Source: Candidatus Sulfobium sp. | GTDB lineage: Bacteria; Nitrospirota; Thermodesulfovibrionia; Thermodesulfovibrionales; UBA6898 | Assembly (NCBI GenBank): GCA_037380845.1 | Contig: JARRRI010000006.1 | Span: 1 to 64,000, forward strand | Length of the DNA stretch: 64,000 bases | Direction: 5' to 3' | Shown here: positions 1-64,000 of the stretch, piece after piece | Numbering within the stretch: position 1 is the stretch's first letter | Layout: the number at the start of each line of letters is the position of its first letter | The notes under the pieces: model-generated | Seen by the model: the letters and a program-made list of their open reading frames with translations, nothing else | Databases searched by the model: none | Told to the model about the DNA's origin: nothing | Made by a program: the position numbers and the translations under genes

Positions 1-365
1 TTATTTGCGGTATCCAGGATCGTATAACCTGTAATGACCGAGTGGGAGCGGCCGTTGAGCCGCGAAAGCATTCGCCTCGCATCCCGTTCGCCGCGCGGTT
101 TTCCGAGGAGTTCACCTTCAAACAGGAGGAAAGTGTCTGCCGCAATGATAAGGGCGTTGCGGTATTTCGGGGCAACAGCCTCAGCTTTTTGCCGGGAAAG
201 AAAACGGGCCAGTCTGTGGGGTTCCATGAGGTGGTCCATCGCTTCTTCATAGGTCCCCGGGTCGACGCGGAATTGCAATCCCGTAAGTGCGAGGATCTCC
301 CTTCTCCGGGGTGAAGCGGAAGCCAGTACTATCTTCCTCTTTCTAAACGAATTGTCCGGCAGCAT
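1..365 (-). CDS. maf: Maf-family nucleotide pyrophosphatase (runs off the left edge; not in ORF track)
   Basis: Manual translation from ATG at 365: MLPDNSFRKRKIVLASASPRRREILA...IIAADT...LGKP...RMLSRLNGRSHSVITG, which carries the Maf signature motifs. Overlaps the upstream gene by 23 bp. Confidence 0.9.
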   Translation of the reverse strand, partial: MLPDNSFRKRKIVLASASPRRREILALTGLQFRVDPGTYEEAMDHLMEPHRLARFLSRQKAEAVAPKYRNALIIAADTFLLFEGELLGKPRGERDARRMLSRLNGRSHSVITGYTILDTAN

Positions 366-1545
366 ATCCTGAAGACCACGCCCACTGAAGGTTGAATCCG
401 CCCAATTGTCCCGTCACATCCATTACTTCACCCACAAAATACAGGCCTGCAACCTTCTTTGCCTCCATCGTTTTCGAAGACAGTTCCCTTGTATCTATCC
501 CTCCCAGCGTCACTTCGGCCCTGGAAAAGCCCGCTGTCCCGGCCGGCACTATTTCCCACCGGTGGAGAGCCAGGGCGATCTTTCTCAGCTCCCTGTCTGA
601 ATATTGGTTCATCGGCTTCGAAGCGAAGAATATATCGCTCCAGGTTTGAATAAATCGCTTCGGGAGATAGCCCGCAAGCAGGTTGCGCATTTCGACTTTC
701 CGTTGTCTCTTACTCAAAAATATCTCATATGCGTTCCCTCGCGGCAATAAATCCAGCAGGAGAGGCGTTCCCTCTCTCCAGTAAAGTGAAGCCTGGAGAA
801 GAGCCGGGCCGCTCAGACCCTCGCGGGTAAGAAGGACGCTCCCGCGAAAAGTCTTGCCGGAGCAAGTCACGGCTGTGTCGAAGGAGATTCCCGCCAGAGT
901 GCCGAAAGTTGTCCTGTCTCTCCGGCCCCACTGGAGGGGTACGAGGGCGGGCCTGAGGGGCGTGACGTTCAGGCCGAACCGGCGCGCTGTGCGGTGGCCG
1001 AAGCCGGTGGCCCCGAGCTGCCGGAAGGAAACGCCGCCTGTTGCGACAACCAGGGAGTGAGACCGGAAACGTCCCAGGTTAGTGTCGACCGCAAAGAAGT
1101 CCTGCTTCTTTATGCCTGAAACCCGGCAGTTCAGACGTATTTCGACATCCGATGAATCGCATTCCTTTTCGAGCATTCCAACGATTTCCAGGGAGCCGTT
1201 GTCGCAGAACAAACGACCATCTTCTTCATGGTAACGGATGCCGTGTTTTTCGAGCAGGCCGATAAATTCCTGCGATCCGAAACGGGCGAGGGCGGATGTG
1301 CAGAATCCCGGGTTCTCAGACTGATAATTTCCGGGCGAAGTATTCAGGTTTCCGAAATTGCATCTTCCGCCTCCCGAAACACGTATCTTTTTGCCTGTGA
1401 CCGGTGCATGGTCTATCACCATAACCGAGCGTCCGCGCGCCCCGGCCTCCGCGGCGCACATAAGCCCCGCGGCCCCCGCGCCGATTACGATGACGTCCCT
1501 GTAATGTTTCGCCGAACTGTCGCAGGCCTGATATGGGACTGCCAT
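343..1545 (-). CDS. HI0933/BaiN-family NAD(P)/FAD-dependent oxidoreductase
   Basis: GAGAAG Rossmann motif, SGGGRCN, ATGG, VTLGGI and GGFNLQWAWSSG. Confidence 0.92.
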   Translation of the reverse strand: MAVPYQACDSSAKHYRDVIVIGAGAAGLMCAAEAGARGRSVMVIDHAPVTGKKIRVSGGGRCNFGNLNTSPGNYQSENPGFCTSALARFGSQEFIGLLEKHGIRYHEEDGRLFCDNGSLEIVGMLEKECDSSDVEIRLNCRVSGIKKQDFFAVDTNLGRFRSHSLVVATGGVSFRQLGATGFGHRTARRFGLNVTPLRPALVPLQWGRRDRTTFGTLAGISFDTAVTCSGKTFRGSVLLTREGLSGPALLQASLYWREGTPLLLDLLPRGNAYEIFLSKRQRKVEMRNLLAGYLPKRFIQTWSDIFFASKPMNQYSDRELRKIALALHRWEIVPAGTAGFSRAEVTLGGIDTRELSSKTMEAKKVAGLYFVGEVMDVTGQLGGFNLQWAWSSGYAAGQFV

Positions 1546-1794
1546 GAATCACTCCTTCCGGTAAAGCATGCCTGGGGGCCCTGCCTTGGTGAAGTCTATG
1601 ATGGCACGACTGCGGAGGAATTTCAATTTCGGGCGTACTCACAGCGTCATTGCCGCCAGGGCTGTTTGAATTAGTCCGACAAGACTCCCGAACCGGATTC
1701 AGAGGTGACGGTGACAGGCGGATGTGGACAGTATGGATGTATCCTTCCGTTCTGTTTCGATTAAAGATCTCTTCTGAAACTGATAAAATGGAAC

Positions 1795-2790
1795 ATGGAG
1801 TTTATGGATTCTTACATAGGGAAGTATATAGTGCAATCGGTTTTCCATTCGCTGGTGGCACTGCTGATGGTGGAAATGTCCCTTCGCATATGGCAGACTG
1901 AGAGCGCCAGTGAGAGGTTCATGTACCGGCTGCAGGTCATCATACTGCCTTTTATAATGTACCCCGTCTTTCAGCTCATAAACCCTGCACGGGGGTCCCT
2001 CTATTTCGTCGAAGATTCCGCCTTTTTCAGCAGCATGAGGTGGCTGAGGCTCGATCTTTTCGGGCAGGTGCCTTTCTATTTCCTTTTTCTTGCCGTTCTT
2101 CTGGCCGTCTCGGTCCTGGTTGTTGTCCAGGAAGTGGTTCCGGTCGTGAAGCATTCCTTAGACAAAAACGGGGAATTCCCGGGGACGCCGGCTTCGCCGG
2201 AGGTCAAAGGTATGGTGGAAGAGATGAGCACTGCCATGAACATCGACAATCCTTCAGTCTTCCTCTTGGACAAGACGACACCTGTTATATATACGACGGG
2301 GACAAAGAGTCACTCCATTGTCATTTCCAGGGGCCTTGTCAGAGTCTTCGACGAAAGACAGCTCAGAAGCGCGCTTGCACACGAGCTTGCGCACATAGTA
2401 CGGAGGAGTAATATAACTACTCTTCTGGTTTTTCTTGTTCGCATCTGTATGTTTTATAACCCGGTGAGCCTTTTGGAATTCCGCAGGATCGTCCAGGACG
2501 ACGAGCATATTTGTGACGATATAACGATCTCGGTAACCCGTGATCCGAAGGCGCTTGCGGCTGCGCTTAAAGTGTTTTATGCCGGCCCCGGCCGGAAAAG
2601 CGGCGGGGGTGAACACGTCAGTGTATCTGCCCTGAGCGACAGCATCGAAAGATCGAGTCACGATCTGCTGCTGAAGGAAAGGATTGCACGACTCGAAAAT
2701 AGTGATAATCTGGAATATCAGCAGCCGGGATGGGGCAGATATTTGCTGACCCTCGGTGCGATAGTGGTTGTGAATTATTATGTGGTATGA
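1795..2790 (+). CDS. M56 (BlaR1-like)/M48 membrane zinc metallopeptidase
   Basis: N-terminal TM helices, AHELAH (HExxH), downstream EHICD, C-terminal TM. Confidence 0.8.
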   Translation: MEFMDSYIGKYIVQSVFHSLVALLMVEMSLRIWQTESASERFMYRLQVIILPFIMYPVFQLINPARGSLYFVEDSAFFSSMRWLRLDLFGQVPFYFLFLAVLLAVSVLVVVQEVVPVVKHSLDKNGEFPGTPASPEVKGMVEEMSTAMNIDNPSVFLLDKTTPVIYTTGTKSHSIVISRGLVRVFDERQLRSALAHELAHIVRRSNITTLLVFLVRICMFYNPVSLLEFRRIVQDDEHICDDITISVTRDPKALAAALKVFYAGPGRKSGGGEHVSVSALSDSIERSSHDLLLKERIARLENSDNLEYQQPGWGRYLLTLGAIVVVNYYVV

Positions 2791-2798
2791 AGGGTGAG

Positions 2799-3329
2799 AT
2801 GGCTGGATTGAAGAAATACCTGCTGTTTGTGGTGATGGTGGCGGCAGTGGTGTTCGCACTCAGGCTTCTCAACTGGGTGCCTCTGTCTGTCGAGAAGGGC
2901 ACGGTCCGTAAATACCGGACCATCGAGGACGTCCAGCGGGATCTGGGAATTAGGAAAATCCTCCTTCCGTCCTATTTCCCCCAACGTCTCTCGTGGCCGC
3001 CGTCCGAAATATTCGCCCAAAGCAGACCATATCCGATGATAATCATGTATTTCACCGACGAGAAGACCGGCAAAATCGTACTTGCCATAAGTCAGACCGG
3101 CTCTGGAAGCAGTGAGGCTCCCGCGCTGAGAATAGAACCCCATCGAATAGTGAAAGAAGAAAAGGTCATGCTGAAAGGCAGAGAAGCCAGGTTGTACCTT
3201 GCTTCCTGCCGGGGAGGGGGAGTTTGCAATTCTCTGACCTGGCAAGAAGCCGACTATTCCATGAAGGTGGTCGACAGAGGGCCGGAAAAAGAGCTCATCA
3301 GGATATCTGAAAGCATGCTTTCGGAGTAA
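2799..3329 (+). CDS. Membrane-anchored/exported hypothetical protein (DUF4367-like fold possible)
   Basis: N-terminal hydrophobic helix; LLPSYFP motif and ELIRISESM end. An alternative start at 2787 would overlap the upstream stop (ATGA). Confidence 0.65.
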   Translation: MAGLKKYLLFVVMVAAVVFALRLLNWVPLSVEKGTVRKYRTIEDVQRDLGIRKILLPSYFPQRLSWPPSEIFAQSRPYPMIIMYFTDEKTGKIVLAISQTGSGSSEAPALRIEPHRIVKEEKVMLKGREARLYLASCRGGGVCNSLTWQEADYSMKVVDRGPEKELIRISESMLSE

Positions 3330-3545
3330 ACGGTAAGGCGCATGGCGCTCAGGGCAGAGCGCATGGCTTCGAATCGACAAAAGAAAGTCTGCAGCAAGTG
3401 CCCTCCTTGGCGCAGAAACGGTGCGACTTCGATTTAATTTAGTTGCTGACAGCCGATAACTGAATGCTTACAGCCATGCCGTTTGCATTTCAGTATTGCC
3501 TTTACTCCATACGCTATCCCCCCTGCGTCTTTTTGCCTTACCGGA

Positions 3546-3585
3546 CTAGGTAACAATTCCCATGCAAATAGGAAAAACATCCAAT
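3546..3585 (+). promoter_or_regulatory. Two tandem imperfect TAGG-N8-CC(C/A)A boxes, candidate NarL-family regulator sites
   Basis: CTAGG-TAACAATT-CCCAT (3546-3563) and ATAGG-AAAAACAT-CCAAT (3568-3585), 22 bp apart, about 90 bp upstream of the 3678 start. Confidence 0.45.
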
Positions 3586-3677
3586 TGTTCCGGAACGGCG
3601 GAAAGAGTAACCTGAAATCAGAGGGACAGAAAATAAACAGTCAAAGACCCCTGGAGGGTCGGAAAGGAAGGTGGGAG

Positions 3678-4046
3678 ATGTTGAAGTTAAAGAACATAGG
3701 CGGAGAGAGTGTCAAGGCAGGGACCTACTGGAACTTCTCGACAGGAGACAGGGTCCAGATGGAGAGTGCAGGTATACTGCCGGGGAATGAAAGTCACAGC
3801 TACTACAAATTTCCACCGGCCGTCGTTTTGATTCTCGGACCGGTGCTCGGGCTGGCTTATGCAGTATTTCTTCCTTTCATAGGGATAGCGATGCTCGCGG
3901 GGGTTCTGGGGAAGAAGGTCTTCGGAGGAGCCGTGGAGACAGCTCGCAAAGGGGCGACCTTCAGCTGGAGACCGAGCGAAGCATACCTCGCAGGAAAGAA
4001 GGGCGAGCCGGAGGAGAAGAAAGAGGATAAGGAAAGGCGTGAGTAA
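3678..4046 (+). CDS. Small membrane protein of unknown function
   Basis: ATG at 3678 after a purine-rich RBS; GGESVKAGTYW N-terminus, long hydrophobic segment, charged tail. Confidence 0.75.
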   Translation: MLKLKNIGGESVKAGTYWNFSTGDRVQMESAGILPGNESHSYYKFPPAVVLILGPVLGLAYAVFLPFIGIAMLAGVLGKKVFGGAVETARKGATFSWRPSEAYLAGKKGEPEEKKEDKERRE

Positions 4047-4112
4047 AAGAATTGATAACAGGGGCTGCAAATGGCAGCCCCTGTTACGTAAAACAGGAAA
4101 CCGGAGGGACCC

Positions 4113-5504
4113 ATGCCGACCTATAAAAGAGCAGCAGCAATTCTGGCACTTGCGGTACTGGTGATTCTTGCAGGAGAGAGTCGTGCCTCGTACAATACGG
4201 GGGGAGAAGCGGCTATTTGTCTCGGCTGTCACAGCAGCAGAGACATGGCGGCAAAGTTTAAAAACGGCGAAACCATGTCGATCTATGTGGACCAGGGACT
4301 CCTTGGCGCATCAGCCCATAAGAACCTGGGCTGTTCCTCATGCCATTCCGATGTTTCCCTGGATAACCATCCGGCCGGTATGAAATTTACGAGCAGGAAG
4401 GCATTCAGCGCTAAAGCCTCGGGAGCCTGCAGGAAATGTCACGGTTTCAGGAGCGGTCTTCATGCCCGCATGCTGGCCAAACTGAAAACGGTGGTCTGCA
4501 CGGATTGCCACGGCTTTCACGACGTGAGGCCCGTAGAAGCCGGAATGGATTCCTGCCACGGCTGCCACCGGTATAAGCTTGTGATGCCATTCAAGGACGG
4601 AAGCGTGGAATCCGTGCACGTAGAGGAAGGAATCCTGAAGAATTCCGTCCACAACAAGCTGAGGTGCGTTGACTGCCACTTCGGCTTTTCCTCGAAAGAG
4701 CACCCGGTCCGGGCATTCGAAAGTAAAAGGGATTTCACCATAGTATCGACGGAGATCTGTCGCAGATGCCACTTTGATAAATACACCAAGACACTTGAGA
4801 GCATCCATTTCAATATCCTTGTGAAAGGAAACCTGGGGGCGCCCGTATGTGTGGACTGCCACGGAGCGCACAGTGTGGAGTCGGGAAGGAAAGAGAAGAA
4901 CAGGAGCGCGCGGAAATGCAAACAATGCCATGCGCTTATATACGCCGCCTATACGCACAGTGTGCACGGCAACGCCTTGATATCCGACAACAACCAGGAC
5001 GTACCGGTCTGTTCTGACTGTCATCGCGCCCACGATATCAGTGACCCAAGGCTGACGGACTTCAGGAACAATATCCCCCAGATGTGCGGCAACTGTCATT
5101 CTAACCGGGGACTGATGAAAAAATACGGCCTTTCTACGGCGGTCCTTGCATCTTATCTCGAGGATTTCCACGGTGTGACCCTTTCCTTTTACAAAAAGCA
5201 GGACGGTCCGGTGAGGCACATCGCCGTCTGCACGGACTGCCACGGCATCCACGACATCACCAAAGTGAAAGGACCCGGCGCAACCATTCTCAAGGCGAAT
5301 CTCGTGACGAGATGCCAGAGGTGCCATCCCGGCGCTACGGAGAACTTCCCCGACAGCTGGATATCCCACTACGAACCTGACTTCAAGAGGGCTCCTCTTG
5401 TATATGTAATCAACAGTATCTATTCTGTGTTCATCCCGTTCATGATCGTGGGACTGGTGCTGCAGATCATCCTGCATATATGGAGGTATGCCGTGAACAG
5501 GTGA
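4113..5504 (+). CDS. Membrane-anchored multiheme cytochrome c (13 CxxCH)
   Basis: Signal peptide, 13 CxxCH motifs counted, C-terminal TM helix, GGAGG RBS. Confidence 0.93.
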   Translation: MPTYKRAAAILALAVLVILAGESRASYNTGGEAAICLGCHSSRDMAAKFKNGETMSIYVDQGLLGASAHKNLGCSSCHSDVSLDNHPAGMKFTSRKAFSAKASGACRKCHGFRSGLHARMLAKLKTVVCTDCHGFHDVRPVEAGMDSCHGCHRYKLVMPFKDGSVESVHVEEGILKNSVHNKLRCVDCHFGFSSKEHPVRAFESKRDFTIVSTEICRRCHFDKYTKTLESIHFNILVKGNLGAPVCVDCHGAHSVESGRKEKNRSARKCKQCHALIYAAYTHSVHGNALISDNNQDVPVCSDCHRAHDISDPRLTDFRNNIPQMCGNCHSNRGLMKKYGLSTAVLASYLEDFHGVTLSFYKKQDGPVRHIAVCTDCHGIHDITKVKGPGATILKANLVTRCQRCHPGATENFPDSWISHYEPDFKRAPLVYVINSIYSVFIPFMIVGLVLQIILHIWRYAVNR

Positions 5505-5606
5505 GAAGGGTGCGCCGGATGATGCGGACCGAAGAAGCCTTGTCATCTCTATTTCTGAAAATGGCATTTTTGTGAATGGTAAAAGCGGATGTTAAGGAGG
5601 AAGGAC

Positions 5607-6350
5607 ATGAGTGACAAACATCACAAAGAATACATGAAAAGGTTCAATGTCTACCGGGTAATCGAGCATCAGGCCGCCGCGGTCACTTTTACAGTGCTGG
5701 CCGTGACCGGCCTCGCCCAGAAGTTCCATGATGCCTCGTGGGCTCAGTGGGTCATCATGAACCTGGGGGGAATAGACGCGTCGAGGGTCATTCACCGGAC
5801 TACCGGCCTGATTTTTGCCTTCTTGACGGTGCAGCATATACTTGTGGCCTCTTACGGGACGATGTTCAGAAAGTGGGCCCCCTCCATGGTGATCAACAGA
5901 AAAGATTTTACGGACGTAATCGATAACCTGAAATACTACTTCGGAATGGCGGAGAAGCCGGCTCGTTGCGACCGCTATGATTACAAACAGAAGTTCGAAT
6001 ACTGGGGCGTCGTGGTGGGGGGCATACTGATGATCCTGACGGGCCTGACACTGTGGTTTCCCACAGTGATATTCAGGGTGGCGCCTGTTTTGCCCGGGCA
6101 GATCATTCCGGCCGCAAAGGCGGCCCATACGAACGAGGCCATGCTTGCTTTCCTCGTGATCGTCATATGGCATATCTACAACTCGGTTTTCAGTCCGGAG
6201 GTCTTTCCGCTGGACAGCGGTATTTTCACCGGAAAGATCGCGAAGGAACGGATGGTCCATGAGCACCCGGTCGAGTATGAAAGAATTATGGGGGTGCAGC
6301 TCGGGGAGACCCACACCGAAGGCCCCGTTGACTTGAGAGACGTGAGCTGA
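5607..6350 (+). CDS. Cytochrome b (FdnI/HyaC-like) membrane subunit
   Basis: AGGAGG RBS. About four TM helices with His ligands (RVIEH, VIHR, AAHTNEA, IWHIY) and a YDYKQKFEYW motif. Confidence 0.88.
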   Translation: MSDKHHKEYMKRFNVYRVIEHQAAAVTFTVLAVTGLAQKFHDASWAQWVIMNLGGIDASRVIHRTTGLIFAFLTVQHILVASYGTMFRKWAPSMVINRKDFTDVIDNLKYYFGMAEKPARCDRYDYKQKFEYWGVVVGGILMILTGLTLWFPTVIFRVAPVLPGQIIPAAKAAHTNEAMLAFLVIVIWHIYNSVFSPEVFPLDSGIFTGKIAKERMVHEHPVEYERIMGVQLGETHTEGPVDLRDVS

Positions 6351-6424
6351 CCCCGAGCGTTGGAGGAATCTTTTTGCAAGGCAGGTAAAGAAGGACGCTG
6401 TCCCGACCGGAAAAGCAGGACAGG

Positions 6425-6461
6425 TCAGCCGTCATTCCCTCACATTGGGAATGACGGCTGA
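6425..6461. repeat. 15-bp-stem palindrome (REP-like; possible terminator)
   Basis: TCAGCCGTCATTCCC-tcacatt-GGGAATGACGGCTGA. Confidence 0.65.
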
Positions 6462-6562
6462 TAAGGACTCGATTACAAATATGGAAGGTCGTGTGAAGAT
6501 GGCCGGAATATGCATTGGCACCTCTTGTCTTGTCTGCTATAATCTGAATACAAGAGGGGGGA

Positions 6563-8425
6563 ATGCAGAAAAAAATAATAATCTCCACGATGCTCAGCGT
6601 TATCGTTATATTGCTGAGTCTCGGCATAATCAGCAACCTCAGCATCCACGACAGCATAAAACACTCGCTATCGAAAAGGTCTGAACTGGCCGGGCTGCTC
6701 GCCAAATATACTGACTCACTGCTTCAAGGCAATCTCACAAGGCTATATGACATTTCGCTCAGTGGCGCCATAGACCTGAATGACGGGGATTGGCGGCCGG
6801 AGGCCGGCGCCCTGAAAACGGCCTACCAGTATTCCATTTTTACCGACGGGATTTTTCTTCTCGACCTGAACGGGGATATCGTTTACACGTATCCGTTCGG
6901 ACAGATGAAGAAGAGAAACCTCATGAAAATTCCATACGTACACAGGACTCTTGAAGAGCGGAAGGCCGTCGTTTCGAACATCTATACAGAGGAGCCGACA
7001 AAAAGAAAAGTCATATATGTACTGGTGCCGCTGAGGGGCCGGGAGGGCGAAGTAATCGGCGCAGTAGGCGGGGAGATTAATCCTACCAACTATATTCTGA
7101 CGAATGTAATAAAGAGTATAGCTCCTGGCACGGATACCGTTATAGAACTGGTAGACAGCTACGGGGTGGTGATAGCTTCGAACAACCCGGTGCGGGTTTT
7201 TGCATGCAGCGATCGCAACAAGGTTTTGGGCAACCTGATAGCATCAAAGAAAAAGGCGGTGATGGAGTGTCACCGGTGCCACGGGGAAGCGGGTGAACAG
7301 GGCGACGTCGATTTCCGGAGGACAACAGACATGCTTGCTTTTGCCCCTCTTTCCGAGGCGCCCTGGGGTGTTACCGTCAGGGAGCCGCAGAAAGAAGTTT
7401 TTGCTCCGTCTTCGGGTCTGAAAAAGAAATTTGTAATACTGGGGTTTATATCGGCGGGCACGGCACTGCTACTGGCCATGGGCATGAGCAAGAGCATCGT
7501 TAATCCCATCAAGTCTCTCATTCGTGCCACGAACCGTATCGCGGAAGGTAACCTTAAGGACCCTGTGAGGGCCGTCTCCAGGGATGAAATCGGGACGCTG
7601 AGCGAGAGCTTCGAAATCATGAGACAGAGGTTGTCCGATTCGAATGAGAAATTTCAGAAATATAATGCGCAGCTTGAAATGCGTGTAATAGAAAGGACCA
7701 GGGAGCTTCAGCAGAGCCGGAAGCGTCTTGCCGTCCTGCTTCACGAGGTCATACGTGCTCAGGAGGACGAGCGGAAGAGGATAGCCCGGGAACTGCATGA
7801 CGAAACGAGCCAGTCCATAGCGGCCCTGGGAATGTCGATCGAGATAGCCGCGATCTCCTATAAAGGAAAGGAACTGTCGTCGGAGCATATAGCCGAGCTC
7901 AGTGGCAGGGTCACCCAGTTGCTTGAAGGAATCAGCCGTATTATACAGGACCTGCGCCCGCCCGTACTGGATGATCTCGGCCTCGAGTCGGCCGTCCGCT
8001 GGCTTCTGGAAAACCACCTTGCGGAAAAGGGCATACGATATGAGTTGAATTGTTCCGATGAATTTCATAACCTGATTACGGACAGTGAAACCATCCTGAA
8101 CGAGAAGACGGTGCTCATGCTCTTCAGGGTGATTCAGGAGGCGATCATAAATATATACAAACATTCCCGGGCTACCGTCGTTAAGGTGGCGCTGTCTTAT
8201 GAGGACCAGTCGGTCAAGGTCGGGATAGAGGACGACGGTGTGGGATTTGACGTGCAGGAGGTCCTCAGGGATGCCGAAGTTGGAGTGAGCGGTTACGGTA
8301 TACTTGGTTTGAAAGAGCGCGTGTCACTGCTCGAAGGAGTGCTGGATATCTTCTCCGAGCCGGGGAAGGGCACGTCAATAGAGATTGAAATACCCTTTAG
8401 GGCCCTGGAGCTTCGTGATGTCTAA
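6563..8425 (+). CDS. Sensor histidine kinase (dCache-like periplasmic domain with CxxCH, HAMP, HisKA_3, HATPase)
   Basis: Two TMs; CHRCH in the periplasmic region; RIARELHD phosphoacceptor; EDDGVGF and GYGILG boxes; extended -10 TGCTATAAT at 6535-6543. Confidence 0.93.
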   Translation: MQKKIIISTMLSVIVILLSLGIISNLSIHDSIKHSLSKRSELAGLLAKYTDSLLQGNLTRLYDISLSGAIDLNDGDWRPEAGALKTAYQYSIFTDGIFLLDLNGDIVYTYPFGQMKKRNLMKIPYVHRTLEERKAVVSNIYTEEPTKRKVIYVLVPLRGREGEVIGAVGGEINPTNYILTNVIKSIAPGTDTVIELVDSYGVVIASNNPVRVFACSDRNKVLGNLIASKKKAVMECHRCHGEAGEQGDVDFRRTTDMLAFAPLSEAPWGVTVREPQKEVFAPSSGLKKKFVILGFISAGTALLLAMGMSKSIVNPIKSLIRATNRIAEGNLKDPVRAVSRDEIGTLSESFEIMRQRLSDSNEKFQKYNAQLEMRVIERTRELQQSRKRLAVLLHEVIRAQEDERKRIARELHDETSQSIAALGMSIEIAAISYKGKELSSEHIAELSGRVTQLLEGISRIIQDLRPPVLDDLGLESAVRWLLENHLAEKGIRYELNCSDEFHNLITDSETILNEKTVLMLFRVIQEAIINIYKHSRATVVKVALSYEDQSVKVGIEDDGVGFDVQEVLRDAEVGVSGYGILGLKERVSLLEGVLDIFSEPGKGTSIEIEIPFRALELRDV

Positions 8426-9071
8426 AATAAACGTGATGATAGTCGACGACCACGCGCTTGTGAGGGAGGGAATAACGGCCCTGCTCAGGCTTTATGATGA
8501 CGTTCAGGTGGTCGGGGAGGCGTCTGACGGGTCGGAGGCCATTGCCAATGCTGAAAAATTAAAACCGGACGTAATCCTTATGGATATTGCCATGCCGGGA
8601 CTCGGGGGGCTTGAGGCCACGACGGAGATCAAAAAGAGAAATCCCGGAATCAGGGTCCTAGTCCTGAGCCAGTACGACGACAAGGAATACGTCAGCAGGT
8701 TCCTGAAAGCGAATGTATCCGGCTATATCCTGAAAAGGGCGGTGGGGGGAGAACTGATCACTGCCATAAGGGCCGTGGCCAGGGGAGAATGTTATCTCCA
8801 TTCTTCGGTAGCTTCCAAGGTTATCGACGGTTACATAGGAAAGACGACTGAGATGCCCAACCCTTATGACCTGCTGACCGACAGAGAAAAACAGGTGCTC
8901 AAGCTTGTGGCGGAGGGCAACACGCATAAAGAGATCGCGTCCATCCTCGGGATCAGCATAAAGACCGCCGTCGCCCACAACACCAATATCTGCGAGAAAC
9001 TGGGTATGCACTCCAAGGCGGAACTTATCAAATTCGCCATCCAGAAAGGAATAATAAGGCTCGAGTCCTGA
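8418..9071 (+). CDS. NarL/LuxR-family response regulator
   Basis: IVDDH, LMDIAMP receiver, LTDREKQVL HTH; overlaps the kinase stop. Confidence 0.95.
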   Translation: MSKINVMIVDDHALVREGITALLRLYDDVQVVGEASDGSEAIANAEKLKPDVILMDIAMPGLGGLEATTEIKKRNPGIRVLVLSQYDDKEYVSRFLKANVSGYILKRAVGGELITAIRAVARGECYLHSSVASKVIDGYIGKTTEMPNPYDLLTDREKQVLKLVAEGNTHKEIASILGISIKTAVAHNTNICEKLGMHSKAELIKFAIQKGIIRLES

Positions 9072-9104
9072 AGGTGCTTCGCACACCCCTTTGTCGAACG
9101 TCTG

Positions 9105-9159
9105 TTGAATTAAGAAAGGTTGGCCATTATAATAAACGGTGGATGTGATCTTGTCACAT
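9105..9159 (+). promoter_or_regulatory. Sigma70-type promoter plus downstream palindrome
   Basis: TTGAAT (9105)-N17-TATAAT (9128); ATGTGA-N5-TCACAT at 9143-9159. Confidence 0.55.
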
Positions 9160-9223
9160 GAATTGAGATTAGTTTAGAGGATTTTGGATGAACAGGTTAA
9201 AGCGGGGGAAGAAGGGAGCAGCA

Positions 9224-9967
9224 ATGAAATTCATATGGATGGCAGTTCTGGCTGTTGTGCTTATAGCAGGGCAGGCCTTCGCGGCTGATCAGGTAACTCT
9301 GAAGACGCAGAAGGACAAAGTCAGCTACATAATCGGTCTGAATATCGGAAAGAACATGAAGAGACAGTCGGTCGATATCGACCCGGATCTCCTCCTGAAA
9401 GGGCTGAAGGACGGTCTGAGCGGCAGTAAGCCCGTTCTGAGCGATGACGAGATGCGTGAGGTCATGACTGCCTTCAACCAGGAAATGAAGAAGAAACATG
9501 ACGAAGAGGTAAAGAAGCTCACTGAAAAGAACAAGAAGGAAGGCGAAAAATTCCTTGCCGAGAACAAGAAGAAAGAAGGGGTGGTGACCCTGCCGAGCGG
9601 ATTACAGTATAAAATTATAACCAAGGGGAAGGGGAAGTCTCCGACGATCAACGATGTTGTAACCGTGAATTACCGCGGTACCCTGATCGACGGGACGGAG
9701 TTTGACAGTTCTTACAAGCGTGGCAAGCCCGCGACCTTCCCTGTCAAGGGTGTCATAAAGGGATGGACTGAGGCGCTGCAGTTAATGAAGCCGGGTGCAA
9801 AGTGGATGTTGTACATTCCTCCCGATCTTGCCTATGGCGCGAGAGGGGCGGGCAATGTAATCGGCCCGGACTCGACTCTGATCTTCGAAGTCGAACTGCT
9901 ATCGGTGAAAGAGCCGGGGGAGGGCGGGGCGAGCCCGCACGGCGGCATGCACGGAAAGACAAAGTAA
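9224..9967 (+). CDS. FKBP-type peptidyl-prolyl isomerase (Mip/FkpA-like)
   Basis: Signal peptide (AFA|A), KVSYIIG dimerisation domain, GTEFDSSY, VIKGWTEAL, LAYG. Confidence 0.95.
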   Translation: MKFIWMAVLAVVLIAGQAFAADQVTLKTQKDKVSYIIGLNIGKNMKRQSVDIDPDLLLKGLKDGLSGSKPVLSDDEMREVMTAFNQEMKKKHDEEVKKLTEKNKKEGEKFLAENKKKEGVVTLPSGLQYKIITKGKGKSPTINDVVTVNYRGTLIDGTEFDSSYKRGKPATFPVKGVIKGWTEALQLMKPGAKWMLYIPPDLAYGARGAGNVIGPDSTLIFEVELLSVKEPGEGGASPHGGMHGKTK

Positions 9968-10041
9968 CAAAAATAAGACAGCGCAGGCCCGCGGAGAAGG
10001 CAGCTTGTCCCTCCTCCCCGGAAGAAGCGCCCTCTCAGCAC

Positions 10042-10072
10042 AAAAAAGAACTCCCCCCTTTATGGGGGGAGT
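10042..10072 (-). terminator. Rho-independent terminator between convergent genes
   Basis: Perfect 9-bp stem ACTCCCCCC/GGGGGGAGT with an A-run on the left (U-tail on the minus strand). Confidence 0.6.
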
Positions 10073-10121
10073 GTTGTGAGAAGACCTGCGAAGATATTAA
10101 ATTTCAGAAACGGTCGGGCTG

Positions 10122-10412
10122 CTATGTTCTGAAGTGGGATTCCAGTTCACTGTATGAGTTCGACAGTTCGCTCATCGCTTTTTCCATCCCGGCCTTGTAG
10201 TCTTCCCAGTGGGCGTCTCCGTATTCCCTGATTTCCTGGAGCTTCTGCCTGGCCAGTTCATGGAGGGCCATCAGGTCTTCAACCTGTTCGTAATATTGAG
10301 TTTCGATTCCTGTATTCACGTTCTTTGTCCTGTCTTTTAACTTCCCGATCTCATCAGCCCACTTGGCAAGTTCTGTTTCAATCTTTTGAAAATAGGCTTC
10401 TTTTCCTTCCAT
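10122..10412 (-). CDS. Small coiled-coil protein (Sll1863-like stress protein)
   Basis: KEAYFQKIETELAKW...HWEDYKAGMEKA pattern; GGAGG RBS. Confidence 0.7.
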   Translation of the reverse strand: MEGKEAYFQKIETELAKWADEIGKLKDRTKNVNTGIETQYYEQVEDLMALHELARQKLQEIREYGDAHWEDYKAGMEKAMSELSNSYSELESHFRT

Positions 10413-10630
10413 TCCTTACCTCCTCCCTCTGATAATCTGCTCTGATAAAAGTATAAGCTCTTTTGATTGAAAAAAGAAGAGCGTTCAGCCGTTATTTGCC
10501 TCATTTCCCAATAGTAAGTGCTGAAAAAGTATTTTCGGGTCCTTTTCCGTCATTCCCCCAGGTCGCCTTTGGCGCCGCCAACGGCGGGTAAACTTCGCGG
10601 GAATACGAACCCGGCCCTTTCAGCGACGTG

Positions 10631-11659
10631 CTAGAGCGTCTCCCAGTATTTCGGCGGCATGTCCTTTGCGAGTTTCAGAGCACCGTCGGAACCGGCAAAC
10701 AGCGGATCTTCCACGCAGGTTACCTTGCAGGGACCATATTCCTTGAGCGCATCCTGAAGATAGCCTGCTACACCCTTTATAAGGCTTCCCCCGCCCGCGA
10801 GTACGATATTGTTTTTGATCTTCACCTGGAACTCCGGATCGAACTTGGCGATCATCTCGGTCGTGGTCTCGACCAGTGCCGGAAGGATACTCTCGCAGGC
10901 ACGCTGTATCTCGTTCCTGATGTCGTGCATGACCGGCTTTCCCGAAACCGGGATCTCGACCTGGATCTCCTCGGCCGCCTCACGCACAAAGCTGTATTTC
11001 TCTTTGAACTGGCGCACCATGTTCCTGTTAAATTTGGCGTTGGGATATTTTTCGTTCAGGTAGCTGAAGAGCTGCTCGTCTATATAATCGCCTGCGGTGA
11101 GTATTGTCTTCTGGTCTTCCTCTGCGGGTATCGTGCCGTGCATGATGCAGAAATCAGTCGTGCCTGCACCTATGTCGATCACCATGGAGTTGTTAAGGAG
11201 ATTCATTCCGTAAGCTACCGCAAAGGGTTCGGTCACGACCATGAGGGAATGGACAAATTCCGCCACCGCCTTCCGGATAGCAAGTTTGTTGACTTTCAGA
11301 CTGTCCGAGGGCACTCCCACTACGGCGTATATCCTCTGGTCGTCCGACGGCTCAGCCAGCTCGATAAGATGCCTGATGATCTCCTTTACGGCGTCTTCGC
11401 TCCTGTCGATTCCCTCCTTGATTATGCCGTGTTCCAGCGGCTTGCAGAGATCAAGAGAAAGCCTGTTTTCGAGGGCCTCGGAACCGAAGAGGACGGGTTT
11501 GCCCACGACCTGCTGCGCGATAAAGTCCTTCGGCCAGCCCACAAAGCTCTCTATCCACTCCCGTTTGTCGTTGCTCGCCGAAATGGAACTCCTCGACGTC
11601 CCCAGGTCGATGCCTACAAAGAGGATGTTGTCATCTTTTCGCGTATCCGGCTTTGTCAT
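10631..11659 (-). CDS. mamK: MamK-like actin ATPase
   Basis: GIDLGTS, VGWPKD, VTEPFAVAYG, IDIGAGTTDF, LAGGGS and the MPPKYW end follow recalled MamK rather than MreB; AAGGAG RBS. Confidence 0.85.
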   Translation of the reverse strand: MTKPDTRKDDNILFVGIDLGTSRSSISASNDKREWIESFVGWPKDFIAQQVVGKPVLFGSEALENRLSLDLCKPLEHGIIKEGIDRSEDAVKEIIRHLIELAEPSDDQRIYAVVGVPSDSLKVNKLAIRKAVAEFVHSLMVVTEPFAVAYGMNLLNNSMVIDIGAGTTDFCIMHGTIPAEEDQKTILTAGDYIDEQLFSYLNEKYPNAKFNRNMVRQFKEKYSFVREAAEEIQVEIPVSGKPVMHDIRNEIQRACESILPALVETTTEMIAKFDPEFQVKIKNNIVLAGGGSLIKGVAGYLQDALKEYGPCKVTCVEDPLFAGSDGALKLAKDMPPKYWETL

Positions 11660-12707
11660 AATAATTGTCTCCTTTGTTCAAATAATCGAGTATGCCCGCT
11701 TCGAGGTAATGAGCGATGTTTTCCCTGTGGCGTTCCGTATTAAGCCGTCTTTCTTCAGCCCTGTTGCTGAGACACGACACTTCTGCAAGCACTGCCGGCA
11801 CATCAGAGCCGAGCAGTACGACAAAAGGCGCCCTCTTGACGCCATAGTCATATGCAATCCCGTTTTCCTTCTTTATGTTGATAAAAAGTTCCTTCTGGAT
11901 CGAAGAGGCAAGTTCCCTCGATTCCTGAAGCTTCATCGTTTCGCCGAGTTTTGCGATGATTTCCCTGAAATCGCTCATCCCGTAATTTGACCCTGCATTT
12001 TCCTTTTCCGCGAGTTTGAGGGCTTTGTCGTCGGAGGACGGGCCGAAATAGTAGGTTTCGATGAGGTTTATAGGCTTGGAGGGTACGTAGTTGAGATGTA
12101 TGGAGACGAAAAGGTCCGCCTTCTCCATGCGCGCCATCTTTACCCTCTCGTTGAGCGGCACGGTTATGTCACGATCGCGGGTCATGAGCACCTTATAACG
12201 ACCGTCTTTCTCCAGGAGGCCTTTCAGCCTTTCTGCAATGTCCAGGGTGAGGTCCTTTTCCCTCGTACCGAGCTCGCCCGTTGTCCCACGGTCAACACCG
12301 CCGTGCCCCGCATCTATCATTATCCTCTTGACCCCCAGTCCGAATATGTTGCTGATAGGCATTCCAGGCTCGTGCATTATCGCCTTGAAACCCGAAACAT
12401 CCGGATAATGGAGGAGCGGCGACCTGACTACGGTCGCCGGGATGGGTTGTCGCGCCGTGATTCCCGCCGACACCTGGCTTTCAGAGGTAAATGGGGCCGA
12501 TCTGTACTGAAAATGCAGGAAGATCGCTATTGCCGTAACCATCAAAGACAGGAATAACTTTCTGAGATAAAAGGGTCTGCGCCTGGAGAGGACGCTCCCC
12601 CGCCTCCCCAGTATTTTCAGGTTTTCTTCGTATACGCCCCTGAGAATGGACTGTCTGGTCCTGCTTTCTCTCTTGAGGGAGAAGGGTGATATCATAACGG
12701 TTAACAC
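11631..12707 (-). CDS. Membrane-anchored N-acetylmuramoyl-L-alanine amidase (Amidase_3)
   Basis: DAGHGG, EKDLTL, SIHLN and LAEVS Zn/catalytic residues; N-terminal TM. Start uncertain (12707 or 12695). Confidence 0.9.
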   Translation of the reverse strand: MLTVMISPFSLKRESRTRQSILRGVYEENLKILGRRGSVLSRRRPFYLRKLFLSLMVTAIAIFLHFQYRSAPFTSESQVSAGITARQPIPATVVRSPLLHYPDVSGFKAIMHEPGMPISNIFGLGVKRIMIDAGHGGVDRGTTGELGTREKDLTLDIAERLKGLLEKDGRYKVLMTRDRDITVPLNERVKMARMEKADLFVSIHLNYVPSKPINLIETYYFGPSSDDKALKLAEKENAGSNYGMSDFREIIAKLGETMKLQESRELASSIQKELFINIKKENGIAYDYGVKRAPFVVLLGSDVPAVLAEVSCLSNRAEERRLNTERHRENIAHYLEAGILDYLNKGDNYYDKAGYAKR

Positions 12708-13373
12708 ACTTTAACAATTTAACGGAAAAAATTCAATGCTGGATTTATCCCTAAAAATCATCGGCTTTCCCCTTCCGGCCTTATAAGGAACATTAACCCA
12801 AATGCAGGGATAGGTCAGACAGGGGATAAAGGAGCTGCTCCGCTGCCCAGCCGGTCGCTGGATTCAGTGCGGGAACATTTAATGCCAAGAGAAACCTCAA
12901 TACTGTAGCAGAAATGTCACAGGGTTGATTACAGGAAGGAAGGTTGTGACAGATCATTCCACCTTCTGGACCTACACTGGGCCCCGTAACTGATTTCAGA
13001 AAAGGCCGCGGGCAGCGAATGCCTCCTTTTTTCGACTCCTTCCTGTAATCTTGCTCCGTGATGCACTTTGACAAAATGAGGGTTTGTAGTGCAATGAAAC
13101 GATCCTTTTAATTCAGCTCGGGTCATCCTACTCATGCCACCTGAAATAATTGATGACAGTTTTCATTCTCCGCGGTACATTTTGAGTATGATGAGCTCCA
13201 TTTATTGTGTACCTTCGTTCAGGAAATGCGAGGGCGAAAAAGGTCTAAATGAGGGAAAATGAAATCCATTGCGAGGAGGCTCATAGTCCTTTCCTTTGTT
13301 CGTTTTTTTGCTGGGATCCGATGCACGGTCAGGCGGACATCGATCATGATGCGAAAGAAGGAGGTGCGACAAA

Positions 13374-14270
13374 GTGAGAACATGGCCTGTGAATCTTCGA
13401 GCACCGAATATCGATAAGACTGCTATCAGTCCCTACGACCGTTATTGTGACGGTTATGCCCGTCCAGGTGCGGATGGGAATGGCTATGTATCCGTGGTGA
13501 AGGTCGGTACCGGCACCGTCGTAAAGACTGATGATTTCCTGCTGGATGGTGTACTCGCCTATGACCGGGCCGAGGCCAGCGATGCCTACATTGGACAGAT
13601 CAACATGCAGACCGCCTCATCATTCTGTGGAATTGCCGGCCAGGTTTGGGGTTATGACCTGGCCACAGCGGACGTCATTGCAAGGGGAGAGCAGAAATCG
13701 ATTCTGGAGGTTAAGCAGTATGACTGCTCCGCTCTACCCGTTTATGACGCGCAGCCTTTGATCGACGCGGGCATAGCGCTTTTCGGCACTGAGAAGAACC
13801 GCCGTTTCCCACCGGCTCCGGGTGCCCACGTGCTATGCGCCAATAAGAGCGTGACTGCTCTGCGGCCCAAGGAGGGACCGCTGCAGAAGGGCCAGGCATG
13901 CGGCGTCTGGTGCTCTATCGCTCTTTCCATCGGCAGGGACCGCGATAATGCCGCGGATCTGTTCATCGAGGATGGCGGTTTCTGGACCCAAAACGACAAC
14001 CCGAACGACCTCAAGGCCTTTGTGGAAAAGCACCGTGAGGCGCTGGTATGGTCGGTTGTTGCCTGCGGCAAGTACCAGAACGTGCTCTATGACCGCACTT
14101 ACATCAGCTTTGCTTATACCATCATGAAGCCCGGTGAGGTGGGTACGGCACTCGCCGTCGCGCCATATATAACCCTGGCGCGTGATGCTGTCCCTTCAGG
14201 GGGCTTCAGCAGCCTCAACCGCATGACTCTCTCCGAATGGGCCAGAGAGATGGGGTTTGAGAAAGGCTAA
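13374..14270 (+). CDS. hdcA: Pyruvoyl-dependent histidine decarboxylase proenzyme
   Basis: DKTAISPYDRYCDGY, YDRAE, GQINMQTAS|SFCG self-cleavage site, LFIED; AAGGAGGT RBS before the GTG start. Confidence 0.9.
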   Translation: MRTWPVNLRAPNIDKTAISPYDRYCDGYARPGADGNGYVSVVKVGTGTVVKTDDFLLDGVLAYDRAEASDAYIGQINMQTASSFCGIAGQVWGYDLATADVIARGEQKSILEVKQYDCSALPVYDAQPLIDAGIALFGTEKNRRFPPAPGAHVLCANKSVTALRPKEGPLQKGQACGVWCSIALSIGRDRDNAADLFIEDGGFWTQNDNPNDLKAFVEKHREALVWSVVACGKYQNVLYDRTYISFAYTIMKPGEVGTALAVAPYITLARDAVPSGGFSSLNRMTLSEWAREMGFEKG

Positions 14271-14595
14271 AGTCCGCATGGCCAGCGAAGCACCTGACTC
14301 CTCAATGCATGGGAGGTCGGTCCGCCATACCGATCAGTTATCAGTCAGACACCGCATCGAGGGCATACACAGAACCCGGTATCTGCGCGACTATAACCGG
14401 TTTTCGGGTATCACTGCACCGCCGACATAACGGCATTAAAGAATATGGGTTACAGGCCCAAACGGTCAGTCGGTTAAAGCCCGGTTTTGATCGCGAGTCC
14501 CTTCTTGCCGCATCAATCATCCCCATAGTGTATTCGCATCCCTGCTTGCGTTTGTCGATGTATATGCTAATGTGTTCGTAGGGGGTGCGAAAAAA

Positions 14596-15489
14596 ATGAA
14601 AATTCTGCTTGCAACCGACGGTTCCGAATATTCGGAAAGGGCGGCGCGGTTTCTTGCCCGGCTCCGGCTTTCCTCCGAAGATGAAATAGCCGTTCTTCAC
14701 GTGGTGAGCTGGGTTCCTTTCAACTATGACGCCGAAGCCTATCACGAAAGTCTCAAGCATATAAGGATGGAGATTGCCCCGAAGATTCTGGACTCGACCA
14801 TTGAGCTATTGGGACCGGTGAAAGCACGGATAAGCACTGAAATTATCGACGGCGCGCCGGAGAGGTATATCATCGAAGCAGCACGCAATTACGGAGCCGG
14901 TATGATCGTTATGGGGGCGAAAGGTATTAAGGGTATCAAGTCCTTAATCGTCGGTAGCGTCACCAAGGCGGTTGCACTGAGTTCCCCCATTCCCGTTCTT
15001 GTCATAAAGCAACCGGTGGGTGGGGACGCTGCGCTGCGTATCCTGTTTGCTACCGACGGCTCCGATTATTCCATCGAAGCTGCACGTTTTCTCGCCCGCA
15101 TCCCTTTTCCGGAGGACACTGAGCTGACCGTCATGAACGCGATCTGGTCGGACTTTTCCGACATACCCGAAAGGTTCGTGATGGAAGTCGACGACCGGAT
15201 AAAAGGGGCTGTGGCCGAGAAGAGATCGGGCGAGATTGCCGAATCGGAAAGTATACTGAAGGACGCGCAGATATTGCTGGAGGACAGGTTCGGAAAAGTT
15301 AAAAAGCTGTCGAAGATCGGCGACCCATCCCTTGAGATCCTGAACACGGCCGAATCTTTGAAAAGCGATATAATCGCGGTCGGCTGCAGGGGCATGAAGG
15401 GCATAAAGGGCGTGATGGGAAGCGTATCGAGAAACGTACTGAATCATGCGGCATGTTCCGTCTTCATAGGGAAGACCTGCCGGGAGTAG
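14596..15489 (+). CDS. Tandem universal stress protein
   Basis: Two ILxATDGS domains, each with a G-x-x-G...GSV motif. Confidence 0.93.
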   Translation: MKILLATDGSEYSERAARFLARLRLSSEDEIAVLHVVSWVPFNYDAEAYHESLKHIRMEIAPKILDSTIELLGPVKARISTEIIDGAPERYIIEAARNYGAGMIVMGAKGIKGIKSLIVGSVTKAVALSSPIPVLVIKQPVGGDAALRILFATDGSDYSIEAARFLARIPFPEDTELTVMNAIWSDFSDIPERFVMEVDDRIKGAVAEKRSGEIAESESILKDAQILLEDRFGKVKKLSKIGDPSLEILNTAESLKSDIIAVGCRGMKGIKGVMGSVSRNVLNHAACSVFIGKTCRE

Positions 15490-15511
15490 TCAGAGACACA
15501 TAAAGTCCTGT

Positions 15512-18500
15512 TTACGTCTGCTGCTTTGTTTCTGAATCATCGGAGTGTCTCCCGAATCGTCCAAACCGCAATGCCAGAGAGGGAAGGACCAGGAGGTTCA
15601 GCGCCGTTGACGTAACGAGGCCGCCCAGTATGATCTGGGCCATGGGACCTTCTATCTCGCGTCCCGCTGCTCCGCTTCCAAGGGCAAGCGGCAGGAGGCC
15701 AAGCGCCGTAACGGTCGCCGTCATCAGTATCGGGGCGAGCCGCTCCGATGCGCCCCGGACTGCGGTCTCCGGTCCCCAGTCCATTCCTTCGACGTCGACC
15801 AGGTGCTCATAATGGGATATTAGCATGACGGAATTCCGGAGCGTTATCCCGAAAAGGGTCACGAAGCCCACGATTGAGCCTATGGAAAGCACCCCTCCTG
15901 CGGCGAAGGCCACGAAAACGCCGCCGGCCAGGGCAAAAGGCAGGTTAAGAAGTATCAACAAGAGGTTCCTGTAGCTAACGGTCACTATCGAAAGGAGGAT
16001 GATTATTCCCAGGGCCGCGATGGCCGAATGAACCAGGAGGTCTCTTCTTGTGCGGGCCTGCTCCTTTGCGGCACCCGCAATATTGAGATACGTGCCCGCC
16101 GGCAGGTGAAGGCGGGAAACCATCTCCTTCTGAACCTCTGCCACAAAGGAGCCGAGGCTTCTGCCCCGTACCTTGCATGTGATCGTCTGGACACGTCTTG
16201 CGCCCTCGTGCAATATAATAAACCTTGCCGGCATCTCGCGCAGGTTCGCCAGCTGCGAAAGGCTTACGTATGCGCCCTCCGGGTTCCTGAGAGGCAGGTT
16301 TGCCACGTCCGTTATGCTCTTTCTGTTTTTGGGATCGACTATGACCGATACGTTAAAAGCCCTGTTGCCTTGAAATACCTGTCCTACCTTCTTTCCCGCA
16401 AAGGCCGTGTGAATGTCGTCAAGGACCGCCGCGGGCTCAAAACCCCAGCGAGCAAGAGCCCCCTTATCGAGCGTTGCCAGAAGTTCGGGGGCTGAGGGCG
16501 GCGCCTGGAGTCTCACGTCGGCTGCGCCGCGGATGCCGCTTAATATGGCCTCAGCCTCAGCCGCCTTCCTGTCGAGCACGGATAGGTCGTTGCCGTAAAT
16601 GTTTACGGCGACAGGCGCCCTGAAGCCAGAGATGGTCTCATTTATCCTCTCCGTAAGAAAAGTGTCTATTTCGGAGGCCATACCTGGGAATCCAGCTATG
16701 ATGCCTCTTATCTGCCTTCTTGCCCGGTCGAACCCCGATTTGCCGAGAGGCTTCAGCGTAAGATCGAATTCGCCTTCGTTCGCGCCCCTGGCCTCGTCGC
16801 CTTCTATCGTCCTGCCCGCCATCTGGGCGGCGGACCGCACATAGGGGAGCGCCGTCAGCTTGTCCTCCAAAAGGGCCCCGGTCCGCAGGGTCTCCTTAAG
16901 CGAAGTGCCAGGGGCGGTGGTTGTGTGTATTATGAAATTTCCTTCGATCAGCTCCGGCATAAAACGGCCCTCGAGGAACGGAAAGATGACAAGCGTGGCC
17001 GCGATGAGCACGCCAGCCGCCGCCATGACCGATTTCGGCCTTCTTTCTACGGCAAGTATTATCCTCACGTAGTGCCCCTTAATCCAGCGGGCCACGGGCG
17101 GCTCCTCCGCAGGCAGCTCCCCTTTGCCCAGCATCAGGAGCGACAGGGCGGGCGTTACCGTGAGGGCGACCAGAAGCGCAAAGAACCTGCCCGATATCCC
17201 TGTCATGGTGAGCACCGGGATAAAGACCAGCACGACGGCGAATGTGGCGTACACAACGGCGCTCCTCACTTCCACGCTGGCCTTATACACCACCTGCAGC
17301 GCCGGAAGGGGCTCTTTCGCCAGGCGGTTTTCCCTCAGCCGCCTTAATATGTTCTCCACGTCTATAACGGCGTCGTCGACGACCTCTCCTATTGCGATTG
17401 CGAGCCCTCCGATGGTCATGGTGTTTAAGCTCAGGCCGAAATGCTCAAGCACCGTCACCGACCCCAGCAGTGATAGCGGAATGGCGGCGCAGGAAATGGC
17501 AGCAGTCCTCAGATTGAACAGGTAAAGCAAGAGGACGATTACTACAAGAAGCGCACCGATGATGAGGGAGAAGTTAATATTATGGAGCGCGGCTTCTATG
17601 AAGTCCGCTGCCCGGAAGAGCCCTGGATATATAGTTATACCCTGCTCTTCAAGGGTCGGACGGAGTTCCGCAATAGCCTTGTCCAGGCCGCGGGTCACAT
17701 CCAGTGTGTTTGCGCCGTATTGGGCCCAGACCACCAGGAGCGTTCCGGGCTTGCCGTTTATCGTCGCACCGCCGATCCGGGGTGCCGGGGCCTCCGCCAC
17801 ATGGGCGACGTCTCCTAAAACCACGTTTGCCCCTTTTCCATGCTTCAGGACCGCCCCGGCAAGCTCCCCGGCCGTAAGTGACTGCCCCGCGCTCCTGACG
17901 GTTATTCTCTGGTTGGTCCCGTCAATGAATCCCGCACCTTTAACTCCGGTCCCTTTTTTAGCGGCTGATATCACGTCTTCGAGGGAAAGGCCGTACTTTA
18001 TCAGCCTTTCGGGGATGACCTGAATCTGCAGCTCTTTTTCGCCGCCTCCGTATATGTTCACCTGGGCGACGCCGGATACTGCCAGCAAACGCTGCCTGAC
18101 CGTCCAGTCGGCCACGGTTCTTAACTGCATTTGTGAGAGTTTCGTTGAAGTCAGACCGATTTCGATTACGTTTCCAGTGGAGGACGTAAGCGGTTTCATC
18201 TCCGGCGTCACCCCCTCCGGGAGCGCGCCTGTGAGAGTGGAAAGCCGCTCTGCTATCTTCTGCCTGGCAAGGTATACGTCCGTGCCGCTTTTGAACCTGA
18301 CCGTGACGACCGACAGACCCTGCATCGATCTTGACAGGATTGAGGCCAGCCCGCCCAGGCCGGTTACGGCGATTTCCACCGGGCGGGTAATGAGTTCCTC
18401 GGTCTGCTCCGGCGAAAAACCGGGCGCCTCGGAGTTTACCGTTACCTCGGGAGGAGCAAACTCCGGAAAAACGTCATATCTGGCGCCGGTGAGAGAATAG

Positions 18501-18610
18501 ATGCTGTAAACCAGAAACAGCAGGGCAAGAGCTATGATTATACCCCGGCGGCGCAGGGCAAACCGGACGATCGTTCCCAATATGCCGTGGTGCCCGCTCC
18601 CGGCACTCAA
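15512..18610 (-). CDS. CusA/CzcA-family RND permease
   Basis: DVFPEFAPP, GEVVDDAVIDVEN, ERLAPILMTA; apparent short in-frame deletion near 17175. Confidence 0.92.
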   Translation of the reverse strand: MSAGSGHHGILGTIVRFALRRRGIIIALALLFLVYSIYSLTGARYDVFPEFAPPEVTVNSEAPGFSPEQTEELITRPVEIAVTGLGGLASILSRSMQGLSVVTVRFKSGTDVYLARQKIAERLSTLTGALPEGVTPEMKPLTSSTGNVIEIGLTSTKLSQMQLRTVADWTVRQRLLAVSGVAQVNIYGGGEKELQIQVIPERLIKYGLSLEDVISAAKKGTGVKGAGFIDGTNQRITVRSAGQSLTAGELAGAVLKHGKGANVVLGDVAHVAEAPAPRIGGATINGKPGTLLVVWAQYGANTLDVTRGLDKAIAELRPTLEEQGITIYPGLFRAADFIEAALHNINFSLIIGALLVVIVLLLYLFNLRTAAISCAAIPLSLLGSVTVLEHFGLSLNTMTIGGLAIAIGEVVDDAVIDVENILRRLRENRLAKEPLPALQVVYKASVEVRSAVVYATFAVVLVFIPVLTMTGISGRFFALLVALTVTPALSLLMLGKGELPAEEPPVARWIKGHYVRIILAVERRPKSVMAAAGVLIAATLVIFPFLEGRFMPELIEGNFIIHTTTAPGTSLKETLRTGALLEDKLTALPYVRSAAQMAGRTIEGDEARGANEGEFDLTLKPLGKSGFDRARRQIRGIIAGFPGMASEIDTFLTERINETISGFRAPVAVNIYGNDLSVLDRKAAEAEAILSGIRGAADVRLQAPPSAPELLATLDKGALARWGFEPAAVLDDIHTAFAGKKVGQVFQGNRAFNVSVIVDPKNRKSITDVANLPLRNPEGAYVSLSQLANLREMPARFIILHEGARRVQTITCKVRGRSLGSFVAEVQKEMVSRLHLPAGTYLNIAGAAKEQARTRRDLLVHSAIAALGIIILLSIVTVSYRNLLLILLNLPFALAGGVFVAFAAGGVLSIGSIVGFVTLFGITLRNSVMLISHYEHLVDVEGMDWGPETAVRGASERLAPILMTATVTALGLLPLALGSGAAGREIEGPMAQIILGGLVTSTALNLLVLPSLALRFGRFGRHSDDSETKQQT

Positions 18611-19656
18611 TCCTCGTCCTCTTCTTCGCCGCCGCCTGTCGCTTTCGGTATGCTCTCTTCAGAGAGCAGGGCCTGGGCTCCCTTGACCACGAGTTCATCT
18701 CCGGGAGAAAAGCGCCCTGATACGAAGTAGCCTTCATTTAACGGATTCGACGTGGGCACCTGCTCTCTCGCAAAACCCGTTGCGCTTTTTTTGACATAGA
18801 CCCATGCCCTGTCCTGCAGCCATACCACAGCAGAGAGCGGCACAAAAAAGCCTTTCCTGACTCTGCCTGTATGCATCTGTGCCGTCACGTTCATACCGGG
18901 AAGAAGGTTGCCGGAGCTGGAAGAAGCGGCATATATGAAACTTACTCCCTGTATCCTCGGGTCCGTTCTTGTCGCCCGGGAGACAAAGTTCGCGGAGACT
19001 GTGCCCCCCGAGGGAGGCTCTATCCGGATTCTCTTTGCGATCCCCCGGACCGGGAAGGCCGGAGGGACAGTAATCTGCAGAAGGACTTTTCTTGTACCGA
19101 GGACATCCTGTAGCTGGGACGAATAATCGAATATCCATTCCGAGAGGGTGGGGCCCCATTTTACCGCGATCGAATCCTTCGCCGACTGCAAGACGCCTCG
19201 TGCATTGGCCTCCTCGGCCCTGTCGGCTGCAAGCTGCGCTGCGGCAGCCTGAAGCGCCCGGTCCGAGACGTTCTTGGCACTGGCGTTAAGGGTTTTCAGC
19301 CGTTCATACTCCTTTTCAGATGCATTAAGTGCGGCGTTTGCTCTTTCAAGGCCCGTCGTTGCCGCCACATAGGCCCTGCGCGAGGCGTTAATGCCTTCAG
19401 GGTCAAGGACCCTTCCATAGGCCGTCACGCTCATCCGGTGGAGACGCGGTTTCAGCGCCTCCGTAGTTATGCCGCCCGCCTCCTGGGCTTCTTTAGATAT
19501 GGTTACCGTATAAGAGGACTCCGGAACGCCTGTCCGGGCTCCGGGTGATTTTTGGGTATCTTCTCCTTTTACCCCGCTGAGCAGCAGGAACGCGGCGGGG
19601 AGTGCCGTGAAAAGAATAAGAAACGCAAAAAGTCTCCTCGTTCTCCCGCTTTTCAC
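18607..19656 (-). CDS. RND periplasmic adaptor (MFP)
   Basis: N-terminal anchor, helical hairpin, LLPGM, VPLSAVV, VVKGAQALLSEE; 4-bp overlaps with both neighbours. Confidence 0.85.
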   Translation of the reverse strand: MKSGRTRRLFAFLILFTALPAAFLLLSGVKGEDTQKSPGARTGVPESSYTVTISKEAQEAGGITTEALKPRLHRMSVTAYGRVLDPEGINASRRAYVAATTGLERANAALNASEKEYERLKTLNASAKNVSDRALQAAAAQLAADRAEEANARGVLQSAKDSIAVKWGPTLSEWIFDYSSQLQDVLGTRKVLLQITVPPAFPVRGIAKRIRIEPPSGGTVSANFVSRATRTDPRIQGVSFIYAASSSSGNLLPGMNVTAQMHTGRVRKGFFVPLSAVVWLQDRAWVYVKKSATGFAREQVPTSNPLNEGYFVSGRFSPGDELVVKGAQALLSEESIPKATGGGEEEDED

Positions 19657-21053
19657 TTTTTTGTTCCCGCCCCCTGGTAAGAAATCGCCGTCTCAGGGAA
19701 AATATCCTGTCTGTTAAGCGGCTTCTGTACGGCATCCTCCAGCCGCCCCACCGACTCCTGCGCGGTAACAAGGGCATCAAGCCGCGACAGTCTGGCGGTG
19801 ACGAGCTCGATCCTGGCTTCTGTCACCGCAAGAAGATCTGTCTGACCGGCCCTGAACCTCTCCTCAGCCGCCCGGAAAATTTTTCCCTGGCGGGCCAGGA
19901 GAGAATCGGCTGTTTCGAGAAGTTTCAGAGAACCTTTGTAGCCGGCAAAAGCGCGTCCTGTGTCTTCTATGATGCGGGCCTGAAGCGCGATAAACTCCGA
20001 GGCCTTTTCTTTGCGGCGTGCCCGGGCCTCTGCAATCGGACCCTCGTTGCGGTTCAGAAGGGGAAGTATCAATGCCGCTCCGAGTGACCATTCATTGTCA
20101 CCCTGGTCCCAGGTATATGCCGGTCCGAGGTGTATGTCGGGATACTGCCGTGCGATCTCCAGCCGGAGGTCCGCCTGGATTGCCTGGTATTCCGATAGCT
20201 TCGCCAGCAGATCGGCCCTGTTGAGGAGCGCCTCACGGCGGACCTCTGCCGAGTAAAGACCGGCATCCACCTTTTCCATGCTCCCGAAGGAAATATGGAC
20301 CCCCTTGAGTGCTTCTTCGGGAATCCCCATCGAACCGGCGAAGCTTACCCTGGCCTGGATTTCATCCTTACGGACACTGGAAAGGGACAGGGCCGTCTTT
20401 TCCATGGTGATGACCGAGCTTGTCAGCGCATATTGCGATTCTTCTCCGGTTGCGAAACGCTCCCTGAATATGCGGACTATCTTTCTTTGCAGCTCCAGTT
20501 CTTCCTGCAGGATCTGTTCCCTTTTGACGAGAGCGTAAAGGGAAAGCAGATCTTTTCTCAGCCTGCTTCTGACCTGCCACGCCGTATCGGCTATCTCCAT
20601 GCGGGCGGCATCGGAGAGATGGCCGGCGCGGGCAATCCTGTAACCCCTCCTCCCGGCCGTTTCGATGGGAATATCAAGAAAAAATGACAAGGTCCATGGG
20701 GCGAGTCCGCGCGGGTTTGCGTGGTATTGGGGCGTAAATCCGGCGCCGGGATTGGGGCGTTCGCCGGCTGTTATGACCCCTGCTTCCTTCACCTGCCATG
20801 CAGCGCGGGCTACATCGAGGTCCGGGTGATAGTAGAAAGCGGTGAGGGTCAGCATGCGCAAATCCCACGAAGCGGGAGGCCATGGGAATATGGGATGACG
20901 GAGGTTCTTCTCCAGGAACGCCCGCAGCCCGGTGTTGTTTAGTGTACGCCCCTCAAATGCAGACGCCGTCGACGAAGGGTTGAGAGGCTTAGCCTGAAAT
21001 GTTGTACAGCCGGCAAGAAGCACTACAGCTGCAAAAAGGGCGATGTTCCTCAT
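19653..21053 (-). CDS. TolC-family outer-membrane lipoprotein
   Basis: Lipobox LAGC, two OEP-type repeats. Confidence 0.9.
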   Translation of the reverse strand: MRNIALFAAVVLLAGCTTFQAKPLNPSSTASAFEGRTLNNTGLRAFLEKNLRHPIFPWPPASWDLRMLTLTAFYYHPDLDVARAAWQVKEAGVITAGERPNPGAGFTPQYHANPRGLAPWTLSFFLDIPIETAGRRGYRIARAGHLSDAARMEIADTAWQVRSRLRKDLLSLYALVKREQILQEELELQRKIVRIFRERFATGEESQYALTSSVITMEKTALSLSSVRKDEIQARVSFAGSMGIPEEALKGVHISFGSMEKVDAGLYSAEVRREALLNRADLLAKLSEYQAIQADLRLEIARQYPDIHLGPAYTWDQGDNEWSLGAALILPLLNRNEGPIAEARARRKEKASEFIALQARIIEDTGRAFAGYKGSLKLLETADSLLARQGKIFRAAEERFRAGQTDLLAVTEARIELVTARLSRLDALVTAQESVGRLEDAVQKPLNRQDIFPETAISYQGAGTKK

Positions 21054-21066
21054 TAGCCGGCGATCT

Positions 21067-21453
21067 CTAAACGTTTTCGACCACTTTCTTCAGCCTGGCG
21101 CGTACCTGTTCGGCTACCTGTCCCAGTTTGGGATTGTCGATGGCCTGCATGGATGCCACGGGGTCGATTGCGGCTATTTCAGTCTTGCCCGCGGCGAGTT
21201 GCTGGACTATAACATTACAGGGGAGCATGGTTCCAATCTTGTCTTCGATCTGAAGCGCCTGGTGTGCGAAGTGCGGGTTGCACGCCCCGAGGATGGTGTA
21301 AGGCCTGAAGTCCTCATTCAGCTTCTTCCTGATCGTCTCTTTCACGTCGATGGTCGTCATTATCCCGAATCCTTCCTTCTTCAGATCCTCCGTGACTTTT
21401 TCAAGCACCTTTTCGAAGGGCATGTCGACCGTTTTGTTGAAGTAGTAGCTCAT
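21067..21453 (-). CDS. DUF302 protein
   Basis: GFGIMTTID, ILGACNP, MLPCNVIV. Confidence 0.9.
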   Translation of the reverse strand: MSYYFNKTVDMPFEKVLEKVTEDLKKEGFGIMTTIDVKETIRKKLNEDFRPYTILGACNPHFAHQALQIEDKIGTMLPCNVIVQQLAAGKTEIAAIDPVASMQAIDNPKLGQVAEQVRARLKKVVENV

Positions 21454-21502
21454 CTCTTGCTCCTTTCTCCTTCCGGTCCTTTGAGGATGAACAACGCTGC
21501 CC

Positions 21503-22135
21503 TCAGCGCCGCATGAGTGACAGGATTATATCCGTGCCCATCCCCTGGTCCATACCCAGCCGGATCATCAGGATGGCGAGAGGTTCCAGATAACGGGCGC
21601 TCCTGAGCGGGCCGGCGTCCACGGGCTCAAACCCCGTCTGGACGATCAGATCTGACACCACCCTCTTGGCCTCCGCGTCATCACCGCAGTAAAGCATCGT
21701 CGGCATCCTGGAGCCGAAGAGCCTGGAATTCGAATGATATATTTCGGCAAAGACCGTGTTGAATGCCTTTACGACACGTGCTCCAGGCAAAAGCGCGGCA
21801 ACCTCTTCGCCGCCCGATGTCGTAAGCCCGACTTCCAGGTCGTCAGAGTCCGGTGTGAGGGGATTGGTGCAATCTATCACTATCTTGGCACTGATCGGCC
21901 CGGCCGCCGTTACTGCGGCCTGTACGGACTGCCACTCTACCGCCAGCAGGACTATATCACCGTGCGCCACAGCCTGCGCCGGTTCGCCCCACAGCGCATT
22001 TGGATGGGAAGCGGCGAGATCCTTCAATTTTTCCGGGCTGTGTGAGAAACTGTACATGACGGAGTGGCCTTTTTTCGACCAGATATTCCCCAGCCCGCTC
22101 CCCATGTCTCCTGAGCCGATAATTCCGATGTTCAC
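21503..22135 (-). CDS. NADP oxidoreductase, F420_oxidored family
   Basis: GIIGSGDMG, DCTNP, VVKAFNT, DAGPL. Confidence 0.88.
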   Translation of the reverse strand: MNIGIIGSGDMGSGLGNIWSKKGHSVMYSFSHSPEKLKDLAASHPNALWGEPAQAVAHGDIVLLAVEWQSVQAAVTAAGPISAKIVIDCTNPLTPDSDDLEVGLTTSGGEEVAALLPGARVVKAFNTVFAEIYHSNSRLFGSRMPTMLYCGDDAEAKRVVSDLIVQTGFEPVDAGPLRSARYLEPLAILMIRLGMDQGMGTDIILSLMRR

Positions 22136-22253
22136 TCAGACTCCTTATAGGTGGTTGCTAACTAAAAAGTAGCAGAGGGGAGGGTGGTTGTCAAATAGGA
22201 CAGCTTTAAGCTATCGGCAGTCAGCCATCAGCTGCAGCTTGCCAAAATTTCCC

Positions 22254-23180
22254 TTACCCCGGCTCCCTTAACTCCCTGATCTTTTCTTCCATATCATCCG
22301 GCAGGCCGCTTGTAAATTCCATGTATTCTCCACTTATAGGATGGACAAAGCCCAGGAGCGCGGCGTGGAGCATCTGCCTGGGAAAGGTGACTTTCTTCCG
22401 GTTTATTTCGATGGATGTCTTTTTCCCGTAAGTCCTGTCGCCGAGAACCGGATGGCCGAGGGCCGCGAAATGGACCCGTATCTGGTGAGTCCTTCCAGTG
22501 CCGAGTCGGGCCTCGATAAGAGTCGCGCCTGCCAGACGCTCGACGACTTTCCAACCCGTCACCGCCTCCTTGCCCCTTCTCACCCTGGTGGACATCTTCT
22601 TTCTGTCGGACTCCGAGCGGCCGATCTTCAGCGATATCTCTCCGCTGTCTTCGGCGAGAGGTCCGCTGACGAGGCCGACGTACTTTCTGTTGATAGTTCT
22701 GTTTTTGAATTGTTCGACAAGGTCGTAGTACGCCCGGTCATCGAGCGCGACCACCATAACACCCGATGTGTCCCTGTCGAGCCTGTGTACAACCCCCGGT
22801 CTGAGCGGGCCGCCTACGGAGGCGAGTTTTCTGCTGCGGAAAGCCAGGGCGTTCATAAGAGTCCCGCTGTCATGACCGGCCCCAGGGTAAACTACCATGG
22901 ATGGGGGCTTGTTGACGACGGCCACGAAATCATCAATATACAGGATTTCAAGGAGAATATTCTCAGGGCGGAGGGTCTCTTCCTTATCAGGGATCGTTAT
23001 GGATATGATGTCGCCTGCCTTTGTCTTGTAGTTGGGTTTGACGGCTCCTTTGTCTATGGTGAGAAGTCCTTTCTCGATGAGGCGCCGGACGCGCGAACGC
23101 GTGAGGCCGGCCATTTCGGATGCGGCGATGTCTACGCGTTGCCCGGCCTCGGTCGGGGTGACGTGAAGGTCGAATCTCAT
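22254..23180 (-). CDS. rluD: RluA/RluD pseudouridine synthase
   Basis: S4 domain, VHRLDRDTSG, GRTHQIRVH. Confidence 0.92.
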   Translation of the reverse strand: MRFDLHVTPTEAGQRVDIAASEMAGLTRSRVRRLIEKGLLTIDKGAVKPNYKTKAGDIISITIPDKEETLRPENILLEILYIDDFVAVVNKPPSMVVYPGAGHDSGTLMNALAFRSRKLASVGGPLRPGVVHRLDRDTSGVMVVALDDRAYYDLVEQFKNRTINRKYVGLVSGPLAEDSGEISLKIGRSESDRKKMSTRVRRGKEAVTGWKVVERLAGATLIEARLGTGRTHQIRVHFAALGHPVLGDRTYGKKTSIEINRKKVTFPRQMLHAALLGFVHPISGEYMEFTSGLPDDMEEKIRELREPG

Positions 23181-23234
23181 ACATGGTAATTGTAACTCAA
23201 AAATTTAAAATGGGCTCAATCCGAGACATGCATC

Positions 23235-23648
23235 GTGCCGGATGTTCGGTACAGTTACAAAAAAACCGACGCGACGAGGCTGAGGATCCTGATGCTGCTC
23301 ACTAAGAGAGAATTGTGCGTATGTCAGATCATGGGGGTCCTCGGCGTCTCGCAGCCCCTCGTATCCCGCAATCTCCACCTTCTATACGAGGCCGGCTTTC
23401 TCCGGGAGCGTAAGGAAGGGAAACTTGTCTACTATTCTCTGGATAAGGACATGGGACCGGTCAATCGCAGGATTGTGCGTCTGTTGAAGGCCCTCCTGGA
23501 ATCTGATAGGATTCTAGCAAGGGATTTGAAGTCTCTCGGCGAGTGCGAGGAATTTCAGAAAAAAACGGGCAAGTGTGACATGAAAACCTTTTCGGACTTC
23601 ATGAAGAAGAAGAGGAAGAAAGTCGCACGGGAGATGGCAGGTAAGTAA
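23235..23648 (+). CDS. ArsR/SmtB regulator (N-terminus atypical)
   Basis: TRLRILMLL, ELCVC, SQPLVSRNL, GKLVYY. Confidence 0.8.
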   Translation: MPDVRYSYKKTDATRLRILMLLTKRELCVCQIMGVLGVSQPLVSRNLHLLYEAGFLRERKEGKLVYYSLDKDMGPVNRRIVRLLKALLESDRILARDLKSLGECEEFQKKTGKCDMKTFSDFMKKKRKKVAREMAGK

Positions 23649-23653
23649 TTTCC

Positions 23654-25024
23654 ATGTACAGACGCATTGTTTTCATAACAGTGCTGGCGGTTGCATGCAA
23701 TGCGGTCTGGTTTTCCGCGGCGACCTGGGCTGAGAAGACTCTGACACTCACGGAGGCCGTTCAATATTCGCTGAAGGACAACCCCGGGGTACTTGCCTTC
23801 AGGGAGTCCGTCCTGGCTCAGAAAGAAGATATCGGCATTGCCCGGAGTCTCATGCTGCCGAAGCTCAATTTTGAAGAAAGGTATATGAGGACGAACAACC
23901 CCACTTATGCCTTCATGGCGAAGCTCAACCAGGAGCGTTTTTCCCAGCAGGACTTCGCCATAAGTTCGCTGAACAGCCCCTCGCCGATAAATGACTTCCA
24001 GACGAGTTTTTCCCTTGAGCAGGCGGTCTTCGCACCTAAGGCATACATCGCGCTGGACATGGCGAAGAAAGAGGCCGCGGCCAGGGGGGACGAGTTTGAC
24101 AGGAAAAAGGAAGAGACCGCCTTCCGCGTATTCAAGACGTACCTGGGAGTGCAGACGGCGAAGGCGTATGTGGGCGTTGCCGAGAAGGGCGTCGAGGACG
24201 CAAAGGAACACCGCCGGATCGCCGAATCGCGCTACAGGAACAATCTGGGACTTTATTCCGACGTTCTCAGGGCACAGGTGGCCATGTCTTCGGCGGAGGA
24301 GAAGATGGTTTCCGCCCGAAAGAACCTGGCGGTTGCAAAGAGGGCCCTCGGTCTGATGCTGGGATTGACCGAATCGGTAAATGTAACTGACGAAAGACCT
24401 TCCTTCGAGGTAAGGAATATCGACCACTATTATGACAAGTCGCTCCAGAGAAAAGACCTGCACTCATTGCAGGAGCGTTACAGGAATGCCAGAAACGCCC
24501 TGAAGATGGCGAACGCAGGATACCTGCCGGTTGTGGGAGTGGGGGGGACCTATCAGTTGAATGACCATCGCAGTCCCTTCGCCGGAGAGGGTGACAGTTG
24601 GCAGCTGGTAGCATTTCTGAGGTGGCATATCTTTGACGGAACCAGGCGGGAGCATGAGAGGGAAAAGGCAAAGCACAAAATCGCTGAAACGGGCGAATAT
24701 CTCGACGGGTTCAGGAAGGAATTGCGCTTCAGGGTCTATGATGCTTATCTCGGAGTGGACGAGTCGAAGAAAGGCCTGGAGCTTGCGAAGGCTGCGCTGA
24801 AATCCGCGGAAGAAGGCAGACGGCTCGTCCTGAAGAGATATGAAAACTCGCTTTCTACTATTGTCGACCTGCTCGACGTACAGACGAGTCTCGATGCCGC
24901 ACGGGCCGATGTGGTCAGAAAAGAGGGTGCCTATTTGACGGCGATAGCAAACCTCGGATTCCAGAGCGGAACACTGCTCCATGAACTCGGGGTGGAGGAC
25001 CGGCAAGGACCGAGTGCTGAATAG
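23654..25024 (+). CDS. TolC-family outer-membrane protein
   Basis: Signal peptide, two OEP repeats. Confidence 0.9.
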   Translation: MYRRIVFITVLAVACNAVWFSAATWAEKTLTLTEAVQYSLKDNPGVLAFRESVLAQKEDIGIARSLMLPKLNFEERYMRTNNPTYAFMAKLNQERFSQQDFAISSLNSPSPINDFQTSFSLEQAVFAPKAYIALDMAKKEAAARGDEFDRKKEETAFRVFKTYLGVQTAKAYVGVAEKGVEDAKEHRRIAESRYRNNLGLYSDVLRAQVAMSSAEEKMVSARKNLAVAKRALGLMLGLTESVNVTDERPSFEVRNIDHYYDKSLQRKDLHSLQERYRNARNALKMANAGYLPVVGVGGTYQLNDHRSPFAGEGDSWQLVAFLRWHIFDGTRREHEREKAKHKIAETGEYLDGFRKELRFRVYDAYLGVDESKKGLELAKAALKSAEEGRRLVLKRYENSLSTIVDLLDVQTSLDAARADVVRKEGAYLTAIANLGFQSGTLLHELGVEDRQGPSAE

Positions 25025-25344
25025 AGGAGAAGGCGAACGTGCTGAAATGGTCTATAAATTCGGCAAGCATTAATTCTGGTTCACGTAAACGCGATTTCAG
25101 CCTTAAAAGCTTTTTTAAAAGAAGCAGGATGACCATTTTCATGGACTGTGCGGAGCCTCGGGTTATGGACTTTTTCAGCACGTCCGCCTTCTTATGTCTT
25201 TTTGTGGCGGGATGTAAAAATTGCTTCCACGCCTCCCTTGATGCAGAGAGGAATCTTATCCCTCTCCGGCAAAGAGGGCTTGCCTGCCGTCGGGCAGGGA
25301 CGGGGAGTGTTGCGATGAATGTTAAGTCAATCAGGAGGCTGTCA

Positions 25345-26538
25345 ATGCTGCCGAACAAACTTAATGCGATACCGATAGTTGCCCTTACCCTGGCTATTCT
25401 CCTGGGCGGCTGTAAGGGAAAGGTTGAGCCGGGGACCGCTGAGGTGAAAAGACAGCGGGTTAGCGGCGTGAAGGTGGAGACGATACGGCCCGCCGAGGTC
25501 GACAAGTATTACGAAACCTCGGGGACTGTCATCGCGGACTCCGTAAGCGTTATCTCAAGCAGGATAATGGGTACAATCACTTCGATGAAAGTGAAGGAGG
25601 GCGATAAGGTACGAGCCGGGCAGCTTCTCCTTACAGTGGACAACAGGGACATACAACAGAAGGTCAAGGCTGCAAAAGAAAGCTACGAAGAGGCGAAGAA
25701 GGGACTGGAGGCGGCGAAGGAAAACAGGGACCTGGTCAATATCACTTACAGGAGATACAAGAACCTCTATGACGAAAAGGCGCTCACCGGACAGGAGCTT
25801 GACCAGATCCGGACCAAAAAGAAGGTTGCAGACATTGAATTGGCAAGGGCAAAGGCCGGTGTGAGGCGGGCCGAGGCAGGACTCGGGGAGGCGGAGGTAA
25901 ACCAGGGATTCGGACGCGTGACCGCCCCGACAGCGGGTATTGTTACGAACAAGAACGCAGACGCCGGCAGCATGGCGGTTCCCGGAAACCCTCTGATGAA
26001 TATCGAAGACAATTCGTCCTACAGGCTAGAGATAAAGGGGAACGAGTCTTTATCGGGACGGATTACCGCGGGGATGGAGGCGGACATTTTCATCGGCGCT
26101 CTGGACAGGCATTTCAGGGGGCGGGTAGTAGAGGTTGTCCCTTCCGTGAATCCGGCAAGCAGAAGTTTTGTCGTTAAAATACATCTCAGCGGGGAGGGGC
26201 TCAGAAGCGGCTTTTACGGCAGGGTCTCCATTGCGGTGGGTAAGAAGGAGGTCCTCCTGGTTCCGGCCGGTGCAGTCGTGGAGAGAGGAGAATTGACCGG
26301 CCTTTATACAGTTGGTAATGACAACGTGATTAAGTATACGTTGATCAGGGTCGGGAAGACTTTTGGAGGCAAGGTGGAAGTGCTCTCCGGACTTGAGCCG
26401 GATGACAGGGTGATCGTGGAAGGCATTGACAGGGCCGTCGACGGAGGGCTTTATGTCGGTGAAGTGAAAAGTCCAGGTAATACAACTGAAAAGGCGGGAA
26501 ATCCTTTCAGTATGGAGTTCATGGCTGACGGTGAATAA
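25345..26538 (+). CDS. RND periplasmic adaptor (lipoprotein)
   Basis: AGGAGG RBS before ATG 25345, lipobox LGGC, VKEGDKV, VTAP. The longer ORF-track start runs through intergenic repeats. Confidence 0.88.
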   Translation: MLPNKLNAIPIVALTLAILLGGCKGKVEPGTAEVKRQRVSGVKVETIRPAEVDKYYETSGTVIADSVSVISSRIMGTITSMKVKEGDKVRAGQLLLTVDNRDIQQKVKAAKESYEEAKKGLEAAKENRDLVNITYRRYKNLYDEKALTGQELDQIRTKKKVADIELARAKAGVRRAEAGLGEAEVNQGFGRVTAPTAGIVTNKNADAGSMAVPGNPLMNIEDNSSYRLEIKGNESLSGRITAGMEADIFIGALDRHFRGRVVEVVPSVNPASRSFVVKIHLSGEGLRSGFYGRVSIAVGKKEVLLVPAGAVVERGELTGLYTVGNDNVIKYTLIRVGKTFGGKVEVLSGLEPDDRVIVEGIDRAVDGGLYVGEVKSPGNTTEKAGNPFSMEFMADGE

Positions 26539-26572
26539 TCCGGAAAATCTCACCTGGCCCCTGTCCGGGTTC

Positions 26573-26701
26573 ATAACTCCACCTTCCCCCTCTTATCTAA
26601 AAGGGGGTGCCGAAGGCGGGGCGTTATCCACGAGGGGTATTGTCCCTCCCCTTGGCAAAGGGGGTTTACCCGCCTCTGGCGGCGCCGAAGGCGACCAGGG
26701 G
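26573..26701. repeat. Composite intergenic palindromic repeat
   Basis: 26573-26664 is an inverted copy of 30484-30577; 26664-26701 is an inverted copy of 10556-10593 (34/38 identical). Confidence 0.8.
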
Positions 26702-26828
26702 TCAGGAGGGATTTTATTGAACTGCCCGGGTTACTTGTGAATCCAATTGAGGAAGGGAATTCTCTCTGAGTTTGATAAGACACCGTCGTGATTCCTTATG
26801 TAAATGAGAATATAAAGAGGCCCATCGA

Positions 26829-29800
26829 ATGAATGACCTCGGCATAGCCGGAAAAATCGCCAAGGCGTTTATCAGTTCCAGGCTTACGCCTCTTATCGTA
26901 ATCGCTGCGCTCATCCTCGGGGTTTTTGCGGTCATCTCCACGCCGAGGGAGGAAGAGCCCCAAATACTTGTCCCCATGATTGACGTGATGGTCGCCTATC
27001 CCGGGGCCTCTGCGAAAGAGGTCGAGGAAAGGGTGACGAGTCCCGTCGAGAAACTGATGTGGGAGATCAAGGGGGTCAAGTATGTCTATTCAATGGCAAA
27101 GCCGGGCATGGGGCTGGTTATAGTCAGGTTCGAGGTGGGAGAGGAGATGGAGACGAGCCTGGTGAAGCTCTATAACAAGCTCATGTCGAATTACGATATG
27201 ATCCCGCCGGGTGTCGCCCAGCCTCTTGTAAAGCCGAAATCCATAAACGACGTCCCCATAGCCACATTTACCCTGTGGAGCGACAAATATCACGGGTATG
27301 AACTCAGGCGGGTGGCCGTCGAGGTGTGCAATGAGCTGAAGAAGGACGAGAATGTGTCCGAAACGAGTGTTATCGGGGGACAGAGAAGACAGGTGCGGGT
27401 GGTCTTCGATCCTCTCAGGTTGAGGGCTTACCACACCTCTCCTTTCCAGATCATAGGGGCGCTAAAGAAGGCCAATTTTATTCTTCCGTCCGGCGCGTTT
27501 TCTTCGGATAACAGGGAGTTTCTGGTCGACACAGGTGCCTTCCTCAAGGACTCTGATGAAGTCGGAGACCTCGTCACCGGTGTCCATAATGGGAAGCCTG
27601 TATATCTGAAGGATGTGGCTGACATAAAAGACGGTCCGGAGGAGCCTGCCGATTACGTTTTCATGGGACTGGGCCCTCAAGCGGCAGCAAAGGGCGTCAG
27701 CGCCAAATATTCGAAGTCCGGAGAGTATGAAGCCGTAACGATCACGATGGCGAAGAAGAAGGGCTCCAATGCGACCATAATCGCAGAGGGCGCCCTGCGG
27801 AAGATAAATGCCCTGAAGGGGACGATCATACCCTCCGGCGTGGAGGTTACAACCACACGGAATTACGGGGAGACGGCCAATGAGAAATCGAACGAGCTTC
27901 TCGAACATCTCCTTATCGCGACTATCTCGGTAATAATGCTGATTGCATTGGCTCTGGGCTGGCGGGAAGCGATTGTCGTCGCAGTGGCGGTGCCCGTGAC
28001 ACTGGCCCTCACACTTTTGATCAATTATCTCTATGGCTATACCCTCAACAGGGTGACCCTTTTTGCCCTCATATTCTCGATAGGTATTCTGGTCGATGAT
28101 GCCATAGTCGTTGTCGAGAATATTCACAGGCATTTCAGGATGCACAGGATAAGCAGACTTACCGCCGTGCTGGCTGTGGACGAAGTCGGTAACCCAACGA
28201 TCCTCGCTACGTTCGCGGTCATCGCGGCCCTCATGCCCATGGCCTTCGTGCGGGGGCTCATGGGCCCCTACATGAGGCCCATCCCGGTGGGCGCATCGGC
28301 AGCGATGATCTTTTCATTGCTGATTGCGTTCATCGTCAGTCCATACATGAGTTATCATGCACTCAAGGGTGTCAGGAGGAAAGGGAAGGGCGGGGGAGAA
28401 GGAGATAAAGAGGAGGCGAAGACCTTCCACAAGATTTATGAGAGGACGCTGGGACCGCTCCTCGACAACAAATGGAAGCGGGCCTCAGCACTCGGCGTCG
28501 TTCTCCTCCTGCTGGGCCTTGCCCTGCTCCTCATTCCGCTCAAGGCCGTGGAACTGAAGATGCTTCCTTTCGATAATAAGAGCGAGCTTCAGGTGGTCGT
28601 CAACCTGCCGGAGGACGTGACTCTCGAAGAGAGCGCTGCTCTTGCCCGCGACATGGGGGAATATCTGAAGACAGTGCCAGAGGTAACGGACTACCAGTCC
28701 TACATCGGGACGGCGGCCCCCTTCAATTTCAACGGACTGGTCCGCCATTATTATCTCCGTTCGGGCAGCAATGTCGTAGGTATCCAGGTCAGTTTTGTTC
28801 CCAAAGGCATGAGGAGTGCGCAGAGCCACGCTATCGCGAAGCGGATCAGGCCTTTCCTTCACAAGATCGGTGAAAGGTACAACTCAAAAGTGATAATAGC
28901 CGAGATACCGCCGGGTCCCCCCGTCCTCAGCACTCTTGTGGCGGAGGTATATGGCCCGGACTTGAAGGGCAGAATAGATGTGGCCCGGAAAATCAAGCAT
29001 ATCTTCGAGACTACCGAAGGGGTGGTGGATGTGGACTGGTATGTGGAGGCAAATCAAAGGAAATTCGTCCTCGACGTGGACAAGGAAAAGGCGGCGCAGA
29101 ACGGCGTTACCACGAAAGCCGCTTCGGAGACCCTGAGGACCGTTTTGGGGGGCATGCCAGCGGGCCTCGTCCATTTCGAGAGGGAAAAGGAGCCTGTAGA
29201 GATCCTGCTCAGGGCGCCTCTCCGGGAACGTTCCGGCCTCGCATCCCTGGAAGAGGTTTCGGTGCCGTCGTCAGCGGGCGGATTCATCCCTCTTTCGCAG
29301 CTCGTGAAAGTCCGGAAAGAGATACAGGACAAGACGATTTATCATAAAAACCTGAAGGGCGTAACATATGTCATTGGAGACGTTGCGGGCGCCGCCGAAA
29401 GCCCCGTTTACGCCATACTCAAAATGAAGGACAGGATCGGAAGGATAGCCGTTCCGGGCGGATATAAGCTCAGGCAGTATTATACCGCCCAGCCCTGGCT
29501 TACGGACCATTACGGAATGAAGTGGGACGGTGAATGGCAGATAACGTATGAGGTCTTCAGGGACCTCGGCATTGCCTTCGGGGCCGTACTTATCCTGATC
29601 TACATTCTGGTTGTGGCGTGGTTCAGAAATTTCGTTACACCCCTGATCATAATGGTGCCGATCCCGCTGACGCTCGTGGGGATCCTTCCAGGTCACTGGA
29701 TATTCGGTGCCTTCTTCACCGCCACGTCCATGATCGGCTTCATAGCACTGGCGGGAATAATCGTAAGGAACTCTGTCCTTCTCATCGATTTTGTCGAGAT

Positions 29801-30104
29801 GGAGTGGAGGGACTGCGGCGGGCTGAAAGACGCACTCATCAAGGCCGGGGCGGTGAGGTTCAGACCCATCGTCCTGACGGCGGCCGCGGTAGTCGTCGGC
29901 TCTTTTGTTATGCTCTTCGATCCGATCTTCCAGGGCCTCGCAATATCGATGATGTTCGGTGCGGTCGCTGCAACGGGCCTGACACTTCTGGCAGTGCCTC
30001 TGCTTTACTATGAATTCTTCAAAGACAGGGTCTGCCCCATCAAGGAGGAGGAGTTCGAACTGGAGAAGGAGAGAGAAGAAGAGAAAAAAGAGGGTGAAAA
30101 TTAG
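26829..30104 (+). CDS. AcrB/AcrD/AcrF-family RND permease
   Basis: PREEEPQI, GILVDDAIVVVEN, RFRPIVLT. Confidence 0.93.
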   Translation: MNDLGIAGKIAKAFISSRLTPLIVIAALILGVFAVISTPREEEPQILVPMIDVMVAYPGASAKEVEERVTSPVEKLMWEIKGVKYVYSMAKPGMGLVIVRFEVGEEMETSLVKLYNKLMSNYDMIPPGVAQPLVKPKSINDVPIATFTLWSDKYHGYELRRVAVEVCNELKKDENVSETSVIGGQRRQVRVVFDPLRLRAYHTSPFQIIGALKKANFILPSGAFSSDNREFLVDTGAFLKDSDEVGDLVTGVHNGKPVYLKDVADIKDGPEEPADYVFMGLGPQAAAKGVSAKYSKSGEYEAVTITMAKKKGSNATIIAEGALRKINALKGTIIPSGVEVTTTRNYGETANEKSNELLEHLLIATISVIMLIALALGWREAIVVAVAVPVTLALTLLINYLYGYTLNRVTLFALIFSIGILVDDAIVVVENIHRHFRMHRISRLTAVLAVDEVGNPTILATFAVIAALMPMAFVRGLMGPYMRPIPVGASAAMIFSLLIAFIVSPYMSYHALKGVRRKGKGGGEGDKEEAKTFHKIYERTLGPLLDNKWKRASALGVVLLLLGLALLLIPLKAVELKMLPFDNKSELQVVVNLPEDVTLEESAALARDMGEYLKTVPEVTDYQSYIGTAAPFNFNGLVRHYYLRSGSNVVGIQVSFVPKGMRSAQSHAIAKRIRPFLHKIGERYNSKVIIAEIPPGPPVLSTLVAEVYGPDLKGRIDVARKIKHIFETTEGVVDVDWYVEANQRKFVLDVDKEKAAQNGVTTKAASETLRTVLGGMPAGLVHFEREKEPVEILLRAPLRERSGLASLEEVSVPSSAGGFIPLSQLVKVRKEIQDKTIYHKNLKGVTYVIGDVAGAAESPVYAILKMKDRIGRIAVPGGYKLRQYYTAQPWLTDHYGMKWDGEWQITYEVFRDLGIAFGAVLILIYILVVAWFRNFVTPLIIMVPIPLTLVGILPGHWIFGAFFTATSMIGFIALAGIIVRNSVLLIDFVEMEWRDCGGLKDALIKAGAVRFRPIVLTAAAVVVGSFVMLFDPIFQGLAISMMFGAVAATGLTLLAVPLLYYEFFKDRVCPIKEEEFELEKEREEEKKEGEN

Positions 30105-30171
30105 GAGGGAATGTGGTATAATTAAGAAACAGCGAAACTATGTGGGGACACTAATATGGAGGACGGTTTAA

Positions 30172-30360
30172 ATGTATAACAGGTGTAAATGCGAAAAGTG
30201 TGGCAGTGAATTTGCCACGGTTTTGAAGAATGATCTGGAGCTTCAGAACGAGCCGTGCCCGAAGTGCGGCGAGAAACAGCTGAAGATAACCGGACCTCTC
30301 GGCTTTTACGAGACTAGCAGGCTCTTTTCAGGCGGAGGCTGAAGCCCGCGGGGATGTTAG
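30172..30360 (+). CDS. FmdB-like zinc-ribbon protein, candidate selenoprotein (56 aa to TGA; 62 aa with Sec)
   Basis: GGAGGA RBS, extended -10 TGGTATAAT (30114-30122), CEKC...CPKC; GGG-TGA(30340)-SPRGC-TAG followed by a SECIS-like hairpin. Confidence 0.75.
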
Positions 30361-30388
30361 GCCGGTCCGGCCTGCTTAAAATGAGTGT

Positions 30389-30424
30389 AAGGGCATGCTG
30401 AATTCAGCATGCCCTTTCTTTTTT
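30389..30424 (+). terminator. Rho-independent terminator
   Basis: AAGGGCATGCTG-aatt-CAGCATGCCCTT followed by TCTTTTTT. Confidence 0.8.
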
Positions 30425-30464
30425 CAATAGCGTCTTTCTACTGATGTATAAAAGTCCTCCGGCC

Positions 30465-30577
30465 CCTGCCTGCCGGCAGGCAGCTCCCTTTGCCAAAGGG
30501 AGGGAACAGGACCCACTTAGGGTAACGCCCCTGCCTTAGGCACCCCCTCTTTGGATAAGAGGGGAAGGGGGAGTTAT
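30465..30577. repeat. Intergenic palindromic repeat (inverted copy of 26573-26664) preceded by a CCTGCCTGCCGGCAGGCAG palindrome
   Basis: Aligned by eye. Confidence 0.8.
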
Positions 30578-30627
30578 CATACTAAACGACCAATCGTTCA
30601 ACGCGGGTATGTTATCATTTATACCTT

Positions 30628-31344
30628 ATGGAACAGAGGCTTCAGAAGATCATTGCCGACATGGGCCTTGCATCCCGCAGGAAGGCAGAAGAACTCATCA
30701 TGGAGGGCCGCGTCACCGTCAACGGGAAGGCGGCGGTCATAGGTATGAAGGCCGATCCGGCAGCGGACCATATCAAAGTCGACGGCAAGCTTCTGGTCAG
30801 TCCGGAGAAGAAAGTCTACTTTATCTTTAATAAGCCGAGGGGGGTCGTTACGTCCCTGAGCGACCCGGAAGGCAGGCCGACTGTGAATGATTTCCTGCGG
30901 GGCATAAAGCAGAGGGTTTTCCCGGTCGGCCGTCTGGACTATGACTCCGAAGGTCTGCTGATCCTTACTAACGACGGTGAATTTGCCCATTCGGTACTTC
31001 ACCCCTCGAAGAAGATACCCAAGACCTACCTGGTGAAGATCAAAGGGGTGCTGGAAGAAGAGGAGATAAACAAGCTGCAGACCGGCATCAGGCTCGACAG
31101 GACCGTAACGGCTCCGGCGAAGGTCAAGAGACTGCGGAAGGCCGAACATAATTCCTGGATCGAGATGACTATCTCGGAGGGGAAAAAGAGGCAGATCAGG
31201 AGGATGTTGGAAAGGGTCGGCCACCAGGTCATCAGGCTCATGAGAATACGCATAGGCGGACTCGAAATGGGGCCGCTTAAGCCGGGGACTTACAGGCGCC
31301 TCAGGCCGGCAGAGATTGAGAAGGTGAGAAGGTATGCCGTGTAA
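30628..31344 (+). CDS. rluB: RsuA/RluB-family pseudouridine synthase
   Basis: S4 domain (RLQKII...SRRKAE), VGRLDYDSEG, EGKKRQIRRM. Confidence 0.88.
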   Translation: MEQRLQKIIADMGLASRRKAEELIMEGRVTVNGKAAVIGMKADPAADHIKVDGKLLVSPEKKVYFIFNKPRGVVTSLSDPEGRPTVNDFLRGIKQRVFPVGRLDYDSEGLLILTNDGEFAHSVLHPSKKIPKTYLVKIKGVLEEEEINKLQTGIRLDRTVTAPAKVKRLRKAEHNSWIEMTISEGKKRQIRRMLERVGHQVIRLMRIRIGGLEMGPLKPGTYRRLRPAEIEKVRRYAV

Positions 31345-31385
31345 GCAGGAAAGGAGCAAAAAAGCGTCTCATCGAAGGAGGGAGC

Positions 31386-33200
31386 ATGATTCGTGATAAA
31401 GGGTGTGGAGATATCAGGGAAGAAGACATAGGTTCCTCGAAGACGATTGCCGGCTGGGTCTTCAGACGGCGCGACCACGGAGGGCTTATCTTTGTGGACC
31501 TGCGCGACAGAAGCGGTATATGCCAGGTGGTATTCAGTCCCGACGTCGCGGCCGGCGCCCACGCCAGTGCTCACGACATCAGGGCGGAGTATGTTATATC
31601 AATATCGGGGGAGGTGAGGAAGAGACCCGAAGGCACCGAAAACCCCGAGATCCCGACCGGGATGGTTGAAGTATACGCCGATAAACTAGAAGTTCTTAAT
31701 GAGGCGTCGCCTCTGCCGTTTCCCATGGAAGAGGCAGCGGATGCGGGGGAGGCGCTCAGACTCAAATACCGTTATCTTGATCTGAGAAGGCCCGAGATGC
31801 AGAAGAACCTCATGCTGCGCCACCGCATCACTAAGGCGATGAGGGATTACCTTGACGATAAGGGCTTCCTCGAAATAGAGACACCTATGCTTACGAAATC
31901 GACCCCGGAGGGTGCCAGGGACTATCTGGTTCCCAGCCGCCTTAATCCGGGCCATTTCTATGCACTGCCGCAGTCACCTCAGCTTTTCAAGCAGATATTG
32001 ATGGTGGCCGGGCTTGAGAAGTATTTCCAGATAGTGAAGTGCTTCAGGGATGAAGACCTCAGGGCGGACCGCCAGCCGGAGTTTACCCAGCTCGACCTCG
32101 AGATGTCTTTTGTCGACCGGGAGGACCTCCTCACGCTCATGGAGGGCCTCATGAAACAACTCTTCAAGGCTGTCCTCGATGTCGACATCGATACCCCTTT
32201 CGCGAGGCTTGCCCATCTTGAGTCCATGGAGCGTTTCGGCAACGACAAGCCGGACACGCGGTTCGGGCTCGAACTGAAGGACATGGCCGATCTGGCGGGG
32301 AAGGGAAGCTTCAAGGTATTTCTCGACGCCCTCGGCAGCGGGGGGATGGTGAAGGCAATAAACGGCAAGGGGATGGCCGGGCTTTCGAGGAAGGAGATTG
32401 ACACACTCACGGCGGAGGCCCAGTCCTTCGGCGCGAAGGGCCTGGCCTGGATAAAGGTGAGGAACGGCTTTGAGTCCCCGATAGTAAAGTTCTTTCCGGA
32501 GGATGTACTGAAAGAAATGGCCGATAGGCTGGAGGCCGAGGACGGCGACCTCATGATGTTTGTGGCAGACAAGACTTCGGTCGTCTACGATGTCCTGAGC
32601 CGTATGAGGCTCGAACTGGGCAGGAGGCTCAATCTTATCCAGCGGGGTTACAAATTCCTCTGGATCACCGATTTCCCCCTCCTTGAATGGGACGACGATG
32701 AAGGCCGGTTCCAGGCAATGCATCATCCTTTCACGTCACCCATGGACGACGATGTCCGGAAGATGCTCGCCGGCGATGTGAGGGACAGGGACGTGCTATC
32801 GTCGTTAAGGGCGAAGGCCTACGATATCGTGCTGAACGGCTACGAGATAGGCGGAGGGAGTATCCGTATACACAGGCAGGACGTCCAGAGGAAGATGTTC
32901 GAGGTCCTTAATATCACGGACGAAGATGCCAGGGTAAAATTCGGCTTTCTCCTCGATGCCCTGCAGTACGGCGCCCCGCCGCACGGCGGCATCGCGCTGG
33001 GCCTCGACAGGCTGGCAATGATAATGTCCGGGACCTCATCCATAAGGGACGTTATAGCTTTCCCCAAGACCCAGAAGGCCTTCTGCATGATGTCCGGAGC
33101 CCCTTCGACGGTCGACCCAAAACAGCTCAGAGAGCTGCACATAAAATCGGACGTGATCGTAGAGGAAGAGACGAAAGGCCCAGTCTGCGACGGGCTGTAA
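31386..33200 (+). CDS. aspS: Aspartate-tRNA ligase (probably non-discriminating)
   Basis: RRDHGG, LPQSPQ, FRDEDLRADRQPEF, PPHGGIALGLDR; His and RPEG in the anticodon domain. Confidence 0.96.
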   Translation: MIRDKGCGDIREEDIGSSKTIAGWVFRRRDHGGLIFVDLRDRSGICQVVFSPDVAAGAHASAHDIRAEYVISISGEVRKRPEGTENPEIPTGMVEVYADKLEVLNEASPLPFPMEEAADAGEALRLKYRYLDLRRPEMQKNLMLRHRITKAMRDYLDDKGFLEIETPMLTKSTPEGARDYLVPSRLNPGHFYALPQSPQLFKQILMVAGLEKYFQIVKCFRDEDLRADRQPEFTQLDLEMSFVDREDLLTLMEGLMKQLFKAVLDVDIDTPFARLAHLESMERFGNDKPDTRFGLELKDMADLAGKGSFKVFLDALGSGGMVKAINGKGMAGLSRKEIDTLTAEAQSFGAKGLAWIKVRNGFESPIVKFFPEDVLKEMADRLEAEDGDLMMFVADKTSVVYDVLSRMRLELGRRLNLIQRGYKFLWITDFPLLEWDDDEGRFQAMHHPFTSPMDDDVRKMLAGDVRDRDVLSSLRAKAYDIVLNGYEIGGGSIRIHRQDVQRKMFEVLNITDEDARVKFGFLLDALQYGAPPHGGIALGLDRLAMIMSGTSSIRDVIAFPKTQKAFCMMSGAPSTVDPKQLRELHIKSDVIVEEETKGPVCDGL

Positions 33201-33274
33201 GGCAACGGACGGCGAGGTGAAGCGGGCAGAGAGGCCGACCTCGCCGTCCGAGCCGTCAAGTCCTTTCCCAGCAG

Positions 33275-34990
33275 TCATTGCGAGCCGACAGTAAACTCTG
33301 TAATCCACAGATAATAATTTGTGAGGCTCTGGTCTCCCGGCGGCATCACGGCAACTCCAAGCAAATACGTCCCCGCGGGAAGATCCGAGACCTGTATGGT
33401 TCCAAACAGGTCTGCGCCGACCTGACCTGTGGATGCCGGTATCCAGGGTACTAGCCCGGCCGAAATTGGTTGAAGCAGGCCGGTGGACGTGAATTCATAA
33501 ATGTTGACCGGATCGATTGACCCGTTATAGAGGAGAAAATAGATATCGACCGGTGATTCAAACCGGCCAACGGCGATATTTATGTCCAGAGTAGTGCCGC
33601 CGGTAGAAACATCACCAACGCCCACAGGTTGCGCCTGCGAAGGGTCAGTGTTGAGAATAGCCAGGGCGGGAGCGGCGTAGGTAAAAGTCTCCTGCCCGAC
33701 AGGAAGAGGAATCGCCTCGGCGTAACAAACCTGATTGTTTGCCGCAGAGGTAGCCTGTACAATCGCACTGCTTACCTGCGGTGTTACGGCTGCTGAAGCA
33801 ACAACTAAGGTCGTAGTAGCAGGGGTCGAGTTCGTGTCGGCAACCATGAGATCGAGAGTTCCAATTACTGAGGAGCAGTTACTGATATTGCCGCTGCCGT
33901 CAAGCTTGAGTAGCCAGCTGTCACTATCGCCTGCGCCGAAGGAATAACTGAATCCTGCCACAATGGAGCCGCCATCCGAAGTCGGCACGATAACATTTGC
34001 ATAATCGTTGGCGACGCCCCCGTAGGTTTTCTGCCACGAGATATTGCCCGAAGGGTCGAGCTTCATAACCAGGATGTCACTACTGCCCGCGCCAAAGGAT
34101 TCGACATCTCCCGCCACCAGGTAACCTCCGTCTGAGGTCTGACCGACACTGTAAGCATCGTCATAGACGGTCCCGCCGTAAGTTTTCTGCCACGAGATAT
34201 CGCCCGAAGTGTCAAGCTTCAGGATCCACGCGTCACTATCACCGGCACCAAAGGATTTAGTCCGCCCCGCCACGATGTAACCGCCATCGGAGGTCTGCTG
34301 GATGGCATTAGCATCGTCATAGTCGCTGCCCCCGTAAGTCTTCTGCCATGAGACATTGCCCGAGGGATCCAGCTTCAGGATCCAGATGTCGCTGTTACCC
34401 GCACCGAAGGACTCTGTATCCCCTGCCACGATGTAGCCGCCGTCAGAGTTTTGCTGGATTGCATAGGCGTCATCGTAACTGCTCCCCCCATAGGTTTTCT
34501 GCCAGGAGATATTGCCCGAGGGATCCAGCTTCAGGATCCACGCGTCACTATCACCGGCACCAAAGGATTTAGTCCGCCCCGCCACGATGTAACCGCCATC
34601 GGAGGTCTGCCGTACGGCATCACCCTCATCATAGTCGCTGCCCCCGTAGGTTTTCTGCCATGAGACATTGCCCGAGGGATCCAGCTTCAGGATCCAGATG
34701 TCGCTGTTACCAGCACCAAAGGACTCTGTATCCCCTGCCACGATGTAGCCGCCGTCGGAGGTCTGCCGAATGGAATAAACATCATCATAGCCGCTCCCCC
34801 CGTAAGTTTTCTGCCATGAGACATTGCCTGAGGGATCGAGCTTCAGGATCCAGATGTCGTTGTCGCCCGCACCGAAGGACACGGTATCCCCTGCCACGAT
34901 GTAGCCGCCGTCGGAAGTCTGCCGGACGTCCCAGGCGTCGTCATAGGCGCTCCCGCCGTAAGTGCTTGCCCATTCCTGGGCATGGGCCGG
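33275..34990 (-). pseudogene. Secreted-type 7-blade beta-propeller repeat protein with truncated signal peptide
   Basis: 52-aa repeats. The frame extends upstream of 34897 to PAHA|QEWASTYGG and then meets TAG (34991-34993) with no start codon. Confidence 0.6.
33900..34975 (-). repeat. Intragenic 156-bp tandem repeats with a near-identical 312-bp duplication
   Basis: For example 34227-34298 recurs at 34539-34610. Confidence 0.85.
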
Positions 34991-35206
34991 CTACGGAGGA
35001 TTCCGGTCTGTGGGTATTACCCCCTTTAATTAACAGGTATCACCGGAGAGGTCTTTTGTCAACAGATTGCATAAAACAGGATGAGAAATAAAGGATTATC
35101 GCGGAAATGCGGATGTCTCTCAACTCTGCAACTCGGCGGTGAAAACATTTGGTGAAGCTTTTCCGGGGCCGAAGTTTAATGCAACAGGTCCCGGACGAAC
35201 AGCGGC

Positions 35207-36304
35207 TTATCCCCCAGGCAGGGTGAAATATATAGTGGCGCCTTTGCCGGGTTTCCCTTCGGCCCAGATCCTGCCGCCGTGCTTTTCTATTATTCTTTTA
35301 GTGATCGAGAGGCCCGCGCCTGTACCCGGGAATACTCTTTCGCCGTGGAGGCGCTGGAAGATTTTGAACAGTTTTCCCGAGTAGTCCATGTCGAAGCCGA
35401 CGCCGTTGTCTTTCACCGAATAGATGTTCTCCGCTTCGCCCTTTGTGCCCCTGATCTGGATCAGGGCTGTTTTCTTGGGAACTGTAAACTTGAGGGCGTT
35501 TGAAAGGAGGTTGACAAGGACGGCCCTCATCATCTGTGCATCTCCCCGCGCAGGGGGCAGTTTTCCGATATCGAGCTTCACGGACCGTTCTCCGGGGTTC
35601 GGTGAAACGTCTCCGTAAGCACTCCGGACGAGCGAAGCCATGTCCAGACCTTCCATGACGATTCTTTTCGTTCCTATCTGGGCAAACTGCATGAGGTCGG
35701 ACAGCAGCCGCTCCATCTTGCCCGCCCGGTCAATTATGGTGGAAAGGAGCTTCATGCCTTGCTCATCCAGACACTTTGAGTAATCTTCCATCAGGATTTT
35801 CGAAAATCCCCCGATAGCGATCAGGGGGGACCGGAGTTCATGGGAGGCGGTATAGCCGAAGGATTCGAGGTCCCTTATGTATTCCTCCCGCTCCTTCTCC
35901 AGTGCCTTGATCTGTGAGATGTCAGTCGCCGTTGTAAGGCAGACGGGATCCGGCCCCTCATCCCCTTCAAACCTGGCGCTCTGAAGGCGGGCGTATAAGA
36001 TGTCGCCGTCCTTCTTCTTCATCCTCACGGTGCAGACCACGCGGTCGTGCGATGCCAGGACTTTTCTCTGATGTTCAAGAAAAGTGCCTTTGCCGGAAGT
36101 ATGCACGAAAATGGAGAAGGGTTTCCCGATGAGAGCCTGTTTCGTGGCCGAGAGCATTCCAATTGCGGTGTTGTTGGCCAGCTTGATGCGCCCTTCAAGG
36201 TCGAGGACGAAATAGCCTACAGGTGCACGATCGAAGAGCTCTGCATATTTACGCTGTAAATCGGCCAGGTCGATTTGGGTGTTCCGGAGGTCCTCGTTCT
36301 GCAT
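35207..36304 (-). CDS. PAS-domain histidine kinase (5' end possibly frameshifted)
   Basis: PAS, ASHELRSPL, NLLSNALKF, DNGVGF, FQRLH, GAGL. Confidence 0.88.
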   Translation of the reverse strand: MQNEDLRNTQIDLADLQRKYAELFDRAPVGYFVLDLEGRIKLANNTAIGMLSATKQALIGKPFSIFVHTSGKGTFLEHQRKVLASHDRVVCTVRMKKKDGDILYARLQSARFEGDEGPDPVCLTTATDISQIKALEKEREEYIRDLESFGYTASHELRSPLIAIGGFSKILMEDYSKCLDEQGMKLLSTIIDRAGKMERLLSDLMQFAQIGTKRIVMEGLDMASLVRSAYGDVSPNPGERSVKLDIGKLPPARGDAQMMRAVLVNLLSNALKFTVPKKTALIQIRGTKGEAENIYSVKDNGVGFDMDYSGKLFKIFQRLHGERVFPGTGAGLSITKRIIEKHGGRIWAEGKPGKGATIYFTLPGG

Positions 36305-36601
36305 CTCCAGTTCGATCTGGTGGACCTGGAGCTCGTGGAGGATTTTTTCTTCAGATCTTTTTCTATTCTAGCACGATATTGCCGGTATGATGTCGCAGCC
36401 CTTCCATTGGCACAGAAGATAAGAGGAACAAAGTTTTTATTTCCCCATAACAGAGGCGGTGCAGGAGGGTTGTGTCGTTTGTCGTTCCTTTCCACCGGCT
36501 CCTTGCATCCCCATTAATCCCTTTTTCCAAGAGGAAATACGGCAACAGCGGTTCATATAATCAGAAAAATCACCCCGTTGCCGGATACCTCAACCTCAGC
36601 C

Positions 36602-39600
36602 TTAACCTGTCTCCTTCTTTTTCTCCGTCACGTCATTTATCGTCAGGAGTATTCTCCGGCTGTCTTTTTGGTCGCCGAATATGACGTTGGCGTCCAGCAT
36701 CATCTTTTTGCGGCCTATGTCCTCGAAGTCGTGCTCCACCAAGTAGTTGCAAAGTGTCTTCTTTTCCGGAAGGATCCTTTCCAGAATATCCTTCAGCGCC
36801 GGGATGTCCCACTGCCCGTTACCGAGTTCGTAAACACGCCTGTGCACGGTTTCCTGCGGCGTAGTCTCGAAAACGTTGTAAAAGGCTTCGTTCGCGAATT
36901 CCACCATGAGTTTTTTGTCAAGAAGAAGGATCGGTTCCCTGATACTTTGCACGATACTCCGGAACGTGAGGGCAAATCGCAGTTCATCCTGGGCATTCTT
37001 CTGTTCCGTAATGTCCACGAAAGTAAGCACCGCCCCGTCGATAACGTTTTCACTGGTGCGATAGGGCAGGATCTTGGCAAGATACCATCTGTTTTTTTCG
37101 TGTTTCACAGGTTTTTCCTTTTTTGACAGTTTGGTGATTACCTCTTTGACGTCGGAAACAAGGTTCTGGTACTCGATCCTTGAAGATATATCGCGCAGCG
37201 GCCTCCCCACATCGGATTGTATGAGGTTTACGATTTCACTTGCCGCCGGAGTAAAACTCTTTATTTTGAGGGAATTGTCGAGGAAGATGGTGGCTATCTG
37301 GGTGCTCGCAAGGAGGTTGTTCATGTCGTTGTTGGCCCGGGAGAGTTCCTCGTTCTTCTCCTGGAGTTCGGAGTTCACCGTGACCAGCTCTTCGTTTATG
37401 GACTGGAGCTCCTCACGCGAGGTCTCCAGTTCCTCGTTCGTACTCTGGAGTTCCTCGTTTGATGACTGAAGTTCCTCGTTCGAAGATTTCAGCTCTTCGT
37501 TGGAGGTCTCCAGCTCCTCGATGGTTGTCTGGAGCCTCTCCTTTGTGGTCTTCAGCTCGTACTCGAGCTCCGACACATGCTTCGTCAGCCTTTCGGCCTC
37601 CCGGCTCTTCGGTGTTCCGGCCTTTTCCGTCTTAGGGGTGGGGACGGGCTTGAATACGACCATGACAAGGCCTTCGAAGTAATCGGGCCTCTTGATGTAG
37701 TGGAGGTCCAGATCTATCGTCTCGAAGCCGCCGTTCGTCTTCACCCTGATTCCTCTGGATGTGACCTTTTCCTTTCTGGAGAATACCTTGCGAAGGCCTG
37801 ACATCAGTTCCAGCTTCAGGCCCTCCCGGGCCATCTCGGTGATCCTGAGCGTTGCCTTGCCCGAAGGGGGTTCGAGATACTTTCCGGTTTTCCCGTAGAA
37901 ATAAACGATATCTCCTCTTTCGTTGACGATGAGGCAGCAAGGGGAGTATTCGCTCAGGAGCAGGTCTTCCGCAAGCTCGCCGAGACTGACGTCCGTATGT
38001 AAATCCCGGGGGGAGGGTTCTTTGCTATTCGGCTGCGGTCCGGTCACCGTGCCTGCCTGAAGACCGAACTCGGCCGGAACGGCCCTTTCGCCCCTCTTGG
38101 CCCTGAACATCTTCCATCTCTTGTCCGCGACAGAGAAAAGCTCCGTGAAGTCGCCGATATTCTCCGACGGGCCGAGAAAGAGGACTCCCTCCTGGTTCAG
38201 AGTGTAACGGAGGAGAGGTATTATCTTTCTCTGGAGCTCCGTGCCCATGTAAATCAGGACATTCCGGCAGCTGACGAGGTCGAGCTTGAGAAAGGGCGGA
38301 TCTTTAAGAATATTATGGACAGCGAAGACAACCATCTCCCTCAGTTCTCCCCTGACCTTGTAATTACCCCCCTGTTTTAGAAAATACCTTGCGAGCCTCT
38401 CCGGGGAAACATCCGCCGTAATGCTGTCTGTATAGACCCCGGCACGGGCGATCTCTATTGCCCCTGCGTCGATGTCAGTTGCGAATATCTGGACGGGGAA
38501 CATCTTCTGGGCCTGTTCCATCGTTTCGCGCACTATGATTGCCAGGGAATACGCCTCTTCACCGGTGGAGCACCCCGGCACCCATATTCTCAAAGGGTTG
38601 TCCTCTGACTTGTTTTGGATTAGCTTCGGCATTATCTCGCTCTTGATAGCGTCGAATGCCTGTGCGTCCCGGAAGAAATTCGTTACCCGGATAAGTATTT
38701 CCTTCAGGAGCGAGTTTACCTCGTGGGGACTGTTTCGCAGGTAGATGAGATAGTCCTCCATCGCCTGTACCTGGTGCATTGCCATCCGCTTTTCGATCCT
38801 GCGGACTATAGTGTTGGTCTTGTAAAGGGAGAAATCCACGCCTGTCTGCGCCCGTACTATTCCAAGGACCTTCTGGAGAAGGTTCTGGGGCTGCTCTTTC
38901 TCCCTTTCGGGCGGACGGACAACAACCCGGCTGGACTGCCTCACGTAATCCATGAGCTTCTTCGCCATCTTTTCCGGGGGCAGCACGTAATCGACTATGC
39001 CGGTGCCGATTGCGCTCTCGGGCATTCCTCCGTAAGAGGCGGTGGCAGGGTCCTGGACGAGTGCGAGACCTCCTTCACCCTTGATCGAGCGCAGCCCCAG
39101 TGCCCCTTCGGTCCCTGTGCCGGAGAGGACTATGCCTATGCCGTATACTCCCCTGTCTTCTGCAAGGGAGCGGAAGAAGAAATCTATGGGGTGGCGCACC
39201 CCCCTCTCCTGTTTGAGTTCGAAAAGAAGGAGTTTTCCGTTGCGTATGGCCATCTCCCTGTTGGGAGGAATAATATAGATTGTGTCGGGCCTCACCTTCA
39301 TCCCTTCTTCGGCCTGGAAGATATCCATCTTTGTGAAGCGCCTGAGGAGGTCGCCCATCATGCTCTTGTGCCCCGGGTCGAGGTGGGGCACGAGGACGAA
39401 CCCCATCCCGCTGTCGGGAGGCATATGCCGTAGTAACTTTTCCATTGCGTCGAGGCCCCCGGCAGACGCGCCTATACCGATGATATAGAAACCGTTTGCG
39501 GGCGGGTGTGCCGTCTTCTCGGCGGAAGCGGGAGCGGTCTTCTTCGCCCGGCCTTTTACTCCTGTTGTCGATGACTTCGACGGTTTGGCCGGAGCCTTGA

Positions 39601-39664
39601 CGGTCTTGCCGGGAGCCTTCTTTGCCGGCTTGGAAGATTCTTTGCTCTTTTTAGTTTTTGCCAA
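36602..39664 (-). CDS. CheB-CheR-coiled coil-PAS fusion protein
   Basis: GASAGG, VTNFFRD, GCSTGEEAYS, CRNVLIY, repeated NEELQS heptads, PAS; TTG start with AAGGGGG RBS. Confidence 0.93.
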   Translation of the reverse strand: MAKTKKSKESSKPAKKAPGKTVKAPAKPSKSSTTGVKGRAKKTAPASAEKTAHPPANGFYIIGIGASAGGLDAMEKLLRHMPPDSGMGFVLVPHLDPGHKSMMGDLLRRFTKMDIFQAEEGMKVRPDTIYIIPPNREMAIRNGKLLLFELKQERGVRHPIDFFFRSLAEDRGVYGIGIVLSGTGTEGALGLRSIKGEGGLALVQDPATASYGGMPESAIGTGIVDYVLPPEKMAKKLMDYVRQSSRVVVRPPEREKEQPQNLLQKVLGIVRAQTGVDFSLYKTNTIVRRIEKRMAMHQVQAMEDYLIYLRNSPHEVNSLLKEILIRVTNFFRDAQAFDAIKSEIMPKLIQNKSEDNPLRIWVPGCSTGEEAYSLAIIVRETMEQAQKMFPVQIFATDIDAGAIEIARAGVYTDSITADVSPERLARYFLKQGGNYKVRGELREMVVFAVHNILKDPPFLKLDLVSCRNVLIYMGTELQRKIIPLLRYTLNQEGVLFLGPSENIGDFTELFSVADKRWKMFRAKRGERAVPAEFGLQAGTVTGPQPNSKEPSPRDLHTDVSLGELAEDLLLSEYSPCCLIVNERGDIVYFYGKTGKYLEPPSGKATLRITEMAREGLKLELMSGLRKVFSRKEKVTSRGIRVKTNGGFETIDLDLHYIKRPDYFEGLVMVVFKPVPTPKTEKAGTPKSREAERLTKHVSELEYELKTTKERLQTTIEELETSNEELKSSNEELQSSNEELQSTNEELETSREELQSINEELVTVNSELQEKNEELSRANNDMNNLLASTQIATIFLDNSLKIKSFTPAASEIVNLIQSDVGRPLRDISSRIEYQNLVSDVKEVITKLSKKEKPVKHEKNRWYLAKILPYRTSENVIDGAVLTFVDITEQKNAQDELRFALTFRSIVQSIREPILLLDKKLMVEFANEAFYNVFETTPQETVHRRVYELGNGQWDIPALKDILERILPEKKTLCNYLVEHDFEDIGRKKMMLDANVIFGDQKDSRRILLTINDVTEKKKETG

Positions 39665-39848
39665 GGTTTTGTCCCCCTTAAGTTGTACTCATATTCTATG
39701 TGATTTGGCTGTATTTTAGAACGGCGGGGAGAAAATTCTGTGGTTCACTGAGGGAGCAGGAAATACTTTTTGCGTTCGCCAGGTTTTGGTGATAACGTGA
39801 AAATATAGCAGATGTATATATGAGAATGCATGTGGGAGGAAAGAGATT

Positions 39849-40148
39849 ATGGTTACAGTTGCATTATATGTCCGGCTGGAGGCCAGGCCTGGAAAAGAGG
39901 CTGAAGTTGAGAATTTCCTTAAGGGTGGATTGGCGCTTGTTCAGGAGGAACCGGACACCACTGCCTGGTTTGCGATCAGAATGGGGCAGACCACATTCGG
40001 CATCTTCGATGCATTCCCGGGAGAAGCCGGCAGGCAGGCGCATCTTTCCGGCAGGGTTGCCGCTGCGTTGAAGGAGAAAGCGGGCGACCTCTTTGCACAG
40101 CCCCCCGTGATTGAGAAAGTGGACGTCCTTGCGGCAAAACTTCCGTGA
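39849..40148 (+). CDS. Antibiotic-biosynthesis-monooxygenase (ABM) family protein
   Basis: LEARPGKE, FGIFDAF, RQAHLSG. Confidence 0.85.
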   Translation: MVTVALYVRLEARPGKEAEVENFLKGGLALVQEEPDTTAWFAIRMGQTTFGIFDAFPGEAGRQAHLSGRVAAALKEKAGDLFAQPPVIEKVDVLAAKLP

Positions 40149-40225
40149 GATCGTATTCCATCTTCAAAGGTTTCATTTCGGAGTTCCTTACCGCTTGAGG
40201 GATTAGGGTAAGGTAAGGAGGACTG

Positions 40226-41317
40226 ATGGAAGGACTGGCGCATCACCTGGGACCCCCGGTCTATACTGCGACCGTTTTAGTCGGAGCGATAATAGCCGGT
40301 CTCATTGCCCACAAAGTATTATTCCGGGTCGCGGCCAATATATCGCGGCGAACTTCAAGTATCGTCGACGATTCCCTCGTCGGGCATCTGAGAAGGCCCG
40401 CACGGGTGATGATCCCTCTTGTAATATTTTACGTCACGCTTCAGTTCGAGCATGTCCCTTCCGATGTTCTACGGGTGATAGAAAAGATCTCGCTTGTCCT
40501 TCTGATACTGGGGGCCTCCTGGGTCCTTGTAGCGCTGACTTCGGTGCTCGAGGATTTCGTCCTGAGTAAATACAGGATTGCCGACGATGAAAATATCAGG
40601 GCGAGGAAGATTTACACCCAGTTCAAGATCATAAAAAAGATTCTCATCGTCGCCATCCTGGTGGTCGGCCTTGCCGCGGTCTTGCTGAGTTTCAAGAAAT
40701 TCCGCCAGGTCGGCGCCGGCCTTCTCGCCTCGGCCGGGGTGGCGGGAATCGTTCTCGGGGTGGCGGCCCGGCCAGCCCTCTCCAACCTTCTGGCCGGAAT
40801 CCAGATAGCTCTCACCGAACCGATCCGTCTGGAGGATGTTGTGGTAGTTGAAGGTGAATGGGGGAGGATCGAAGAGATAACGCTGACTTATGTTGTCGTC
40901 AAGATATGGGACCTCCGGCGCCTGGTTGTTCCGATTGGGTATTTCCTGGATAAACCCTTTCGAAACTGGACCAGGCAGTCATCCGACCTGATCGGATCGG
41001 TCTATCTCTACGCCGATTATACGGTCCCGGTGCCGGAGGTCCGGGAGGAACTCCACCGCATATTGCAGGAATCGTCTTACTGGAAGGGCGACGTCTGGGC
41101 CTTGCAGGTGACGGACGCCACTGAAAAGACCATACAGTTGAGGGCAATAATGGACGCCGGGGATTCATCGAACGCCTGGTACCTCAGATGCGAAGTCAGG
41201 GAAAAACTCATTGAATTCCTTAGGGTGAAACATCCCGATGCGCTGCCGAAAGTCAGGGCGGGAATAGCGAACTTCACACAATCCCCTTCGGCTTCCGGCC
41301 GCGAACAGGGGATATGA
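40226..41317 (+). CDS. MscS-family mechanosensitive channel
   Basis: LLASAGVAG, GEWGRIEEI, FRNWTR. Confidence 0.92.
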   Translation: MEGLAHHLGPPVYTATVLVGAIIAGLIAHKVLFRVAANISRRTSSIVDDSLVGHLRRPARVMIPLVIFYVTLQFEHVPSDVLRVIEKISLVLLILGASWVLVALTSVLEDFVLSKYRIADDENIRARKIYTQFKIIKKILIVAILVVGLAAVLLSFKKFRQVGAGLLASAGVAGIVLGVAARPALSNLLAGIQIALTEPIRLEDVVVVEGEWGRIEEITLTYVVVKIWDLRRLVVPIGYFLDKPFRNWTRQSSDLIGSVYLYADYTVPVPEVREELHRILQESSYWKGDVWALQVTDATEKTIQLRAIMDAGDSSNAWYLRCEVREKLIEFLRVKHPDALPKVRAGIANFTQSPSASGREQGI

Positions 41318-42057
41318 CCAAATTGGCAGAGGAAGGCCTCAATAATAGAAATCCGGACGGAAGCGCACCGCCGGCGGGCCGCAGGGAACAGGCGCTGGAA
41401 CTTGCGGTCTTTCTTTTCCTTATCATACCCGCCATGGTGCTATCATTCTTTGTTGTGAGGGGGGCGAGCCTGAGTTTCGTTATCCTGGCAGTGGATACGG
41501 TCATGCGCGATCTCGGGCTTCTCAGTCTGGTGCTATTCTTCGTCTGGCGCAACGGGGAGCCGTTCGCCGCGGTAGGCTGCCGGCGGAAGAACCTCCTCAA
41601 AGAGATCGGCCTGGGCATCGCACTCTTTATCCCCCTGATATATATTCTGCCGGCGCTGGAGAGCACACTGCACAAGATTGGACTAACCTCCCCCTCAAAT
41701 CCGCTTTCTGCGCTCACGAGCGAAAAGGGCATTCCTGAAGTCCTGCTGGCCTCCCTGATGGTGATGGTAGTCGCAGTGGCTGAAGAGACTATTTTCCGGG
41801 GGTATCTGATCCTCCGTCTGGAGACGGCCACGCGGAGCCGTGCGTGGGCCATAGGTCTGTCTGCCGTGATCTTTTCCCTGGGACATGGTTACGAAGGTTC
41901 CGCGGGTATGGCGACCGTGGCTTTCCTGGGAGTAGTACTGGCGTGGGTCTACCTTTGGCGGCAGAATCTCGTCGCTGCCGTGGTAATCCATTTTCTTCAG
42001 GATTTCAGCGGCATCGTCCTCCTCCCTCTACTGAAGCAGCTGAACCTTCTTCAATAA
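41314..42057 (+). CDS. CPBP/CAAX (Abi) intramembrane protease
   Basis: EETIFRG, FSLGH, VIHFLQD. Confidence 0.9.
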   Translation: MTKLAEEGLNNRNPDGSAPPAGRREQALELAVFLFLIIPAMVLSFFVVRGASLSFVILAVDTVMRDLGLLSLVLFFVWRNGEPFAAVGCRRKNLLKEIGLGIALFIPLIYILPALESTLHKIGLTSPSNPLSALTSEKGIPEVLLASLMVMVVAVAEETIFRGYLILRLETATRSRAWAIGLSAVIFSLGHGYEGSAGMATVAFLGVVLAWVYLWRQNLVAAVVIHFLQDFSGIVLLPLLKQLNLLQ

Positions 42058-42068
42058 GGGTGCGGGGC

Positions 42069-42899
42069 ATGGTGGAACGAGCGCCAGGCGAAAAATTCCC
42101 ACTGCCCTTAACCATCTTCATATCGGAACTGGCAGGCACCGGTCTCCTTGTTGCCGTGGGGATATCGATGGTCATACTGAACTTTGGCAGAGGCAGTCCG
42201 GTCGCTCTCCTGGTCCCGGGAGAAGGCTTCCGGCGCATCATCACGGGCTTTCTCTTCGGTTCTACAGGCTGCCTTATAGCTCTTTCCCCCATCGGCAGGG
42301 AAAGCGGGGCACACATCAACCCTGTGGTAACGCTTGCTTTCTGGTCGTTGAGAAAGATTCGGGGCGTTCATGCCTTCTGGTATGTTGTTGCGCAGCTTGC
42401 CGGAGGGATACTCGGGGCGCTGCCCCTCGTTGCGTGGGGGCGGATGGGAGAGAGCATCCACTTCGGCGCAACGGTTCCCGGCTACGGTTACGATGTATGG
42501 GCTGCCCTGGCCGGGGAAACGGCGACCACCTTCTGTCTTGTTGCAGGCCTGTTTTCCTTTATCAGGCGAAGGAGCATCCGCCGTTTTACGCCTCTGCTTT
42601 TTCCGTTCCTATACGCCCTGATGGTTTTTCTCGAAGCCCCGGTGTCGGGAACCAGTACAAATCCTGCACGGAGCCTCGGCCCTGCGGTGGTCTCGGGACA
42701 ATGGCAGGCCTGGTGGGTCTACTGGATGGGACCGGTCATCGGGAGTCTCCTTGCCGTCAGCGCCTTCAGGTTCACATGGCTACGCCACATGGAGGTCGAA
42801 ATAGCCAAGCTCTACCACTTTGAACATGACCCCCACGGCGTCTTCGGCGTGAGGGCCGGATCTCATGATAAAGGCGGCCGCGACAGTTCAAAAAATTGA
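42069..42899 (+). CDS. MIP/aquaporin-family channel
   Basis: SGAHINPV and STNPARS loops, WVYWMGP. Confidence 0.9.
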   Translation: MVERAPGEKFPLPLTIFISELAGTGLLVAVGISMVILNFGRGSPVALLVPGEGFRRIITGFLFGSTGCLIALSPIGRESGAHINPVVTLAFWSLRKIRGVHAFWYVVAQLAGGILGALPLVAWGRMGESIHFGATVPGYGYDVWAALAGETATTFCLVAGLFSFIRRRSIRRFTPLLFPFLYALMVFLEAPVSGTSTNPARSLGPAVVSGQWQAWWVYWMGPVIGSLLAVSAFRFTWLRHMEVEIAKLYHFEHDPHGVFGVRAGSHDKGGRDSSKN

Positions 42900-42959
42900 T
42901 ATCCGAATTTTCCACAAGGCAAAGTTCCCATAACAACCGAGTCATGGGATAATTGATCT

Positions 42960-43655
42960 ATGGCGCAGTGGCTTGAAACAGTTTCCATTATTTCACTTGC
43001 CGCCGGTTTTGCGAGCAGCCTGATAATTATTCTGGACATCGCAGCCGGGCACCGGCAGTACATGAAGATCATGAATATTGTCTGGCCGGTTACGGCCCTT
43101 TACTCCGGGCCCCTTGGGTTATGGGCTTATTACAAAATGGGCCGTCTCTCCACAAGCCGGAGGGTGCGTAAGGCAAAAGCACACGGCGAGGTCCCTCCAG
43201 GCAAGAGAAAGCCTTTCTGGCAGAGCGTTATGGCAGGCGCCACTCACTGCGGCAGCGGGTGCACACTGGGAGACATCGTCGCCGAATGGTTTGTCTTCTT
43301 CGTGCCCCTGACTTTGTTCGGAGAGAGGGTTTTTGCCGCATGGGCCATCGATTACGTTCTGGCGTTCCTGTTCGGCATAGCCTTTCAGTATTTCACCATT
43401 AGACCTGCCCGCAAGCTATCCCCGAGAGCTGGGCTCGTGGCGGCGGTAAAGGCGGATACACTTTCGCTGACGGCGTGGCAGGTCGGCATGTACGGCTGGA
43501 TGGCAGTAGCGATTTTTGTTATTTTTGGCCGCGATATCCCGAAGACGAACCCGGTATTCTGGTTTATGATGCAGCTGGCGATGCTGGCGGGGTTGCTGAC
43601 GAGTTATCCGGTGAACTGGCTTCTGCTGCGAAAGGGAATCAAGGAAGCTATGTGA
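42960..43655 (+). CDS. DUF4396-like membrane protein
   Basis: THCGSGCTLGD, FWFMMQ, YPVNWLL...KEAM. Confidence 0.8.
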   Translation: MAQWLETVSIISLAAGFASSLIIILDIAAGHRQYMKIMNIVWPVTALYSGPLGLWAYYKMGRLSTSRRVRKAKAHGEVPPGKRKPFWQSVMAGATHCGSGCTLGDIVAEWFVFFVPLTLFGERVFAAWAIDYVLAFLFGIAFQYFTIRPARKLSPRAGLVAAVKADTLSLTAWQVGMYGWMAVAIFVIFGRDIPKTNPVFWFMMQLAMLAGLLTSYPVNWLLLRKGIKEAM

Positions 43656-43793
43656 ACCATCCTGTATTCTTTCCCTGTTCCTGTCGACAAGTCCCGTCAG
43701 AGAGTGCAATGAAAAACCGCCATTCTGTATAATAGAGAAAAGTCGAAAAAAAGAATTTACCCGGGACGCATTCTCCGGGGAAGATGGAAAGAG

Positions 43794-44576
43794 ATGATAA
43801 GAAATACGTTCTGCATACTTGACGGCATAGGAGAGAAGCTGGAAAGACGACTCTGGAGGGAGGGAATTCTCACCTGGGCGGACTTCACGGACGCAGGTGA
43901 GGTCCTCGGCTTCAGCAGGGAGCGGAAGAAGGCCTTCGACGAGCGGCTCGGATGCGACCGGTGCGAGCTCGATGCGGGCAATGCCCGGTACTTTTCCTCA
44001 CGTATGAAGAGGAGGGAACACTGGCGTCTATTCGATACTTTCAAGGACCATGCTGTCTGCCTGGACATAGAGACGAACGGATACCAACCCGGCGCCGGAG
44101 GGTACGTCACCGTAGTGGGACTCTATGACGGTTTCGACTACAAGTGCCTCGTCAGGGGAGAGAACCTCAGTGCCGAAAACCTGAACAATGAACTGTCGAG
44201 GTACAAATGCCTCGTCACTTTTTACGGTGCGGCGTTTGATGTACCCTTTATGTTGAGGTCCTTCAACGGGCTCAAATTCGACATCCCCCATTTCGACCTT
44301 TGCTTTGCGGCGAAGAGGCTGGGCATCAAAGGCGGGCTCAAACGGCTCGAACAGGATTTCGGGATTGAACGGGACGAGGCCGTACGCGGACTGGACGGGT
44401 ACGATGCAGTCAAGCTGTGGGAGCTTGCACGCCGTGGATCATACGAAGCCCGCGAGACACTCATAAAGTACAACCGGGAAGACACTGTAAACCTTATGGG
44501 GATGGCGCCTGTCTTCTACGAGAAACTGAAGCAGTCGACCGGCATAGAGGAATACCTTACTTGTGGAGTCGCTTGA
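43794..44576 (+). CDS. YprB-like RNase H-fold exonuclease
   Basis: LDIET, GAAFD, HFDL, YNRED. Confidence 0.8.
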   Translation: MIRNTFCILDGIGEKLERRLWREGILTWADFTDAGEVLGFSRERKKAFDERLGCDRCELDAGNARYFSSRMKRREHWRLFDTFKDHAVCLDIETNGYQPGAGGYVTVVGLYDGFDYKCLVRGENLSAENLNNELSRYKCLVTFYGAAFDVPFMLRSFNGLKFDIPHFDLCFAAKRLGIKGGLKRLEQDFGIERDEAVRGLDGYDAVKLWELARRGSYEARETLIKYNREDTVNLMGMAPVFYEKLKQSTGIEEYLTCGVA

Positions 44577-45435
44577 CGCCTTTCTCACATATCTGTCAGT
44601 AGAAAAGGGCCTCGCCGGGAATACCCTCGAGTCATACTCTTCAGACCTGAAAAAATTTAGCGGCTTCCTGAAAAAAAGGAAGCGGGGCCTTGAGTCGGCT
44701 TCCGCAACGGACATTGCGGATTTCCTCGAGACGCTGGTCGACGGGGGATATTCGATCTCCAGTATAGGCAGGTATTTGTCATCCATGAGGGCCCTTTACA
44801 GGTACATGCTCGTAGAGGACATCATTGCAGAGGACCCCTCTGAAAACATCCAGAGCCCGAGGAAATGGGAAAGACTTCCGAAGGCGCTGAGCATCTCCGA
44901 TGTGATGGAGCTGCTGGCGGCCGAGCCGGAAGGCGGAACGGCGCTCAGGGATTCGGCCATGCTGGAGCTGATGTATTCTTCCGGACTGAGAGTGAGCGAG
45001 CTTACCTCCATAAAGCTGGGCGATATCCATTTCGATGCGGGGTTTATAAGAGTCATGGGTAAAGGCTCGAAAGAGCGTGTGGTCCCGGTCAATGCCAGGG
45101 CCCTTGAGAAGGTAAAAAGGTATATGAGCGGGGAGCGGCCGTCGATACTCGGCAAGAGGCGGTCGGTTTACCTCTTCGTTACGAAGAGGGGCGGACCGAT
45201 GACCAGGCAGAGGTTCTGGCAGACACTCAAGTCGATAGGCAGGAAGGCAGGGATTGAGCTCTCTCCTCACACATTAAGACACTGTTTCGCTACCCATCTG
45301 CTCGAAGGCGGGGCAGACCTCAGGTCCGTACAGAAGATGCTCGGCCATTCCGACATTTCCACAACACAGGTCTACACAAAAGTCACCACCGACAGGATCA
45401 AGAAGGTTTTCAAGAAATACCATCCGAGGGCCTGA
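44563..45435 (+). CDS. xerD: Tyrosine recombinase XerD
   Basis: GLRVSEL, GKGSKER, TRQRFW, HTLRH, LGHSDISTTQVY. Confidence 0.9.
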   Translation: MESLDAFLTYLSVEKGLAGNTLESYSSDLKKFSGFLKKRKRGLESASATDIADFLETLVDGGYSISSIGRYLSSMRALYRYMLVEDIIAEDPSENIQSPRKWERLPKALSISDVMELLAAEPEGGTALRDSAMLELMYSSGLRVSELTSIKLGDIHFDAGFIRVMGKGSKERVVPVNARALEKVKRYMSGERPSILGKRRSVYLFVTKRGGPMTRQRFWQTLKSIGRKAGIELSPHTLRHCFATHLLEGGADLRSVQKMLGHSDISTTQVYTKVTTDRIKKVFKKYHPRA

Positions 45436-45440
45436 AATTC

Positions 45441-45520
45441 AGTGTCAGTGAATAGTCTCAATGAAGGGATAAAAAGCTATCCGACCGCCTGACACTGATC
45501 ACTGTCGCTGGCACTGACAC
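45441..45520. repeat. Hexamer-built inverted-repeat element, copy 1
   Basis: AGTGTCAGTG...CTGACACTGATCACTG...GCACTGACAC. Confidence 0.75.
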
Positions 45521-45623
45521 CTTTACGGCCTGGTGAAAGTCGTCTTTTTCTGTGATAGAATTTGAATCAGATATGGAGAAGAGACAGTGAGAGTTGGACC
45601 AACAAGCCTTTAGGGGGACAGGC

Positions 45624-46730
45624 ATGGGCGGGATTAACGAGGAAGATAAGGGCAGGGGAAAAGGAACAAAGACCGTACCGGTCACAGATGCGGTTGGTAC
45701 GGTCCTTGCTCATGATATTACCGAGATAAGGAAGGACGAGTTCAAGGGGCGGGCCTTCAGAAAGGGACATGTGGTCAGGCAAGAGGACGTCTGTCACCTC
45801 CAGAGGCTCGGCAAGGAGCATCTCTTCGTCCTGAAGATAGCAGAGGACGAGATTCATGAAGACGAGGCGGCATTTGCTCTTGCGAAGGCCCTCGCCGGAG
45901 AAGGGGTGGAGATAAGGGATAAACCAAAGGAAGGCAAGCTGACGCTACTGGCTGCCAGGGACGGGCTCCTGAGAATAAACAGGAAGGCGCTCCTCGAATT
46001 TAATCTCCTCGGCGATGTTATGTGCGCGACGGCCCACGATGCGACGATTGTCAGGAAGGGGCAGGCCGTTGCCGGAACCAGGGCCATCCCTCTGGTTGTA
46101 AAACGCGATGTGATAAGCCGGGCAACTGCTATCGGGCGTGAGGCCGGCAGGGTGATCCACGTAAAGGAAATCAGAAAGCCCCGGGCAGGCGTTGTGATCA
46201 CCGGCAATGAAGTCTATTCCGGAAGAATAAGGGATTGCTTTGCGCCGGTTATCACGGAAAAGGTGGAGTCGTTCGGCGGGGAGATAGTGGGGCTCCATTA
46301 TGCGCCCGATGACGAGCCGTTTATAGAAGAAAAACTCAGGGAATTGATAGAAGCGGGAGCCGACCTTCTTGTCACGACCGGTGGAATGTCGGTTGACCCC
46401 GACGATGTTACAAGATTTGCCATAAGTAGACTCGGGGCGTCGGAGATTACCTATGGCTCGGCGGTCCTGCCCGGAGCGATGGTCCTTGTGGCCTATATAG
46501 AGAGAAGGCCTTCAGTCCCGGGTATGCCGGGTCCCCGGGATATGATCCCGGTGATCGGCATTCCGGCCTGCGGAATGTACAGCAAGATGACGGTCTTCGA
46601 CCTGGTTTTTCCCAGGATACTCGCCGGCGAACGAATAGGCAGGAAGGAGCTGGCAGAACTGGGACACGGGGGGCTTTGTCTGAAGTGCGAGGTCTGCCGA
46701 TATCCGGTCTGCCCATTCGGTAAATACTGA
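45624..46730 (+). CDS. Molybdopterin-binding (MoeA/MoCF domain) protein
   Basis: LAHDITEI, ITGNEV, GGMSVDPDD, GHGGLCxxCxxCxxPxC. Confidence 0.85.
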   Translation: MGGINEEDKGRGKGTKTVPVTDAVGTVLAHDITEIRKDEFKGRAFRKGHVVRQEDVCHLQRLGKEHLFVLKIAEDEIHEDEAAFALAKALAGEGVEIRDKPKEGKLTLLAARDGLLRINRKALLEFNLLGDVMCATAHDATIVRKGQAVAGTRAIPLVVKRDVISRATAIGREAGRVIHVKEIRKPRAGVVITGNEVYSGRIRDCFAPVITEKVESFGGEIVGLHYAPDDEPFIEEKLRELIEAGADLLVTTGGMSVDPDDVTRFAISRLGASEITYGSAVLPGAMVLVAYIERRPSVPGMPGPRDMIPVIGIPACGMYSKMTVFDLVFPRILAGERIGRKELAELGHGGLCLKCEVCRYPVCPFGKY

Positions 46731-47005
46731 AATCAGGTGGAATGATTTTAGACTGGTGATAGCCTGAAGTCTCACTGTTCAACTCCTTTGCAGTTGGCGC
46801 AAGCCCCTTGTTCTGCTTCCGGATTTCACTGCTTTTTCGGGCCTTCCTAGCATCACTTATGCCCTTATAAATTAATACAATCGGCTAAACCCTTTATTTT
46901 ATATTGAAAATATGTTATTTTTTCTAACTTTATTTGTTTTAGCCGGAAAGCCTGCAGGAGTTTCCGCTTTCATCTAAATTTGTCATGAGAAAGGAGCCCC
47001 CGGGG

Positions 47006-47863
47006 ATGCTGATAATAGGCGAGAAATTGAGCATCATAGCGAAGAGAGTAAGAGAAGCGATGATGAAGAAGGACAAAGGACCGATCCAGGAGATAGCCAC
47101 ACGGCAGTGGAAAGAAGGTTCCGGCATAATCGACGCCAATATCGGACCAGCGGAAGACGGCGGAGAGGATCTGATGCAGTGGATGGTGACGGCGATACAG
47201 GAAGTCGTCCCCCTTCCCGTCTGTCTGGACACAACGAACGCAAGCGCAATCGAGGCGGGACTTAAGGTCCATAACAACGAGTGGGGGCGGCCCTTGATAA
47301 ACTCGACTTCAAACGATCCCGAGAGGTTTCCGATTCTCGAACTTGGAGCAAAATATAACGCTCAGGTTATCGGTCTCACAGTCGGGAAGGGCGGGCTTCC
47401 CGCAGATGCGGAGGAAAGGTGCGGAATAGCGGCGGAGATAATGGCCAGGGCGATGGAATACGGGGTGCCCCTGGAAGACCTTTATCTGGATCCCCTCGTT
47501 CTGCAGATAGCAACTACACAGGACCAGGCAGCGAAGGTCATCGATGCGGTGCGGATGTTCCAGGAGATGAACGAACCGCCGATGAAGACCGTTGTCGGAC
47601 TGAGCAATATTTCCAACGGCTGCCCCAAGCACGTAAGGCCTGTTCTTAACAAATATTACTTCCTGATGCTCCTGAACGCAGGCCTGACAGCGGCAATCGC
47701 CGACGCCCGGGAAATGGCGGAAGCCATGGAAGAGAAGAAGCTGTTCGACGATGTCGCGGCCGGAAAAGATATCGCAGACGCCGGGAAGATGAAAGAAATA
47801 AGGAAGACGATAGATGTGATCATGGGCAATACGCTTTATGCCCATTCATATCTGGAAATGTGA
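47006..47863 (+). CDS. acsE: Methyl-THF:corrinoid/FeS protein methyltransferase
   Basis: MLIIGE, CLDTTN, LINS, LDPLVL, GLSNISNG; operon context. Confidence 0.9.
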   Translation: MLIIGEKLSIIAKRVREAMMKKDKGPIQEIATRQWKEGSGIIDANIGPAEDGGEDLMQWMVTAIQEVVPLPVCLDTTNASAIEAGLKVHNNEWGRPLINSTSNDPERFPILELGAKYNAQVIGLTVGKGGLPADAEERCGIAAEIMARAMEYGVPLEDLYLDPLVLQIATTQDQAAKVIDAVRMFQEMNEPPMKTVVGLSNISNGCPKHVRPVLNKYYFLMLLNAGLTAAIADAREMAEAMEEKKLFDDVAAGKDIADAGKMKEIRKTIDVIMGNTLYAHSYLEM

Positions 47864-47870
47864 GAAAAAC

Positions 47871-48001
47871 AGTGTCAGTGATTAGTGTCAGTGTCAGCAA
47901 CTGACATCGAACTCCAATCACTGCCGCTTTCGTCTAAATAAGACGGTGTCGGTAGTTCTTTCCAGTGTCCTTGACTGACACTGATCACTGGCACTGACAC
48001 T
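47871..48001. repeat. Hexamer-built inverted-repeat element, copy 2
   Basis: AGTGTCAGTGATTAGTGTCAGTGTCAG...CTGACACTGATCACTGGCACTGACACT. Confidence 0.75.
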
Positions 48002-48020
48002 TTAAGTGAGGAGGTTATAG

Positions 48021-48962
48021 ATGGCTTTTACACCGACCAAGGAGACGTATTCCGGAAAGGTATATCCGGTTTCTATCGGGACGGGCGAAAGTGAGGTCAC
48101 TTTCGGCGGAGAGAACGTCCTTCCGTTCCATTCCTTCGAGGGTGAGACCCCGAACGGACCGCTGATCGCTTATGAAATACAGGATGTGCCGCCTTCCGAC
48201 TGGCCGGAGAACGTCAGGAAGCCTTATGAGGCCGTATCAGACGATCCGGTAAAATGGGCCAAGCACTGCCAGGAGGGGCTCAAGGCGAAGGCGATAGCGC
48301 TGCGTCTGACAGGTACGCATCCCGACAGAGAGAACCGCTCTCCGGAAGACGCCACGAAGACCATTCAGGATGTACTCGCTGCGATAAGCGTGCCCCTTAT
48401 CATCCTGGGCAGCAACCATGCCGAGAAGGACTCCGCGGTCCTGGTGGCTGCCTCTGAAGCGGCAAAGGGCAAGAATTGCATTATCGGCAAGGCGCAGGAG
48501 GCAAATTACAAGACTATTGCCGCTGCGGCCATGGCCAACAACCATAAACTCATTGCCATGTCCGAACTCGACATCAACCTCTCGAAGCAGCTGAACATTC
48601 TCATCACCCAGATGGGATTCGAAAAGGAGAGGGTCATCACAGACCCGATGTGTTCGGCCCTGGGATACGGTCTTGAATATACCTATTCGGTGATGGAGCG
48701 GATAAGGCTTGCCGCGCTGACGCAGAACGATGCGATCATGCAGCCTCCGATGATGGGAGACGTTGGCATGTATGTCTGGAAGATCAAGGAAACCCAGGCA
48801 TCTGAAACGGACATGCCGGAGTGGGGCGCCGCAGAGGAGAGGGGAATCGCCTGGGAGGCGGTCACGGCAGCTTCGCTCCTGGCAGCCGGCGCAGAGCTCT
48901 TGATAATGAGACATCCGAAGGCCGTGGAAGCGGTCGGGAATTTCCTGGAAGAACTGGCGTAA
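48021..48962 (+). CDS. acsD: Corrinoid/FeS protein small (delta) subunit
   Basis: DINLSKQLN, LGYGLEYTYSVMERIRLAAL, MRHP. Confidence 0.95.
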   Translation: MAFTPTKETYSGKVYPVSIGTGESEVTFGGENVLPFHSFEGETPNGPLIAYEIQDVPPSDWPENVRKPYEAVSDDPVKWAKHCQEGLKAKAIALRLTGTHPDRENRSPEDATKTIQDVLAAISVPLIILGSNHAEKDSAVLVAASEAAKGKNCIIGKAQEANYKTIAAAAMANNHKLIAMSELDINLSKQLNILITQMGFEKERVITDPMCSALGYGLEYTYSVMERIRLAALTQNDAIMQPPMMGDVGMYVWKIKETQASETDMPEWGAAEERGIAWEAVTAASLLAAGAELLIMRHPKAVEAVGNFLEELA

Positions 48963-49020
48963 GAACCGGCACGGGCCGGTTCCCGGCCCCGCCTTGAGAT
49001 AAGACTGGAGGTATAAGAAG

Positions 49021-50364
49021 ATGGCTTTATCGGGTGTTGAAATATTCAAGCTTTTACCTAAGACGAACTGCAAGAAATGCGGATTTCCGACCTGCCTGGC
49101 TTTTGCCATGAAACTCGCTCAGAGACAGGCCTCGCTTGATGCCTGCCCGGATGTTTCCGAGGAGGCGAAGAAGGTCCTCGGAGAGGCATCCGCCCCCCCT
49201 GTACGGCCGATCACCTTCGGCACGGGTGACAAGGCAGTAAAGATGGGAGAGGAGACCGTCCTCTTCAGGCATGACAAGAAATTCGTTAACCCCTGCGCAT
49301 TTGCCGTGGAGATCCAGGATACTCTGTCCGAGGCCGACATAGCAGGCATTGCCGAACAGGTCGTGAATTCGGAGATAGACAGGGTGGGGCAGAAACTGAG
49401 GGTCGACGCTATTGCGTTGACCAACGTGTCGGGCGACGCAGGAAAGCTGGAGGCTGCTGCAAAGACAGTGGCGGCAAAGGCCCCCGGGGTGCCTGTAATC
49501 ATATGCACGGAGAACGATCAGGCGGCCGATGCTGCGGTGAAGGTATTTGCAGGGCAGAAACCGGTCATTTTCGGCGCCAACGCCTCCAACGTCGAGGCCA
49601 TGGCGAACGTTGCCAAGGCGAACAAGGCTGTTCTCGGCATATCGGCCAACGGCCTCGAGGAACTCTCTGCGCTGACTGAGAAGGTGAAATCACTCGGTGT
49701 GGAGGACATGGTGCTTGATTCAGGCGCCAGAAAGGCGAAGGACATACTTGAGCACAACACGCTGATCAGGAGGGCGGCGGTAAAGAAGAATTTCAAGCCC
49801 CTGGGATATCCCATAATAAACTTCGTACAGCGGGAAGACGCTCTTCTGGAGACGCTGGTGGCTTCTCTGGGCGTAGCTAAATACGGATCGATCGTCGTGA
49901 TGAAGAATATCGAGAAGTGGAAGAACGTTGCTCTCTTCACCCTCAGGCAGAACATTTATACTGACCCTCAGGTGCCGATGCAGGTCGAACAGAAGGTCTA
50001 CAACATCGGCGAGCCGAAGGCGGAATCACCGCTCTTCATTACTACGAACTTCTCGCTGACATACTTCATCGTATCCGGCGAGATAGAGAACAGCAAGGTG
50101 GCCAGCAGGCTGGCAGTGATGGACTGTGAAGGGCTTTCGGTCCTGACGGCATGGGCCGCCGGGAAGTTCACCGCTTCAAAGATAGCCCAGTTTATCACCG
50201 AAAGCGGTGTGGACAAGGAGATAGCCGGCAAGGAGCTGATCATACCCGGTTATGTCGCGATCCTCAGCGGCTCGATCGAGGACAAACTGCCGGGCTGGAA
50301 GATTACTGTAGGTCCGCGCGAGGCCAACGCCATACCGGCGTTCCTTAAGGGCCGGGCTGCTTAG
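49021..50364 (+). CDS. acsC: Corrinoid/FeS protein large (gamma) subunit
   Basis: LPKTNCKKCGFPTCLAFA, TTNFSLTY, SVLTAWAAG. Confidence 0.96.
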   Translation: MALSGVEIFKLLPKTNCKKCGFPTCLAFAMKLAQRQASLDACPDVSEEAKKVLGEASAPPVRPITFGTGDKAVKMGEETVLFRHDKKFVNPCAFAVEIQDTLSEADIAGIAEQVVNSEIDRVGQKLRVDAIALTNVSGDAGKLEAAAKTVAAKAPGVPVIICTENDQAADAAVKVFAGQKPVIFGANASNVEAMANVAKANKAVLGISANGLEELSALTEKVKSLGVEDMVLDSGARKAKDILEHNTLIRRAAVKKNFKPLGYPIINFVQREDALLETLVASLGVAKYGSIVVMKNIEKWKNVALFTLRQNIYTDPQVPMQVEQKVYNIGEPKAESPLFITTNFSLTYFIVSGEIENSKVASRLAVMDCEGLSVLTAWAAGKFTASKIAQFITESGVDKEIAGKELIIPGYVAILSGSIEDKLPGWKITVGPREANAIPAFLKGRAA

Positions 50365-50404
50365 CGGGAAAGAACTTGCTCTTTATTGTAAGAATTTCCT
50401 GTTA

Positions 50405-50484
50405 GTCATCTCCCGCAATGGCGGGAATCCAATCTTCTTTTTTTCAGGAGATAACGGATTCCCGATTACTGCCTCGGGCATGTC
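50405..50484. repeat. REP-like double-hairpin element
   Basis: GTCATCTCCCGCAATGGCGGGAATCC...GGATTCCCGATTACTGCCTCGGGCATGTC. Confidence 0.65.
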
Positions 50485-50648
50485 CAACAGAGAGATATCT
50501 GATATGGCGCAGTCTTGTGTCGGATAGATAAGGCGATAATCTAACAATTTGATTTTATACAGCAAAAAATTGAAAAATAGAATATTAGTGAGTTAGGATG
50601 GGAGATTCCAGCTTGATGAGCTCCTATCCATAATTAGAGGAGGTCAGG

Positions 50649-52847
50649 ATGTCAAAGTTAATAGCCTCGGCGGCTATACGTGGTTCCCACAGTCTTGTAA
50701 AACGGGCAGAGGAGATGCTGGAGAAGGCGATTGCCGCGCATGGCGAGAATTATGCCTTTGAGTTTCCTGATACTGCATTCTATCTCCCGATGATTTATGC
50801 GATCACCGGCTTCCCTGTCAAAACCATCGGGGACATGAAAACTGCGCTTGAGAGCGCCAAGGTTTACGCCCATCCGGAGCCGGATGCCGAACTCTGGAAG
50901 CCCTATCTGGGCGAGGCGCTTGATTCGGGTATGCTCACACTCTTTGCCGAAGAGATCATATTGGCCCTGAGATACATCGAAGGCCTGGAACCCTGCAAGG
51001 ACCCGGACACCGGTTATGAATATAACGGTTTTATCACTGACACCATTCAGCGGAACCTGGGTATCCAGCTTGTTGACGGTACGATGCCCGGGTTTGCAGC
51101 GATCATCGGTGCGGCCCCGGACGAGGAAACGGCGGTGAAAATCGTCAGGGAATTACAGGAAAAGAATATCCTTACTTTTCTCTCGGGGCACAGCAACGGA
51201 AACAGCGTCACCAAACAGCTCCTGAACAAGGGTGTCGAACTGGGATGGGAAACGAGGATTGTGCCCCTCGGTCCCGACACCGAGCACACGCTCTACGCCC
51301 TCGACTGGGCCATCAGGGCCTCCCTGATATTCGGAAGCAAGAAGCCCGGGGATTACAGGGAACACCTTAAGTACCAGAAAGACAGGGTCTTCGCTTTCGC
51401 CCTTGCCCTCGGCGGACTGGACGAGATCAAATGGTCGACCGGCGCAGGCGCAATCAACATGGGTTTCCCGGCGGTGTGCGATACTGACGTGCCCGTAATC
51501 CACCCGACCGGCGTCTGTACATATGAGGAAGTCGACAAGGAGTTCGATCACGACAAGATCGTCCAGAAGGCGATAGAGGTGAGGGGACTGAAGATCGTGG
51601 TCGAAAGACCTCCCATACCCGTTGCCTACGGACCGGCTTTCGAGGGGGAGCGGATCAGAAAAGAGGACATGTTTATCGAGTTCGGCGGGCAGAGGACGCC
51701 GGCCTTTGAATGGGTGAGGACGAAGGAACTTGAAGAGATAGAAGACAACAAGGTCGTGATCGTCGGCGAGAACTGGCAGGAGAGGTTCGAGCAGGGCGGC
51801 AAGATGCCCCTGGGCATAGTAATCGATGTTGCCGGAAGAAAGATGCAGAAGGATTTCGAGTCGGTCATCGAGAGGAAGATCCATCACAACCTTAACGAGG
51901 CCCAGGGGTTGTGGCACATGGGCCAGCGCGACATAAACTGGGTGAGGATAAGCAATAATGCCAGGAAAGACGGTCTGAACCTGGAGCATATCGGCGTTAT
52001 ACAGGCGACGATGACGCACGCCAGGTTCAAATCGATCGTCGACAAGGTCCAGGTCACCCTTTATGTTGATGAGAAGGACGTGCTCGCCATACAGGAAGAG
52101 GCGAGGGCGGCGTACCATGAGCGCGACCAGAGGGTGGGAAGCATGACCGACGAGGCTGTGGATACATTTTACTCCTGTCTTCTCTGCCAGTCCTTTGCGC
52201 CGAGCCACACCTGTGTGATCACGCCCGAAAGACTTGGTCTCTGCGGCGCTTACAACTGGCTTGACGGGAAGGCCGCATACGAGATCGATCCCACCGGCGG
52301 CAACCAGCCGATCGCTAAAGGAGACGTGCTCGACCCGGTGAAGGGCAGGTGGAGCGGGGTGGACGAATACCTCAAGCAGGCTTCCGGCGGCGCCATCGAA
52401 ACGCTCAACGCATATACCATCATGGACAACCCGATGACCTCGTGCGGTTGCTTCGAATGCATCATCGCCATCGTACCTGAGGCAAACGGGGTGATGATCG
52501 TTCAGCGGGGTCATACCGGAATGACCCCGGCGGGAATGAAGTTCTCGACCCTCGCCGGCAGCGTCGGCGGCGGCATGCAGACGCCGGGTTTCATGGGTAT
52601 CGGCAGGAACTTCATCACCAGTAAGAAGTTCCTTTACGCCGACGGCGGTCTCAAGAGGATCGTCTGGATGACAAAGAACCTGAAGGAAAGCCTGAAAGAC
52701 GCCTTTAACGAGAGGGCAGCCGAGGAAGGCGTGCCCGATCTTCTGGACAAGATTGCCGACGAAACCGTCGCGGAAGACTCGGAGAAACTGCTTGAGTTTC
52801 TGACGAGCGTCGGGCATCCGGCTCTCGAGATGGACCCGATGTTCTGA
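50649..52847 (+). CDS. acsB: Acetyl-CoA synthase
   Basis: A-cluster ligands CLLCQ, HTC, GLCGA, TSCGCFE; bacterial-type N-terminal domain. Confidence 0.97.
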   Translation: MSKLIASAAIRGSHSLVKRAEEMLEKAIAAHGENYAFEFPDTAFYLPMIYAITGFPVKTIGDMKTALESAKVYAHPEPDAELWKPYLGEALDSGMLTLFAEEIILALRYIEGLEPCKDPDTGYEYNGFITDTIQRNLGIQLVDGTMPGFAAIIGAAPDEETAVKIVRELQEKNILTFLSGHSNGNSVTKQLLNKGVELGWETRIVPLGPDTEHTLYALDWAIRASLIFGSKKPGDYREHLKYQKDRVFAFALALGGLDEIKWSTGAGAINMGFPAVCDTDVPVIHPTGVCTYEEVDKEFDHDKIVQKAIEVRGLKIVVERPPIPVAYGPAFEGERIRKEDMFIEFGGQRTPAFEWVRTKELEEIEDNKVVIVGENWQERFEQGGKMPLGIVIDVAGRKMQKDFESVIERKIHHNLNEAQGLWHMGQRDINWVRISNNARKDGLNLEHIGVIQATMTHARFKSIVDKVQVTLYVDEKDVLAIQEEARAAYHERDQRVGSMTDEAVDTFYSCLLCQSFAPSHTCVITPERLGLCGAYNWLDGKAAYEIDPTGGNQPIAKGDVLDPVKGRWSGVDEYLKQASGGAIETLNAYTIMDNPMTSCGCFECIIAIVPEANGVMIVQRGHTGMTPAGMKFSTLAGSVGGGMQTPGFMGIGRNFITSKKFLYADGGLKRIVWMTKNLKESLKDAFNERAAEEGVPDLLDKIADETVAEDSEKLLEFLTSVGHPALEMDPMF

Positions 52848-52965
52848 TTATTGATTAAGGATGACCGGAAATACCCGCATACAGAAATTGAAGAAAAGGG
52901 AGAGCAGAGGCCGAAACGGTTCCTTAACCTTGACCTCTGCCTTGACCTGTCAGTAAGGAGGATAT

Positions 52966-54951
52966 ATGTCAGAGAACATAAAGAGCGCTAACAAGGCGGC
53001 GGAAGAGATCATCGAATGGGGCGAATCTCATAAAATCGAGACCTGTTTCGACAGGGCTCAGAGGCTTAAGCCGTGTCCGATCGGTGCGACGGGTGCATGC
53101 TGCAAGGTATGTCACATGGGCCCCTGCCGGCTGGTGGGGAAGAACGCTGAAGAAGATGCGAGGGGTGTTTGCGGCGCCACGCTGCCTACGGTGGCTTCCA
53201 GAAACCTTTTGAGAATGATCGCTGCCGGGACGGCCGCCCACTCGGACCATGCCAGGGGAATGGCATTCACGCTCCTTTCGGTCGCCAACGGTGAGGCAAA
53301 GGACTTCAAGATAACAGACGTGAGAAAGCTTTACCGCGTCGCCGGCTACCTCAATGTCGAATTTGAGGGGAGGCCAGTAAACGACGTCGCGAGAGATGTT
53401 GCGACCAAGCTGATAGACGATTTCGGCAGGCAGAACGGGGAGATAAACTACCTGTCCCGCGCACCGAAGAAGACGCAGGAGAGATGGAAAAAGTGGGGTA
53501 TAGTGCCCCGCGGCGTCGACAGGGAAGTGTGCGAGGCGATGCACCGGACGAACATAGGAGTGGACCATGACCCGGACCATCTCCTCCTTCATGGGCTGAG
53601 GACGTCCCTTGCCGACGGGTGGGCCGGCAGCATGATTTCTACGGACGTCACGGACATCCTTTTCGGGACGCCGATGCCCCAGAAGTCCGAGGCGAGCTTC
53701 GGGATATTCAAGGAGGACGAGGTCAACCTCATCGTCCACGGGCATGAGCCTCTCCTTGCGGAGATCATGGTGGACGTTACGCAGGACCCGGAGATGGTGG
53801 CTTACGCCAAGTCGAAGGGCGCGAAGGGCATCAACCTTGGCGGTATGTGCTGTACGGCGAACGAGGTGCTGATGAGGCACGGCATCCCGACTGCGGGCGG
53901 CTTTACAAACCAGGAACTCGGGATCATGACGGGCCTGGTAGACGCCATCACGGTCGATGTCCAGTGCATAATGCCGGCCATAGCCGAGCTTTCAAAAAAA
54001 TTCCATACAAAGGTCATTACGACTTCTGAAAAGGCGATGATACCGGGCGCTGTCCATATTGAATTCGACGAACACAGGGCCGTCGATGTTGCCAGGGAAA
54101 TTGTGAAACTCGCGATCGACAACTACGGCAACAGAAAGGCGGAAGGCAGTCATATTACGGATAAATTCCCGGTAATCGCGGGCTTCTCCCAGGAGTACAT
54201 AGAGTACATGCAGGGCGGTACGTGGAGGGCGTCATTCAGGCCTCTCAACGATGCGATAATGGCAGGGAGAATCCGGGGAGTGGTCGGACTGGCGGGCTGC
54301 GACAACCCCAGGGTACCGTCGACGGGCCTCCACCGGTTTCTCGCCACGGAGCTGATAAAGAACGACGTACTTATCGTATCGACGGGATGCGGGTCGGCGG
54401 CTTGTGGAACGGCCGGCTACCTTACCCCGGAGATGGCCCTGGAAAACGCGGGCCCCGGATTAAGAGAGGTATGTGAGGCGATAGGGATACCGCCCATCCT
54501 CCACCTGGGAGCATGCGTCGATAACTCGAGGATTCTTACCATTGCCAGTGCAATGGCTGCCGAAGGCGGCCTCTCGGACGAGATAGGGGGCATGCCTGCG
54601 GTTGGTATCGCCCCGGAGTGGATGAGCGAAAAGGCGATTGCGATCGGCTGCTATTTTGCGGCCTCCGGCGTGCCGGTGATATTCGGCGGTGAATCTCCCG
54701 TGGAGGCGAGTGAAGAGGTGACGAGAATCATGACTGAGGTCTGGTTCGAGAGGTTCATGGGGGCTCTCCACTTTGAGCCGGACCCGGAAAAGATCCTGAG
54801 CATGACCCTCGACTACATTGACCAGGCGAGGGAAAGGCTGAAACTCAGAAAGTACGAACCCGGCAAGTTCGGCGCCGAGAGGGTGCTTATGGACATGGCG
54901 GCGCGCCGTGAGATCGAGAGGGCTGCAAAGCCTCATCTGGGAATATTTTAA
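52966..54951 (+). CDS. cooS: Ni-CO dehydrogenase catalytic subunit
   Basis: D/B-cluster Cys motifs; C-cluster ligands HGHEP, MCCT, DVQC, GCDN, TGCG, GACVD; SEKA. Confidence 0.97.
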   Translation: MSENIKSANKAAEEIIEWGESHKIETCFDRAQRLKPCPIGATGACCKVCHMGPCRLVGKNAEEDARGVCGATLPTVASRNLLRMIAAGTAAHSDHARGMAFTLLSVANGEAKDFKITDVRKLYRVAGYLNVEFEGRPVNDVARDVATKLIDDFGRQNGEINYLSRAPKKTQERWKKWGIVPRGVDREVCEAMHRTNIGVDHDPDHLLLHGLRTSLADGWAGSMISTDVTDILFGTPMPQKSEASFGIFKEDEVNLIVHGHEPLLAEIMVDVTQDPEMVAYAKSKGAKGINLGGMCCTANEVLMRHGIPTAGGFTNQELGIMTGLVDAITVDVQCIMPAIAELSKKFHTKVITTSEKAMIPGAVHIEFDEHRAVDVAREIVKLAIDNYGNRKAEGSHITDKFPVIAGFSQEYIEYMQGGTWRASFRPLNDAIMAGRIRGVVGLAGCDNPRVPSTGLHRFLATELIKNDVLIVSTGCGSAACGTAGYLTPEMALENAGPGLREVCEAIGIPPILHLGACVDNSRILTIASAMAAEGGLSDEIGGMPAVGIAPEWMSEKAIAIGCYFAASGVPVIFGGESPVEASEEVTRIMTEVWFERFMGALHFEPDPEKILSMTLDYIDQARERLKLRKYEPGKFGAERVLMDMAARREIERAAKPHLGIF

Positions 54952-55008
54952 AAAAGGATCTGAAATGGTTGGTAAGACATATATGCCCTGTATGTTTTTG
55001 GAGGTTAG

Positions 55009-55494
55009 ATGAAAGTTGAAGAAATAAATGTTGATGAGAGGATAGGAAGTGTCGGGGAGGTCCTGACAGAGGAGCAGAAGAAAAGGGGCGTGCTGATCCA
55101 CGCCCTGCAGAAAATTCAGAAGGAGCATAATTATCTGCCGGAGGAGGTATTGAAGGACCTTGCAAAGAAGCTCAACTTGCCTCTCTCGGAGGTTTACAGC
55201 ACGGCGTCCTTCTATAAACACTTCTACTTCAAGCCCAGAGGCAGGAATGTGGTATGTGTATGTCTCGGAACCGCGTGCCACGTCAGGGGAGCGGGCAAGG
55301 TCCTCGAAAAGATCGAAGAGAGTTTCGGGATAAGTGAGGGCGAGACGACGGAGGACATGTCGTTGACCCTGGAGACCGTGGGCTGCGTCGGATGCTGCGG
55401 CCTGGCGCCGGTCGTCACCGTGAATGATGAGGTTGAAGGCGACCTCAACCCGAAAAGGGTCACCGATTTAATAGAAACGATCAAGGGGAAATAG
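55009..55494 (+). CDS. NuoE/HydC-like [2Fe-2S] subunit
   Basis: CLGTAC...CVGCC. Confidence 0.92.
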   Translation: MKVEEINVDERIGSVGEVLTEEQKKRGVLIHALQKIQKEHNYLPEEVLKDLAKKLNLPLSEVYSTASFYKHFYFKPRGRNVVCVCLGTACHVRGAGKVLEKIEESFGISEGETTEDMSLTLETVGCVGCCGLAPVVTVNDEVEGDLNPKRVTDLIETIKGK

Positions 55495-55497
55495 AAG

Positions 55498-57837
55498 ATG
55501 GGCAAATTAAATTCGATACACGACCTGAAGAAACTCAGGGCCCTTCTTGAGGAGGAGACCTTCGCCCCTGATATACCCAGGATCAGGATGTGCAGCGGAA
55601 CGGCCTGCACTGCGACGGGGACTCCCAAAGTGCTTACGGCGCTGGAAGAGGAGGCGGGCCGGAGAGGGATCAAACTTGACGTAGTGAAGACAGGCTGTCA
55701 GGGACTCTGCCAGAAGGGCCCCGTAATGCGGGTGGAACCGCAGGGTATATTCTACCAGAAGGTAAAGCCCGAACACGCCAAATGGATAATGACCTACACG
55801 GTTGCGGGGGGCGTGCCTTACCGCCAGAGCCTTTACCGGGAAGATATCATGAGCGAGCCCGTGCCGGAGATGGCCAATGTGCCTTTTTACAGAAAGCAGC
55901 TCAGGATAGCCCTCAGGAACAACGGTGTGATTGACCCGCGCAATATCTATCACTATATCGCGGTGGGAGGATATAAGGCCCTCGAAAAGGCCCTCTCCTC
56001 CATGGCCCCCGAGGATGTCATGAATGAAGTCGACAATGCAATGCTACGGGGCCGCGGCGGCGCGGGATTCCCGGCGGGCAAGAAGTGGAGACACACGAAG
56101 GGTGCGCCCGGCTCGATCAAGTTTGTCATAGCAAACGGCGACGAGGGTGACCCCGGCGCCTTCATGGACAGGTCGGTTATGGAGGGCGACCCTCACAGTC
56201 TCTTCGAGGGGATGATCCTCTGCGCTTATGCGATAGGTGCCCGCTACGGTATGGTCTATGTAAGGCACGAATACCCGCTGGCGGTCAAGAACCTCGGCAT
56301 AGCGATAAAACAGGCGGAAGAGATCGGGCTGCTCGGGAAGAACATCCTCGGCAGCGGTCTCGATTTCACGATAGACATAAGGGAGGGAGCGGGGGCCTTC
56401 GTCTGCGGTGAATCGACCGCCCTGGTTGCATCTATAGAAGGGGAGAGGGGCTTCCCGAGGCCGAGACCGCCGAGACTGTCTGAGCCCGGCGGAGGGGCCT
56501 GGGGTTATCCCAGCAACCTCAACAACATCGAGACTTACGCCTGTGTTCCGCCGATCGTCGAAAAAGGGGCTGGCTGGTTCAGGAGCATCGGCACCGAGAG
56601 TTCTCCGGGGACGAAGGTCTTCGCTCTTACCGGAAAGGTGAAGAATACCGGGCTGGTGGAGGTACCGATGGGTATGACCATCAGGGAGATAATCTACGAT
56701 ATCGGTGGCGGCATCCTCGGGAACAAGGAATTCAAGGCTGTGCAGACCGGAGGGCCGTCGGGCGGTTGCCTGCCGGCAAGCTTTCTCGACCTGCCGGTGG
56801 ATTTTGACTCTCTCACGAAGGCGGGCTCCATGATGGGCTCGGGTGGAATGGTCGTTCTGGATGAGGACACATGCATGGTGGACGTGGCAAAATACTTCCT
56901 CTCCTTTACGCAATCGGAGTCCTGCGGCAAGTGCCCGCCGTGCAGGATCGGCACTTACCAGATGCTCCAGATATTAGAGAAGATAACCTCCGGTCAGGGT
57001 GAACAGGGCGACATCGAACGCCTCATAGAACTTGGGAAATCCATTCAGCATGGATCACTCTGCGGTCTCGGACAGAGCGCGCCGAACCCGGTTTTGAGCA
57101 CCATAAAGTATTTCAGACAGGAATACGAGGAGCACATCCATGACAACTATTGCAGGGCTAAGGTATGCAGCAACATGGGCGTCTTCGTCATCAACCAGGC
57201 GGAGTGCATAAGGTGCGGTCTCTGCGAACAGGCCTGTGCTTTTGACGCTGTCACCGAGACAAGAGAGATGTACCAGATCGACCGCGCATACTGCACAAGG
57301 TGCAAGGCTTGTTACCTTGCATGCCCTGTAGGTGCGGTCAAGATCAGGAAGCACAGCGTGGTGAAGCTGGAAGAACAGTTCAGGATACCTTCTGAGAAAA
57401 TAGAAGTCCTTGAAAGGAGGGCTAGAATGACACTCAAAGACCTCATGCAGTCGAAGCCAACCAAGATGGTCACCTGCGGTAAGGATTCGAAGGTGGCGGA
57501 GGCCATCAGCATCATGGACAGCAACAATATAGGGTCTGTTCTGGTAGTCGACGAGGAGAAGAAGATCGTGGGCATATTTACCGAAAGGGACATCATGCAC
57601 TGTTTTGCCAAAAAGATCGCGGTTAACGAAACTGCCCTGGGCGACGTGATGACGCAAAAGCCCGTGACCCTGGACGGTTCCATAGATATAAGTGTTGCGG
57701 TCAAGGTGATGTCGGAGAAGAAGATCAGGCATCTGCCGGTGACCGAGGACGAAAAGGTCATCGGCATGATCTCTTACAGGGACCTTGTCTCCTACCTGCT
57801 GCCGGAGGTTATTTACATGGCAGAGGACATTTATTAA
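55498..57837 (+). CDS. NuoF/HydB-like FMN/NAD(P) subunit with C-terminal CBS pair
   Basis: N-terminal [2Fe-2S], GRGGAGFP, DEGDPGAFMD, CGKCPPC, 2x[4Fe-4S], then two CBS motifs (VGIFTERD; IRHLPV...GMISYRD). Confidence 0.93.
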   Translation: MGKLNSIHDLKKLRALLEEETFAPDIPRIRMCSGTACTATGTPKVLTALEEEAGRRGIKLDVVKTGCQGLCQKGPVMRVEPQGIFYQKVKPEHAKWIMTYTVAGGVPYRQSLYREDIMSEPVPEMANVPFYRKQLRIALRNNGVIDPRNIYHYIAVGGYKALEKALSSMAPEDVMNEVDNAMLRGRGGAGFPAGKKWRHTKGAPGSIKFVIANGDEGDPGAFMDRSVMEGDPHSLFEGMILCAYAIGARYGMVYVRHEYPLAVKNLGIAIKQAEEIGLLGKNILGSGLDFTIDIREGAGAFVCGESTALVASIEGERGFPRPRPPRLSEPGGGAWGYPSNLNNIETYACVPPIVEKGAGWFRSIGTESSPGTKVFALTGKVKNTGLVEVPMGMTIREIIYDIGGGILGNKEFKAVQTGGPSGGCLPASFLDLPVDFDSLTKAGSMMGSGGMVVLDEDTCMVDVAKYFLSFTQSESCGKCPPCRIGTYQMLQILEKITSGQGEQGDIERLIELGKSIQHGSLCGLGQSAPNPVLSTIKYFRQEYEEHIHDNYCRAKVCSNMGVFVINQAECIRCGLCEQACAFDAVTETREMYQIDRAYCTRCKACYLACPVGAVKIRKHSVVKLEEQFRIPSEKIEVLERRARMTLKDLMQSKPTKMVTCGKDSKVAEAISIMDSNNIGSVLVVDEEKKIVGIFTERDIMHCFAKKIAVNETALGDVMTQKPVTLDGSIDISVAVKVMSEKKIRHLPVTEDEKVIGMISYRDLVSYLLPEVIYMAEDIY

Positions 57838-57848
57838 GGGGAAGTATC

Positions 57849-58439
57849 ATGACAGAGCAGAAAGAACCTAAAGTAGAAGAGATAAAGAAGGCGGCGGAGG
57901 AGGAGAAGAAATGTCCGGTCCAGAGGTCTCTGTTTTACATAGAGGGCTTCCTTGACGGGCCGATGTGCGGCAGATGCTTCCCGTGTGCCTTCGGCAGTTA
58001 CGAGGCGCGGGTCAGGCTGAAGAGAATCATCCAGGGACGGGGCGGTGAGGACGACATCAGGACGCTGCGGCGCATATCGGAGGAGATGCTGACCAGTTCC
58101 CGGTGCAAGAAGGGCAAAGACACGGCGGCATTCCTGACGGAGTGGCTAAACACTGACGTCTTCAGGAGACATGCGGAAGGAAGCTGCCCCGACATGGAGT
58201 GTAAATCCCTGATCGAATACCGGATCATTCCTGAGAAGTGCACCATGTGCGGCCTCTGCCTGGAGGCATGCAAATACGCCGCAATTCACGGAGAGAAGAG
58301 GAGACCGTTTGCTTCGGGGTATTCTCCCTTCGAGATCCGCCAGAAGAGGTGTGTAAAGTGTGGAGACTGTCTGCCTGTGTGCCCCTATGGCGCAATAGTG
58401 ATTGTAGAAAAAGAGGTGCCGGCCCCGGTCGGCGGATAA
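57849..58439 (+). CDS. Fe-S protein resembling the C-terminal part of NuoF/HydB
   Basis: CGRCFPC...RCKKG, H-x4-C-x4-C, two CxxCxxCxxxC. Confidence 0.85.
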   Translation: MTEQKEPKVEEIKKAAEEEKKCPVQRSLFYIEGFLDGPMCGRCFPCAFGSYEARVRLKRIIQGRGGEDDIRTLRRISEEMLTSSRCKKGKDTAAFLTEWLNTDVFRRHAEGSCPDMECKSLIEYRIIPEKCTMCGLCLEACKYAAIHGEKRRPFASGYSPFEIRQKRCVKCGDCLPVCPYGAIVIVEKEVPAPVGG

Positions 58440-58479
58440 ATGGCGGGTGTCTGAGCCTGTAATTTTATAGGAGGATTGG

Positions 58480-60501
58480 ATGGGAAAGACGGTAAATCTT
58501 AAAATAGACGGAAAGGACGTTCAGGTTGCGGAGGGCCTCAACCTCATCGAGGCAGCGGCCGAGGCCGGGGTTCACATCCCGAACCTCTGCTATCTGAAGG
58601 GCATGAAGGGCATCGGAGCCTGCAGGCTCTGCTTGGTGGAGATCGAAGGCATGAAGTCGCCCATGATCGCCTGCACCACAAAGGCCAAGGACGGCATGGT
58701 GGTCAATACGAAGACCGAGAAGGTCCAGGAGGTCAGGAAGTTCGTGGTAGATCTTATCCTGTCCATGCACCCCCTTGACTGTATGACCTGCACCAAGGCG
58801 GGTGTCTGCAACTTGCAGCAATATGCCTACGATTTCGAGATAAAGGAATCGAGTTTTTCGAGGAAGAAGTTCGGCTATCCGATAGACGAAGCCAATCCTT
58901 TCATAAAGAGAGATCCCGATTACTGCGTTCTCTGCGGAAGGTGCATACGTGTATGCCAGGCCCAGGACACCAACGTTCTGGAGTTCTCCGGCAGGGGTGT
59001 GGGCGCCAGGGTCGTCACTGCGGAGGACAAGCCACTGCAGGAGTCTGATTGCACCTTCTGCGGAAGCTGTGTGGACGCGTGCCCGGTAAACGCCCTCCTT
59101 GAAGCCGACCGGTGGAGAAAGGGGCGTGAATGGGAATATGAAAAAACGGACTCCGTCTGTCTTTCGTGTGGTAACGGATGCAGCATTACGGTGAGCACAA
59201 AAGACGGAGAGGTAATAAAGATAAACTCGGGTGCTCCGGAAGGAACCGCCGAGCGGTTCATCTGTGCCAGGGGAAGGTTTGGATTCGACAGCCTCACCAG
59301 CGACCAGCGCGTGGGAACTCCGATGAAAAGGGTCGACGGTGATCTTCAGGAGACGACATGGGATGATGCCATTGAAACGGTTGCGGGGAAACTGAAGGCG
59401 GCCGGCCAGGATGCCTCGATCGTCAGCAGCGCAAACATTCTGAATGAAGACGCACTATTACTGAAGAAACTGGCTTCCGATGTGGTGAAAACAAGGAACG
59501 TCGACTCTTCCGTAACTCTGTATTCTGACTATGATTCACTGAAGAACGGCACGGCGGACCTGCAGAATGCCGACCTGTTCATCCTGGCAGGAACGGCACC
59601 CGACCAGTGGACAAGAGTCCTGCCGGCCCTCGACGCGGTTATCAGAAGGAAGATGAACAATGACGGCGCAAAGCTGATCGTTATCAATTCGGGTGATACC
59701 AAGATCGCGTCAAAGGCAACCGCCAACCTTAAGGGCGACGAGGTGAAAAAGCTTGAGGAGCTTGCCCAGGCCATGATCTCTAAAGGCGTAAAGGCCCCGA
59801 AAGAGATGGTGGAAGCCCTCGCATCCGTCGACCCCTCTGACGAGGCCATGAACGCCGCGGACATCCTTGTGGCCGCGAAATCACCCGTTATCCTTGCCGC
59901 CCCCGCTCTTTACAGGGCTGCCGCCAACCTCTCGCTCATAAAGTCCGAGGCTGTGTCGGTGCCTCTTGAGGCAAACTCCAAAGGCGTGGCGCTCATGGGC
60001 CTGACGACGGAAGGGAAGAAATTCAGGGAGATAATTTCCTCTCATTCAAAAGCACTCTATGTGGTCGGAGAAGTGCCGGTGAGCGAGAGGCCGGATACTG
60101 ATTTCCTCGTAGTACAGGCTTCCCACATGACAGGCCTGGCGAAGGAGGCCGATGTGGTCCTGCCGTCGGCAGCTGCACTCGAATCGGGGGGGACGATAGT
60201 GGATTATCTCGGAAGGTTGAAAGAGGTCAAAAAGGCGGTGGAGCCTGCCGGTGATGCGCTTCCGCATTCAGTGATATTCACGGCAGTTGCGAAGGCTATG
60301 GGCGCCTCTCTGAAGACTCCGAAGGACACAGAAGTCAAAAAGGCCCTGAAAGGAAAAGTGAAGGCCTCCTTCAGTCCTTTCCGGAAAGATAAGGACCTCG
60401 ACGTTGATGTGGAGAAGTTTAACGAGGATATAAATATGTCGACCATAAACGGTTCGAGGCTTCTCTGGCTGAAGGAGCTTGAGAAGGGAGTGGCTGCGTA
60501 G
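58480..60501 (+). CDS. NuoG/FdhA-like Fe-S subunit lacking the Mo ligand
   Basis: [2Fe-2S], HxxxCxxCxxxxxC, 2x[4Fe-4S], CxxCxxxC...C; NVDSSVTLY where FDH has its Cys/Sec-His motif. Confidence 0.88.
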   Translation: MGKTVNLKIDGKDVQVAEGLNLIEAAAEAGVHIPNLCYLKGMKGIGACRLCLVEIEGMKSPMIACTTKAKDGMVVNTKTEKVQEVRKFVVDLILSMHPLDCMTCTKAGVCNLQQYAYDFEIKESSFSRKKFGYPIDEANPFIKRDPDYCVLCGRCIRVCQAQDTNVLEFSGRGVGARVVTAEDKPLQESDCTFCGSCVDACPVNALLEADRWRKGREWEYEKTDSVCLSCGNGCSITVSTKDGEVIKINSGAPEGTAERFICARGRFGFDSLTSDQRVGTPMKRVDGDLQETTWDDAIETVAGKLKAAGQDASIVSSANILNEDALLLKKLASDVVKTRNVDSSVTLYSDYDSLKNGTADLQNADLFILAGTAPDQWTRVLPALDAVIRRKMNNDGAKLIVINSGDTKIASKATANLKGDEVKKLEELAQAMISKGVKAPKEMVEALASVDPSDEAMNAADILVAAKSPVILAAPALYRAAANLSLIKSEAVSVPLEANSKGVALMGLTTEGKKFREIISSHSKALYVVGEVPVSERPDTDFLVVQASHMTGLAKEADVVLPSAAALESGGTIVDYLGRLKEVKKAVEPAGDALPHSVIFTAVAKAMGASLKTPKDTEVKKALKGKVKASFSPFRKDKDLDVDVEKFNEDINMSTINGSRLLWLKELEKGVAA

Positions 60502-60527
60502 GATTACGGCGACTCTTCCGGAAAGAC

Positions 60528-60560
60528 GAAGGGCGGACCTGCCGGGGCCGCCCTTTTTTA
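60528..60560 (+). terminator. Rho-independent terminator of the acs/oxidoreductase cluster
   Basis: AAGGGCGG...CCGCCCTT plus T-run. Confidence 0.65.
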
Positions 60561-60669
60561 TTAACGTTTCAATGCGCCGTCCCGGAGCTTTCGGCATCGC
60601 GGCGTCTCATGCTTCCTCCCTGGACGGCGAAGGGTGCGGCGGTTGGTTGATCGGAAAGTTATTTATGAA

Positions 60670-61344
60670 ATGGCCGCTCTAACTGGAAATTTCCAACCCC
60701 GGGACTTTGAGGAGGCCGGGGACATACAGGAACATGTCAGAAGAGAGGTCCGCATAATCCCGTTGGAAGGGGAGCCTGTCCTTGTCGCGGCGGCGGATGC
60801 TGCGTACAGCGACGATTCAGTGGTTGCGGCGGCTTCCCTGTACTCATATGCCGGATTGGCCCATGTAGCCGATGCTTTTTTCAGGGGCCGGCCAAGCTTC
60901 CCGTACAGAAGCGGATTTTTGGCCTTCCGTGAAGGTTCAGCCATAGCCGGTGCCCTGAAAAAACTGGAACGGCCTGATGTTATCCTGATCGACGGCCAGG
61001 GCATTGCTCATCCGCGGGGAGCCGGCATTGCGTCTCACATCGGGGTTATTCTCAATAAGCCGACCATAGGATGTGCAAAAACACGGCTTACCGGCCGCTT
61101 CGACGAGCCCGGAGCGACCAGGGGCTGTTGGACATACCTGTACGAGGAAAGGACAGGCCTTCAGCCCATCGGTGCGGTACTGAGGACGAGGAGTCATGTA
61201 AAGCCACTTTTCATATCTCCGGGACACCTCATCGATATTGAATCCAGCGTCCGCATCGTTTTGGGGTGCTTCTCCGGTTACAGGATTCCCGAGCCTCTCA
61301 GAAGAGCGGATAAACTGTCGAAAACATTAAGCAGGGATGCCTAG
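60670..61344 (+). CDS. nfi: Endonuclease V
   Basis: ADAAY, FPYRSGFLAFRE, IDGQGIAHPR, ISPGH; start uncertain (60634 or 60670). Confidence 0.92.
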   Translation: MAALTGNFQPRDFEEAGDIQEHVRREVRIIPLEGEPVLVAAADAAYSDDSVVAAASLYSYAGLAHVADAFFRGRPSFPYRSGFLAFREGSAIAGALKKLERPDVILIDGQGIAHPRGAGIASHIGVILNKPTIGCAKTRLTGRFDEPGATRGCWTYLYEERTGLQPIGAVLRTRSHVKPLFISPGHLIDIESSVRIVLGCFSGYRIPEPLRRADKLSKTLSRDA

Positions 61345-62021
61345 GTTTTCGCCGATTTGCTTTTGATGAAAGAGTCTATCGAGGCCCTATGGTGAGATTT
61401 CAGATCGAGGAAACGAACTCCATAGTGGTAAGCGTCTGTCCCGTTTGCGGCTACCCTCATCACTTCTGCGTCGGCAGTGATCCTTTCGGCCCCCGGCAGG
61501 AAAAAAGAGCAGGATATGGAATCACCTTTCTCGAGTTTCTTGTCCGTCTCGATGAGGATGCCCGATGTGCTTATATTCTGCGAAGAGCAGAAGAATGTTT
61601 CACCCGGCGATTTTCCGTTTACGCTCACTTTTAAGAGGACCCTGTAGCTCTTTCTTTCCGGGATGTCGAGAAGCTGACTGACTTTTTCAAGAAGTTGCAG
61701 CGGCCTGATCGGTTTGGTAATGTAAGCGTTGGCCTGACAGCGTTTAAACCTGTTCATATCGGAGTCACTGTTGGTTCCCACTATGATCACGGAGACCTGT
61801 TGGAGTACCGGATCTCTTCTAATCTGGGAACAGAGTTCATCTCCGTTAAGTTCAGGCATTTCCAGGTCCATGACGATAAGGTCCATCTTCTCCGAACGGT
61901 GCAGTTCCAGGGCCTCCCGGCTTGAAGTGGTGGTGAATATTGTAAAATCCGATCTGTTGAGGATGCTTTTTTCTTTTTCTATGAAGGCATGCACGTCATC
62001 TACGATCAATATCTTTTTCAT
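61341..62021 (-). CDS. Receiver-PilZ protein
   Basis: IVDD, MDLEMP, TKP; RKSYR and NISTSG c-di-GMP motifs. Confidence 0.88.
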   Translation of the reverse strand: MKKILIVDDVHAFIEKEKSILNRSDFTIFTTTSSREALELHRSEKMDLIVMDLEMPELNGDELCSQIRRDPVLQQVSVIIVGTNSDSDMNRFKRCQANAYITKPIRPLQLLEKVSQLLDIPERKSYRVLLKVSVNGKSPGETFFCSSQNISTSGILIETDKKLEKGDSISCSFFLPGAERITADAEVMRVAANGTDAYHYGVRFLDLKSHHRASIDSFIKSKSAKT

Positions 62022-62090
62022 GGGTTTTCTTTTATACCGGAAGAAAGCGGCGTTTGTCAAGACAGGCGCTCCCGGGAGCAGTCCGGAGCT

Positions 62091-62876
62091 TCATGCGGCG
62101 GGGAGGGAATCTTTTCCTGCGTTTGACCGCACCGCGAAATAGACATAGGCGGTGGAAATCAGCAGACTGATGTACCACCAGTAAGGTATGTCCAGCGCGG
62201 CGACGGCAACGAATACACCCAGGATAACAGAAGGCGTGATGGCGATGACCGCCAGACGCACCAGAGTCCGGAACCGCAGTTGCGCCTGCAGGGAACGGGC
62301 AAATATAAGGCCGATTGCGGCATAAAAGATGACCTCGACAATATGGTAGAAAAAAGAAAAAACAAGCGCCAGCGGGTAAAAGACAAATATCGACCAGTCC
62401 TCAAAGCTGTCCATCCAGTCATAAATGACCTTGTGGTTTACGGTCAGCCTCCTGATATCCGACAGATCGAAGGTCCTTGTTTCAGTCTTATCGGTCTTTA
62501 TTTCTATGCTGTTTTTCGTGAGGAGAACCACGGCTTGCGATCCTTTGAGTGAGGCGACCTTTCCTGTAGTATCTATTATCATTACCGGCTTTCCGGTTTT
62601 TTTGTCTTTGATGTAATAAGGCTGCGGCTTTTTTACCGATACCTTGCCGTCTGCAACGGTAATGGTTGGGACCTGCTGCACGAAGCCGGGGGCCTCGGTG
62701 TTAAAAAAAGTTATCAGGTCCGCCCGAACTTTCATGACTCCGGGGATAACTGACAATGCAAGCAGGGCAAGAAGATAAGTCATGCAGAGCCCCTTCCAGT
62801 TTCTCGCTACGTCCTGATAAAGAGACTTTGAAAAGAATGACAGGTACAACGGATGGACTATGTTATATCTCTGCAT
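62091..62876 (-). CDS. DUF1189-like membrane protein
   Basis: One N-terminal TM, a soluble loop, several C-terminal TMs. Confidence 0.65.
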   Translation of the reverse strand: MQRYNIVHPLYLSFFSKSLYQDVARNWKGLCMTYLLALLALSVIPGVMKVRADLITFFNTEAPGFVQQVPTITVADGKVSVKKPQPYYIKDKKTGKPVMIIDTTGKVASLKGSQAVVLLTKNSIEIKTDKTETRTFDLSDIRRLTVNHKVIYDWMDSFEDWSIFVFYPLALVFSFFYHIVEVIFYAAIGLIFARSLQAQLRFRTLVRLAVIAITPSVILGVFVAVAALDIPYWWYISLLISTAYVYFAVRSNAGKDSLPAA

Positions 62877-62891
62877 AAAACCCCTTGCACC

Positions 62892-63359
62892 TTATTCATG
62901 CCTCCGGCCCCTGCATATCTGGACCGCGGACTGCACGAGCATCAGCGCGATCCCGGCAGTAAGGGCGGCATCTGCAACGTTAAAAGCGGGCCAGTGGTAA
63001 TTCGCGACATGCAGGTCCAGGAAGTCTACGACACGCCCAAGCATTATCCTGTCAGTCAGATTACCCACCGCTCCACCTAGAATCAGCGAAAATGCAGCCC
63101 GGTTACTGCTATCTTTTACAATCAGGAGGGCAACGAAAATGGAGGCGCAGGCAGCTATTACGATAAAGAAGGAGTTCCCCAGGCTCCTGAACAGGCCGAA
63201 TGCCGACCCCGTGTTTTCAACGTGTACCATGTTCAGAACGGGAAGAACGTGTACTACGTCGAACGGAGCCAGAGACATCCTGACCAGATACTTTGTGTAC
63301 TGGTCGACAATGAAGACAGTCAGGGAAAGAGCGAAGTATGGAAAACACCCTTTTTTCAT
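62892..63359 (-). CDS. lspA: Signal peptidase II
   Basis: DQYTK, NTGSAFG, GNLTDR, VVDF, FNVAD. Confidence 0.95.
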   Translation of the reverse strand: MKKGCFPYFALSLTVFIVDQYTKYLVRMSLAPFDVVHVLPVLNMVHVENTGSAFGLFRSLGNSFFIVIAACASIFVALLIVKDSSNRAAFSLILGGAVGNLTDRIMLGRVVDFLDLHVANYHWPAFNVADAALTAGIALMLVQSAVQICRGRRHE

Positions 63360-63432
63360 CTTCCGGAGCCGTTCATGATTCTCGCGAATCCTGGCCGGGA
63401 GGGTCCGTGAAAAATGTATTGCCGGGATGCCG

Positions 63433-63906
63433 TCACAGGGCTTCGCCTTTCGGCTGAAGATCGACTATAAGCGCGTGCTCGTCGCACTCGGGAAATTTCG
63501 GACATCTGATGCAGTCCCCCCATATCTTCTGGGGCAGACCTGATTTGTCTATATCCATGAATCCCAGCTTCTTGAAGAAATCGGGCTGATAGGTGAGAAC
63601 GAATACCCTGCTTATCCCCAGTGTCCTGGCTTCCGAAAGGCAGCGCCTGACCAGTTTTCTGCCGATTCCCATCCGTTGATATTCTTTTCTGACGGCCAGG
63701 GAACGGACCTCTGCGAGGTCTTCCCATAGTATATGCAGGGCGCAGACACCTGCAATTGCGCCGGCGTCTTCGCACACCAGAAGGTCCCTCATACTTTCGT
63801 AAAGCTCATTGAGGGAACGGGGGATCATTTCTTCCCGGCGCGCGAACTCATTGATGAGCCGCTGAACATCCCTCAGGTCGGAGATCCTAGCCTTCCTGAT
63901 CTTCAA
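63433..63906 (-). CDS. argA: GNAT N-acetyltransferase (short ArgA-type)
   Basis: LAEVRSLAV, LPQKIWGDCIRCPKFPECDE. Confidence 0.75.
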   Translation of the reverse strand: MKIRKARISDLRDVQRLINEFARREEMIPRSLNELYESMRDLLVCEDAGAIAGVCALHILWEDLAEVRSLAVRKEYQRMGIGRKLVRRCLSEARTLGISRVFVLTYQPDFFKKLGFMDIDKSGLPQKIWGDCIRCPKFPECDEHALIVDLQPKGEAL

Positions 63907-64000
63907 CGTAGGCCATTCCCCTGATGATCGACTGTCTGTTGGTATTCATCACTGTGTCCTGCCGACGAGTTTCATCAAATAAACCGAGTACCGAAGACTC

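Follow-up and report, generated by a model that had tools for sequence, protein, structure and literature searches.

The window, i.e., the whole 64,000-nucleotide stretch of Candidatus Sulfobium DNA analyzed here, carries a gene for a single-pass membrane N-acetylmuramoyl-L-alanine amidase (11631..12695, reverse strand; 354 aa; Pfam Amidase_3, 2.4e-43), the 3' end of which overlaps the 5' end of a gene for a MamK-family actin-like ATPase (10631..11659, reverse strand; 342 aa, ATG start; assigned by NCBIfam MamK and clade membership). The amidase frame can also be read from a GTG at 12707 (11631..12707, reverse strand; 358 aa), but the ATG at 12695 is more likely the true start, because most orthologs begin at an ATG equivalent to residue 5 of the GTG frame. 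Amidase residue numbers are therefore counted from the ATG at 12695. A Shine-Dalgarno sequence for the actin gene (AAGGAG; 11669..11674, reverse strand) lies within the amidase gene, 9 nt upstream of the actin start codon, and the two genes share 29 nt (11631..11659, reverse strand), as a preliminary description of this DNA had stated. The overlap is consistent with translational coupling. At all 24 Nitrospirota loci (24/24), the genes overlap by 4 to 32 nt, and the spacing ranged from a 32-nt overlap to a 29-nt gap at 32 of 34 loci from other species.

A gene for a small protein of the sll1863 family (10122..10412, reverse strand; NCBIfam, 1e-21) follows the actin gene and is possibly cotranscribed with the pair. 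There is no terminator-like site between the actin gene and this gene, and one is located after it, at 10050-10072. It was rejected as a member of the module, as it adjoins the pair at only 1 of 64 loci. A promoter scan of the locus returned sites no more numerous than in shuffled sequence, and an Rfam search of positions 9900-13500 gave no matches.

Identity of the actin and its genomic background

The actin scored 418.8 bits against the NCBIfam MamK profile NF040964 (cutoff, 400; 420.7 bits in the genome search) and also matched Pfam MreB_Mbl (1.5e-27). Its closest solved structure is MamK (5JYG/5LJV; E value, 5e-93), with which it aligns without gaps over residues 10-341. The translation contains the nucleotide-binding motifs GIDLGTS, DIGAGTTD, and LAGGGS and the segments VGWPKD, HGTIPAEEDQ, and MPPKYW; the intact ATPase motifs and MamK-type segments listed in the preliminary description are thus all present in the open reading frame. 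The protein does not group with MreB. An MreB identity was rejected, since the scores against MreB profiles were far below the cutoffs (PRK13927, 93.3 bits against 293; TIGR00904, 77.8 bits against 365.75) and the true MreB of this genome is encoded separately, on contig C32. MreB structures matched the actin at 64 bits or less. Orthologs of the actin are 62-92% identical, which fits purifying selection, and MamK proteins of magnetotactic Nitrospirota lineages are 41-48% identical to it. Clade-specific residues, e.g., W42, G83, R129, and E256, set the actin apart from magnetosome MamK. Two of the loci compared (L026 and L028) carry a further actin-like gene close to MamK; its product, presumably Mad28, is 21% identical to the actin (MamK profile, 48 bits).

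MamK-like actins have been described from nonmagnetotactic bacteria. According to the available part of PMC11929497, BeeR of Verrucomicrobiota is such an actin, with a disordered N-terminal extension of 30 to 50 aa as its hallmark. An assignment to BeeR was rejected, as the score was 232.8 bits (cutoff, 530) and the first conserved strand begins after only approximately 12 residues, so that the 30- to 50-aa extension is lacking. Another is Bbp ("big bacteria protein"), which forms a clade between MamK and MreB and is encoded in an operon together with a Kelch-like gene and a gene for a hypothetical protein; the paper that describes it (PMC10580974) never uses the word "amidase." The Bbp operon differs from the actin-amidase pair, a distinction that is based on the published description only.

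The preliminary description had found no other magnetosome gene in the 64 kb, and the same holds for the whole genome, which is 100% complete. In genome-wide profile searches, no magnetosome gene exceeded its cutoff (MamM, 61.5 bits against 350; MamP, 36.8 against 300; MamA, 107 against 200), and tblastn searches with the open reading frames of six magnetosome loci retrieved generic relatives only. There is accordingly no magnetosome island elsewhere in the genome to explain the actin. In addition to MreB, the genome encodes FtsA and, on contig C1, AmiC, a protein with AMIN and Amidase_3 domains; the actin-amidase pair is therefore an additional system.

Recurrence and phylogeny of the gene pair

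The pairing, seen at a single locus in the preliminary description, proved to be recurrent. In a survey of 401 Nitrospirota genomes, 24 contained both the actin and a full-length amidase ortholog, 0 contained only one of them, and 377 contained neither. Full-length amidase orthologs (E value of 3e-88 or better, with the match starting at residues 1-11) were confined to the 24 actin-bearing genomes; in the other 42 Nitrospirota genomes with an amidase match, the match covered the catalytic domain only (1e-52 or weaker). The amidase gene lies directly upstream of the actin gene and on the same strand at every actin-ortholog locus from the other Nitrospirota genomes (23/23), and it was found beside a magnetosome-type MamK gene at 0 of 15 Nitrospirota loci. 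Each of the 38 Nitrospirota genomes with a match contained only one of the two actin types. Among 80 loci from other species, the amidase was present at 40, absent at 38, and unreadable at 2, and all 40 of the pair-bearing records are titled metagenome-assembled genome.

A phylogenetic tree of 119 actins placed all 64 amidase-linked actins in one clade (SH-aLRT, 90), and for 53 of the other MamK-family actins the DNA upstream could be read, with the amidase gene present at 0 of these 53. Judging from record titles, the amidase-linked clade spans Nitrospirota, Desulfobulbaceae, Gammaproteobacteria, Acidobacteriota, Rhodothermales, and Binatia. Its sister clade includes magnetosome MamKs of Nitrospirota and Desulfobacterota, with the root on a long MreB branch; the bearing of this sequence-based topology on the origins of MamK is only suggestive. 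Pairwise identities of the amidases are correlated with those of the actins (Spearman, 0.88 over 1485 nonindependent pairs). The distribution of the pair is patchy within the family: both genes are missing from three of five genomes of one genus (g2; each 96% complete), which indicates that the module is dispensable. A search for amidase-actin fusions found Amidase_3 in 0 of 19 long representatives. One of these proteins, P0160, carries FtsZ domains, and the other 18 have no Pfam family in their N-terminal parts.

The flanks of the pair are not conserved, with the exception of a gene for a receiver-like/SPOR protein, which clustering placed directly downstream of the pair at 22 of 64 loci. The SPOR domain was confirmed by Pfam at all 20 of those 22 loci that were scanned, plus locus L074. 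In the Sulfobium genome, the SPOR partner is unlinked to the pair and is located on contig C2.

Amidase architecture and the predicted tail-actin contact

In a Pfam scan of the amidase, Amidase_3 (PF01520) was the sole match, and there was no AMIN domain. The structure model (pLDDT, 82) has Escherichia coli AmiA, AmiC, and AmiB as its best structural matches (Foldseek against AmiA: E value, 3e-19; TM score, 0.84; aligned over 234 columns, with a chain of 228 residues). The periplasmic catalytic domain (residues 120-341; 11673..12338, reverse strand) contains an insert at residues ~218-280, through which the alignments to AmiC (4BIN), AmiB (3NE8), and AmiA (8C2O) continue, whereas those to the insertless amidases 5EMI, 4RN7, and 1JWQ end at ~218-223. 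In the AmiA/B/C enzymes, this regulatory insert occludes the active site, a block that LytM-type activators relieve. H131, E146, H200, and E305, which we take to be zinc ligands and a catalytic residue, are invariant in 57 amidase sequences, as are E232 and N233 of the insert. As judged from alignments and the model, the catalytic domain is of the AmiA/B/C type and retains the regulatory insert. It differs from E. coli AmiA (8C2O), AmiB (8C0J/3NE8), and AmiC (4BIN), with which it shares the fold and the insert, in that the protein has no AMIN domain and is anchored by an N-terminal transmembrane helix preceded by a putative cytoplasmic tail.

The transmembrane helix occupies residues 42-65 in the structure model (12501..12572, reverse strand) and follows a basic, R/K-rich juxtamembrane stretch (residues 30-41), so by the positive-inside rule the N terminus is probably cytoplasmic. 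This N-terminal tail includes an amphipathic helix, evident from the translation and the model, with a conserved motif at residues 13-29 (12609..12659, reverse strand), [KR]xx[IL]L[RQ]x[VA][YV][EQ][ED]N[LV], which is the predicted actin-binding peptide. The motif is present at 35 of 40 loci from other species (three of the five misses are cut by a contig end), and N25 is invariant in 57 amidase sequences. Mean column conservation is 0.54 in the motif and 0.27-0.31 in other noncatalytic segments, and the motif occurs once among the 15,054 open segments of the genome. The invariant Asn and the acidic pair would be untypical of a membrane-binding helix.

Cofolding of the tail with the actin, proposed in the preliminary description as a check, gave an ipSAE of 0.85 in three runs, compared with 0.00 for the best of three controls, and placed the contact on the motif conserved across phyla. 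The partner had a pLDDT of 69 or higher, with agreement between the runs on 93% or more of the contacts. When the tool was calibrated on 157 solved complexes and 215 mismatched pairs, 116 of the former and 2 of the latter reached the mark, rates that are rough for this case, where our own alignments were used. In the model, the tail helix sits in the actin groove that separates subdomains IA and IIA; the contact residues of the amidase (10, 13-14, 16-18, 20-26, and 28-29) fall on the conserved motif. The predicted interface involves I17, L18, V21, Y22, and N25 of the tail and R129, residues 140-142, and residues 330-338 of the actin. At actin position 129, 61 of 64 clade members have R or K, whereas all 53 actins outside the clade have L, I, F, or M (53/53). 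Most groove residues are conserved in magnetosome MamKs too, so the specificity of the predicted contact would rest on few positions. The cofold thus predicts that the cytoplasmic N-terminal tail of the amidase binds the actin in the IA/IIA groove.

Complexes with a peptide in this groove have been solved for ParM:ParR, crenactin:arcadin-2, and actin:thymosin, as set out in the available part of PMC5173319, so part of the result may come from the model having learned this binding mode. According to the same part of that source (PMC5173319), the IA/IIA groove also provides the longitudinal filament contact in the ParM, crenactin, and actin systems. By analogy, binding of the tail might be restricted to monomers or filament ends, with no decoration along the filaments.

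A candidate cytoskeleton-hydrolase module

The gene pair probably represents a two-gene module in which an actin filament binds a wall amidase and positions or regulates it. The first gene would provide a membrane amidase in which a single transmembrane helix connects a short N-terminal helix in the cytoplasm to a disordered periplasmic linker and a zinc amidase domain, with a putatively self-inhibiting insert retained and the AMIN wall-targeting domain absent. The second, translationally coupled gene would supply a MamK-type actin that polymerizes in the cytoplasm. By docking of the amidase helix into the IA/IIA groove, the filament would set where, or whether, the periplasmic amidase strips peptides from peptidoglycan, and cytoskeletal targeting would replace AMIN targeting. 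In many relatives, the downstream receiver-like/SPOR protein may read the product of the amidase, i.e., denuded glycan strands. What we infer is polymerization of the actin, positioning of the amidase, and the process that the module serves, be it cell separation, cell shape, or local remodeling of the wall; computation does not tell positioning, end-anchoring, and regulation of the amidase by the filament apart.

The closest parallel is the bactofilin BacA and the M23 endopeptidase LmdC of Hyphomonas neptunium and Rhodospirillum rubrum, in which, according to the available part of PMC10945521, the cytoskeletal gene adjoins the gene for a bitopic hydrolase in many species and a conserved motif in the cytoplasmic tail of LmdC mediates recruitment by the BacA polymer. 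Here, too, genes for a polymer and a bitopic wall hydrolase are adjacent, in all 64 clade members (64/64). In contrast to BacA-LmdC, the polymer is a nucleotide-dependent actin of the MamK type, the hydrolase is an Amidase_3 enzyme that removes the peptide from the glycan, and the tail motif is helical rather than a β-hairpin, its binding in the groove of the actin being a prediction. The actin-amidase pair is thus an analog of the bactofilin-LmdC system and not a member of it. With the MamK of magnetotactic bacteria (5JYG and 5LJV), the actin shares the sequence family and the nucleotide-binding motifs, but it comes from a genome without magnetosome genes and belongs to a separate clade with an obligatory amidase neighbor. 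The predicted placement of a short partner helix in the hydrophobic IA/IIA groove resembles that in ParM-ParR, crenactin-arcadin-2, and actin-WH2/thymosin (available part of PMC5173319), yet here the helix belongs to the cytoplasmic tail of an enzyme that acts on the wall in the periplasm, instead of to a DNA adaptor or a monomer sequesterer. A literature search, in which matches on locust immunity and Bacillus subtilis nanotubes were judged by their titles or the beginnings of their abstracts, found no link between a MamK-family actin and an amidase, and the module looks to be undescribed so far.

Control may instead run in the opposite direction, with the amidase tail acting as a groove binder similar to ParR or arcadin that nucleates, caps, or end-anchors filaments at the membrane or sequesters monomers; the filament would then have its real cargo or task elsewhere, and the enzyme would either fix it to the wall or sense the state of the wall. 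The predicted site is indeed the groove that ParR uses on ParM and arcadin-2 uses on crenactin, in competition with the longitudinal filament contact (available part of PMC5173319), and translational coupling would suggest near-equal synthesis of the two proteins. However, catalytic and regulatory positions of the amidase do not vary across several phyla, which argues for a functional enzyme and against a simple anchor; the flanks, unconserved apart from the SPOR gene, contain no other conserved cargo gene; and the presence of the SPOR partner suggests that the output is the product of the amidase. We therefore consider a reversal of control unlikely.

Coexpression without contact is less plausible still. 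The two proteins would in that case merely serve one shared process, e.g., cell separation, and the helix would be an in-plane membrane helix, a dimerization element, or the binding site of some other partner. Adjacency alone does not show binding, the tail helix is amphipathic, and the cofold is a model, but the reciprocal co-occurrence in Nitrospirota is perfect, the overlap holds across phyla, and the Asn and acidic pair would not suit a membrane-binding helix. The separation of the cofold from its controls, with contacts on conserved residues, and the clade-specific identity of actin position 129 likewise argue for contact. It is very improbable that the actin is a leftover or dispersed magnetosome piece, or an MreB paralog beside an unrelated amidase: it does exceed the MamK family cutoff, in a phylum with magnetotactic lineages whose MamKs are related to it, but neither profiles nor the open reading frames of magnetosome loci found a magnetosome gene set in this complete genome, the ortholog identities fit purifying selection in a distinct clade over several phyla, the two actin types do not co-occur, and the MreB scores are far too low in a genome that has its own MreB.

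Beyond the proposed module, in which the filament positions or regulates the amidase, a bolder scenario may be entertained, although we hold it to be rather unlikely as a whole. The pair would form the core of a self-reinforcing trans-envelope patterning machine that operates independently of the divisome. ATP-driven filaments of the MamK type would engage the amidase tail via the IA/IIA groove, much as ParM does with ParR, tracking or pushing at filament ends, and would move or line up the self-inhibited amidase, which would write a track of denuded glycan. The co-encoded pseudo-receiver/SPOR protein would read this track, and its cytoplasmic domain would feed back on the filament, a feedback to which the FtsA-FtsN-amidase loop is a parallel. 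Since the amidase-linked clade is sister to a clade with magnetosome MamKs, the magnetosome actin might, in the same scenario, have descended from a wall-remodeling cytoskeleton.

To our knowledge, a task has been assigned to only a small number of bacterial actin families. If the proposed module is real, one more family would gain a task, with its partner, a peptidoglycan amidase, already identified, and the targeting domain of an amidase would have been swapped for a cytoskeleton-binding tail. The pair would offer a testable case of a cytoplasmic filament that directs an enzyme across the membrane, in a module that is widespread among little-studied anaerobes from sediments and soils. As a nonmagnetosome lineage that is sister to MamK, these actins would also open the origin of the magnetosome cytoskeleton to comparison.

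A MamK-type actin gene overlapping an amidase gene

The gene at positions 10631 to 11659 (minus strand) encodes a 342-amino-acid (aa) actin-fold ATPase (Pfam MreB_Mbl, E value of 1.5e-27) that passed the NCBIfam cutoff for MamK (418.8 bits; cutoff, 400). Identification as BeeR (232.8 bits versus a cutoff of 530) or as MreB (93.3 bits versus 293) was rejected. Among solved structures, the protein aligned without gaps to MamK (5JYG and 5LJV; E value of 5e-93), followed by 8R2N (161.5 bits; titled merely "Actin/actin family protein"), and MreB structures scored at most 64.5 bits. These results bear out the preliminary description of a MamK-type protein rather than MreB. Many of these actins are already called "MamK family actin-like protein" by NCBI.

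As that description also stated, the actin gene overlaps an amidase gene on the same strand: its ATG, with AAGGAG 9 nt 5' of it, lies 29 nt within the amidase frame. The amidase open reading frame (ORF) extends from 11631 to 12707 when opened at a GTG (358 aa), but we placed its start at 12695 (354 aa) because the start codon of most orthologs is an ATG that aligns with residue 5 of the longer, GTG-initiated ORF; residues are numbered from this start. The base composition of the window showed nothing unusual. Divergent from the amidase gene and separated from it by 666 nt that yielded no Rfam match is a gene for a pyruvoyl-type histidine decarboxylase (13374 to 14270, plus strand; Pfam HDC, 1.1e-139; TIGR00541, 433 bits, over the cutoff).

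The absence of other magnetosome genes, first noted for the window, extends to the whole genome (3.18 Mb, 104 contigs, 100% complete). The MamK profile matched two places (i.e., the window actin and an MreB on contig C32, at 79.5 bits). The MamM, MamP, and MamA profiles reached 61.5, 36.8, and 107.2 bits in this genome (cutoffs of 350, 300, and 200, respectively), and ORFs from six real Nitrospirota magnetosome loci recovered generic relatives only.

MamK-related actins outside magnetosomes have been described before, including BeeR, of unknown function (PMC11929497), Bbp ("big bacteria protein"), whose operon is unlike the window pair (PMC10580974), a second MamK in AMB-1, and a mamK homolog adjoining a flotillin gene in Thiomargarita (preprint). 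A search of the literature readable without subscription found nothing relevant on MamK together with an amidase. The gene is thus already annotated by NCBI, but no description of the module was found in that literature.

Distribution and phylogeny of the gene pair

We scanned 401 Nitrospirota genomes, among them the window's own, and obtained actin matches in 38, in two identity tiers: 24 genomes (again with the window's own) with actins 62 to 100% identical to that of the window and 14 genomes (15 loci) with actins 41 to 48% identical. All 38 loci other than that of the window were fetched (23 first tier and 15 second tier). All 23 first-tier loci encode an amidase ortholog (45 to 61% identical) immediately upstream and in the same orientation as the actin, and none of the 15 second-tier loci does. 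All three annotated loci of these 15 proved to be magnetosome clusters, where MamK and MamM exceeded their cutoffs and further best matches were to MamB, MamP, and MamQ (MamA in L038 only). The amidase stop and actin start overlap by 4 to 32 nt in 24 of 24 first-tier loci, around which no other flanking genes are conserved. When the genomes were scanned with the amidase instead, full-length matches (E value of ≤3e-88, from residues 1 to 11) occurred in those 24 genomes and no others; the remaining 42 genomes with a match aligned over the catalytic domain only (E value of 1e-52 or weaker). Both genes were therefore present in 24 of the 401 genomes, one only in 0, and neither in 377. No genome among the 38 held both actin types (24 amidase linked and 14 magnetosome type). 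Genus g6, of the same family as the window's genome, carries a magnetosome-type MamK. The module is dispensable, as its patchy distribution shows; in one genus, for example, both genes are missing from three of the five genomes, each 96% complete.

We also performed a one-genome-per-species scan with an alignment of the window actin and its nearest 50%-cluster representatives, keeping 80 loci (the best titled Candidatus Sulfobium sp., actin 92% identical), and sought the amidase upstream with a profile made from the 24 Nitrospirota amidases. It was immediately upstream in 40 loci and absent in 38, each with at least 1,079 nt of upstream DNA; two (L078 and L128) were unreadable there. The pairing thus recurs, as the preliminary description had asked of it. 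By their titles, which are all those of metagenome-assembled genomes (MAGs) and may in some cases be imprecise, the 40 pair-holding records include Nitrospirota, Desulfobulbaceae, Gammaproteobacteria, Chromatiales, Aminicenantes, Rhodothermales, Binatia, Thermoanaerobaculia, Holophagales, and "Ca. Multivorans" (Acidobacteriota); two titled "delta proteobacterium" nest within the Nitrospirota group of the tree. The 38 amidase-less loci are mainly from Planctomycetota, with others from Omnitrophota and from MAGs (Desulfamplus and Telmatospirillum, for instance) that branch beside or next to magnetosome MamKs. With start codons picked by rule, spacing ranged from a 32-nt overlap to a 29-nt gap in 32 of 34 complete-gene loci, and the starts or stops of the two exceptions are doubtful. 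An in-frame stop in the L062 actin gene (5001 to 6029) and an L072 amidase gene split across two frames (3971 to 4959) may represent decaying copies or MAG assembly errors.

In a quick IQ-TREE phylogeny (LG+G4; 119 sequences, comprising an MreB outgroup, 24 first-tier and 15 second-tier actins, and 79 of the 80 new loci, with the truncated L128 omitted), all 64 amidase-linked actins formed one clade (SH-aLRT of 90, or 93 with L078), and none of the other 53 MamK-family actins had the amidase upstream. The sister clade comprised magnetosome MamKs of Nitrospirota and Desulfobacterota together with Planctomycetota and Omnitrophota sequences, and two alphaproteobacterial sequences branched first, in a tree whose root, on a very long MreB branch, is untrustworthy. 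A prior FastTree with 85 unnamed representatives (two low-coverage rows left out) also recovered the window's group as monophyletic (0.98). Pairwise identities of actins and amidases were correlated (Spearman, 0.88; 1,485 nonindependent pairs).

Amidase architecture and predicted actin contact

The amidase has one Amidase_3 domain (Pfam, 2.4e-43). Its predicted model (mean pLDDT of 82) comprises an N-terminal helix (residues 4 to 28), a basic stretch, a transmembrane helix (residues 42 to 65), a disordered linker up to about residue 100, and a confident catalytic domain (residues 120 to 341); by the positive-inside rule, the N terminus would be cytoplasmic and the enzyme domain periplasmic. 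H131, E146, H200, and E305, which we take to be the zinc ligands and catalytic residue, are invariant in 57 orthologs. The catalytic domain is closest to Escherichia coli AmiA (8C2O; Foldseek E value of 3e-19, TM score of 0.84), followed by AmiC and AmiB. The sequence alignment passes through the insert common to these three, in which E232 and N233 are invariant among the 57 orthologs, and alignments to insert-less amidases end at about residue 220. The protein is therefore probably a self-inhibited, activator-dependent enzyme of the cell separation type, which shares the insert of AmiA/B/C-type amidases and lacks the AMIN domain.

The motif [KR]xx[IL]L[RQ]x[VA][YV][EQ][ED]N[LV] occupies residues 13 to 29 of the predicted cytoplasmic tail, with N25 invariant. 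It was matched in 35 of the 40 other-species loci (of the five misses, three are cut by contig ends, L082 has a variant visible by eye, and the fifth is L136) and only once among 15,054 open segments of the window's genome. Mean column conservation was 0.54 in the motif, 0.27 to 0.31 in other noncatalytic segments, and 0.63 in the catalytic domain. When the actin alignment was co-folded with residues 1 to 42 of the tail, a contact was predicted in three of three runs (ipSAE of 0.85, versus 0.00 for the best of three controls; partner pLDDT of ≥69, contact agreement of ≥93%); this supports the tail-actin contact put forward at the outset, through which a nonmagnetosome MamK filament might position the wall hydrolase. 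In the tool's calibration, 116 of 157 solved complexes passed the mark, as did 2 of 215 mismatched pairs; these counts are only approximate here because our own alignments were used. The predicted contact involves tail residues 10, 13-14, 16-18, 20-26, and 28-29 and actin residues 125-126, 129, 140-142, 150, 155-156, 175-177, and 330-342, which, in our reading of alignments to actin and MamK, would form the groove between subdomains IA and IIA plus the C-terminal segment. Actin position 129 carries R or K in 61 of the 64 clade members, and all 53 other actins have L, I, F, or M there; magnetosome MamKs share most of the remaining contact positions. The same groove is bound in ParM:ParR, crenactin:arcadin-2, and actin:thymosin (PMC5173319), so the co-fold result may partly reflect resemblance to solved complexes, and the groove also holds the neighboring subunit in ParM, crenactin, and actin filaments, so that side binding would look the same as end or monomer binding.

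Gene neighbors, related actins, and the role of the module

When the 64 loci were clustered, 22 of them, all within the Nitrospirota part of the tree, encoded a 320- to 480-aa protein immediately downstream of the actin. This protein has a receiver-like domain, linker, transmembrane segment, and SPOR domain, and the loci concerned lie among L003 to L024, L060, L072, L075, and L076. Pfam SPOR was present in all 20 scanned proteins of the 22 and a response regulator receiver domain in 18 of the 20 (E value of ≤0.001; L012 weakly, below the Pfam cutoff); most receiver domains lack the phospho-acceptor Asp, as judged from the alignment by eye. A SPOR protein also occurs in the Thermoanaerobaculia locus L074, and L025 and L108 have receiver-PilZ and PilZ proteins, respectively. 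SPOR domains bind peptide-stripped glycan strands, the product of amidases. In the window, the actin is followed by an unrelated sll1863-family gene, a neighbor found in 1 of 64 loci, and the genome's receiver-like/SPOR homolog (contig C2, 21402 to 22787) is unlinked to the pair and adjoins a Mur ligase gene. A few kilobases away on C2 (25577 to 26671; 8078 to 9172, minus strand, of the fetched stretch L150), a gene for a small Arf-family-like GTPase adjoins a Roadblock/LC7 gene, an MglA/MglB-like pair.

Another conserved gene, to which no putative function was assigned, lies immediately upstream on the same strand in 14 of 32 clustered loci of the mainly planctomycetotal clade (L087, L101, L102, L111, L114 to L118, L120, L126, L131, L132, and L138), so further MamK-family clades may have dedicated partners too. 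Many 50%-cluster representatives (P0123, P0127, P0129, P0131, P0132, P0135, P0138, P0139, and others) are 500 to 1,232 aa long and form their own clade. Their N-terminal part, which matches no Pfam family, has a conserved segment (around KKDRFREWTKSLGE) and is joined by a long disordered linker to a MamK-like actin domain at the C terminus. P0160 is a 768-aa fusion of N-terminal FtsZ domains (Tubulin and FtsZ_C) with a C-terminal MamK-like actin domain. Near mamK, two magnetosome loci (L026, 8927 to 10147; L028, 9673 to 10920) also carry another actin-like gene, probably Mad28, whose product is highly divergent (21% identity to the window actin; MamK profile, 48 bits).

Taken jointly, the strict co-occurrence of the genes in both directions, their conserved overlap, the single actin clade, a conserved tail motif that coincides with the predicted interface, and an intact enzyme support a dedicated actin-amidase module. 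Both of its components belong to families different from those of the known cytoskeleton-hydrolase module of the bactofilin-LmdC type, of which it would be an analog and not a member. Since the genome also encodes FtsA (366.5 bits) and a separate AMIN-Amidase_3 protein, the system is additional rather than a replacement. Judging from the AmiA/B/C-type domain and the SPOR partner, the module may serve cell separation or another local wall-remodeling step.

Follow-up and report, generated by a model that had tools for sequence, protein, structure and literature searches.

In the 64,000-nucleotide stretch of Nitrospirota DNA analysed here (the window), a small gene directly downstream of an ArsR-RND efflux operon runs into an in-frame TGA, after which five codons and a TAG follow. 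Does the TGA end a 56-residue protein, or does it encode selenocysteine (Sec) in one of 62 residues, and what might the longer product do? An earlier note, made from the sequence of the window alone, had proposed an unannotated zinc-ribbon selenoprotein with its own expression signals and a SECIS-like hairpin after the UGA, and we followed up this proposal by computational analysis.

Results

The small gene and its expression signals

Every part of the proposed reading frame, with its in-frame TGA, SPRGC tail and TAG, is present in the window (Table 1). From the ATG at 30172 the frame reads MYNRCKCEKCG...CPKCG...LFSGGG up to the TGA, and the true stop is the TAG at 30358-30360. ORF finders of the annotation type stop the gene at 30342, giving 56 residues.

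Table 1. Features of the small gene and its upstream neighbours in the window
Feature	Position	Strand	Basis
ArsR/SmtB metalloregulator with ELCVC motif	23235..23648	+	Pfam and NCBIfam scans, ArsR sequence
Outer-membrane factor	23654..25024	+	Pfam and NCBIfam scans
Membrane-fusion protein	25039..26538	+	Pfam and NCBIfam scans
RND permease	26829..30104	+	Pfam and NCBIfam scans
Promoter: GTGAAA (-35-like), 17-nt spacer, TG-extended TATAAT (-10 at 30117-30122)	30094..30122	+	Consensus scan, 10/12 matches plus TG
Conserved leader/transcription-start motif TAAGAAACAGCGAAACTA, directly 3' of the -10	30123..30140	+	-10-anchored rows, 39 sequences
Ribosome-binding site GGAGGA, 8-9 nt 5' of the ATG	30158..30163	+	Read from sequence
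Full CDS of the predicted 62-residue selenoprotein, including the TAG stop	30172..30360	+	Translation with TGA as U; ORF list; 38 orthologous loci alike
Cys4 zinc-ribbon/rubredoxin-like core	30184..30267	+	C7xxC10G (30190-30201), C29PxC32G (30256-30267), extra Cys5 (30184-30186)
In-frame TGA, predicted Sec codon (U57)	30340..30342	+	TGA in 39/39 orthologues
Tail codons S58-P59-R60-G61-C62 (AGC CCG CGG GGA TGT)	30343..30357	+	Coding-type substitution pattern
SECIS-like hairpin with the true stop TAG in its 5' arm	30358..30374	+	RNAalifold, covariation, loop pattern
Rho-independent terminator, 12-bp stem then T run	30389..30426	+	Terminator scan

The promoter, ribosome-binding site and terminator claimed for the gene were likewise all located. 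A TATAAT-like hexamer stands at the equivalent place in all 39 sequences compared (see below), and TGNTANAAT is matched by 29 of them; the presence of the hexamer at every locus implies that the small gene is an independently expressed, maintained unit. Promoter-like sites numbered two in the scan against 0.4 expected. The leader motif that follows (family consensus about YAA-N7-YG[C/A]AAC[A/T]A) occurs once in the window, a pattern search giving one match against 0.02 expected, and it may function as an operator or as an element of the 5' UTR. By eye, most aligned rows show a GGAGG-like site. The terminator scan gave one site, at 30389-30416 with a T run after it, against 1.1 expected, and GC-rich hairpins with T runs can be seen downstream of the gene in many of the 38 other loci.

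Conservation of the TGA and the tail

The comparison set comprises the window and 38 orthologous loci (L001-L038) from Nitrospirota/Thermodesulfovibrionales genomes, the proteins of which are 59-95% identical to that of the window; these 39 sequences are phylogenetically related and the counts given here are not independent events. Twelve further loci lie outside all counts, namely L039-L046 from Desulfovibrio (FmdB proteins of the ordinary kind, which have long tails of Ser, Gly and Ala and lack the TGA) and L047-L050 (unrelated zinc-finger matches).

The earlier note had named homologues that stop here with TAA or TAG, and lack a tail, as evidence that would speak against Sec; what we found is TGA in 39/39 sequences, followed by a conserved tail with a coding-type pattern. 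The true stop, six codons 3' of the TGA, is by contrast TGA in 17, TAA in 15 and TAG in 7, similar to the stops of the 45 window genes (18, 17 and 10, respectively). Since TGA serves as the ordinary stop in 18 of those 45 genes, genome-wide reassignment of the codon is excluded.

Among the 38 tail rows Ser is kept in 36, Pro in 38, Arg in 36, Gly in 37 and Cys in 38, that is, in 185 of 190 codon cells, by means of 17 different synonymous codons; Arg uses six codons, including the switch between CGN and AGR, and Gly uses four. The clearly variable positions, six of the 15 nucleotides, are the five third-codon positions and the first position of the Arg codon, and three further positions vary, non-synonymously, in only one or two rows. 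Pairwise codon differences in the tail are 1586 synonymous versus 182 non-synonymous in frame; the two remaining frames give 157/1522 and 222/1422. The synonymous share is hence 90% in frame and 9-13% in the other frames, compared with 39% in the gene body. Furthermore, one tail (L016) carries an insertion of exactly one codon, and the two divergent tails, NPYSC and NPWGC, still keep Pro59 and Cys62.

In a word-index search 17 of 17 database proteins of the family end exactly at ...GGG, the pattern that truncation at a common TGA leaves, and all the public copies found are annotated as short 'hypothetical' or 'HypA/RpoP-like' proteins. The search for homologues with Cys at the UGA position, which the earlier note had suggested, came back empty: there is none among these 17 matches and none among 28 profile matches in 1.84 billion representative proteins, the few profile matches that extend to the tail positions being unrelated proteins. 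The databases searched therefore lack the Sec/Cys pair on which the usual pipelines rely.

A covarying hairpin that contains the true stop

A SECIS-like hairpin with a GGU apex 21 nt after the UGA had also been proposed, and it is present (AGGCC-GGUCC-GGCCU, 30359-30373), with the stem formed by 30359-30363 and 30369-30373 and the apical loop GGUCC at 30364-30368. ViennaRNA draws seven pairs (30358-30364 with 30368-30374) and gives the isolated hairpin -10.3 kcal/mol. RNAalifold recovers the same helix from the 39-sequence comparison, where 90.1% of cells are paired and the covariation score was reached by 0 of 500 shuffles. Compensatory pairs are found at alignment columns 32:42 (AU 32, GC 5) and 29:45 (AU 15, GC 8, GU 5), and the second base of the stop codon itself covaries with the 3' arm. 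The loop, GGUCN, starts 21-25 nt 3' of the UGA across the family and begins with GGU in 35/39 sequences and with G followed by G or U in 39/39.

According to the legend of Fig. 2 in PMC13188914, the bacterial SECIS consensus has a loop of 3-9 nt, a stem of 4-16 bp, a distance of 16-37 nt from the UGA, G in the first two loop positions as G[G|U], and a minimum free energy (MFE) of -7.5 kcal/mol or lower. The family's hairpin has a loop of 4-5 nt, a stem of 5-7 bp, G[G/U] throughout and the spacing given above; its MFE is -12.8 kcal/mol in the window and lies at or below -7.5 kcal/mol in seven of eight folded sequences, the eighth (L014) reaching -6.8.

The fold of the window sequence by itself is no better than chance, with 131 of 200 shuffles of a 41-nt stretch at least as stable; for the 24-nt hairpin alone the figure is 9 of 200, also not significantly more stable. 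The support for the hairpin hence comes from the comparison with the 38 loci rather than from the window alone. No Rfam family reaches its gathering threshold in the window, and around the small gene there are only sub-threshold chance matches, mostly on the terminator. The fdhF-like bulged U described in the earlier note can be fitted only to sequences of the window's own clade; the family as a whole does not conserve it.

Two smaller pairings were also seen. A mini-hairpin around the UGA (GGY-UGAA-GCC, from RNAalifold) has only three pairs, the variation of which follows codon wobble, and was not counted. In the tail, the codons for Pro and Gly can pair as a small CCC/GGG hairpin, so that part of the tail conservation could be at the RNA level.

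Sec machinery

Neither the 64-kb window nor any of the 38 flanks yielded selA, selB, selC or selD, and tRNA scans gave no tRNA, including tRNA-Sec, in the window or the 38 loci, with a tmRNA in L037 only. A search for frames interrupted by TGA in the window, and for SECIS-like loops that follow in-frame TGA codons in the window and the loci, returned this family and otherwise only a few short chance matches; the cytochrome and NuoG/Fdh-like genes of the window were considered as further selenoproteins and set aside, as their frames are uninterrupted. Sec use is documented for the class Thermodesulfovibrionia, which holds most of the Sec-containing MccSep homologues described within Nitrospirota (PMC13510729). 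Genes for selC*-type tRNA(Cys) are reported from Thermodesulfovibrio and probable Nitrospirae contigs, and complete selA-D sets are described in selC*-bearing genomes, Thermodesulfovibrio among them (PMC5389517).

The predicted protein

Cysteines 5, 7, 10, 29 and 32 are invariant, all as Cys codons, in 39/39 sequences. The protein scores 24.3 bits against Pfam Zn_ribbon_8 (PF09723; cut-off 34.4) and 23.2 bits against TIGR02605 of the FmdB family (cut-off 31.3), and with both scores below cut-off the name FmdB-like suits it best. A precomputed PF09723 label is attached to some relatives. The family falls under no NCBIfam model, and the list of 16-17 families at E ≤ 1 does not include NF041197. 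Of the entries compared from a 2026 catalogue, which is credited with 119 selenoprotein families or subfamilies, none fits; the families of Haft & Tolstoy 2025 were compared as rows of a review's Table 1.

AF2 gives a pLDDT of 86-89 for residues 1-40, 77-89 for residues 1-53 and below 50 for the tail (54-62), the last of which fits a flexible arm. Structure comparison against the PDB gave no match at E ≤ 0.001, the best being generic zinc knuckles (HypA, MCM, rubredoxin); a sequence search of the PDB had no match with E below 0.045, and the ESM Atlas only unnamed small-protein clusters with scores at chance level. The predicted product is a 62-residue zinc ribbon of the Cys4 type that has Cys5 as an additional invariant cysteine and ends in a flexible tail, GGG-U-SPRG-C.

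The gene neighbourhood

An RND gene lies directly upstream of the small gene in the window and in 22 of the 35 loci that have upstream sequence, and five loci have an unrelated gene there. ArsR persists upstream where the RND genes are absent, as the immediate neighbour in L014 and L031 and with a single ferredoxin gene in between in L007 and L008, while L034 and L037 have Trx-like and CcdA neighbours. The ArsR(ELCVC)-headed locus contains, depending on lineage, an RND efflux pump, a Trx-like and CcdA pair or a polyferredoxin. The whole region, from a pseudouridine synthase and ArsR to RluB and AspRS, is broadly syntenic, so the link of the small gene to ArsR/RND may reflect inheritance rather than function, and its apparent tie to the operon may be just conserved gene order. 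The promoters of ArsR and of the small gene showed no operator in common.

Discussion

Collectively, the conserved TGA, the coding tail, the variable true stop and the covarying hairpin support the proposal of a small, unannotated zinc-ribbon gene whose UGA specifies Sec. We consider it very probable that the product is a 62-residue cytoplasmic selenoprotein, in which UGA57 is read as Sec by means of SelB and the hairpin; it may provide a redox or metal(loid)-binding arm. At UGA57 SelB-GTP-Sec-tRNA(Sec), tethered to the small hairpin, would insert Sec, and the five codons S-P-R-G-C would then be translated. Since the hairpin holds the true stop in its 5' arm, a ribosome could reach that stop only by melting the SECIS, most of which would belong to the 3' UTR.

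In the protein, a tri-glycine hinge is predicted to join the knuckle domain (C7xxC10...C29PxC32 and Cys5) to the disordered tail GGG-U57-S-P-R-G-C62. The Sec/Cys pair might cycle between selenol/thiol and selenenylsulfide as a swinging redox arm, or it might chelate a soft metal(loid), with Cys5 or the knuckle domain as the partner site. This choice of roles is drawn from the gene neighbourhood, which weakly favours the handling of thiophilic metal(loid)s or chalcogens over general redox.

A selenoprotein with a role unrelated to metals and the efflux operon, such as general redox, regulation or a two-isoform (56/62-residue) selenium-status device, is a possibility that we take seriously while holding it the lesser one. 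The small gene is provided with a conserved promoter and a terminator of its own, the unrelated upstream genes and the broad synteny both fit such a role, and the Trx-like and CcdA neighbours point to thiol redox; against this, ArsR stays upstream in loci without the RND genes, an observation that is weak either way.

A more specific reading, in which the family is Sec-only and UGA57 acts as a selenium-supply switch in a dedicated sensor-chaperone for selenium or a metalloid rather than an enzyme, seems unlikely to us. With selenium present, the 62-residue form with its U-x4-C arm would be made, and in its absence a nearly complete 56-residue ribbon without the arm. The ratio of the isoforms, or a chalcogen or metal(loid) adduct of the arm, would then feed the adjacent ArsR-type regulator and the operator-like leader, and distant relatives in Nitrospirota that terminate in poly-Gly would count as still hidden members of the family too.

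Another residue might be inserted instead of, or in addition to, Sec, either Cys by a SelB-dependent selC*-type tRNA(Cys) or an amino acid delivered by hairpin-stimulated near-cognate read-through, giving a C/W-x4-C tail. Comparative evidence shows translation through the UGA and cannot identify the inserted residue, and selC* genes are reported from this phylum, as noted above. However, the selC* genomes also hold the full Sec apparatus, so that Sec insertion remains available in them (PMC5389517); a functional Cys would predict UGY in some of the 39 lineages, where it is seen in none; and the hairpin fits the consensus of SelB-type SECIS elements. We judge this explanation to be quite improbable.

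Least probable of all, and only a slight chance in our estimate, is that the UGA is a real stop, the protein ends at GGG and the conserved 35 nt downstream form a non-coding RNA element (for stability, attenuation or protein binding): gene callers do all end the protein there, the hairpin is a real conserved structure, the CCC/GGG pairing could constrain some tail bases and Sec machinery is not seen in the 64-kb window, but tail variation is concentrated at third-codon positions and the first position of Arg, the L016 insertion is of 3 nt and not 1 or 2, Pro59 and Cys62 are invariant even in the divergent tails, the third position of Gly that the mini-hairpin needs for pairing varies (A7/G6/T12/C13), and a stop of the ordinary kind would not remain TGA throughout while the next stop cycles through all three.

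The preferred reading, a Sec-containing arm on a zinc ribbon, would add to the bacterial selenoproteome a previously unlisted family of small zinc-ribbon selenoproteins from Nitrospirota (class Thermodesulfovibrionia), a phylum that is important in sulfur cycling. It also marks a blind spot of annotation, where the public copies found are truncated proteins; because no Cys homologue was found, pipelines that need one would miss the family. A 62-residue product whose flexible arm bears a Sec/Cys pair beside a metal-knuckle domain would be an attractive minimal system for selenol chemistry. Likewise the stop-containing hairpin would be a compact natural 3'-UTR bacterial SECIS and could serve C-terminal Sec tagging.

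Comparison with known systems

The closest parallel is with the FmdB-family selenoproteins predicted from the GOS metagenome (Zhang & Gladyshev 2008, PMC2398784; 'UxxU' in Table 1 of PMC13188914), which are likewise small, have two CxxC knuckles and a predicted Sec, and share the weak match to TIGR02605/PF09723. The earlier note's statement that Sec variants of FmdB-like proteins had been reported is correct, but in those proteins, as described in PMC2398784, Sec replaces a knuckle cysteine (CxxU/UxxU), while the predicted Sec57 of the present family lies in the C-terminal tail after GGG. The GOS proteins have 807 Cys homologues against two Sec forms (PMC2398784), and no Cys form was found here. 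By name and motif, the dual CXXC motif small (seleno)protein NF041197 (OS_HP3, 'hypothetical protein DW'; RxU/GxU) is also similar, being small with two CXXC motifs and G-x before Sec (PMC13188914, PMC12013277). Protein DW is described from Desulfosarcina and has Cys homologues (PMC12013277). The present family is set apart from it by this description and by the miss of the NF041197 model.

In the names UXX-star and KCU-star, 'star' stands for the stop codon. UXX-star families 1 and 2, KCU-star and SaoC (Cys-Cys-COOH), described by Haft and co-workers, likewise have Sec near the C-terminus, and it has been suggested that C-terminal-Sec families act as ligands for metals or substrates (PMC13188914). 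With Sec a few residues from the C-terminus, in the star families as in ours, the SECIS must sit largely beyond the stop. These families and SaoC differ in having other domains and motifs, with no NCBIfam match to the window protein, the predicted Sec of which lies six residues from the end and is paired with a terminal Cys.

Like the E. coli fdhF SECIS, the window element is a hairpin just 3' of the UGA, its small apical loop carrying G and U, of the kind that SelB binds, and it falls within all four constraints of the bacterial consensus. The upper hairpin of fdhF starts 11 nt after the UGA, compared with 15-16 nt in the window family, and the bulged U17 is needed by E. coli SelB (PMC8659212). 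No bulge, and hence no bulged U in the 5' arm, is present in the consensus stem of the family. Unlike the fdhF SECIS, the family's hairpin contains the true stop codon.

Finally, mammalian thioredoxin reductase, a large flavoenzyme, carries a C-terminal Gly-Cys-Sec-Gly arm. In both this enzyme and the predicted protein, a flexible C-terminal extension that follows glycine bears a Sec/Cys pair. This is an analogy and not a homology, and the Cys and Sec of the reductase are adjacent whereas those of the window family are spaced as U-x4-C.

An in-frame TGA followed by a conserved coding tail

The small-gene open reading frame starts with ATG at 30172, translates as MYNRCKCEKCGSEFATVLKNDLELQNEPCPKCGEKQLKITGPLGFYETSRLFSGGG and reaches TGA at 30340-30342 (UGA57). 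In frame 3' of this codon lie AGC CCG CGG GGA TGT (SPRGC, the tail) and then TAG at 30358-30360, the true stop. An earlier note, made from the sequence alone, had described this arrangement (MYNRC... to SGGG, TGA, SPRGC, TAG and a hairpin) together with a promoter, RBS and terminator belonging to the gene itself, and all of these are present in the window.

Features at the small gene, elsewhere in the window and at orthologous loci (L numbers)
Feature	Position	Remarks
Promoter-like site	30094-30122	TG-extended TATAAT; small gene
Strikingly conserved -10 and leader motif	30117-30140	equivalents in L001-L038
RBS	30158-30163	GGAGGA; small gene
Hairpin	30359-30373	AGGCC-GGUCC-GGCCU; 3' of UGA57
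Intrinsic terminator	30389-30416	12-bp; small gene
Four-gene operon 5' of small gene		ArsR/SmtB regulator (ELCVC), outer-membrane factor, membrane-fusion protein, RND permease
ArsR/SmtB regulator	23235-23648	heads upstream efflux operon; ELCVC and two C-terminal cysteines (GECEE...GKCD)
Second efflux operon	15512-21053 (-)	outer-membrane factor, 349-aa protein without clear Pfam match, RND permease
Pyruvoyl-type histidine decarboxylase	13374-14270	PF02329, E = 1e-139
Multihaem c-type cytochrome	4113-6350	463 aa, DmsE/decahaem-like, below cut-off; adjoined by cytochrome b (formate dehydrogenase gamma-like)
Wood-Ljungdahl cluster	46985-60501	pterin-binding methyltransferase, CdhD-like corrinoid protein subunits, ACS/CODH beta, Prismane/CODH
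Apparently split RND permease	L004 2663-5918	several ORFs; best HSP 335 aa, separate 224-aa C-terminal fragment
Trx-like protein and CcdA/DsbD-type transmembrane thiol-disulfide transporter	L034 4843-5891; L037 4835-5883	one clade
tmRNA gene	L037 6804-7148 (-)	tag ANNELALAA; about 0.6 kb 3' of small gene

Among 5.8 billion proteins we found 17 homologues of the read-through product, all of which terminate at ...LFSGGG and carry source names such as hypothetical, 'HypA/HybF', 'RPC12/RpoP' and 'nucleic acid-binding Zn-ribbon'. A GTDB scan using one genome per species gave 50 loci. L001-L038 are small-gene orthologues in Nitrospirota / Thermodesulfovibrionales MAGs, the nearest (94% identity) coming from Candidatus Sulfobium sp. 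The other 12 were left out of all counts: L039-L046 were rejected as ordinary Desulfovibrio FmdB proteins and L047-L050 as unrelated zinc fingers.

The earlier note regarded homologues stopping here with TAA or TAG, without a conserved tail, as evidence against selenocysteine (Sec). The contrary was seen, since TGA follows the glycines in 39/39 sequences (window and 38 loci) and the tail is conserved. Over 38 rows, with L016 set aside owing to its one-codon insertion (SPSGGC), the tail residues are S in 36, P in 38, R in 36, G in 37 and C in 38; the divergent tails NPYSC (L014) and NPWGC (L031) keep the Pro and the terminal Cys. The codons used are AGC and AGT for Ser, CCG, CCC and CCT for Pro, CGG, AGA, AGG, CGC, CGT and CGA for Arg, GGA, GGG, GGT and GGC for Gly, and TGT and TGC for Cys. 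In pairwise comparisons, in which the pairs are phylogenetically non-independent throughout, the tail showed 1586 synonymous versus 182 non-synonymous codon differences in frame, 157/1522 and 222/1422 in the other two frames of the same bases, and the gene body gave 5079/7982.

The true stop is TGA in 17, TAA in 15 and TAG in 7 of the 39 sequences, similar to the spread among 45 window genes (TGA/TAA/TAG 18/17/10); TGA is thus an ordinary stop in these genomes. Across the alignment, the TGA at the putative Sec position is held fixed while the normal stop six codons 3' drifts, and the comparative evidence shows UGA57 to be decoded. Where the true stop is itself TGA (e.g. L004 6184-6186), it lies within the SECIS stem, six codons past the Sec-TGA, so that in these 17/39 genes two UGAs 18 nt apart are told apart by spacing alone.

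A covarying hairpin downstream of UGA57

The window hairpin has 7 pairs in the ViennaRNA fold; its energy is -10.3 kcal/mol when folded by itself, and that of the 41-nt stretch counted from the UGA is -12.8 kcal/mol. Shuffled sequences folded as well or better in 131/200 cases for the 41-nt stretch and in 9/200 for the 24-nt hairpin. The window hairpin alone is thus no better than chance, and the case is therefore decided by comparison with related sequences.

The alignment and RNAalifold gave one helix; it has its start in the true stop codon and a GGUCN loop at its apex. In this helix 90.1% of cells are paired, falling to about 50% when the partner is slid one column, and its covariation score was reached by 0/500 shuffles. 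At pair 32:42, 32 distinct rows have A-U and 5 have G-C; pair 29:45, which takes in the stop codon's second base, shows A-U in 15, G-C in 8 and G-U in 5. The apical loop starts with GGU in 35/39 sequences and with A/C-G-G/U in the remaining four.

As set out in passages of a recent review, the bacterial SECIS consensus has a loop of 3-9 nt, a stem of 4-16 bp, a spacing of 16-37 nt from the UGA, a G within the first two loop positions with G or U next to it on the 3' side, and an MFE <= -7.5 kcal/mol (PMC13188914). Loop and stem lengths at the small gene fall within these ranges, the spacing is 21-25 nt, and G followed by G or U is found in 39/39 loops; the MFE lies within the limit in 7/8 folded sequences, L014 having -6.8 kcal/mol. 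The aligned loci show a conserved, apparently SelB-type hairpin at the right distance from UGA57, and as the true stop lies within its 5' arm the element would be essentially a 3'-UTR bacterial SECIS. The E. coli fdhF SECIS is described, in part of one source, as needing a bulged U17 and starting 11 nt from the UGA (PMC8659212), and the small-gene hairpin differs in both respects. Of the fdhF-like hairpin proposed earlier, the stem and GGU loop stand, but the bulged U is present only in the window's clade.

The predicted protein

Residues C5, C7, C10, C29, C32, U57, P59 and C62 are invariant in 39/39 sequences. The knuckles, CxxCG and CPxCG, are compatible with either a zinc ribbon or a rubredoxin; matches to Pfam Zn_ribbon_8 and TIGR02605 fall short of the respective cut-offs. 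In the AlphaFold2 model built from the 39-row alignment the mean pLDDT is 78.4 and the core is confident, with values under 50 for residues 54-62, which in this model indicates a flexible tail. The structures retrieved by Foldseek were all generic knuckle domains (HypA, MCM, rubredoxin), none of them at E <= 0.001. By eye the sequence shows no signal peptide, and for this reason we take the protein to be cytoplasmic.

Neighbourhood and leader

The upstream regulator carries ELCVC, a motif characteristic of sensors for thiophilic metal(loid)s. Upstream neighbours were counted in 35/38 loci, L019, L027 and L029 having no upstream sequence. An RND gene lies directly 5' of the small gene in 22/35, including the fragmented copy in L004, a pseudogene or else a misassembly. 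In L034 a Trx-like protein and a CcdA/DsbD-type membrane protein stand between the RND gene and the small gene (L035 and L036 are placed here by position only), and in L037 the same pair is directly 5' with no RND match; these neighbours hint at a thiol-redox connection. The order is ArsR, Fer4_5 polyferredoxin, small gene in L007 and L008, ArsR is directly 5' in L014 and L031, and the upstream genes are unrelated or divergent in five loci (L009, L011, L020, L028 and L038). On the 3' side, RluB-like and AspRS genes occur at 0.1-5.8 kb in 15 loci. Because the whole neighbourhood is syntenic, the linkage may be a matter of shared descent and not of function.

The small gene has its own TATAAT-like -10 in 39/39 sequences, often TG-extended. 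Right after it comes a conserved motif, TAAGAAACAnTGCAAC(A/T)A, with a single occurrence in the window; at fixed spacing from the -10 it reads YAA-N7-YG[C/A]AAC[A/T]A, often extended ...AATGAAAC. It is a candidate operator or 5' UTR element.

Elsewhere in the window, the RND permease of the second efflux operon reaches 639 bits against the CusA/CzcA heavy-metal family, whose cut-off is 701; as this operon is on the opposite strand, the locus has two RND systems back to back. After the Wood-Ljungdahl genes come those for a NuoE-like protein, a NuoF-like protein with CBS domains, a ferredoxin and a NuoG/Fdh-like protein of 673 aa, the last uninterrupted.

Sec usage by the organism

No sel genes, tRNA-Sec or other recognisable selenoprotein genes were found in the 64-kb window or the locus flanks, and among the papers searched in full text none mentions Sulfobium together with selenoproteins or another 'seleno' term. 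For the wider group, excerpts of published work report complete selA-D in all selC*-bearing genomes, Thermodesulfovibrio among them (PMC5389517), selC nested within selB in Nitrospirae (PMC13188914, PMC9312934), and, in Nitrospirota, MccSep homologues that contain Sec and have SECIS-like elements, chiefly from Thermodesulfovibrionia (PMC13510729). The multihaem cytochrome of the window was rejected as an MccSep-type selenoprotein, having no in-frame TGA.

Overall reading and known families

The fixed TGA, coding-type tail, drifting true stop and covarying SECIS-like hairpin support the main inference of the earlier note, that the UGA encodes Sec, and the small gene is very probably a genuine selenoprotein. 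In every copy whose predicted protein was seen (the 17 homologues and the distant relatives below), annotation wrongly gives a product of 56 aa. On a glycine-hinged disordered arm, Sec57 and Cys62 could either serve as a selenenylsulfide/selenol-thiol couple or chelate a soft metal(loid), with invariant Cys5 or the knuckle domain as a possible partner. As for the predicted role, metal(loid)/chalcogen handling is only weakly set apart from a general redox or regulatory function.

To look for homologues with Cys at the UGA position, a check proposed earlier, we set C at the Sec position in a profile built from the 39 read-through proteins and scored it on 1.84 billion representative proteins. 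No such homologue was present among the 28 matches at E <= 0.001, in which family members terminate at GG/GGG; P0023, P0038, P0040 and P0044 reach tail positions but are unrelated proteins. Distant small CxCxxC...CPxCG zinc ribbons end exactly in poly-Gly (GGGGG, GGSGGG, FGGG; P0027, P0029, P0030, P0032, P0033 and P0041), and a further such protein, P0047, ends in GGGSG. Some of these seven are annotated 'RNA polymerase subunit P', and the four with source names all come from Nitrospirota MAGs. They may be further members, also truncated at a Sec-UGA.

A full-text search of main texts, Haft & Tolstoy 2025 aside, found no published description of the family, and no selenoprotein model in NCBIfam release 20.0 matches the protein. 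A 2026 review whose Table 1 is said to cover 119 selenoprotein families or subfamilies has, in the portion available, no zinc ribbon with a C-terminal U-x4-C among them (PMC13188914). By name, 'dual CXXC motif small protein' NF041197 (RxU / GxU) comes closest, and its model gives no match to the small-gene protein at E <= 1. By these comparisons the family is new and its kind that of a predicted bacterial SECIS-dependent selenoprotein, an earlier mention in Haft & Tolstoy 2025 being possible. Sec variants of FmdB-like proteins, which the earlier note gave as reported, were indeed predicted in GOS data, with 807 Cys homologues, according to sections of that study (PMC2398784); those proteins, however, carry Sec within the knuckle (CxxU), whereas the small-gene protein would carry it in the C-terminal tail.
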